A DNA stretch of 35,625 nt from an uncultured Erysipelotrichaceae bacterium (GCA_951801995.1 CATOOY010000001.1:1-35625), one strand, 5' to 3'. Numbered from the stretch's first letter, positions 1 to 35,625 are shown. Made by a program: numbers and translations. Notes: a model not told the origin generated them from the letters alone.

Positions 1-52
1 AAATTTATTTTTAAGGATAAATTTGTGAAATTATAATATCAAAATTAAAATA

Positions 53-346
53 ATGTGCATATATTATAATGGTGATAATATGTTTTGTATGCAAGATGCA
101 ATGTATGCAGCACAAGTATTGGGGATTGATTTTACTAATTTTACACCTGAGGAGTTTTTAGAGGGGATTAATATTGAATTAGAACATGGATTTGTTCATC
201 CTGAAACGAATGTGACAAATGATAATTTGATTGTAACAGCTAAAATTGCTTTGGCTCATTTAAATGAATTTCCTAATTATTATAATAAAGAGTATGGATT
301 AAAAATGTTTGAAAAGTTCCTTTATGATAAATTAAGTGATGTATAG
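53..346 (+). CDS. small conserved hypothetical protein (possibly DUF5661-like)
   Basis: 97-aa ORF with motifs NIELEHG and IALAHLNEFPNYY. No clear SD, so the true start may be an internal Met. A terminator follows. Confidence 0.5.
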   Translation: MCIYYNGDNMFCMQDAMYAAQVLGIDFTNFTPEEFLEGINIELEHGFVHPETNVTNDNLIVTAKIALAHLNEFPNYYNKEYGLKMFEKFLYDKLSDV

Positions 347-366
347 TTAATATGCAGTTTTGTTTT

Positions 367-396
367 AAGGCACTTTTTGATTGAAAGTGCTTTTTA
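367..396 (+). terminator. rho-independent terminator
   Basis: Stem gcacttt (370-376) / aaagtgc (384-390), followed by a T-run at 391-395. Confidence 0.6.
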
Positions 397-571
397 AGCG
401 ATTTTATGGTAAAATTAGTATATTAGCTATTTCAAATAGTTTTAGTTCATGATAAAATGTGTAGAATATATAAATTTTTAGAAATACAAACTTACATATT
501 TATTACATTTTTTTATTTTAGGGATTGACTTTTAATAAAAATTACACTATAATTAATAATGTCTACTTAAT

Positions 572-645
572 GCAGATGTAGTTTAATGGTAGAACCTCAG
601 CCTTCCAAGCTGACTACGGGAGTTCGATTCTCCTCATCTGCTCCA
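572..645 (+). tRNA. tRNA-Gly (anticodon UCC), CCA encoded
   Basis: 74-nt cloverleaf. Acceptor GCAGATG/CATCTGC, anticodon stem TCAGC/GCTGA, loop CTTCCAA (anticodon TCC), T-arm GGGAG-TTCGATT-CTCCT, 3' TCCA. Confidence 0.93.
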
Positions 646-692
646 ATGTTGGAATTGCCCGAACACCTAAATAGTTCGGTTAGATATAAAAA

Positions 693-723
693 GTTCATAA
701 TACTTGATATTATGGACTTTTTT
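693..723 (+). terminator. rho-independent terminator after the tRNA
   Basis: Stem gttcataata (693-702) / tattatggac (708-717) with one G-U pair, then TTTTTT. Confidence 0.6.
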
Positions 724-747
724 CATGCTTGGAAGGAGGTATAACTC

Positions 748-1038
748 ATGAAAGTATCCATAGAACAATTAGAGTTTCCCTCTTCTATTAAAGATAAGAT
801 ATTAAAGTTAAAAGATATTTCAAAACTACATATTGGTTTTATTGGTGGTAAATATATTCATTTTGAAAATACCAATCTTTCTATTCATGAGCCACATCAA
901 ATGGTAATAAGTAATGATAGTAATTATTTTGTAATAATCAATTATGAAAATAATCCTACTTTTTATGATAAATCAACTATGCAAAATGTAACGATGGAAA
1001 GCATCAAATTTTTGATTTTCAAAATGTTGGAAAAATAA
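748..1038 (+). CDS. hypothetical protein
   Basis: 96-aa ORF with a strong RBS (GGAAGGAGG) 7 nt upstream of the ATG. No recognisable motifs. Confidence 0.6.
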   Translation: MKVSIEQLEFPSSIKDKILKLKDISKLHIGFIGGKYIHFENTNLSIHEPHQMVISNDSNYFVIINYENNPTFYDKSTMQNVTMESIKFLIFKMLEK

Positions 1039-1110
1039 TTTTTTTTGAAATTTCTACAAACCCTTATAAACACTGGGCAAAATGAGTATCAATTTCTTTT
1101 GGTCTTCCGT

Positions 1111-1138
1111 TTACATTCCGCTTAAAATGTGGTATTAT
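1111..1138 (+). promoter_or_regulatory. sigma-A-type promoter (TTACAT-16-TGgTATTAT, extended -10)
   Basis: -35 ttacat at 1111-1116. Extended -10 tggtattat at 1130-1138. Confidence 0.4.
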
Positions 1139-1170
1139 GGTATTGTAGTAAAAATAGGTCTTATCTTTAT

Positions 1171-1198
1171 ACACAAGGGAAATTCTCTTGTGTTTTTT
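1171..1198 (+). terminator. intrinsic terminator or attenuator in the recombinase leader
   Basis: Stem acacaag (1171-1177) / cttgtgt (1187-1193), then TTTTT. It lies between the promoter at 1111-1138 and the RBS at about 1214. Confidence 0.5.
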
Positions 1199-1213
1199 CG
1201 TGTTAAAAATTGA

Positions 1214-2956
<1,743 letters not shown>

Positions 2957-2994
2957 ATATGATAAAATATTCTTAAATATAGGAGGAAAATAAG

Positions 2995-3813
2995 ATGACA
3001 AATTTTGATCGAGTAAGAGAATATTATAATATTTTTAATGAGGATGAAAGACTTATAAATGATAATAGTGGTAGGCTTGAGTTTGAAATGACTATGAAAA
3101 AATTGCAAAAATATTTACCTAACTCTGCTACGATATTAGACTTAGGAGGAGCAACTGGAGTATATACTTTTCCATTAGCAGAAAAAGGATACAAGATGTA
3201 TTTGGCTGATTTGTCCGAAACATTAATTTCACAAGCAAATAATAAACTATCAAAAAATCCTAACGAGAATATAATTTCATGTGATGTTGTAAATGCTGTA
3301 GATTTAAGTATTTATAATGATGAACAATTTGATGTAGTTTTGCTTTTTGGTCCTTTATATCATTTACTAGAAGAACAAGAAAGAAATAAATGCTTAGAAG
3401 AAGTATACAGAGTTCTTAAAAAAGATGGATTAGTTTTTGCTAGTTTTATTCCTTATCTTGCTGGCAGTATAGCAATTATAGATAGGTATTTCAGACATCC
3501 AGAACAAGTAAACAGAGAGAATCTTAAAGAGGTATTCAACTCAGGAAAGTTCAATAATAGTTCAAATAAAGGCTTTCAAGAAGGATACTATCCTACTTCA
3601 AGTGAAATAGAAGAACTATTTAATAAAAATAATTTTAACAAGGTTTCCATTTCATCAATAAGAGGATTTGCTTATGAAAAAGAAGATAATTTATATAGTA
3701 TTCAAGATGAAGAAATGTTTAATGAGATAATTAAACTTGTAGATGATACATCTGAGTCAAAAGAACTAATAGAAACTTGTGGACATGCAATGTATATTGG
3801 TTCTAAAAAATAA
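2995..3813 (+). CDS. class I SAM-dependent methyltransferase (small-molecule type)
   Basis: Motif I ILDLGGATG, followed by DVVLLFGPLYHL and VLKKDGLV. No DPPY/NPPY or PCQ DNA-methyltransferase motifs. RBS AGGAGG. Confidence 0.85.
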   Translation: MTNFDRVREYYNIFNEDERLINDNSGRLEFEMTMKKLQKYLPNSATILDLGGATGVYTFPLAEKGYKMYLADLSETLISQANNKLSKNPNENIISCDVVNAVDLSIYNDEQFDVVLLFGPLYHLLEEQERNKCLEEVYRVLKKDGLVFASFIPYLAGSIAIIDRYFRHPEQVNRENLKEVFNSGKFNNSSNKGFQEGYYPTSSEIEELFNKNNFNKVSISSIRGFAYEKEDNLYSIQDEEMFNEIIKLVDDTSESKELIETCGHAMYIGSKK

Positions 3814-3839
3814 AAAAACAATGTTTTTTAACTATAATT

Positions 3840-3862
3840 GAGCAAGAAATTGCTCTTTTTTT
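3840..3862 (+). terminator. rho-independent terminator
   Basis: Stem gagcaa (3840-3845) / ttgctc (3850-3855), then TTTTTTT. Confidence 0.7.
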
Positions 3863-3877
3863 GTTACTTGAAAGGAG

Positions 3878-4066
3878 GTGAATTTTATCAATTATTTCTT
3901 TGAAATAGTCATACCACAAGTATTAGAATATTTTAAAGAAAACGCAAAAGATATATCAAGTTTTCTTCTATTAGATGTATTATTAAAGAATAAAAATTAT
4001 GAAAAAGATATTCAAAAATTATTTGAAGTGCCAGAAGAAATAAGTAATAAATATATTGAAAAATAA
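3878..4066 (+). CDS. hypothetical small protein (doubtful start)
   Basis: 62-aa ORF. The GTG start overlaps the AGGAGG, so there is no spacer and the real start is unclear. Confidence 0.3.
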   Translation: MNFINYFFEIVIPQVLEYFKENAKDISSFLLLDVLLKNKNYEKDIQKLFEVPEEISNKYIEK

Positions 4067-4240
4067 TTAATGATATTCATCAATTTTATGAAAAAAAATT
4101 GATCCGTCGGAGACCAATTTTAAAGGGTCTTAGGGGTGTCCCCTAACAAGAAAATGGGTGTGTAGACACCATGCTTGATAGTTTATTTTTATATATTAAG
4201 TAACCTCAAAGTATTAAAGTCAAAAGAAAGGAGAAAATAA

Positions 4241-4813
4241 ATGGAATTTAAATGGCAAGATAATTACTATACACTTAAAAAATATAACTTAACTTATGAT
4301 GATTTAAAGAAAATAATTAAGAGGATTTATAAACGACATCCACTTGAAGATTGGACTTATCTAAGACATCCTCTAAACGATCAAGTTTGTCTTTACTTAA
4401 ATCTTGAATTTGTGGAATATTTAGAGGAAGTTTATTTCAATAAGAACGGTTATTATTTAGATTTAGAAATAGCATTCTTTGAAAAACAAATATTAAGACT
4501 TGAACAAGAATTTAAATTAGATCATAGTGAAATACATTATGAAGATATTTCACTATATGATTTAAGAGAATACTTTGGAAAAAGTAAAAACTCTATTGGA
4601 GTAGCAACTTATCGAATGCAACAACATTTTTCTTATCCTCTAAAATACACTAAGAATGGAAAAGTTTATGTAAAAGCTGAAGGTGTTAAATGGCTTAATG
4701 AAAAATATTTTAGAAAGTCTTATTTACAAGAACTAGAAAAATATAAGTTAGCACTTCAAAAAGCAAAATATATTAAACATAATAAAAAAGGAGGACCATA
4801 TATTATAATATAG
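4241..4813 (+). CDS. hypothetical protein
   Basis: 190-aa ORF with RBS AAAGGAGA 8 nt upstream. Basic C-terminus. No confident family. Confidence 0.6.
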   Translation: MEFKWQDNYYTLKKYNLTYDDLKKIIKRIYKRHPLEDWTYLRHPLNDQVCLYLNLEFVEYLEEVYFNKNGYYLDLEIAFFEKQILRLEQEFKLDHSEIHYEDISLYDLREYFGKSKNSIGVATYRMQQHFSYPLKYTKNGKVYVKAEGVKWLNEKYFRKSYLQELEKYKLALQKAKYIKHNKKGGPYIII

Positions 4814-4827
4814 GTCCACTACATATA

Positions 4828-6126
4828 TTATTTTTTTCCTATTAATGTTAATAATATTTTTTCCATATCTGATGAAGAATTATCGCCTTTTATCAATCCA
4901 GTATCTGGACTTGAAAACAACAATGCAAGTATTTTATTATTTACTTCTTCATCAGTTAAATTACCATTATTAATTAAAGAAAGATAAAAATAAGTTAATG
5001 CATATTTTTGTTTATACTCTGTTTCTAAATGTTTTGAGGAAATTAACAATTTTACAAAAATTCGTAAAAAATATAATGTCAATGTTATAATTGAAATTAT
5101 TATTAAACTAGTATAAATAGGAATATTATTATCAAATATAGTAATTTCTAACAATGTTTTATTGCCAAATTCAATTTTAGGAGTAATTATAAAATATAAT
5201 AAAAGAATAATAATTGCGACTATAAATCCAACAATAATACTATATTTTTTCACTTCCTTTTTGTATTTATTTGCTTCATTTTGCATATGTTCAGCTGGCT
5301 TTTCTACTTTCAATTTTTCAGCATAAGTTTTTTCAAGTGTTTCTAATCTATCATTTGCTTCATTAATAAAATCATCAACTTGTCTTTTTGAACTATCACT
5401 AAAATCATTATAATCTTCTTGTACAGTTTTAAACCAATTTGATTCTTGTTCTTTCATTTCTGATAGATATGAGACATATTCTTGCTTTTCCTGATTTATA
5501 GTATTAATTGATTGAGAATATACACTTAATAAGTTTTCAATTTCCTTCTTTGAAAAAGAGCGTTTTGTTAAATTCTTATAATCTATTTGTCCTATTTTAA
5601 GTCCTAAATAAATAAAAGCCACTTCTCGTTCTATTTCATCACTATTATTTATACTTGAAGTTAGTGTATTTTCGCGAGTTAACAATCTTATGTAACAATC
5701 TAAACCTTTTTGTTCATACTTATCATATATAAATGTCAATGTACTGATGGAATAGTTGGGCAAATTATTATTTAAATAATCAGTGAAAATTATTGGTATA
5801 TCTTTTCGACGATTATAATCTAGATGTAACTTACTCCTTATATCGCTTTCAATATTATTTTTTACTCTATCTTCACTCTCATAATTAATTACAGTAGTAA
5901 TTAAAGATTCTAATCTTTCAATTTCTTCATTTAGTCTACTGGCATAAATTTCAATTTTTCCCACATAAGTCTTTAAATTGCTATTTAAGAATAGTTGATA
6001 ATCAGTTAGATTTTTAAATTGTTTAGAATTCCTTAATTTATCTGTTAAAGTAATTGGATTTTCTTCCATGCATTCACTAATATATTTTTCCGCATCTAAT
6101 TTTTTTATAACCAAAACCTCCCGCAA
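4828..6126 (-). CDS. coiled-coil protein with two C-terminal TM helices and a conserved-looking tail (putative membrane effector)
   Basis: 432-aa ORF. The N-terminal ~290 aa are soluble and coiled-coil-like. TM segments are YSIIVGFIVAIIILLLYFII and IYTSLIIISIITLTLYFLRIFVKLLI (about nt 5040-5241). Tail is YALTYFYLSLINNGNLTDEE...LFSSPDTGLIKGD. The annotated start is TTG with no SD; the alternative is ATG at 6069. Confidence 0.7.
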   Translation of the reverse strand: MREVLVIKKLDAEKYISECMEENPITLTDKLRNSKQFKNLTDYQLFLNSNLKTYVGKIEIYASRLNEEIERLESLITTVINYESEDRVKNNIESDIRSKLHLDYNRRKDIPIIFTDYLNNNLPNYSISTLTFIYDKYEQKGLDCYIRLLTRENTLTSSINNSDEIEREVAFIYLGLKIGQIDYKNLTKRSFSKKEIENLLSVYSQSINTINQEKQEYVSYLSEMKEQESNWFKTVQEDYNDFSDSSKRQVDDFINEANDRLETLEKTYAEKLKVEKPAEHMQNEANKYKKEVKKYSIIVGFIVAIIILLLYFIITPKIEFGNKTLLEITIFDNNIPIYTSLIIISIITLTLYFLRIFVKLLISSKHLETEYKQKYALTYFYLSLINNGNLTDEEVNNKILALLFSSPDTGLIKGDNSSSDMEKILLTLIGKK

Positions 6127-6128
6127 TT

Positions 6129-6800
6129 TTATTTTAAATATTCATCCAAATATTTTGTCCATTCAGGCACATTTTCTTCTTCAAACAAATGATGTAAAAA
6201 ATCTACAATAATTTGATGTCTAGATTGGGCTTCTGCTTTTCCAGAATCAGTCAACATTAAATCTTTAAGTTTTAATATCTTTTCAAAAATATGACAGACA
6301 CTACTATCAGCACATTTTCTTGTATATTTTTCAGCATCTATATTTTCAATTGGAAATATATTCTTATCAAAGAATGGCTTTCCATTTTTCATACTATATG
6401 TATAAACTCTTAAAATGCCATTTGCACCCAAAGCATCGCACATATCAGCATCAGAAACAATTTTACCTTCAATAGTTTTTGGCCTAAATCCTTTTAATAA
6501 TTTACTATATCCGATACATTTAATCTCAGATAAAACTTGCTTTTGAATTTCTTCATCTACTTTAGCTTTATTCATAAAACTCTTAGCATTAGTTAAATTT
6601 TCAGCATTATCCATACCAAATAATTTATAATCATCAACATCATGTAGTAAAGCTATCAAAGATACTACTGTAATATTAGCTTTTTCTTTGTCTGCAAAAG
6701 TTAAAGACAATCTTAGAACTCTATCTATATGATCCATTCCATGACCAGAATTATCTTGATTTAATAAATTATATACTTGCTCTTTAATTTCATCTATCAT
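6129..6800 (-). CDS. HD-domain metal-dependent phosphohydrolase
   Basis: GHGMDHIDRV (H..H), LLHDVDD (HD), VSDADMCDALGA (D). RBS AGGAG. The start overlaps the upstream stop (ATGA at 6797-6800). Confidence 0.85.
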   Translation of the reverse strand: MIDEIKEQVYNLLNQDNSGHGMDHIDRVLRLSLTFADKEKANITVVSLIALLHDVDDYKLFGMDNAENLTNAKSFMNKAKVDEEIQKQVLSEIKCIGYSKLLKGFRPKTIEGKIVSDADMCDALGANGILRVYTYSMKNGKPFFDKNIFPIENIDAEKYTRKCADSSVCHIFEKILKLKDLMLTDSGKAEAQSRHQIIVDFLHHLFEEENVPEWTKYLDEYLK

Positions 6801-7543
6801 TTTTTCAACTCCTTAAACCCATTTCTACTCCACAACCATAATGCTGTATGAATATCAATAGGCTTATATTTTGTATCCTTAAATAATTCATTCCATCTAT
6901 CTATTACAATTAATTGAACATTACTCGAATTCAGTTCATCTTCAGTAATTAATCCAAGTCTATAAGTAGATTTACAAACATGAGTATCTGGAGCAACTGT
7001 CAGATTTTCAATGTTTTTATATTTTCTATCAGTATATTGCCAAATAACATATAACCAATAATTACAAATTTTGGTGCCTGACAAATACGGAAATTTAGTT
7101 TTATTGGTCTTTTGAATAAAATCTCTTATTTTATCAACATCATTATCTAATTCATTAAACAAATTCCTAATATCTCCATTAAACATTTCTACAAAGGTAT
7201 TACATAGCTTTATCCATATTTCAGTTTGCTTAATCTTTTGTAAAGCAACTTTATATTTTGTTAAAGCATATTGTACTTCTTCAAACGATCTATTTATAAC
7301 TTCATGTGGATTAAAAACAAATTTTGTTTTTTCATCTTGATATGTTTTGTTTGCACTTTCCCATAAAGTATAAGAATTTCTTTGATAATTAAGTGCCATT
7401 GGCAAAGTAAAATATAAATAATTTTCTAATGAAGATTTATCTAAATGTGGATTTTCATCTTCTGGCATTATTTCTCCGCCAAGACTTCCTTCTTTCCACA
7501 TTGTATATAAAATATCTACTTTTTTAAGTATTTCTTCACGCAT
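6797..7543 (-). CDS. HhH-GPD superfamily DNA-glycosylase-like protein (EndoIII-like fold, no Fe-S cluster)
   Basis: HhH-like LSGTKICNYWL, then about 28 aa later APDTHVCKSTYRLGL. Compare EndoIII LPGVGRKTA ... VDTHIFRVxNRLG. There is no C-terminal Cys cluster. RBS GGTGG. Confidence 0.6.
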   Translation of the reverse strand: MREEILKKVDILYTMWKEGSLGGEIMPEDENPHLDKSSLENYLYFTLPMALNYQRNSYTLWESANKTYQDEKTKFVFNPHEVINRSFEEVQYALTKYKVALQKIKQTEIWIKLCNTFVEMFNGDIRNLFNELDNDVDKIRDFIQKTNKTKFPYLSGTKICNYWLYVIWQYTDRKYKNIENLTVAPDTHVCKSTYRLGLITEDELNSSNVQLIVIDRWNELFKDTKYKPIDIHTALWLWSRNGFKELKK

Positions 7544-7558
7544 ATTACCACCAATAAT

Positions 7559-7567
7559 ATTATACCA
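7559..7567 (-). promoter_or_regulatory. extended -10 (TGgTATAAT) for the 7543-4828 operon
   Basis: Minus-strand tggtataat lies 16 nt upstream of the ATG at 7543. The -35 is weak. Confidence 0.4.
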
Positions 7568-7636
7568 TTAATTGACTGTTTTTTCTGCTAATTAAGCATA
7601 AATAAATCACTTTTTTAGAATAAATTTTTATAACTA

Positions 7637-7665
7637 TTGATTGTAAAATAAAAATCATATATAAT
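7637..7665 (+). promoter_or_regulatory. sigma-A promoter TTGATT-17-TATAAT
   Basis: -35 at 7637-7642, 17-nt spacer, -10 at 7660-7665. Divergent from the minus-strand operon. Confidence 0.55.
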
Positions 7666-7823
7666 TATATTTATCAAGTTATTATGAATTTCGTGTTTGT
7701 AGGTGTTCATAACCTAGCAAACAATCGCTCCAATTGAAAACAACTTACGGACTAATGAAAGTTTGTGAGTTTTTATTTTATATAAAAAACTTTAGTTCTC
7801 TTTCTAGGAAGGAGGACTTTTTG

Positions 7824-8108
7824 ATGTTGGAATTTAAAACTATTGAAACATTAAAACCAAATATTGAAATCTTAGAAGTAATTAAAGGCTATACTTACAA
7901 AGTTAAAAAAGGTGCAATAAAACATATTCTACATACCAATTTACAGGTTATAGAACCTACTGAATACTCAATTACATATCCTACTACTCTTACAATTCTA
8001 GAATATAAAGTTAATGAAATATCTAATAAGCCATTTTATATTAAAGAGCATAATCAAAAATATAATTTGAAAGAAATTACACAAATTTTAAAAAAATTTA
8101 AAGTTTAG
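7824..8108 (+). CDS. hypothetical protein
   Basis: In-frame ATG at 7824 preceded by GGAAGGAGG (7808-7816). The 7734 TTG extension has no RBS. Confidence 0.6.
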   Translation: MLEFKTIETLKPNIEILEVIKGYTYKVKKGAIKHILHTNLQVIEPTEYSITYPTTLTILEYKVNEISNKPFYIKEHNQKYNLKEITQILKKFKV

Positions 8109-8124
8109 ACTTCACTTTTTCCAT

Positions 8125-8219
8125 TTTAGTGAGGAAACAAATGGGAGGATAAATTTAACAAATGCTCAATGTAGTGTTTGCTATTTTGCTTTTCAGTGAG
8201 GAAACAAGTGAGGAGATGA
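8125..8219 (+). repeat. two imperfect direct copies of a ~26-40 bp leader motif (tttYagtgaggaaacaaRtgRgagRa)
   Basis: Copy 1 is at 8125-8150 and copy 2 at 8192-8219. Copy 2 supplies the RBS of the split recombinase start at 8226. Confidence 0.6.
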
Positions 8220-9983
8220 TTATTTATGAGATGTGCAGTATATGTAAGAGTGTCGTTGTAATACATAGGCAGACACATTATCCTCTTTTTTTTCTAGTTC
8301 TCGTTTAGTTATTGTAAAACCATATTTTCCAAAGTTTGTACCAATATCCAGTTTCCCATTTGGAAGGTTTTCGTTGATTAACTCTCCAGTTTTTAAAATA
8401 AATTTAATCTTGTAAAAATCTTCTTCTCCATTATCTAATTTTTCGCCAATGATAATCTTATCAACTAAACTATTAAACACTTCTTCATTGAATTTGGTAA
8501 GACCTTTATATTGTTTTAAGGTATTAGAAATTTTACCAATTTGTTCTAGTTTTTGTTTTCTAGTAAGTTCTATATTTTCAGTATCTTTTAATTGTTGTTC
8601 ATACTCTTTAATCTTGTTGGAAATTTCAAGATTTTTTTGATTTAATATTTCTTTTGAAATAGATCCCTCAAGTTGTAAGTCAATTAGATTAGATAATTTG
8701 CTTTCCAATTTAGATATTTCATCTTCTATTTTTTTATGATTAAGATTGTCTTGTTTTTCGTTGATAACTTTATTTACTTTTTTCATAAATGAATGGATAT
8801 ATTTATCATTATTTTGAAACAATTTATTATAAGCAATTACAAATATATCTTCTAATTCTTCTTGTTTATAATGAATTAAGTTAGAGCAATCAATTTTATT
8901 TCGATGACTTCTACATATCCAGTAAGCAACTTCTTTACCACTATTTCTGATTTTATAAGAACGCCTAATAAAACGCTCTCCACATATTCCACAAAAGATT
9001 TTACTACTAAATGGATATTTCCTACTAAACTTATCTCTATTGCCATCTGGTTTAATGATTTTGCTTCTGATGGTCAGTATTTCTTGGCATTTATCCCATA
9101 ATTCACGTGAAATAATAGGTTCGTGATGATTAGAAGTAAAGTATTGTTCTTTCTCTCCATAATTCACTTTCTTTTTATGAGTTAATACATTTTCAGTATA
9201 GTATTTACCAGTTTTTAAATCTCCTACATATTTTTCGTTGATGATTATTCTTCTGACTGAAGCATGACACCATTTTAAATTAGATGGACTAGGTATACCT
9301 AGATTATTTAGATTAAGTGCTATTGTTCTAAAACCTACACCTTTTGAATATTCTTCAAAAATATAAGTAACAATATCTTTTTTACTTTCATCTGGATAAA
9401 TCATATCTTTTTCCTTATCGTATAAATATCCAAATGGAGCATACTTACCGACCAATTCGCCACGTTTCATTTTCATACGAACACCAGCTTTTACATTTTC
9501 TGAAATAGATTCACTTTCTGCTTGAGCAAAAGCACTATATAAAGTTAAAAATAATTCATTGGATAAACCTAGAGTATGGATGTTTTCTTTTTCAAAATAA
9601 ACATCTACATTATGTTCACGAAGCAGTCTTACACAATTTAAAGTATCAACTGTATTACGAGCAAATCTTGATATAGACTTAGCTAATATTAAATCAATCT
9701 TACCATTTAAAGCATCATTCATCATTTGATTAAATTGTTCTCTTTTCTTTGTTTGAGTGCCAGTTATACCCTCATCAGCATATATTCCTACAAATTCCCA
9801 ATCAGGATTTTCTTCTATCATATTTTTATAGTGGATTCGTTGTGAGTCATAACTTGTTTTCTGATCTTCATTGTCTGTACTAACACGACAATAAGCACAA
9901 GTACGAATTAGTTTATATTTTACATTTCCTTTTAAGCATATTGTTTTAGAAGTTGGTGCTATTACTTCAACATTATTATTCAT
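8220..9983 (-). CDS. large serine recombinase
   Basis: AYCRVSTDNEDQ, SISRFARNT, zinc ribbon CGICG...WICRSHRNKIDC, coiled-coil C-terminus. The last 7 codons and the stop lie outside the junction repeat. Confidence 0.93.
   Translation of the reverse strand: MNNNVEVIAPTSKTICLKGNVKYKLIRTCAYCRVSTDNEDQKTSYDSQRIHYKNMIEENPDWEFVGIYADEGITGTQTKKREQFNQMMNDALNGKIDLILAKSISRFARNTVDTLNCVRLLREHNVDVYFEKENIHTLGLSNELFLTLYSAFAQAESESISENVKAGVRMKMKRGELVGKYAPFGYLYDKEKDMIYPDESKKDIVTYIFEEYSKGVGFRTIALNLNNLGIPSPSNLKWCHASVRRIIINEKYVGDLKTGKYYTENVLTHKKKVNYGEKEQYFTSNHHEPIISRELWDKCQEILTIRSKIIKPDGNRDKFSRKYPFSSKIFCGICGERFIRRSYKIRNSGKEVAYWICRSHRNKIDCSNLIHYKQEELEDIFVIAYNKLFQNNDKYIHSFMKKVNKVINEKQDNLNHKKIEDEISKLESKLSNLIDLQLEGSISKEILNQKNLEISNKIKEYEQQLKDTENIELTRKQKLEQIGKISNTLKQYKGLTKFNEEVFNSLVDKIIIGEKLDNGEEDFYKIKFILKTGELINENLPNGKLDIGTNFGKYGFTITKRELEKKEDNVSAYVLQRHSYIYCTSHK
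8226..8251 (+). pseudogene. 5' fragment of a split serine recombinase gene (MRCAVYVRV...)
   Basis: GAGGAG RBS, then atg aga tgt gca gta tat gta aga gt. The reading frame then runs into a stop (MRCAVYVRVSL*). It joins in phase with 11970-12890. Confidence 0.7.
8244..8251. repeat. left copy of the 8-bp junction repeat GTAAGAGT
   Basis: Identical octamer in identical codon phase at 11970-11977. Confidence 0.7.
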
Positions 9984-10032
9984 TTATTCCTTTCCTAATT
10001 GTTGAATAATAGCATATTTCAAATATTTTTTA

Positions 10033-10218
10033 TCACGCAAAACTATATTCTGAATTGTTTAGTTTGTTATATTTTGCATATTCATTTTCAATTTTATTTT
10101 TGATTTTTTTATATTGTTTAACATCAATTAAATTATTATCTTTGATAAATTCTAGCATAGCAATTTCTGCCACATAAGCTTTTAAATATTTTAATTTTTT
10201 ATCACTTCTTTCTTGCAT
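10033..10218 (-). CDS. small hypothetical protein upstream of the recombinase
   Basis: 61-aa ORF with RBS AAAGGGGG 8-9 nt upstream. It ends 49 nt before the recombinase start. Confidence 0.55.
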   Translation of the reverse strand: MQERSDKKLKYLKAYVAEIAMLEFIKDNNLIDVKQYKKIKNKIENEYAKYNKLNNSEYSFA

Positions 10219-10483
10219 AAATTATTACCCCCTTTAAATTCTTAAACAATTCATGTCATAGTTACGCACCAACTTTCTTTAAAATATCTTAAAAAAATTA
10301 TAACGCACTTAGTTATTTTATACAGCCCTACAAACAAAAAAAGATAACTAAATCATAGCTATCAAAATCGTAAAAATATGAAAAATAATAGTCATACTTA
10401 TGACCGAAGTTATGGCCATTAAAAACTCATTTTTTCCAAAATAATCACAACAAAAGAAAAGCAGGATAAACTTGTTTACAAAC

Positions 10484-10502
10484 AACTAGCCAGTGGCTAG
10501 TT
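10484..10502. repeat. perfect 19-bp palindrome AACTAGCCA-G-TGGCTAGTT
   Basis: Read directly from the sequence. It is followed by a second hairpin, ccttat-ttc-ataagg, at 10505-10519. Confidence 0.7.
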
Positions 10503-11025
10503 TTCCCTTATTTCATAAGGAGTTAGAGAAAACACAAGTGTTTACATTTTTAATATTTGTTATACAATCGTTAACTTTGGCTTTTTTAGAAACCCTTATA
10601 AATAAAGGCTTTCCAAAATGTGTTTAACAATCGTACACACTTTTTCAATGTGAATTTTCTAAAATTTCGGCTATATTTTTTAGAAAATTTAAAGATTTTA
10701 TGGCCGTAAGTATGGCCATACTTTTGAAGAAAATTACTGATAAATATGTAGAAGTTTGAATATGAAAAAAGCACTACTTACAGTAAAAATAGCACTATTA
10801 GATACAATTTTTTCATATTCTACTATATTGTATCACTCAGATTTCTATAGTCAATAAGGATAAAATGTCTGATATTTTTCGGTAAAAAAGTTGCTCTAAA
10901 ACTTATTTGCTACTTGTTTATAATATATTTATTAAACTAGGTACTAGTCTAGATTATTGATAACCAAATAATATAAATAATTTTTTGAGTCATTATAATA
11001 TATATAAAAAATACATATTTTGTGG

Positions 11026-11031
11026 TATAAT
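11026..11031 (+). promoter_or_regulatory. extended -10 (TGgTATAAT) upstream of the 11057 CDS
   Basis: tggtataat ends at 11031. RBS AAGGGAGG is at 11041-11048. Confidence 0.4.
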
Positions 11032-11056
11032 ACTTAATACAAGGGAGGTTTTTGAA

Positions 11057-11749
11057 ATGGCTGAAATATATTCGAATGCTGATGATTGTCTTGAACTAGC
11101 AAGATATTTAAAGAACAAAATGGGGAGTAAAATTGATTTTTACGGAAGCATACAGCAAGAGGTAATTAGTGGATCGTATTTTTCTGACTTTGAGAGTAAA
11201 CATTATCATCCATATGGAGATGGACTATCATTTTATTATAAATTTTGTAAAGAAGGATTTTTAAGAATTGGAATTGGTTCATTTTGCTCACGTAATAATT
11301 CGGTAGGTGAAAAATTGGCAGCTTTAAGTAATTTTTATGAAGTGTTAAGTGAACAATATGGTGAACCAACTGTGTTTTACACAACAAAAGATGATGATGA
11401 AAGAACTTTATCATTACAATGGTCTTTTGTTAATAAAGAGGAAGACATACAAAACTTTATGAATGGAAGTTATTTTGATGATGCCGAAATAGATGAACTA
11501 ATTGTATTTGGTAAGCCAAGAACACAAATGAATGGTTACCAATTAAGTGATACTACAAGAAAATTGATAGCAAAACAAATTGGTGTTCCCTTTGAATTGA
11601 TTGGTTTAGTTGATGAAAATATAGAAGATTTTGTCAAATATAAAACTGGAAAAGAAATTGGTATTCCAGAGGGAGCAAAAATTGATGGTGTTCCAGTAAG
11701 ATCATATCAAAAGAAAATATCTTCAAGAACAATGTTTGAAAAAAAATAA
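11057..11749 (+). CDS. hypothetical protein (only non-recombination cargo of the inserted element)
   Basis: ATG at 11057 with a strong RBS. The 10985 TTG extension lacks an RBS. No recognisable motifs. Confidence 0.65.
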   Translation: MAEIYSNADDCLELARYLKNKMGSKIDFYGSIQQEVISGSYFSDFESKHYHPYGDGLSFYYKFCKEGFLRIGIGSFCSRNNSVGEKLAALSNFYEVLSEQYGEPTVFYTTKDDDERTLSLQWSFVNKEEDIQNFMNGSYFDDAEIDELIVFGKPRTQMNGYQLSDTTRKLIAKQIGVPFELIGLVDENIEDFVKYKTGKEIGIPEGAKIDGVPVRSYQKKISSRTMFEKK

Positions 11750-11783
11750 AGAAATTAGTTAATTAAATTCTAATTTCTTTTTC
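11748..11783. terminator. bidirectional rho-independent terminator
   Basis: Perfect 11-bp stem aaagaaattag (11748-11758) / ctaatttcttt (11770-11780), with an A-run upstream and T-rich sequence downstream. Confidence 0.7.
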
Positions 11784-11969
11784 TATTCAACAATTATTTA
11801 TTTTAATTTGAACTATGCTATTTTAAAGCCCTAATGATAAAGTTATATCTAATTTATCAATATGGACTTTTTCTTGTTCTGCTTGAGTACCAATAGTGAT
11901 ATTGGTATTTATTTTGTAATCAAAATTGATGATATCCAGAGTTTTAAAATAATACGGTATATGTGTTCC

Positions 11970-11977
11970 GTAAGAGT
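11970..11977. repeat. right copy of the 8-bp junction repeat GTAAGAGT
   Basis: See 8244-8251. Confidence 0.7.
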
Positions 11978-12890
11978 TAGTACAGACGATCAAAGAGATA
12001 ATGGTTATTCTATTGATTCACAACTTCGTATGATTAAAGAATATTGTGAGAAAAACGATTATAGTATTGTAGATGTTTATAATGACGCAGGACATTCTGG
12101 AAAAGATTTAATGCGACCAGAAATGCAGAGACTACTTGCAGATATTAAGTCTAAAAAGATTGATAAGTTAATTGCTATTAAAGTAGATAGACTTACGAGA
12201 AACAACTATGATGGCTTTTGGCTTTTAAATTATTGTGAAGAACACGATGTTAAAATAGAGTTAATACTCGAGCCTTATGATGTATCTACTGCTAATGGTG
12301 AAATGATATTCGGTATGAATTTAGTATTTGGACAAAGAGAAAGAAAAGAAATTGGTGCGAGAACTAAAAGAGCAATGGAAGAAATGGCTTTAGAAAAAAT
12401 CCACCCTAGTAAAGCACCTTATGGCTATACTAGAAACAAAGATACAGGGCATTTAGAAATAGAGCCTATTGAAGCCCAAGTTGTAAAGGAAATATTTAAA
12501 CTATGCCAAGAGGGAAACTCTACTAGAGGTATTGCTACAATTATGGAAGATAATAATGCCTATTTAAAGACTGGTAAATGGCGAAGCGATAGAGTTTATA
12601 AAATTCTAACAAATTCTATTTATATTGGTGTATTTGAATACGGAAAATATAAAAGAAAAACACAAGATATTTTAAGAGTAAAAGACTATTGTGAACCAAT
12701 TATTGATGAAGTTACTTGGAATGCTACTAGAAATGTCTTAGTTAAAAATAAGCATTCAAACTATGGAGAGTTTATTCATTTATTTTCAGGATTAGTAAAA
12801 TGTCCGATATGTAGCGAGATTATGGCTTCATCAGAATCTTTTAAATTGGATTGTCAACAGTTTATTAAAATCAACTTTAGAACATCTTAA
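11970..12890 (+). pseudogene. body of the split serine recombinase, also 3'-truncated
   Basis: VRVSTDDQ..., KVDRLTRN, recombinase domain. The frame stops just after the first CxxC (CPICSEIMAS) of the zinc ribbon. The second Cys pair and the coiled coil are missing. Confidence 0.8.
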
Positions 12891-13068
12891 AAATTTAATT
12901 TACAATCTTGTTAAATTTCTTATGGATAGAATTTATAGAAATAAAGATAAAGAAAAATATATGGAATTTGCTAAAGAATTATATGAACATGGGGCTTTGG
13001 ATGATGAAAATTTCAAACTTCTTCAAGATAACAAAAATACAAATAATAAAAATAAATCTGTAATAGAA

Positions 13069-13106
13069 AAAGATGATATTGAGTGTTAGAGTTCTCTATC
13101 ATCTTT
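13069..13106. terminator. hairpin terminator downstream of the PnuC-like gene
   Basis: Perfect 10-bp stem aaagatgata (13069-13078) / tatcatcttt (13097-13106) with an 18-nt loop. T-run on the minus strand. Confidence 0.45.
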
Positions 13107-13817
13107 TTATTGTGCTATACCTTTTTCTTTTTGAATATTTTTCAATCGTTTCCAATTATAACTACCATAAATGTCATTTACCAATAAAAGTATTGGTCCT
13201 GTAAGAACAGATATTAAAGAAGTGTTTCCATTAATTATAGGAATTAACCAAAGGGTTATAATAATTAAATCATTAGCTATATAGCAAAATAGTGATAATT
13301 CACTTCTTCTTGCTTCAAAATAACTAGCTAGTACACTTGTAACTATTGAACAAGAACTTATTACTAATAAATCTGTATTAAATGCTTTTAACAGATAATA
13401 ATACCCCCAGAATAGAACTAATTGAGATGCAAAAACAGTAATAATTTCTTTTTTAGATAAGGAACTAATAATTACAACATCATCTTCCTTATCTTGGTGT
13501 TTTAGCCAACTAATTATTCCAATAACCATTATTGGAAATGTCAAAAAAATTGTAATTAATAACTCGCCATAATAACCTTGATTATAAGAAACTATACCAT
13601 AAAAGAATACACTAAAAAATCCTATAAAATAAGATTCAACCTTACCTTTAGACATTAATATTGCAGTTGTTAAATATGTAATTGTATATAAAGAAACTAT
13701 TGCTGTACCATGAAATATCATTGAAGAAAGAATTCCTAACGATATTCCAATAGATAAATATAATTTTTCAAACAAATTCCAATCCTTAAAATAACTTTTT
13801 AAAAATTTCATTATCAT
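13107..13817 (-). CDS. pnuC: PnuC-like (nicotinamide riboside transporter family) multi-pass membrane protein
   Basis: DWNLFEKLYL N-terminus, LMSKGKVESYFIGFF, YGELLITIFL...IISWLKH, ARRSELSLFCYIANDL, NDIYGSYNWKR. About 7 hydrophobic helices. AGGAGG (13819-13824) favours the ATG at 13811 as the start. Confidence 0.7.
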   Translation of the reverse strand: MIMKFLKSYFKDWNLFEKLYLSIGISLGILSSMIFHGTAIVSLYTITYLTTAILMSKGKVESYFIGFFSVFFYGIVSYNQGYYGELLITIFLTFPIMVIGIISWLKHQDKEDDVVIISSLSKKEIITVFASQLVLFWGYYYLLKAFNTDLLVISSCSIVTSVLASYFEARRSELSLFCYIANDLIIITLWLIPIINGNTSLISVLTGPILLLVNDIYGSYNWKRLKNIQKEKGIAQ

Positions 13818-13829
13818 TCCTCCTCGTAA

Positions 13830-14483
13830 TTATTTTGTTAATGGAGAATTTTCCTGTATAGGAATTAATCTAGTTTTTATAGTATTGATAAATGCACATT
13901 TATGTTCAATTTCAAACTTTTCAGTATCAGTTGATAATTCATATTTTATAAATATATTCGGAATAAACTCATATTTATCACTTTGAAAATTACCATAAGA
14001 AGTATCACTTTCAGTATAACTACCTTTTAACATACAATATAATAAATTCCATCTATCACAAGATCCAACATCTGTTTCAGATTTAGTATTATCAGTATCT
14101 TTGAAAATTGGCTCTTCATTCATATCAATTAATTTTGATTTTATATTGTTTTTATCATAATAATCATTTAAAGTAGAAGCATTAAAGTGTTGAGATAATG
14201 CTACCGTAATACATTTGTCAACATCAGTACTTTTATTCATTACCATGAGTCTTACAGGTATACCTTCATTATAAAAAACTATTGCATTATGTTTATTATT
14301 GATATTAATATCCTGATTATTAACAGTTATTATACAATTACAATTCTTAATTATTTTGTACTCATTAAATGGTATTTTTTTGTTTTCAAATCCATCAACA
14401 AAAGCTCCATTAAAGCATTCATAATGATTATCATGTTGTTCTGTCCATAAATCTATTGTTTTAATAACATCCACAATTATCAT
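13830..14483 (-). CDS. hypothetical soluble protein
   Basis: 217-aa ORF, 10 nt after the upstream stop, with AGGAG immediately upstream. No recognisable motifs. Confidence 0.7.
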   Translation of the reverse strand: MIIVDVIKTIDLWTEQHDNHYECFNGAFVDGFENKKIPFNEYKIIKNCNCIITVNNQDININNKHNAIVFYNEGIPVRLMVMNKSTDVDKCITVALSQHFNASTLNDYYDKNNIKSKLIDMNEEPIFKDTDNTKSETDVGSCDRWNLLYCMLKGSYTESDTSYGNFQSDKYEFIPNIFIKYELSTDTEKFEIEHKCAFINTIKTRLIPIQENSPLTK

Positions 14484-14493
14484 CTCCTAATTT

Positions 14494-15363
14494 TTAATAG
14501 TATATTGCAACAGGATGTATTATTTTTATTTCAGTTTTATTGAAAAATCCTAACAAAAAAGTATTAATCATAGCTGGAAAAGTTCTAAAAATATTGCTAT
14601 TATCTTGAGTTATATCATTATTAACAATGTTAGTTAAATATCCTAGCATAGTCATTTTTCCACCATATTTATATGCAACAACTTTTGTTTTATCTCTAAA
14701 ATATTCATCATCCAAAACAATTAAATAATCTCCCATAATTCCAAACTTATTATAAGGGACAATATTAAAAATAGCATCTATTATCTTCCTAACTCCCTCA
14801 TATTCTAAATCAACTTGTTTTTTGATTTCTCTTTTTAATTTTTCTTTTTCATATTCTGCCTTATTACCATTCCCAGTACTTTCGATATTTTGACTTAATT
14901 CTTTAAATTTTTCTTCCATTTCACTATTTTTTACAAATTCTAGTACTGTATCATTAGAAAAAATATTTTTATAATATTCTAAGTCCACAATAAACATTTC
15001 ATCCTTAATCTGTAAAAAATCTCCAATTATCAATTCATCAGTTTTAATTAATGAACTATCCTTTAAATGTTTTTCTAATTTATTAAATGCTTCATCATAA
15101 ATTTTTTTCTCTATGGAATTGGCTTGTTGATTAGTAGTGGACATTGAAACAACATCTCCAATATCTGCACTTAAGTCCACACCTAATCCTTTTCCTAAAA
15201 GTTTTAAATCAACATCTAATTCTCCATCAATATTAGCCTTTGTTTCTCTTCCATTTTCTTTTAATAAACTATTTGTATTAGTAACTTTTGTAGGTAGTCC
15301 ATCATTTATTTGCGAAATATAAGAATATACTGAATCATTATTCAGATAAAGAAAACGCCTCAT
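14494..15363 (-). CDS. hypothetical protein (N-terminal FLYLNNDSVYSYISQINDG signature)
   Basis: 289-aa ORF with RBS AGAGGTG 7 nt upstream. From memory it may resemble an uncharacterised DUF family (DUF6414-like). This is unverified. Confidence 0.7.
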   Translation of the reverse strand: MRRFLYLNNDSVYSYISQINDGLPTKVTNTNSLLKENGRETKANIDGELDVDLKLLGKGLGVDLSADIGDVVSMSTTNQQANSIEKKIYDEAFNKLEKHLKDSSLIKTDELIIGDFLQIKDEMFIVDLEYYKNIFSNDTVLEFVKNSEMEEKFKELSQNIESTGNGNKAEYEKEKLKREIKKQVDLEYEGVRKIIDAIFNIVPYNKFGIMGDYLIVLDDEYFRDKTKVVAYKYGGKMTMLGYLTNIVNNDITQDNSNIFRTFPAMINTFLLGFFNKTEIKIIHPVAIYY

Positions 15364-15601
15364 AGTTATTCACCTCTATAAGTATTTTATCAAAAATCAA
15401 CTATTTTTTCGAGACATAAAGGCAAATTTGTGCTAAAATATCGTTAATGGTTGATATTTTATATATCAAATCGTTAAGAAGTGAAAAAAGTTGTAGATAT
15501 CTACGCCATTCGCTCCATTGAAAACTGAAATGGCTTCGAAAAGTTAGAAAAAGAATGTATAAAGAAAATATATTCTTTAACTTGGAAGGAGTCTTTTTTT
15601 T

Positions 15602-15687
15602 ATGAAAAAACTTTAGAAGAAAAACTTCAAATGTGCAAAGAACATGTGGAGGAAGGGAAACCATTTTTTTGTGAAATTGGGACATGA
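15602..15687 (+). pseudogene. possible remnant of an IS3-family orfA 5' end, frameshifted in an A-run
   Basis: GGAAGGAG RBS, then ATG and an A6 run. The +2 frame then reads KTLEEKLQMCKEHVEEGKPFFCEIGT*. Confidence 0.25.
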
Positions 15688-15843
15688 AAAGCATTCAAAA
15701 AAAATTATATGTTTCCTCTCACTGTATGATATTGAATCCCATACTTTTAAATACATCGGGATTTTTTGCAACTAAATAAAATTTGCTATCTCCATATTCC
15801 TTTTCTATCCTTATGATACTTTTAAAATCTTTTTATAAAAAAG

Positions 15844-15861
15844 CACGATAAATATATCGTG
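15844..15861 (-). terminator. rho-independent terminator of spoVS (bidirectional)
   Basis: Stem cacgata (15844-15850) / tatcgtg (15855-15861), flanked by A- and T-runs. Confidence 0.65.
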
Positions 15862-15892
15862 TTTTAAAAAATTTTTGAATAAGCAAAGAAAG

Positions 15893-16153
15893 TTATCTTG
15901 CTTCTACAATAAGTTTAATTGCAGTTCTTTCTTCTCCTTCAATTACAATATCTGTAAAAGCTGGTATACAAATTAGATTTTTTCCTGATGGTGCAACAAA
16001 TCCTCTTGCTATCGCAATTGCTTTTATTGCTTGATTTAGTGCTCCAGCCCCAATTGCTTGCATTTCTACAGTTCCTTTTTCTCTAAATACATTTGCAAGT
16101 GCTCCTGCCACTGCACTTGGATTTGATTTTGCTCTTACTTTTAGTGTTTCCAT
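15893..16153 (-). CDS. spoVS: stage V sporulation protein S
   Basis: 86 aa. METLKVRAKSNPSAVAGALA...MQAIGAGALNQAIKAIAIARGF is the characteristic SpoVS sequence. Confidence 0.9.
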   Translation of the reverse strand: METLKVRAKSNPSAVAGALANVFREKGTVEMQAIGAGALNQAIKAIAIARGFVAPSGKNLICIPAFTDIVIEGEERTAIKLIVEAR

Positions 16154-16340
16154 ACTGTTCTCATCCTTTCTTATTTATTATCAATATATGTTTTTCTTAT
16201 TTTTTAAGTACCTTTTTTTGTTATTTTATAAAATATGTTTTTAAAATTTGTCATATATTTTTATATACTATCATTAGTAAAATTATTGGCAAAAGGAAAT
16301 AGAGATGATATAATAGCTTTACATATAAAGGAGGGATAGA

Positions 16341-16784
16341 ATGGAAGCTCCTTTTAAAAGGGAAATTATTTTGGAAAATTATACTCACCCTAGAAATAGG
16401 GGACTTATAGATGATGATAGCTATATTAAAATAAACATGAATAATGAAAGTTGTATAGATGAAATAAATCTTATGGTAAAATTAGAAGAAAAAAAAATTG
16501 CAGATATTCGTTTTGATGGGGAAGCTTGTGCAATTTGTACAAGTGCAACTTCTATTATGATTGAAATATTGATTGGAAAAACTTTAAAAGAAGCTGAGTA
16601 TATTTTGCAAAATTATAAAAATATGATTGATGAAAAAGAATATGATGAAAATATATTAGGAAATGCTATTGTTTATAATGATATATGTAAACAACCAAAT
16701 CGAAAAAAGTGTGCCTTACTTCCTTGGTGGGGGATACAAAAAGTAATAGGAGAGAATTATGGTTTGGCAGACAAAAAAAATTAA
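16341..16784 (+). CDS. sufU: SUF Fe-S cluster scaffold protein SufU (NifU/IscU-like)
   Basis: LENYTHPRNRG, NESCIDEI, GEACAICTSATS, KKCALLPW (the three Cys ligands). Confidence 0.85.
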   Translation: MEAPFKREIILENYTHPRNRGLIDDDSYIKINMNNESCIDEINLMVKLEEKKIADIRFDGEACAICTSATSIMIEILIGKTLKEAEYILQNYKNMIDEKEYDENILGNAIVYNDICKQPNRKKCALLPWWGIQKVIGENYGLADKKN

Positions 16785-16824
16785 AATGAAAGAATGTATG
16801 TAGCCTGTAAAATTAGCTACCTTT

Positions 16825-17166
16825 TTGAGATGTATAGAGATTTTTAAGGATTATCCTTACGCTCATCTTGGATGGGATGAACAAACAGAAACATATCCTG
16901 TTTATGTGATGGAAAATAAAGTTATTAATCTTATAATTGGCAAAATATATCCAATTATTAGAGAAGCTATTGTAGATAAGGTGGATGATATTTGTCAAAT
17001 AAAAATTGGGGAATATCAGGTACATTCTCTTGCACCTCTTCCTAGAGATTATACTTTAGAACAAAGACAGTTATTGTATCAACAAGTAAAAAAGATTCAT
17101 GAATTTTTTTTAGAAAAAGGGAAAAGCAAGAAAAAGCACATTCATAGTATGCTTTTTATAGTATAA
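16825..17166 (+). CDS. hypothetical protein (uncertain)
   Basis: 113-aa ORF with a TTG start and no SD. It lies between sufU and sufB. Confidence 0.35.
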   Translation: MRCIEIFKDYPYAHLGWDEQTETYPVYVMENKVINLIIGKIYPIIREAIVDKVDDICQIKIGEYQVHSLAPLPRDYTLEQRQLLYQQVKKIHEFFLEKGKSKKKHIHSMLFIV

Positions 17167-17184
17167 TAAAGTTATGGTGATGAT

Positions 17185-18495
17185 ATGAAGCATAAATCTT
17201 TAAATCTAAATATGATAGAAGAACTTTCTACAATTAAAAAAGAACCAAAATGGATGAGAGATTTTAGAATAAAATCTTTTCAGACTTTTCAAAAACAGAA
17301 AAATCCTCCTTTTGGTCCTTCTTTTTCTTTTGATTTTCATTCTATTACATATTATAAAAAAATAGATGATAAGGTTCATAATAATTGGAAACAAGTTCCT
17401 AAAGAAGCAAGAGATACTTTTGATCATTTAGGACTTTTAGATGCTGAAAAAAAATATTTAGGTGGTATTGGTGCACAATATGAAAGTGAAGTTATTTATC
17501 ATAATATGATAAAAGAATTAGAAGATAAAAATATTATTTTCTGTGATACAGATACAGCTTTAAAAAAATATCCAGAACTTTTTAAAAAGTATTTTAATAA
17601 GCTTGTAAAATACGATGAAAATAAATATACAGCATTAAATGGTGCTGTTTGGAGTGGTGGAACTTTTATATATGTACCTCCTCATACTACTATTGATAGA
17701 CCATTACAAAGTTATTTTCGTATCAATAGCAAAAGTATGGGACAATTTGAAAGAACACTTATTATTGTAGATGAGGATAGCCATTTACATTATATGGAAG
17801 GTTGTACTGCACCTACTTATACAGATGATTCTTTACATGCAGCTGTTGTAGAAATTTTTGTAGGAAAACATGCTAGTTGTAGATATACAACTATCCAGAA
17901 CTGGTCTACAGATGTTTATAATTTAGTAACAAAGAGGGCCTTTGTTTCTTCTTATGGAAAAATGGAATGGATTGATGGAAATATCGGTTCAAAAGTAAAT
18001 ATGAAGTATCCTTGTTGTATTTTAGATGGGGAATATGCAGAGGGAAATTGTATTTCTGTTGCAATTTCTAAAGGAAATCAAAAGCAAGATACTGGTGCGA
18101 AAATGATCCATTTAGCACCTCATACTAAAAGTAATATTATTAGTAAATCTATTGCTTTAGATGGGGGAGAGACGAATTATCGTGGAAAAGTTTATATAAA
18201 TAGGCATGCAGCTGGTTCTCAAAGTAGTATCAAATGTGATACAATTATTTTAGATGAGAAATCAAAGAGTGATACTATTCCTACTAATATTGTAGAAAAT
18301 GAAAGTTCTTTTCTCAATCATGAAGCGACTGTATCTAGAATAAGTGAAGAAAAACTTTTTTATTTACAAAGTAGAGGTGTTCCAAAAGAGAAGGCAAAGG
18401 AGCTTTTGATGATGGGATTTATTGATAAACTCCGTGAGGAACTTCCTATGGAATATGCAGTAGAATTAAATCATTTGCTTAAAAATTATTTTTAA
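17185..18495 (+). CDS. sufB: Fe-S cluster assembly protein SufB
   Basis: GAQYESEVIYH, ALNGAVWSGGTFIYVP, GQFERTLIIVDE, YMEGCTAP, TTIQNWS. Confidence 0.9.
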   Translation: MKHKSLNLNMIEELSTIKKEPKWMRDFRIKSFQTFQKQKNPPFGPSFSFDFHSITYYKKIDDKVHNNWKQVPKEARDTFDHLGLLDAEKKYLGGIGAQYESEVIYHNMIKELEDKNIIFCDTDTALKKYPELFKKYFNKLVKYDENKYTALNGAVWSGGTFIYVPPHTTIDRPLQSYFRINSKSMGQFERTLIIVDEDSHLHYMEGCTAPTYTDDSLHAAVVEIFVGKHASCRYTTIQNWSTDVYNLVTKRAFVSSYGKMEWIDGNIGSKVNMKYPCCILDGEYAEGNCISVAISKGNQKQDTGAKMIHLAPHTKSNIISKSIALDGGETNYRGKVYINRHAAGSQSSIKCDTIILDEKSKSDTIPTNIVENESSFLNHEATVSRISEEKLFYLQSRGVPKEKAKELLMMGFIDKLREELPMEYAVELNHLLKNYF

Positions 18496-18507
18496 AGGGG
18501 TGAAGAT

Positions 18508-18819
18508 GTGAAAAAAATATTATGTTTATGTTTTATAATGTTTATTATAACTGGTTGTGGAAAGAATAAAAATCAAGAATGGCAAAATGAAATGAAAAAG
18601 CATGCTACAGTTTATTATGAAGAATATATGAAAAATGTAAGTGGGCAATTACAAAATGATATTTCTATTGAGGCTTTCAAAAATGTGAATAAAAATGTGG
18701 GCCAAAAATTTGATTTAAAAAAATTATCGTCTTGTAAAGATTCGTCTTATGTTACAATAACTGTAGATAGCAAAACAAGAAAAATTACTAACTATACATA
18801 TCATCTTGATTGTAAATAG
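18508..18819 (+). CDS. lipoprotein, unknown function
   Basis: Signal peptide MKKILCLCFIMFIITG|C with a lipobox. GTG start with RBS GGGGTGA. Confidence 0.7.
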   Translation: MKKILCLCFIMFIITGCGKNKNQEWQNEMKKHATVYYEEYMKNVSGQLQNDISIEAFKNVNKNVGQKFDLKKLSSCKDSSYVTITVDSKTRKITNYTYHLDCK

Positions 18820-18975
18820 TGCAAATATATATATTTACGTTGTATCATGTACTATTTTTTAATATTTGTAAAAGAAATAAAAAAATAATATAAAACAAAA
18901 GGACAAAGTGATAATTTTCTTTATTTGTCTTTTTTTTGTTCTGTTGTTATAGTGAGCTTGGAAGGAGGAATGACT

Positions 18976-19299
18976 GTGTTAAATCAAACAGTTATTGTAG
19001 GGAGACTTGTGAAGGATCCTGAATTAAATGAAACAGGAACAGGAAAAAAGGTGACCAATATAACACTTGCTGTTCCAAGAAGCTATAAAAACATGAATGG
19101 GGAATATGATACAGATTATATTTCTTGTGTTTTGTGGGAAGGAATTGCAGAAAATACAAGTGAATATTGTCGAAAAGGAGATTTAGTAGGTGTGAAAGGT
19201 CGTATTCAATCTCGTAAAATTGAGGTAGATGATGAATATCCTAGAAAAGTATTAGAGGTTGTAGCAGAGAAAGTCACATTTCTTTCTAGTAAAAAATAA
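18976..19299 (+). CDS. ssb: single-stranded DNA-binding protein, short form without an acidic C-terminal tip
   Basis: LNQTVIVGRLVKDPEL OB-fold start. The GTG at 18976 lies 7 nt after GGAGG. The protein ends ...KVTFLSSKK. Confidence 0.85.
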   Translation: MLNQTVIVGRLVKDPELNETGTGKKVTNITLAVPRSYKNMNGEYDTDYISCVLWEGIAENTSEYCRKGDLVGVKGRIQSRKIEVDDEYPRKVLEVVAEKVTFLSSKK

Positions 19300-19419
19300 T
19301 TTTGGGTTTTGTCTATAAAATGTCTAATGCATAAAATGACAGTCTTTGTAGAATGTTACAAAAAGTATTATCTATAATTGGATTTCATGATATAATAAAA
19401 ATAGAGAGAGGTTTTTTCT

Positions 19420-20694
19420 ATGGATATATTAGAAATTATAGATAAAAAAAGATTAGGAAAAGAGCTAACTAGAGATGAATTATTTTATAGTATTGACGGT
19501 TTTGTGCAAGGACAAATTCCTGATTATCAAATGAGTAGTTTTTTGATGGCTATTTGTATTAATGGAATGACAGAAGAGGAAATTTTTTCTCTTACTGATA
19601 TTATGCTACATAGTGGTGAAGTGGTTGATCTTTCTTTTATTCCTGGAACAAAAGTGGATAAACATTCTACAGGAGGAATTGGAGATAAAACGACACTTGT
19701 TTTGGCTCCTCTTGTTTCTTCTTTAGGTGTTTTTATTTCTAAAATGAGTGGAAAAGGATTAGGATATACGGGTGGTACGATTGATAAATTAGCCTCTATT
19801 GATGGCTTGCAAACATCTATTTCTAAGGAAGATTTAGAAAAACAAATTCAAAGTATAGGAGTTGTTATTGCTGCACAGACAGGGAATCTTGTTCCAGCAG
19901 ATAAAAAATTGTATGCTTTGCGTGATGTAAGTGGAACCACTTCTTCTATTCCTTTAATTGCTACTAGTATTATGAGTAAGAAACTTGCTTCTGGTGCTGA
20001 TAAGTTTGTTATAGATGTTAAAGTAGGAAATGGAGCTTTAATGAAAAATTTAGAAGATGCAAGAAAGCTTGCTACTCTTATGGTTAAAATAGGAAATAAG
20101 TATGGAAAGAAAACTATTTGTTTGTTAAGTGCTATGGATGAACCTCTTGGTTTGGCTGTTGGGAATGGTTTAGAAGTACAAGAAGCTATAGATACTTTAA
20201 GGGGAAAAGGACCTAAGGATTTGGAAAATCTTGTTTTACATTTAGGATCTTATATGGTTCATTTTGCTAGTGGAATGGAGATAGAAGATGCAAAAAAACA
20301 ATTGCTTCAAAAACTATACGATGGTAGTGCTTATAATAAATTTTTAGAATTGGTAAAATGGCAACATGGAGATGTCAATCATATAGCTATTTCATCACAG
20401 ACAAAGGAATTTATTAGTACAGAGATGGGATATATTAAAAAAGTTGATGCAGAGATAATAGGAAAATATGTGCACGATTTAGGTGCTGGTAGAAAAAGGG
20501 AAGGGGATACAATTGATTATGGTGTAGGGATTGTTTTGCATAAAAAGGTAGGAGATTTTGTAAAAAAAGGAGAGAGTCTTGCTACAATATATTATACTAC
20601 TAATATAGACTTTTCTATTTTAAAGGAAGCATTTGTAATAACAGAACAAGTAGTTTCTCCGCCACAATTACTTTATGAAATTATTACATTTTAA
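19420..20694 (+). CDS. pdp: pyrimidine-nucleoside phosphorylase
   Basis: IIDKKRLGKELT, DYQMSSFLMAI, VDKHSTGGIGDKTTL, LYALRDVSGT. Confidence 0.92.
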   Translation: MDILEIIDKKRLGKELTRDELFYSIDGFVQGQIPDYQMSSFLMAICINGMTEEEIFSLTDIMLHSGEVVDLSFIPGTKVDKHSTGGIGDKTTLVLAPLVSSLGVFISKMSGKGLGYTGGTIDKLASIDGLQTSISKEDLEKQIQSIGVVIAAQTGNLVPADKKLYALRDVSGTTSSIPLIATSIMSKKLASGADKFVIDVKVGNGALMKNLEDARKLATLMVKIGNKYGKKTICLLSAMDEPLGLAVGNGLEVQEAIDTLRGKGPKDLENLVLHLGSYMVHFASGMEIEDAKKQLLQKLYDGSAYNKFLELVKWQHGDVNHIAISSQTKEFISTEMGYIKKVDAEIIGKYVHDLGAGRKREGDTIDYGVGIVLHKKVGDFVKKGESLATIYYTTNIDFSILKEAFVITEQVVSPPQLLYEIITF

Positions 20695-20793
20695 TTTGTT
20701 TACATTTTTATAATTGTCAATTAATGTCAAAAAAATCATAGTTTCTTGCATTTTTTGTTAAGATATTATATCCTAATAATAGGAGATGATAAT

Positions 20794-20988
20794 ATGATTT
20801 ATCCTTCAATTGATAGTTTACTAAATAAGATTGGTTCTAAATATTTGCTTGTAAATGTTATAGCGAAACGAGCACATGAAATGAAAAATACAAACCATTA
20901 TCAAATGAAAGAGGAAGAGTATAAGTCACAAAAAGAAATAGGGAAAGCTTTAGAAGAAGTGAGTAACGATTTAATACATTTGTCATAA
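20794..20988 (+). CDS. rpoZ: DNA-directed RNA polymerase subunit omega
   Basis: MIYPSIDSLLNKIGSKYLLVNVIAKRAHEM. RBS AGGAGA 7 nt upstream of the ATG at 20794. Confidence 0.85.
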   Translation: MIYPSIDSLLNKIGSKYLLVNVIAKRAHEMKNTNHYQMKEEEYKSQKEIGKALEEVSNDLIHLS

Positions 20989-21045
20989 TGTATTTTTTTT
21001 GTCAAACAAATGTTTTGTTATGCTATAATGATATTAGGTGATACT

Positions 21046-23223
21046 ATGTATGCAGAAGTAATTACAGAGTTAAAAGCAAAAAATCTTGACAAAACATTTA
21101 CTTATAAAATACCTTCTTTTTTAGAAGAAAAGGTGAAAATAGGGTGTCGGGTAAAGGTTCCTTTTGGAAATCAAAAGTTGGAAGGGTTTGTTCTTCGTAT
21201 AGTAGAACAAGTTTCTATAGATTATAAAGTAAAGGATATTTTGGAATTAATAGATGAGGATCCTGTTTTAAATGCGGAATTGCTTTCAATAGGTGCTTAT
21301 ATTAGTAAAAAAACTCTTTCTACACAGATACAAGCGTATCAGACAATGCTTCCTAGTGCTTTAAAGGCTAAAAATAATTGTAATGTTTCTAAAAAATATG
21401 CTACTTATATAGTTCTTGTTCAGCCTTATAAGGAGGCAATAAAAAATGTTTCTTCTAAACCAGGAAAAATGATTTTGGATTGTTTTTTATTAAATGAGAT
21501 GATTTTAAAAAAGGAACTTTCTGCTATATCTTCTTCGGCTCTTACTACTTTACTTAGAAAAAATATTGTTTCTGAGGTAAAGAAAGAAATATATAGATTT
21601 CAAGTGAAACAAGACGAAAAAAGACAAGTAGTTACGCTTACAGAAGAACAGCAAAAAGTATGTGATAATGTTATTCAAAGAGATGGGTTTACTCCTTTTT
21701 TATTACATGGTGTTACTGGAAGTGGAAAAACGGAAGTTTATATGTCATTAATAGATTCTGTTTTGAAAGAGGGGAAAGAGGCACTTATTTTGGTTCCTGA
21801 AATTAGTTTAACACCACAGTTTATTCAAAAATTTACGAATCGTTTTGGAAGTAAAATTGCTGTTTTACATAGTAAATTATCCAACGGGGAAAAGTATGAT
21901 GAATGGAGAAAGATTGAAAAAAAGGAAGTATCTATTGTTATTGGTGCAAGGAGTGCTATTTTTGCTCCTCTTACTAATATAGGTATTATTATTTTAGATG
22001 AGGAACATTCTCTTTCTTATAAGCAGGAGAATATTCCACGTTATCATGCAAGTGATATTGCCTTATTTAGAGGAAGATATCATCAAGCAAAAGTGATTTT
22101 TGGAAGTGCTACACCTTCTATTCAAAGTTATACAAGAGCTTTGACAGGTATTTATACACTTTTAGAGATGAAAAATCGTCTTCATACCGTTCTCCCTAAG
22201 GTATATCTTATACAAATGCGTGATGAAATTAAAAATGGATACTCTATTTTTTCTCATTTGCTTTTGGATAAGATACAAGAGAGATTAGACAAAAAAGAAC
22301 AAGTGATGATTTTACTAAATAAAAGGGGGTATGCAAGAATAACCACATGTCATTCTTGTGGATATACAGATGCTTGTCCACATTGTGATATTCCTCTTAC
22401 GTATCATAAGGCTTCTCACACTATGCGTTGTCATTATTGTGGCTATGGTAAAGCTGTTATGCGAGTTTGCTCTGTTTGTGGGGATACTGAGATAGATTCT
22501 TATGGAATGGGCACTCAAAAAGTAGAAGAGGAATTACAGGCTATATATCAAAATGCTCGTATTTTAAGGATGGATGCAGATACAACTATTACTAAAAATG
22601 CTTATAGTAAAATTGTGAATGATTTTAAAAGTAAAAAATATGATATTTTGGTAGGAACACAGATGATTGCAAAAGGTCATGATTTTGATTCTGTTACATT
22701 AGTAGGGGTATTAAATGCAGATGCTACTTTGTATATTCCTGATTTTCGAAGTGGGGAGAGAACTTTTGAACTTTTAAATCAAGTTGCTGGAAGGGCAGGG
22801 AGAAGAGAAAAAGTAGGAGAGGTTATTTTCCAGGGATTTAATATGGATCATTATAGTATTACGTGTGCTTCTAAGCATGATTATGCATCTTTTTATAAGG
22901 AGGAGATGCGTCTTCGAAAGATACTTAAATATCCACCTTACTATGATCTTGCACTTATTTCTATCCGTTCTAAATATGAAGATATGGCATTTAATGAAAG
23001 CCAAAAAATACGTTCTTTTTTAGATAAGGAGGATCATAAAAGTATTATTTTAGGTCCTGCTGCTTCCCTTTTTCCTAAAAAAAATGATTTTTATTATTTT
23101 CAAATTATTTTAAAGTACAAAAAGAAAGAAGATATTATTCAAAATCTTATGTATATAGAACAAAAATATAAATTAGAGAAAAAGATACATGTTGAAATTG
23201 ATTTAAATCCGAATGCTATATAG
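21046..23223 (+). CDS. priA: primosomal protein N' (replication restart helicase PriA)
   Basis: Walker A GVTGSGKTEVY, DEEH box, Cys4 zinc fingers CHSCGY..CPHCD..CHYCG..CSVCG. The ATG at 21046 follows AGGTGA. Confidence 0.92.
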   Translation: MYAEVITELKAKNLDKTFTYKIPSFLEEKVKIGCRVKVPFGNQKLEGFVLRIVEQVSIDYKVKDILELIDEDPVLNAELLSIGAYISKKTLSTQIQAYQTMLPSALKAKNNCNVSKKYATYIVLVQPYKEAIKNVSSKPGKMILDCFLLNEMILKKELSAISSSALTTLLRKNIVSEVKKEIYRFQVKQDEKRQVVTLTEEQQKVCDNVIQRDGFTPFLLHGVTGSGKTEVYMSLIDSVLKEGKEALILVPEISLTPQFIQKFTNRFGSKIAVLHSKLSNGEKYDEWRKIEKKEVSIVIGARSAIFAPLTNIGIIILDEEHSLSYKQENIPRYHASDIALFRGRYHQAKVIFGSATPSIQSYTRALTGIYTLLEMKNRLHTVLPKVYLIQMRDEIKNGYSIFSHLLLDKIQERLDKKEQVMILLNKRGYARITTCHSCGYTDACPHCDIPLTYHKASHTMRCHYCGYGKAVMRVCSVCGDTEIDSYGMGTQKVEEELQAIYQNARILRMDADTTITKNAYSKIVNDFKSKKYDILVGTQMIAKGHDFDSVTLVGVLNADATLYIPDFRSGERTFELLNQVAGRAGRREKVGEVIFQGFNMDHYSITCASKHDYASFYKEEMRLRKILKYPPYYDLALISIRSKYEDMAFNESQKIRSFLDKEDHKSIILGPAASLFPKKNDFYYFQIILKYKKKEDIIQNLMYIEQKYKLEKKIHVEIDLNPNAI

Positions 23224-23265
23224 GAGAATTGTTTTTTTTATGATACAATATTATTAGGTGATAAG

Positions 23266-24231
23266 ATGAATATTGAAGACATTGAAGTGAAAAAAACTTT
23301 AAGAGTTGTATTTATGGGTACTCCTACATTTGCTGTTCCTATTTTAGAAGGACTTATAGAAAATTATTTAGTAGTTGGTGTTGTTTCTCAACCAGATCGT
23401 AAGGTAGGAAGAGAGGGGAAGGTTTTAGAAACGCCTATTAAAAAAGTTGCTTTAAAACATAATATCGTTGTTATTCAGCCTGAGAAAATTGTAGATGCCG
23501 AAGAAGAAATTTATGCATGGAAACCAGATATTATTGTAACTTGTGCTTATGGTCAAATTCTTCCTGTTACACTTTTACAACTTCCTACTATTGCTTGTAT
23601 TAATGTGCATGCTTCTCTTTTACCTAAATTAAGAGGTGGTGCGCCTATTCATAGAGCTATTATGAATGGATATAAAAATACGGGAATTACTATTATGTAT
23701 ATGACAAAGGCAATGGATGCTGGTGATATTATTTCTACAAGAGAAATTCCAATTTTAGAGGAAGATACTGCTTCTACTTTGCATGACAAGTTAAGCATAA
23801 TTGGAAGAGATTTATTGTTAGAAACATTTCCTTCTATTATAGAGGGCACGAATGATAGAATTTCACAAGATAGTAGTAAGGTTACTTATGCATTTAATAT
23901 AAAAAGAGAAGATGAAAAAATAGACTTTTCAAAGACAAAGCGTGAAATTTATAATCAGGTTCGTGGATTAAATAGTTTTCCTGGGGCTTTTTGTGTATTG
24001 GATGGTAAGATTTTGAAGGTGTGGGAAGTAGCAATGTCTGATGGATATTATCCTGATTTGTTGGATGGTCAAATTACAAATCTATATAAAGAAGGTATTG
24101 GAGTAAAGGTTTCGAATGGAGAGATTATTTTGACTGTGGTACAAGCTTCTGGAAAACAAAAAATGAAAGGTGCCGATTTTATTAATGGTATTCAAGAAAA
24201 GGAAAAATTAGTAGGAAAAGTGATAGATTAG
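23266..24231 (+). CDS. fmt: methionyl-tRNA formyltransferase
   Basis: VVFMGTPTFAVP, INVHASLLPKLRGGAPI, MDAGDII. Confidence 0.93.
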   Translation: MNIEDIEVKKTLRVVFMGTPTFAVPILEGLIENYLVVGVVSQPDRKVGREGKVLETPIKKVALKHNIVVIQPEKIVDAEEEIYAWKPDIIVTCAYGQILPVTLLQLPTIACINVHASLLPKLRGGAPIHRAIMNGYKNTGITIMYMTKAMDAGDIISTREIPILEEDTASTLHDKLSIIGRDLLLETFPSIIEGTNDRISQDSSKVTYAFNIKREDEKIDFSKTKREIYNQVRGLNSFPGAFCVLDGKILKVWEVAMSDGYYPDLLDGQITNLYKEGIGVKVSNGEIILTVVQASGKQKMKGADFINGIQEKEKLVGKVID

Positions 24232-24232
24232 T

Positions 24233-24952
24233 ATGGAAGAAAAAAAGAAAGTAGAAAACAAATTTAAGCAGGTTTGGGCAAATAGAAGAAATAGAGCAAT
24301 GATTCAGCTTGCTGGTTATATTTTATTTTTTATTTTGATTGGAGCTATTATTGATTTTGAACGTGCGAATATTTCTTATTTAGAAGGAACAAATTCAAGT
24401 CAAAAAACGATTTCTTTTTCTTTTTATGACAATTATGAATTTTATTACAATATTACTTATTTGGGAATTGTAGATGAACCTGTTAAATATATGAATATAG
24501 ATGGATATCGTTATAAACAAAAACAGGTTTTTCAGGTAAGAGATACTTTAGAAAAATATTATTTTGAAGATCATAAATTATATCAGATAAAAAATACATT
24601 AGTGGAAATTCCTACTCCATTTTCTTTATCATTAGAACGTTTGTCTCCTTCTATGTTATATACTTATATAAAAAAGGCAAAGCAAAATAGTAAAACTGAA
24701 TATGCAGATAAATTGATAAAAAAAGAATATATTCTTTCTGTTCATGATTTTGCAAGACTTTATCAGAATGAGGAAATAGATATAAAAGGAAATATTTATA
24801 TTATAACTTATGAGAAAGATAAGATGATAAATAAGGTAGAATTAGATTTAACTGCTTATAATAAAATGAAGTATGAGTTAAATTATAAAAATATAGGAAA
24901 AGTAAAATCTTTTTATAAGGAAGATTTTCTTCCTATTTCTAATGACAATTAG
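24233..24952 (+). CDS. membrane-anchored hypothetical protein
   Basis: One N-terminal TM helix (AMIQLAGYILFFILIGAIIDF). Tightly packed between fmt and murE. Confidence 0.65.
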   Translation: MEEKKKVENKFKQVWANRRNRAMIQLAGYILFFILIGAIIDFERANISYLEGTNSSQKTISFSFYDNYEFYYNITYLGIVDEPVKYMNIDGYRYKQKQVFQVRDTLEKYYFEDHKLYQIKNTLVEIPTPFSLSLERLSPSMLYTYIKKAKQNSKTEYADKLIKKEYILSVHDFARLYQNEEIDIKGNIYIITYEKDKMINKVELDLTAYNKMKYELNYKNIGKVKSFYKEDFLPISNDN

Positions 24953-24966
24953 AAGAGGTGTTATAG

Positions 24967-26340
24967 ATGGTAAATATTACTGCAGATTCAAGAAAAGTAA
25001 AAAAAGGGGATATTTTTGTTGCGATAGGGGGATTTCTTCATGATGGTCATGAATTTATTCCTAAAGCTATAGAAAATGGAGCTTCAAAAATTATTGCTGA
25101 AAAAGGAACTTATTCTATTCCTTATGAAATTGTGGAAAATAGTAGGGAATATTTAGTTAATTATTTGAAAAAAGAATACAATTCCCAATTGGAGGGTATG
25201 AAAATAGTTGGTGTGACGGGTACAAATGGAAAAACAACCACTGCTTTTTTACTTTACGAAGCTCTACGTTCTCTTGGTGAAAAGGTTGCCTATATTGGAA
25301 CCGTTGGTTTTTATTTAGATGAAAAGGTGATGTATTTACCAAATACTTGTCCAGATATATGGGATTTATATGATTTATTTATGCAAGCTAAAGAACATGG
25401 ATGTTCTTATGTTATTCAGGAAGTTAGTAGTCATGCTCTTGCATATCCTAGAATAGAAGGTTATGAATTTGATTATGTACTTTTTACTAATTTGACACAA
25501 GATCATTTAGATTATCATAAAACAATGGAGAATTATGCACTTGCAAAACAAATTTTATTTAAAAAATTAAAAAAAGGTGGAAAAGCATTTGTAAATATAG
25601 ATGATCCATATAAAGATTATTTTTTACTCTCTCAAAACCAAAATATCACTTATGGATTTGAAAAAAGTGATTATCAGATAACTTCGTATCATATGAATCA
25701 TTTAGGCTCTCAATTTTCCTATCAATATAAAGATAATATTTTTAAACTTTGTATGAAGCTTATTGGCAAGTATAATGTTTATAATGTGATGGGGGTAGTT
25801 GCTATTTTAAGAGAAATGGGTATTTCTAATTATGATGTGGAAAGAGTTATACCTAATTTAGTAGCTCCTGTTGGTAGAATGGATATGGTAAAATATAAGA
25901 ATAATAATATTATTATAGATTATGCACATACACCAGATGCTTTTGAAAAAATTATAAATACAGTAAAGGAAGTATTAAAAGGAAATATGTATGTAGTGTT
26001 TGGATGTACTGGTGGAAGAGATAGATCCAAAAGACCTATTATGTTTGATATTGTTACTTCTCATGCTAAAAAAGTAATTCTTACCAATGATGATCCTCAT
26101 GATGAAGATCCTAATCAAATTATAGATGATATTTTAGATGGTGCTAAAGTTAGTAATTATGAGGTTTGTTTGGATAGAAAAAATGCAATCCAAAGGGGAA
26201 TTTCTTTCCTTCAAGAAAATGATGTTTTACTGATTCTTGGAAAAGGGCATGAGGAATTTATGTTAATAGGAAATGATAGAATTCCTTTTAATGATAAACA
26301 GGTAGTTTTAGATTATTTAAATACTATTTTATCAAGATAA
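24967..26340 (+). CDS. murE: MurE-family UDP-MurNAc-L-Ala-D-Glu:amino-acid ligase, paralogue 1 (DDPH variant)
   Basis: DSRKVKKGDIFVA, P-loop GVTGTNGKTTT, TNLTQDHLDYH. The specificity motif reads NDDPHDEDP (26089-26100). Confidence 0.85.
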   Translation: MVNITADSRKVKKGDIFVAIGGFLHDGHEFIPKAIENGASKIIAEKGTYSIPYEIVENSREYLVNYLKKEYNSQLEGMKIVGVTGTNGKTTTAFLLYEALRSLGEKVAYIGTVGFYLDEKVMYLPNTCPDIWDLYDLFMQAKEHGCSYVIQEVSSHALAYPRIEGYEFDYVLFTNLTQDHLDYHKTMENYALAKQILFKKLKKGGKAFVNIDDPYKDYFLLSQNQNITYGFEKSDYQITSYHMNHLGSQFSYQYKDNIFKLCMKLIGKYNVYNVMGVVAILREMGISNYDVERVIPNLVAPVGRMDMVKYKNNNIIIDYAHTPDAFEKIINTVKEVLKGNMYVVFGCTGGRDRSKRPIMFDIVTSHAKKVILTNDDPHDEDPNQIIDDILDGAKVSNYEVCLDRKNAIQRGISFLQENDVLLILGKGHEEFMLIGNDRIPFNDKQVVLDYLNTILSR

Positions 26341-26448
26341 AAATATAGTTAAATATGAATTTGATTTATTTATAGAAATATATAGTGATTTTGCTATATA
26401 TTTTTCTTTTACAAACTTTTTTATATATATCCCATAAACTATAGTGAG

Positions 26449-27807
26449 GTGTTGGAATTGAAAATAAAAACGGATTCTAGAAAGATACAAAAGGGGGATA
26501 TTTTTGTTGCTATTCGTGGTTTTACCTATGATGGGCATGATTTTATAAAAGAAGCGATAGAAAGAGGTGCTTCTAAGATTGTTGCTTCAAAAGGAATGTA
26601 TTCTATTCCTTTTGAAATTGTTTCTGATACAAGAAAATATTTAAAAGAGTATTTGGAAAACAATTATTATTCAGATATAAAAAATATGAAATTTATTGGC
26701 GTGACGGGTACGAATGGAAAAACGACAACTGCTTTTTTACTTTATGAGGCTTTACGTTTGCTTGATAAAAAAGTTGCTTATATTGGAACCATTGGATTTT
26801 ATATAGATGACAAGATAGAAGAATTATCTAATACTACTCCTGATTTATTGGATTTATATGCTTTACTACTTCATTGTAAGGATAAAAAATGTGAATATGT
26901 TATTATGGAAGTAAGTAGTCATGCTCTTTCTTTTGGACGAGTAGATGGACTTTTATTTGATTATGCTATTTATACAAATTTGACGCAGGATCATTTGGAT
27001 TATCATAAAACAATGGAAAATTATGCAGGTGCTAAAGAAAAATTATTTTATAAATTGAAAGAAAATGGGAAAGCTATTATAAACAACGATGATTTTTATA
27101 AAGATAAGTTTTTGAAAAAGCAAAATCAAAATATTACTTATGGATTTCAAAATGGGAGTGATTATCAAATAGAGTTAATAAAAAGTGATGCTTTAGAAAG
27201 TATATTTTCTCTTTCTCATTTTCATGGAAAAAATGTATATAAAACACAGCTGTTAGGAGAATATAATATATATAATCTTGTTTCTGTTCTTAGTGTATTA
27301 ATAGAAGAAAAATTATACTTTACAGCAGAAATTGTCGAAAATTTATCTCCACCTGTTGGAAGAATGGAAAAAATACGTTATAATAATAATGCGATACTCA
27401 TTGATTATGCACATACACCAGATGCTGTAGAGAAAGTACTTAAGTGTTCTTCTTCTCTTACAGATGGAAATATATATACTATTATTGGTTGTGGAGGAGA
27501 TCGTGATAGAACTAAAAGGCCTATTATGGCTTCTATTGCAACTACTTATAGTGATTTTGTTATTTTTACGAGTGATAATCCTCGTAGTGAGGATCCAGAA
27601 TCTATTTTTCAGGATATGAAAGAAGGTTTATGTGCAACAAATTATGAATGGATTGTAGATCGTGAAAAAGCAATTTGTAAGGGCGTAAAGATGCTTACAC
27701 AAAATGATATATTATTAGTACTTGGAAAAGGTCATGAACATTATCAACTTATTCATGGAAAGAAAAAGCATTTTGATGATAAAGAAATTGTAATGAAGTA
27801 TTTATAG
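26449..27807 (+). CDS. murE: UDP-MurNAc-tripeptide synthetase MurE, paralogue 2 (DNPR motif, meso-DAP type)
   Basis: Same motifs as paralogue 1, plus SDNPRSEDP (27574-27585). The probable real start is the TTG at 26458, 8 nt after GAGG. Confidence 0.88.
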   Translation: MLELKIKTDSRKIQKGDIFVAIRGFTYDGHDFIKEAIERGASKIVASKGMYSIPFEIVSDTRKYLKEYLENNYYSDIKNMKFIGVTGTNGKTTTAFLLYEALRLLDKKVAYIGTIGFYIDDKIEELSNTTPDLLDLYALLLHCKDKKCEYVIMEVSSHALSFGRVDGLLFDYAIYTNLTQDHLDYHKTMENYAGAKEKLFYKLKENGKAIINNDDFYKDKFLKKQNQNITYGFQNGSDYQIELIKSDALESIFSLSHFHGKNVYKTQLLGEYNIYNLVSVLSVLIEEKLYFTAEIVENLSPPVGRMEKIRYNNNAILIDYAHTPDAVEKVLKCSSSLTDGNIYTIIGCGGDRDRTKRPIMASIATTYSDFVIFTSDNPRSEDPESIFQDMKEGLCATNYEWIVDREKAICKGVKMLTQNDILLVLGKGHEHYQLIHGKKKHFDDKEIVMKYL

Positions 27808-27818
27808 GAGATGGGAAC

Positions 27819-28811
27819 ATGTTAATTTTGGCAAAAGCAATTTTATCAATGATGATAGGATTTGTTATAGCAGTTATTTTAGGACTTATATTTATACCTT
27901 TGCTAAAAAAAATAAAGGTAAGACAAAAAATAAGTGTATTTTTAGCAAAAAAGCATAAGGCAAAAGACGGAGTGCCTACAATGGGTGGATTGATTTTTAT
28001 TATTCCTACTTTGCTTACTGTTCTTTTTTTGCTTCTTACGAACAAAATTCAATTTACAGATCATTTGTTTATTGTTTTGTTTGTTTTTGTAGCTTATGCA
28101 TTATTGGGATTTGTAGACGATTATTTAATTATTAGAAGACATAATAATGAAGGTTTAAAAGAATGGCAAAAATTATTGGGGCAAATTTTAATAGCTATTG
28201 TATTTTATATTTTATATGTAAAAAGTGGGAATGAACCAAGACTTTATATTTATACACTGAATATAAAGATTCCTATGGGAGTATTTTTCTGTTTATTTAT
28301 TTTATTGGTACTTGTAGCTACTTCTAATGCAGTTAATATCACAGATGGTTTAGACGGGCTTGCTGGTGGTCTTTCTGTTATGGCTTTTGTAGCTTTTGGT
28401 ATGATTGCTTGGGGGACTACTTGGTTAGATGGTCATGAAGATATTGCTATTTTTTGCTTTATACTGGTAGGGTCGTTGCTTGGATTTTTGGTATATAATG
28501 ATTACCCTGCCAAGGTTATTATGGGAGATACTGGTTCTTTATCTTTGGGAGCTACTTTAGCTGCTATTGCCATTTTAACAAGTCATGAGATTACTTTAAT
28601 TGTAGTAGCGGGTGTATTTGTTATTGAAACACTTACCTGTGTGATTCAAATGATAGCGGGTAGATATTTTAATAAAAAAGTATTTTTAATGGCTCCTTTA
28701 CATCACCATATGGAAAAAATGGGATGGCAAGAAAGAGATATAGTAAAATTATTTTGGGTTTTTGGTCTTATTTTAAGTATGGCATCTATTGCTTTTGGTG
28801 TTTGGATTTAA
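27819..28811 (+). CDS. mraY: phospho-N-acetylmuramoyl-pentapeptide transferase
   Basis: PTMGG, NAVNITDGLDGLA, MGDTGSL, APLHHH. About 10 TM helices. Confidence 0.93.
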   Translation: MLILAKAILSMMIGFVIAVILGLIFIPLLKKIKVRQKISVFLAKKHKAKDGVPTMGGLIFIIPTLLTVLFLLLTNKIQFTDHLFIVLFVFVAYALLGFVDDYLIIRRHNNEGLKEWQKLLGQILIAIVFYILYVKSGNEPRLYIYTLNIKIPMGVFFCLFILLVLVATSNAVNITDGLDGLAGGLSVMAFVAFGMIAWGTTWLDGHEDIAIFCFILVGSLLGFLVYNDYPAKVIMGDTGSLSLGATLAAIAILTSHEITLIVVAGVFVIETLTCVIQMIAGRYFNKKVFLMAPLHHHMEKMGWQERDIVKLFWVFGLILSMASIAFGVWI

Positions 28812-28878
28812 AGTTTCTTCTTTGAAGGGACTTTTTTTATGGGAAATTGTGTAAATGCAAAAAATTAGCACTCAATAC

Positions 28879-28907
28879 TTGACAATGCTATTTTATAGCG
28901 TTATACT
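28879..28907 (+). promoter_or_regulatory. sigma-A promoter TTGACA-17-TATACT of the hrcA operon
   Basis: -35 at 28879-28884, 17-nt spacer, -10 at 28902-28907. Confidence 0.7.
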
Positions 28908-28911
28908 TGTA

Positions 28912-28938
28912 ACAGCACTTACAAAATAAGAGTGCTAA
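28912..28938 (+). promoter_or_regulatory. CIRCE operator (HrcA binding site) with a degenerate left arm
   Basis: acagcactt-N9-GAGTGCTAA, versus the consensus TTAGCACTC-N9-GAGTGCTAA. An extra perfect TTAGCACTC lies at 28865-28873. Confidence 0.75.
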
Positions 28939-28992
28939 AAATATGCATAAATTATAATAGTTACATCATAATGTATAAAGAGGGAGGCGTTT

Positions 28993-29994
28993 ATGATTAA
29001 TGGTAGGCAAACAAAGTTACTTAAGCTTATTGTTGAAGATTATATAAAAACGGCTCGTCCTGTTGGCTCTAAATCTTTATGTGAAACATTAAATTGTTCA
29101 AGTGCGACAATACGAAATGAAATGAGTTTTTTAGAGGAAGCAGGATTACTTGAAAAAACACATACTTCTTCAGGAAGAGTGCCTTCTGAAAAGGGATATC
29201 GTTATTATGTAGATCATATAATGGAACCTAAAAAGTTAACTGGTGATGATGTTTTAAAACTTCAACAAATTTTTCATAATAATTCTTTGATGTTATCAGA
29301 TACTATTTTAAAAAGTATGGAAATTGTATCAGAAATTACAAGTTATACTTCTATTGTTCTTGGATCTTCTTCTAAAGATAATTTAGTAAGTAAAGTAGAA
29401 GTTATTTCCTTGGATGACACAAATGAGAATGCTTTTGTTGCGATTGTAGTAACAGATAGGGGACATGTAGAACATCAAAGAATGCATTTAGAGGAGAAAG
29501 TATCTTTAAATGAAATCAAAGGAATTGTAGATATTATCAATAAACATATTGTGGGAACACCTATTGATGAAGTTAGTACCAAATTAGAATATAAGGTAAA
29601 ACCTATTATTCAAAATGAAATCAAGCAAAAGGAATTTTTATTTAATGCTTTTTACCATGTATTTGATGATATTTCAAGTATGCAAAATGTGAAAGTTACC
29701 AATACCAGTAATATGCTTCGTGAACCTGAATTTAACGATGCTAGCAAAATAAGAAGTATTTTAGAAAAATTTGAAGATAAAGATATTATTGGAAATATCA
29801 AAGAAGATTTAGATGGTATTCATATTTATATTGGTAGTGAAAATGAATTTGATGAAGATGTAACTGTTATTAAAACAAAATATTCTGTAGATGGTGAAGA
29901 GGGTACTATCGCACTTATTGGCCCAAAAAGAATGGAATATGACAGAGTAATAACTCTTTTAAATTATATTGTGGAAAATATAGAAAGGAAGTAA
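28993..29994 (+). CDS. hrcA: heat-inducible transcription repressor HrcA
   Basis: RQTKLLKLIVEDYIKTARPVGSK, winged-helix N-terminus. Position at the head of the grpE-dnaK operon. Confidence 0.92.
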   Translation: MINGRQTKLLKLIVEDYIKTARPVGSKSLCETLNCSSATIRNEMSFLEEAGLLEKTHTSSGRVPSEKGYRYYVDHIMEPKKLTGDDVLKLQQIFHNNSLMLSDTILKSMEIVSEITSYTSIVLGSSSKDNLVSKVEVISLDDTNENAFVAIVVTDRGHVEHQRMHLEEKVSLNEIKGIVDIINKHIVGTPIDEVSTKLEYKVKPIIQNEIKQKEFLFNAFYHVFDDISSMQNVKVTNTSNMLREPEFNDASKIRSILEKFEDKDIIGNIKEDLDGIHIYIGSENEFDEDVTVIKTKYSVDGEEGTIALIGPKRMEYDRVITLLNYIVENIERK

Positions 29995-29995
29995 T

Positions 29996-30574
29996 ATGGA
30001 AGAGAATAAAACAGTAGAGAATGTAGAGGAAATTAGGCAAACTGTTTCTTTGGATGAAACAGATCGTTCTACTTCTTCTACAAAAGAATGCAAAAAAAGA
30101 GATAAAAAAGATAAAAGTAAAAAAGAAATAGAAAATTTACAAAATAAAATAAAAGATCTAGAAGAAAAAATACTGGCTTCTAAGGCTGATTTAATTAATT
30201 ATCGAAAGAGAAAAGATGAAGAAGTAAGTTATATGCTGAAATATGCGAATGAGGATATGGTGAAAGAATTACTTCCTACACTTGACAATTTTGAAAGAGC
30301 TATTGGGTTAGATGATGAAAACTTAGACGATGAACTTTCTAAATTCTTAGCTGGTTTTAAAATGATTTATTGTCATTTGGTAAAAGCTCTAGAAGAATAT
30401 GGGGTAAAGGCAATTGATGGAAGCAATAAAGCATTTGATCCTACGTATCATGAAGCTGTTATGACAGAGGTAAGAGAAGGGGTAGAACCTGGTATGATTT
30501 TAGAAGTCCTTCAAAAAGGATATTTACTTAAAGATAAAGTAATAAGAGCTGCTATGGTAAAGGTTAGCGAATAA
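29996..30574 (+). CDS. grpE: nucleotide exchange factor GrpE
   Basis: ADLINYRKR, LPTLDNFERA, FDPTYHEAV, GYLLKDKVIRAAMVKV. Confidence 0.92.
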   Translation: MEENKTVENVEEIRQTVSLDETDRSTSSTKECKKRDKKDKSKKEIENLQNKIKDLEEKILASKADLINYRKRKDEEVSYMLKYANEDMVKELLPTLDNFERAIGLDDENLDDELSKFLAGFKMIYCHLVKALEEYGVKAIDGSNKAFDPTYHEAVMTEVREGVEPGMILEVLQKGYLLKDKVIRAAMVKVSE

Positions 30575-30591
30575 TAGAAAAGGAGAGATAA

Positions 30592-32418
<1,827 letters not shown>

Positions 32419-32425
32419 AAAGAGG

Positions 32426-32447
32426 AAGTTCTAGGTTTCTAGAACTT
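32426..32447 (+). terminator. hairpin (partial terminator or processing site) between dnaK and pepF
   Basis: Perfect 9-bp stem aagttctag / ctagaactt with a 4-nt loop. The T-tract is weak (ttgtctt). Confidence 0.4.
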
Positions 32448-32468
32448 TGTCTTGTAAAAGGAGAAAAT

Positions 32469-34256
32469 ATGGAACTAGTAGATAGAAAAGATGTAGTGAA
32501 AGAAGATACTTGGGATTTAACACGTTTTATCAAAAATGAAAAAGAATTTAATTCTATAAAAGAAAAAGTAGATGCTAATTTAAAAAAAGCTCTTTCTTAT
32601 AAAGGTAAAATCATGGAAGATGAAAATTCCTTTTATGATTACCTAGTTTTGGATGAAAAAATTGAGAGAGATTTGCTTAATTTATATGTATATGCACATC
32701 TTTGTGCAGATGAGGATTCTACTTTTACAGAAGCGACGGATTTAAAGATGAAGTCTGAAAAAATGATGGATGATACAGTAGAGGCTTTAACTTTTGCAAG
32801 TCCTGAAATAATAAAAGGTGGTTATACTCTTGCAAAAGAATATATTTCTAAAAATGAAAAATTGAAACCTTATTCATTTTCTATACAGAAAATGTTTCGT
32901 TATGAAAAGTATACTTTAAGTGAAAAGGAAGAGGAAATTATTTCTAAAGCCTTAAGTGCTTTTGGAACACCAGAAGAAGCTTTTTATAATTTAGATAATG
33001 CCGATCTTTATCTGGGAACAATAAAAGATGAAAATGGAAAAGAAGTAACTGTTACAAATAGTACTTATCATACTTTTATGATAAGTAAAGATAGAAGGGT
33101 GCGTAAGGATGCTTTTTCTGCTATGTATAATTTTTGGCAAAAGCATAATCATACTGTTTCCGCTTTACAAAAAGGTATGGTTAAGGAAGACTTCTTTTTA
33201 AGCAAAGTGAGAGGGTTTTCTTCACCTCTAGAGATGAGTTTATATAGTGATAATATTCCATTATCACTATATAAAAATGTTATAAAAGTAACCCATGATA
33301 ATTTTTCTTTATTACATGAGTACATGAGGGTTCGAAAAGATATTTTGCATCTTGATGAAATGCATATGTATGATATATATGTTCCTATTACAAAAAACAT
33401 TGATAAGAAATTTACTTTTGAAGAAGGTAAAAATATTATATTAAATGCTTTGAAGCCACTTGGAAAAGAATATATAGAAGATTTGAAGAAGTCTTTTTCT
33501 GAAAGATGGATTGATAAATATCCAAATAGGGGAAAAAAATCAGGTGCCTATCAGTGGTCTACTTATGATTCTACACCTTATGTGTTACTAAATTACACTG
33601 GTGATATTGATTCTGTAAGTACAATGGCACATGAACTTGGACACGCTATGCATTCTTATTATTCTAAAAAATATCAAAGTTATACTTATCATGATTACCC
33701 TATTTTTCTTGCTGAAATTGCTTCTACTGTCAATGAAGTTTTGTTAAATGACTATTTATATCATTACACAGATGATAAGGAAGAAAAGAAGTTTTATTTA
33801 GTTGACATGTTAGATAAAATTAAAAGTACTATTTATAGGCAGACACAATTTGCTGAATTTGAAATGATTACACATGATAAAGAAGCAGAAGGCATTTCTT
33901 TGACTGCTGATTTATTTAATTCTATTTATTATGATTTAAATCAGAAATATTATGGTTCCTATATTGTTAGTGATGATGAAATAAAATATGAATGGTCTAG
34001 GATTCCCCATTTCTATACCCCATTTTATACTTATAAATATGCGACAGGACTTGCGTGTGCTATTTATATTGCTAGTAAAATTTTATCTGGTGATGAAAAA
34101 ATGAAGAAGGGATATTTGACCTTTTTAGGAAGTGGTGGAAAGGATTATCCACTTGAAATATTAAAAACAATTGGTATTGACATGTGTGATACCTCTATTA
34201 TGCAAAGTGCTTTTGATTTCTTTGCTAAAAAATTAGAAGAACTTAAAAATTTATAA
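32469..34256 (+). CDS. pepF: oligoendopeptidase F (M3B metallopeptidase)
   Basis: HELGHAMH zinc motif with a downstream LAEIAS glutamate. About 595 aa, typical for PepF. Confidence 0.9.
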   Translation: MELVDRKDVVKEDTWDLTRFIKNEKEFNSIKEKVDANLKKALSYKGKIMEDENSFYDYLVLDEKIERDLLNLYVYAHLCADEDSTFTEATDLKMKSEKMMDDTVEALTFASPEIIKGGYTLAKEYISKNEKLKPYSFSIQKMFRYEKYTLSEKEEEIISKALSAFGTPEEAFYNLDNADLYLGTIKDENGKEVTVTNSTYHTFMISKDRRVRKDAFSAMYNFWQKHNHTVSALQKGMVKEDFFLSKVRGFSSPLEMSLYSDNIPLSLYKNVIKVTHDNFSLLHEYMRVRKDILHLDEMHMYDIYVPITKNIDKKFTFEEGKNIILNALKPLGKEYIEDLKKSFSERWIDKYPNRGKKSGAYQWSTYDSTPYVLLNYTGDIDSVSTMAHELGHAMHSYYSKKYQSYTYHDYPIFLAEIASTVNEVLLNDYLYHYTDDKEEKKFYLVDMLDKIKSTIYRQTQFAEFEMITHDKEAEGISLTADLFNSIYYDLNQKYYGSYIVSDDEIKYEWSRIPHFYTPFYTYKYATGLACAIYIASKILSGDEKMKKGYLTFLGSGGKDYPLEILKTIGIDMCDTSIMQSAFDFFAKKLEELKNL

Positions 34257-34274
34257 AATAAGTAGGTGATTGTT

Positions 34275-35396
34275 TTGAATAAAAAAGATTATTATGAGGT
34301 ACTTGGTGTTTCTAAAAGTGCTAGTGAGGCAGAAATAAAAAGTGCTTTTCGAAAATTAGCTAAGAAATATCATCCTGATGTTTCTAAAGAACCTGATGCT
34401 GCTGAAAAATTTAAAGAAGCACAAGAGGCTTATGCTGTTTTGTCTGATGAAAATAAGAGAAAGCAATATGATCAATTTGGACATGCTGCTTTTGATAATA
34501 ATGGAGCAGGGGGATCTTCTGGATTTGATTTTTCTGGATTTGATTTTTCTGGATTTGATTTTTCTGATATTTTCAGTGATATTTTTGGTGGAGGATTTGG
34601 CTTTGGAAGTGGATTTTCTAGAAGTGGATCTTATGCTTCTAAGGGAAGAGATATCCTTCGTTATGTAGATCTTACTTTTGAAGAGGCTGCTTTTGGTCTT
34701 ACAAAAAGTGTTAATATTGATACTACAGAAGAATGTGAAAATTGTGATGGAAAAGGTGGACATGGTGAAAAGACATGTGATAAATGTGGTGGAAAAGGTA
34801 CCATTACTGTTTCACAAAGAACTATGTTTGGAACTTTCCAATCAAAAACAACATGTGATAAGTGTGGTGGGAAAGGCGTAAGTTATTCTTCTACTTGTTC
34901 TTCATGTCATGGAAAAGGTTATCAAAAAGTAAATAAAAATATAAAGGTGAAAATTCCTGCTGGTGTTGATACAGGTAATAGGCTTCGTATTCCTGGTAAG
35001 GGTGAAGTTGGTGAGAATGGTGGACCTAATGGTGATGTTTATTTAGAATTTAGGGTTAAAGAACATTCTTTATATCAAAGAGATGAAGAAGATATTTATG
35101 TTACTCTTCCTTTAACGATTACAGAAGCTATTTTGGGCTGCAAAAAAGAGGTTCCTACTTTGTATGGAAATGTAAAAGTAAGTATTCCTGCTGGATCTAA
35201 TACTGGTGAAAAACACCGTTTAAAAGGAAAAGGTGTAGAGGATCCTAATACAGGAAGAAAAGGGGATATGTATATCCTTTTAAAGATTATTATGCCTAAA
35301 AAATTATCTAAGGAACAAAAGAAGCTTATAGAATCTTTAGAAAAAACGGGTTTAGAGAATGAAAAAGAAATTCGAGAATTTAATAAATATTTATAA
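34275..35396 (+). CDS. dnaJ: molecular chaperone DnaJ
   Basis: J-domain [10 protein letters not shown]...HPD, G/F region, four CxxCxGxG repeats. The TTG at 34275 lies 5 nt after AGGTGA; the alternative is the GTG at 34266. Confidence 0.95.
34521..34565 (+). repeat. perfect 15-bp x3 tandem repeat inside the dnaJ G/F region
   Basis: ggatttgatttttct repeated three times, encoding (GFDFS)x3. Confidence 0.9.
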
Positions 35397-35419
35397 AAAT
35401 ACTATTTTAATGATATGAA

Positions 35420-35451
35420 CCCCGTTTCTTGGACATAGAAACGAGGTTTTT
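35420..35451 (+). terminator. rho-independent terminator of the dnaK operon
   Basis: Stem ccccgtttct (35420-35429) / agaaacgagg (35437-35446) with one mismatch, then TTTTT. Confidence 0.65.
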
Positions 35452-35453
35452 AT

Positions 35454-35625
35454 ATGAGTAAATTAAGCTATAATGATAAGGTAGATATATATAATAAAAG
35501 AAAAGAAGGATATACTTTAAGTGCATTGCAATTCCAATATAGGGTCACTAAACATAATATCCAATATTTAGTTAGGTTAATAGATAAACATGGTTTTGAA
35601 ATATTAAGAACATCTAAAAATAAAT
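35454..35625 (+). CDS. IS3-family transposase OrfA (HTH), 5' partial, runs off the window
   Basis: MSKLSYNDKVDIYNKRKEGYTLSALQFQYRVTKHNIQYLVRLIDKHGFEILR. This is the typical IS150/IS3-group OrfA N-terminus. Confidence 0.7.
   Translation, partial: MSKLSYNDKVDIYNKRKEGYTLSALQFQYRVTKHNIQYLVRLIDKHGFEILRTSKNK

Follow-up and report, generated by a model that had tools for sequence, protein, structure and literature searches.

The locus raises the question of whether three adjacent minus-strand genes, coding for a glycosylase-like protein (g1), an HD hydrolase (g2) and a membrane protein (g3), constitute a novel three-gene defence system, as the original prediction had proposed. They lie in a 35,625-nucleotide stretch of DNA from an uncultured Erysipelotrichaceae bacterium, the whole of which is referred to here as the window; the ORFs and the signals read from the sequence around them are the following.

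7559..7567, minus strand: extended -10-like element TGgTATAAT, then a GGTGG ribosome-binding site, upstream of g1
7543-6797, minus strand: g1, ORF of 248 aa
6800-6129, minus strand: g2, ORF of 223 aa
6126-4828, minus strand: g3, ORF of 432 aa with a TTG start; alternative TTG start at 6114
4789..4820, minus strand: imperfect hairpin GGACC...GGTCC and T-run, after the g3 stop

All three ORFs were found as predicted, and so were the motifs quoted for g1 (LSGTKICNYW and PDTHVCKSTYRLGL) and for the tail of g3 (LTYFYLSLINNGNLTDEE...LFSSPDTGLIKGD). An ATGA joins the stop codon of g1 to the start codon of g2, AAGGAG standing 8 nt upstream, and 2 nt separate the g2 stop from the TTG at 6126, both in agreement with the prediction; in a 99%-identical copy the database gene calls use the TTG at 6114, which gives 428 aa and a 14-nt gap. 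The three genes are probably co-transcribed. From its sequence, the element at 7559..7567 is likely the operon promoter; it was not among the matches of a consensus promoter scan, for which a -35 hexamer is obligatory, and the promoter-like matches of that scan in this region were not above chance. The hairpin at 4789..4820, common to g3 and a convergent 190-aa ORF, is likely the operon terminator; it lies outside the loop and GC criteria of the terminator scan, which did not call it.

In the case of g3, profile searches indicate that it is a member of a known single-gene phage-defence family, AbiZ. The HMMs of this family matched it over nearly their full length, with an E-value of 1e-36 for PADLOC AbiZ (PDLC02354; residues 34-428 on model positions 19-396 of 398) and of 1.2e-38 for Pfam DUF6161 (133 bits against a cutoff of 27), and it has the AbiZ architecture of ~400-430 aa, two C-terminal transmembrane (TM) helices and a conserved tail. 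A DUF6161 protein adjoining abiA on the Lactococcus plasmid pUCCL629C has the same length of 432 aa and is 29% identical (BLASTP, 2e-28) over residues 145-432 only, the N-terminal domain not being alignable by BLAST. Both proteins have their TM segments at the same positions (291-322 and 334-364 in g3 by hydropathy, as had been predicted; 295-323 and 329-362 in the plasmid protein) and a C-terminal YLS(L/M)I...D(T/S)GLIK. The tail, which had been taken as distinctive of g3, turned out to be the conserved DUF6161/AbiZ family signature, with Y379, F380, Y381, L382, S383, L384 ... D408, T409, G410, L411, I412 and K413 invariant across 26 homologues. Neither was a coiled coil of ~290 aa recovered: the AF2 model has a globular domain at ~9-180 (pLDDT ~90), followed by a helix of ~120 residues leading into the first TM segment.

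AbiZ of Lactococcus lactis pTR2030 was reportedly described by Durmaz and Klaenhammer in 2007. The Lactococcus protein is encoded by a single gene and is reported to act together with the phage holin in the premature lysis of phage-infected cells (PMC13064643). The g3 product is a two-TM protein of the abortive-infection type, as had been supposed; what the prediction had overlooked is that it belongs to a named single-gene system. It differs from Lactococcus-type AbiZ in its host, an uncultured low-GC gut bacterium, and in being joined to the upstream g1-HD operon, whereas the Lactococcus-type gene has its own intergenic region; the AbiZ relatives of g3 stand alone, in mobile elements or in defence islands.

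The proposal of a three-gene system failed on co-occurrence, a refuting condition that had been set along with it. Apart from the window, the trio was found in a single contig of 2.8 kb (L015), which is 99% identical; AbiZ was within 6 kb of g1 in 0 of 64 species genomes and at none of 80 metagenomic g2 loci, a close g2 was present in only 3/64 g1 genomes, and g1 at a single one of the 80 g2 loci. Conversely, g1 and g2 were absent beside AbiZ relatives of four other lineages, namely P0123 (62% identity), flanked by peptidase M3 and WYL genes; P0124 (61%), adjoining a recombinase related to that of the window; P0131 (39%), within a conjugative element; and P0129 (37%), in an island with HsdR and HipA. 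The neighbours of AbiZ in these four lineages are unrelated, and comparative genomics thus points to a gene without obligatory partners. There is no conserved co-occurrence of the three families. The g1-g2 coupling with overlapping stop and start is kept in three diverged lineages (the window, L026 and L085; g2 identity 67-81%), where the third gene is AbiZ, a tRNA_edit protein and AbiJ (3.4e-80), respectively; each trio is young, known from near-identical copies only, while the pair itself has diverged. Since the effector belongs to a known family and its neighbours do not travel with it, the locus carries little weight as a defence discovery.

The second gene is, by homology, a YpgQ/YedJ-type HD-domain (d)NTP pyrophosphohydrolase-like protein, in keeping with its prediction as an HD hydrolase. 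It matched Pfam HD (2.1e-5, 25.2 bits against a cutoff of 22), NCBIfam PRK10119 (2e-15; at 56.9 bits, below the equivalog cutoff of 286), PDB 3djb (1.7e-35 over residues 9-211) and, full-length, YpgQ itself (5dqv, 7.4e-21), besides structural-genomics homologues. The metal ligands H...HD...D are kept as H24, H53-D54 and the DAD motif, with DHI, LLHDV and SDADMCDALG conserved in the PDB alignment, and 2900 homologues were collected. YpgQ of B. subtilis shows Mn-dependent hydrolysis of dNTPs and NTPs with a preference for dGTP and dATP (PMC8177086), and a YpgQ/YedJ-like activity is accordingly predicted for g2; differently from YpgQ/YedJ, g2-type genes are frequently found on or adjoining serine-recombinase elements.

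Structure modelling confidently places g1 as an HhH-GPD-superfamily glycosylase-like protein with an AGOG/QNG1/EndoIII-like fold and without an Fe-S cluster, as had been proposed together with its Asp position. The AF2 model (pLDDT 96, pTM 0.91) has the two-domain all-helical HhH-GPD fold, and its top Foldseek matches in the PDB were all HhH-GPD proteins (QNG1, EndoIII, Ogg, MutY, AGOG and MagIII), the fold being the same as in AGOG (1xqo/1xqp), EndoIII/Nth (1orn, 2abk) and Ogg (3n0u, 3knt); a viral "EndoIII" matched at TM 0.78-0.80. D186, the Asp of the P(V/D)DxH motif at the catalytic position, is invariant in 30 diverse family members and falls on the Asp of PVD in AGOG 1xqo, matched by the family profile at 7e-6, and on D138 of E. 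coli Nth by hhalign. Upstream of it a near-invariant Lys stands in a putative LSGxK hairpin (K158 in FPYLSGxK, conserved in at least 90%) at the expected place of the helix-hairpin-helix motif, this segment lying outside the profile and hhalign alignments and its hairpin having one Gly only. The Lys-to-Asp spacing is 28 residues in g1 and 18 in Nth (K120/D138). The C-terminal [4Fe-4S] loop of the EndoIII/MutY subfamily, with its four Cys, is absent from g1, which stops at residue 248, before the cluster. No Pfam family was matched at E <= 0.1, the thresholds of HhH-GPD PF00730 and AGOG PF09171 not being reached (for AGOG the cutoff is 26.1 bits, and distant fused members of the g1 family reach just 17-24 bits); it is thus by its fold that g1 belongs to the superfamily, and it is not part of a curated family. 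Searches of PADLOC, NCBIfam and PHROG gave no match for g1 either.

The best solved-structure match of g1 was the queuine-salvage N-glycosylase QNG1/DUF2419 (7u5a, 7u91, 7ugk; TM 0.62-0.67, E 1e-4), which binds a 7-deazaguanine nucleoside and shares with g1 an HhH-GPD-like fold with a Lys/Asp pair (K199C and D231N mutants appear in the PDB entry titles). However, the two sequences are only 10-12% identical, g1 falls short of QNG1 by ~70 residues and does not match Pfam Q_salvage, and where both occur g1 and Q_salvage are separate proteins or domains, hence they are not orthologues. The g1 protein is 75-93% identical over at least 60 species-level genomes; between the window and L020 it is 89% identical and MraY 58%. 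It has no conserved synteny, often has core genes for neighbours (rpsI/rplM and PBP/MraY, for instance), and is absent from plasmid and phage collections save for one distant match on an archaeal plasmid. Such high conservation in the absence of conserved synteny may point to g1 as a mobile gene and not a housekeeping one.

At 29 of 66 g1 loci the downstream genes are tightly chained to it, most of them for nucleotide enzymes (NTPase_I-T, Ham1, HD, YfbR-like HD_3, Q_salvage, UDG, DHH and a second HhH-like protein); unlike HhH-GPD DNA glycosylases, g1 has nucleotide hydrolases and not repair nucleases as operon partners. Depending on the lineage, the HD or NTPase gene has AbiZ, AbiJ, PDC-M14 or an AriA/PtuA-like ATPase in the slot behind it, followed each time by Mob or serine-recombinase genes. 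In L031-33, g1-NTPase_I-T is followed by the AriA/PtuA-like ATPase (8.5e-33), a MobC-like gene and a serine recombinase; in L089 and L093, MTase-rSAM-HD is followed by PDC-M14A/B, a relaxase, TnpV and a serine recombinase. A defence gene occupies the slot at only 5/83 g2 loci and 4/66 g1 loci, with gaps behind the resident gene of 2-14, -1, 11 and 24 nt in four independent configurations. Different recombinase and integrase elements interrupt the DNA behind the HD gene in one species, at +175, +183 and +407 nt; the gaps of the defence genes are tighter than these plain-insertion breakpoints, which looks like selection for co-expression. The slot behind a YpgQ-type HD gene or g1-NTPase, where defence genes recur beside serine-recombinase and Mob genes, could be mined for new defence cargo of uncultured gut Bacillota.

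Three large serine recombinase genes, identified by their Pfam domains, flank the operon of the window; with their neighbours they are the following.

1226-2956, plus strand: large serine recombinase (Resolvase, Recombinase and Zn_ribbon_recom), convergent on g3
2995-3813, plus strand: SAM methyltransferase (methyltransferase domains by Pfam), convergent on g3
within 1226..4813, plus strand: ORFs of 62 aa and 190 aa, convergent on g3
7734..8108, plus strand: small ORF of cluster c8/c39, which normally precedes the recombinase now at 11862-12890
8220-9983, minus strand: second large serine recombinase; small ORFs also lie in 8220..12890
11862-12890, plus strand: truncated recombinase, separated from its c8 partner

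The segment 1226..4813 is the probable remainder of a mobile element carrying AbiZ. The 61%-identical AbiZ of L080 is likewise opposed by a convergent recombinase, which over its C-terminus shares 48% identity (1e-41) with that at 1226-2956, and recombinases related to the latter (39-63% identity) are found on the far side of the defence cargo in L032, L033, L089 and L102. On the other side, copies of the c8/c39 ORF (61-80%) adjoin recombinases 87-92% identical to that at 11862-12890 in L033, L105, L108, L111, L115-117, L127 and L145, and upstream of g1 the window and L018 are homologous at the DNA level exactly as far as 7734. By these comparisons, the 7734..8108 ORF marks the end of a compact serine-recombinase element abutting the g1 promoter region, and 8220..12890 appears as nested mobile DNA upstream of g1, c8 and the recombinase being adjacent in L033, without the 8.1-11.9 kb segment. 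Neither att sites nor an empty-site allele was found for the window's element, a point that counts against its insertion, which is thus an inference.

We consider, with a probability of about 0.65, that the locus is a composite of an older base- and nucleotide-processing g1-g2 pair with AbiZ as mobile cargo behind it and not a dedicated three-gene system; given that g3 is a known AbiZ and a swappable cargo behind an older pair, a new three-gene defence system is most likely not what we are dealing with. The translationally coupled pair would process bases and nucleotides: g2, of the YpgQ type, would hydrolyse (d)NTPs to (d)NMPs, removing pyrophosphate, and g1, with Lys158/Asp186 as putative active site, would cleave the N-glycosidic bond, either of the nucleotide left by g2, like QNG1, or in DNA, like AGOG and EndoIII. 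Their joint role would most likely be to remove non-canonical purine nucleotides or bases or to recycle them. AbiZ would be cargo that a large-serine-recombinase element carried at its edge when it inserted directly behind the g1-g2 operon, and would probably be expressed by read-through from the g1 promoter; by analogy with the Lactococcus protein, the two-TM AbiZ may join with a phage holin in bringing about the premature lysis of infected cells.

Counting against this composite is the tight packing of a defence gene behind a resident gene in four independent configurations, a pattern that would suit a modular defence in which g1 and a partner (HD, NTPase_I-T or Ham1) sense or process phage-modified nucleotides or bases and are coupled to interchangeable effectors (AbiZ, AbiJ, the AriA/PtuA-like ATPase or PDC-M14). 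Four different defence-type genes do follow the HD or NTPase gene at -1 to 24 nt, the AbiJ and PDC-M14 loci have the same extended HD C-terminus despite their differing flanks, the ATPase of L031-33 stands without a visible nuclease partner, and HhH glycosylases can be antiviral. Yet the slot is so rarely filled, AbiZ, AbiJ and PDC-M14 were defined without such partners (relatives of AbiZ also lack them), Mob or recombinase genes come after every case, and the partners of g1 are for the most part common house-cleaning enzymes encoded away from defence genes, for instance among genes for ribosomal proteins or the cell wall. The slot pattern is better explained by inserted mobile cargo than by modular coupling, which we regard as quite improbable; if true, it would be an architecture of uncultured gut Bacilli now scattered over the catalogues as single-gene systems. 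The predicted sensing and processing pair coupled to an effector is favoured by the tight arrangement of other defence genes (AbiJ and the AriA/PtuA-like ATPase) in the same slot; the trio was not found beyond L015, and the partners are mostly of the house-cleaning kind. A common vehicle without a common function is the alternative in which the whole g1-g2-g3 block is cargo of one mobile element. It would account for g1 and g2 both being ~80% identical across hosts with a 58%-identical core gene, and for the recombinases that bracket the block in the window, L032 and L033; besides, g2-like HD genes are clearly cargo of Tn4451-like elements with SerRec, TnpV and relaxase in L089-91. We find it unlikely, however, as ~60 of 66 g1 copies have no recombinase within 6 kb, g1 is missing from the mobile-element collections apart from the archaeal match, and the L018 homology takes in the g1 promoter region and ends at the border of the c8 element, as for a resident gene with a neighbouring insertion.

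Also against the composite are the conservation of g1 without synteny, the existence of antiviral HhH glycosylases and the binding of a 7-deazaguanine nucleoside by its best match. Brig1 (UDG fold) and Dag1/Dag2 (HhH fold) are single proteins that can defend by excision of modified phage bases (PMC11078745; bioRxiv 10.1101/2025.10.29.685425), and the effectors against 7-deazaguanine phages include HhH-superfamily glycosylases, the Dag families being extremely variable in sequence, integron- or island-borne and near aGOG in fold space (bioRxiv 10.1101/2025.10.29.685425). Hence g1 alone could be a "Dag-like" glycosylase excising modified bases, e.g. 7-deazaguanine, from phage DNA, with g2 destroying the modified dNTPs and AbiZ as an independent defence-island neighbour. 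The HhH-GPD fold, of the same superfamily as that of Dag, and the conserved Lys and Asp fit this proposal, as do the match to a queuine enzyme, family members adjacent or fused to Q_salvage, and a position without synteny, with mobile elements to either side in the window and a recombinase next to g1 in L001, L032 and L033. Nevertheless we hold it for highly doubtful: g1 is strongly conserved in its many host species and not hypervariable, it has no match in PADLOC or PHROG, and it is often beside rpsI/rplM or PBP/MraY in mostly non-defence contexts, with classic house-cleaning enzymes as partners; Dag enters this comparison by its published description and not by sequence.

What the locus brings besides the slot described above is the g1 family, which comprises at least 3,900 sequences (3906 homologues, in 531 clusters at 50% identity) and has no Pfam model. 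Some members are fused to Ham1, Q_salvage or DUF6884, the last a lesion-binding domain (PMC11701544). These consistent links by operon or fusion to non-canonical-NTP pyrophosphatases, Q_salvage and DUF6884 suggest that gut bacteria with reduced genomes have a branch of glycosylases specialised in non-canonical purines, whether in DNA or in nucleotides. Distant members of the family have four Cys aligned with the Fe-S cluster cysteines of Nth.

All three minus-strand open reading frames of the original prediction (g1, g2 and g3) were found where it placed them, together with the motifs it quoted; they are listed here with a recombinase unit that lies upstream of g1.

7543-6797, minus strand: g1, HhH-GPD glycosylase-like protein, 248 aa
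6800-6129, minus strand: g2, YpgQ/YedJ-type HD hydrolase, 223 aa
6126-4828, minus strand: g3, AbiZ/DUF6161 protein, 432 aa counted from a TTG codon
7734-8108 and 11862-12890, upstream of g1: a small ORF and a truncated recombinase (342 aa, no zinc ribbon), forming one unit

The claimed coupling of g1 and g2 was also seen, the ATG of g2 and the g1 stop codon overlapping as ATGA, preceded by a ribosome-binding site, AAGGAG, and the gap from the g2 stop to the TTG at 6126 is indeed 2 nt. An alternative TTG start at 6114, located 14 nt from the g2 stop, was the one chosen by gene callers for a 99%-identical database copy; the database form of this g3 relative (P0121) is 428 aa long and differs from the window ORF by its start codon. 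Direct reading of the sequence revealed an extended -10-like TGgTATAAT upstream of g1 and a hairpin followed by a T-run 3' of g3; since a promoter/terminator consensus scan called neither of them, the promoter signal not being above chance, it is from the spacing that we infer co-transcription of g1, g2 and g3. The window is chromosomal (GC ~26%), with Suf, PriA, Fmt, two Mur ligases, MraY, DnaK and PepF between 16 and 35 kb, while 1-16 kb is variable and carries three genes for large serine recombinases; a DUF5661 gene is located at 53-346, left of the recombinase at 1226-2956.

According to profile matches g3 is AbiZ, a new and distant member of a known family: the PADLOC AbiZ model matched nearly its whole length (1e-36), and Pfam DUF6161 matched with 1.2e-38. 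A DUF6161 protein, also of 432 aa, is encoded on the Lactococcus plasmid pUCCL629C near an AbiA gene, a pairing known from pTR2030-type plasmids; g3 is 29% identical to it over residues 145-432 (2e-28), and both hydrophobic helices occupy equal positions in the two proteins. The tail of g3, originally regarded as distinctive, proved to be a C-terminal motif common to the pUCCL629C protein and invariant across 26 homologues. The AF2 model (pLDDT 78.7) displayed a well predicted globular N-terminal domain of ~170 residues, then a ~120-residue helix continuing as TM1 and, beyond a short hairpin, another long helix that includes TM2; thus, of the 290-aa coiled coil that had been proposed, the long helix before TM1 stands but the N-terminal part is globular instead of coiled. 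In a 2026 review (PMC13064643), AbiZ is described as a single-gene lactococcal Abi without recognisable domain, which reportedly works with the phage holin, increasing membrane permeability and leading to premature lysis.

Sequence comparison likewise assigns g2 to a known family. Its earlier annotation as an HD hydrolase was borne out by a Pfam HD domain and by full-length similarity to structural-genomics HD hydrolases (3djb, 1.7e-35), B. subtilis YpgQ (5dqv, 7.4e-21) and E. coli YedJ, with the metal-ligand motifs kept. YpgQ is a Mn-dependent (d)NTP pyrophosphohydrolase which prefers dGTP and dATP (PMC8177086).

The sequence of g1 had no match in Pfam, NCBIfam, PADLOC or PHROGs, nor to PDB chains, and its homologues numbered 3,906 in a word-indexed search and formed 531 clusters at 50% identity in an exhaustive one. 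An alignment of 30 diverse members showed D186, H188 and W217 to be invariant and K158, within FPYLSGxK, near-invariant, distant members having a four-Cys C-terminal extension. The AF2 model (pLDDT 96, pTM 0.91) was compared by Foldseek, and all strong matches were HhH-GPD proteins (QNG1/DUF2419, EndoIII, Ogg, MutY, AGOG and MagIII), the queuine-salvage glycosylase QNG1/DUF2419 giving TM values of 0.62-0.67. Moreover, the family profile matched AGOG at the sequence level (7e-6) with the PxD Asp aligned, and hhalign against E. coli Nth placed D186 on D138 and the family Cys cluster on the Fe-S cysteines of Nth; g1 itself ends just before the position of this cluster. The proposal that g1 is an HhH-GPD enzyme thus stands at the superfamily level, although no curated family threshold was reached, and within this known superfamily g1 represents a clade that is still uncharacterised. 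The HhH-Lys segment was not spanned by the hhalign or profile-search alignments of g1, so that Lys158 is a putative equivalent of the catalytic lysine.

Viral contigs as well as phage and plasmid records, when searched for g1, returned nothing except one distant haloarchaeal plasmid match (NZ_CP144124.1 181532-182152, Halalkalicoccus). Among viral proteins the fold most similar to g1 was that of BFVD R4T712 of Halogranum tailed virus 1, annotated as endonuclease III (TM 0.78-0.80, rmsd 2.9 A); as both matches are haloarchaeal, the family extends to archaea and archaeal viruses.

Relatives of g1 were found in 64 species-level genomes at 52-96% identity, a sample obtained with a single-protein query and therefore limited to relatives of at least 52% identity; all are uncultured gut Bacilli/'Tenericutes'-type MAGs, the closest being from rabbit gut. 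DNA similarity to the window ended at the g1 borders, 90%-identical relatives included, so g1 has no conserved synteny; at 75-82% identity, g1 is likewise present across dozens of species-level MAGs with no common flanking synteny. In the comparison of the window with locus L020, g1 was 89% identical versus 58% for an MraY-like core gene (window 27819-28811). This high conservation is due either to an unusually strong constraint or to frequent horizontal transfer.

Neighbour clustering indicated that downstream genes are chained within 40 nt in 29 of 66 g1 loci, and these are mostly nucleotide/base enzymes (NTPase_I-T, Ham1, YpgQ-type HD, YfbR-like HD_3, Q_salvage, UDG, DHH and Ppx/GppA), another partner being a second HhH-like protein, in some cases accompanied by GNAT. 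Fusions of the g1 family to Ham1, Q_salvage and DUF6884 were also seen, the last being a YaaA-like domain of which one member binds DNA lesions (PMC11701544). Because partners and fusions are mostly of this kind, the g1-g2 coupling is one case of a wider association of g1 with nucleotide (pyro)phosphatases. The second HhH-like protein, very divergent, often lies 3' of g1 (+1/+2 in L023, L034, L043, L044, L046, L050, L052 and L060), forming a tandem of two different glycosylase-like genes; GYGQKTG, PIDRHD and a 4-Cys cluster are present in it, in a part with no Pfam match, and it is sometimes fused to the GNAT acetyltransferase.

The three genes are not supported as a system acting as a unit, given that no co-occurrence was detected from the AbiZ, g1 or g2 side outside locus L015 (2.8 kb, 99% copy). 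There, g1, HD and AbiZ are in identical order, which at this identity makes it the same element as that of the window. The g3 relatives retrieved were only 32; among them, the 62%-identical one is flanked by genes for a peptidase M3 and a WYL regulator, the 61%-identical one (L080) lies behind an unrelated gene and faces a recombinase that in its C-terminus matches the one at window 1226-2956 with 48% identity, the 39%-identical one is inside a conjugative element and the 37%-identical one in an island with HsdR and HipA, g1 and g2 being absent beside all of them. Two candidates were discarded: a 306-aa gene before Ham1, near the 62%-identical AbiZ in L007, considered as a hidden g1 homologue, gave no tblastn match at E 10, and a partial gene upstream of AbiZ in L080 is not HD. 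From the g1 side, AbiZ was within 6 kb in none of the 64 genomes and a close g2 in three. Homologues of g2 amounted to 2,900; g1 was upstream in one of 80 metagenomic g2 loci and AbiZ in none, most of these loci being chromosomal ClpC / YfbR-like HD / g2 arrangements or a methyltransferase / radical-SAM / HD cassette, many of them directly flanked by serine recombinases.

The position directly behind the HD or NTPase_I-T gene was occupied by other genes elsewhere, in four configurations. Loci L085-88 and L092 have g1 (79%) and HD (81%) followed by full-length AbiJ (PADLOC 3.4e-80) with overlapping stop and start codons, and behind AbiJ a MobC/NikA-like gene, to which L092 adds a serine recombinase. 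PDC-M14A/B (4.9e-44, 1.6e-79) lies 24 nt behind HD in L089 and L093, then relaxase, TnpV and serine recombinase; an extended HD C-terminus is common to the AbiJ and PDC-M14 loci, both flanks being different. An AriA/PtuA/GajA-class ATPase (8.5e-33) is found 11 nt behind g1-NTPase_I-T in L031-33, and beyond it a MobC-like gene as in the AbiJ loci and a recombinase 39-41% identical to that of the window. The third gene of L026 encodes a tRNA_edit protein, not defence.

We consider, with a probability of about 65%, that the locus consists of an older g1-g2 pair and a young, swappable third position filled by defence cargo, in this case AbiZ. The pair is taken as older because its translational coupling is kept at 65-81% identity between lineages, and the third position as young and interchangeable because each trio exists as near-identical copies only; its cargo would lie where serine-recombinase/Mob elements end. 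AbiZ is partner-free in its characterised form and in its other lineages, in agreement with such a composite, but neither att sites nor an empty-site allele were found for the window's element, and four different defence genes are packed very tightly behind HD/NTPase, tighter than the plain insertion breakpoints seen. This packing would fit a modular system with a glycosylase/pyrophosphatase front end and a swappable effector, which we regard as quite improbable. That the whole g1-g2-g3 block is the cargo of one element is unlikely. An antiviral role of g1 similar to that of the Dag glycosylases has some appeal, as HhH glycosylases were reported to defend against 7-deazaguanine phages (bioRxiv 10.1101/2025.10.29.685425) and the nearest solved fold binds a 7-deazaguanine nucleoside; the strong conservation of g1 and its house-cleaning partners argue against it and make it very doubtful.

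With an older pair and interchangeable cargo, g2 would convert non-canonical or surplus (d)NTPs into (d)NMPs, as suggested by YpgQ, and g1, using Asp186 and probably Lys158, would cut a damaged or non-canonical purine at its N-glycosidic bond. Its substrate may be DNA, as for AGOG and EndoIII, which the DUF6884 and UDG associations favour, or a mononucleotide, as for QNG1, favoured by the fold ranking and the Q_salvage/pyrophosphatase associations; the evidence supports either. Expression of AbiZ might come from read-through or from a promoter not yet mapped; by analogy with Lactococcus, the protein would insert in the membrane and speed holin-dependent lysis upon infection. As a defence finding the locus is of limited interest, and its residual value lies in the g1 family and the recurrent defence slot.

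Concerning the mobile elements, the unit made up of a small ORF (92-133 aa) and a large serine recombinase spans ~2.6 kb and is intact in eight other metagenomic loci (87-92% identity), where it comes directly behind g2-type HD genes (e.g. L117 5845-8424); the window copy is split by a 3.7-kb insertion with another serine recombinase (8220-9983). In a species whose flanks are 99% identical, different serine-recombinase/tyrosine-integrase elements break the DNA behind HD at +175, +183 and +407 nt. The 400 nt behind HD are an insertion hotspot in one human-gut species (L097-L138, ClpC / YfbR-like HD / g2-type HD; L100 5669-6076), where the empty site runs into a flavoprotein gene and occupied alleles carry a tyrosine-integrase element broken in at +407 or serine-recombinase elements at +175 and +183. 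No support was obtained for a breakpoint coinciding with the HD stop codon, with attB located there, since comparable alleles of one species break at +175 to +407 nt, and the 8-mer TGCGGGAG present behind the HD stop in both the window and L100 is too short to interpret.

Other observations were made in these loci. Human-gut metagenomes repeatedly contain the cassette of methyltransferase, radical-SAM (254 aa) and YpgQ-type HD genes (L089 3432-6970, L093 and ~24 of L092-L171, neighbour-cluster pattern c2-c0-c0), often in or beside Tn4451-like units with serine recombinase, TnpV and relaxase; the candidate defence pair PDC-M14A/B comes behind it in L089/L093. The ABC ATPase of L033 (7292-8692, 466 aa), between the NTPase_I-T and MobC-like genes, has no recognisable AriB, PtuB or TOPRIM nuclease partner. 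A SAM methyltransferase at window 2995-3813, between recombinase and AbiZ, matched PADLOC 'mad2' (9.8e-16) in the generic methyltransferase core only; in L001, g1 is directly followed by a methyltransferase, not a close homologue of the window's, and a serine recombinase. Within its variable part the window also contains, on the minus strand at 13830-15363, a DUF6414 protein (289 aa, 6.9e-23; also PHROG 16607) and then an unannotated 217-aa gene, adjoining a PnuC-type NMN transporter (13107-13817). Two neighbouring Mur-ligase paralogues (457 and 452 aa; 24967-27807) lie upstream of the MraY-like gene, and in L126 a 649-aa ORF apparently includes a g2-type HD domain as a fusion, the second gene downstream of this ORF encoding a Mur ligase.
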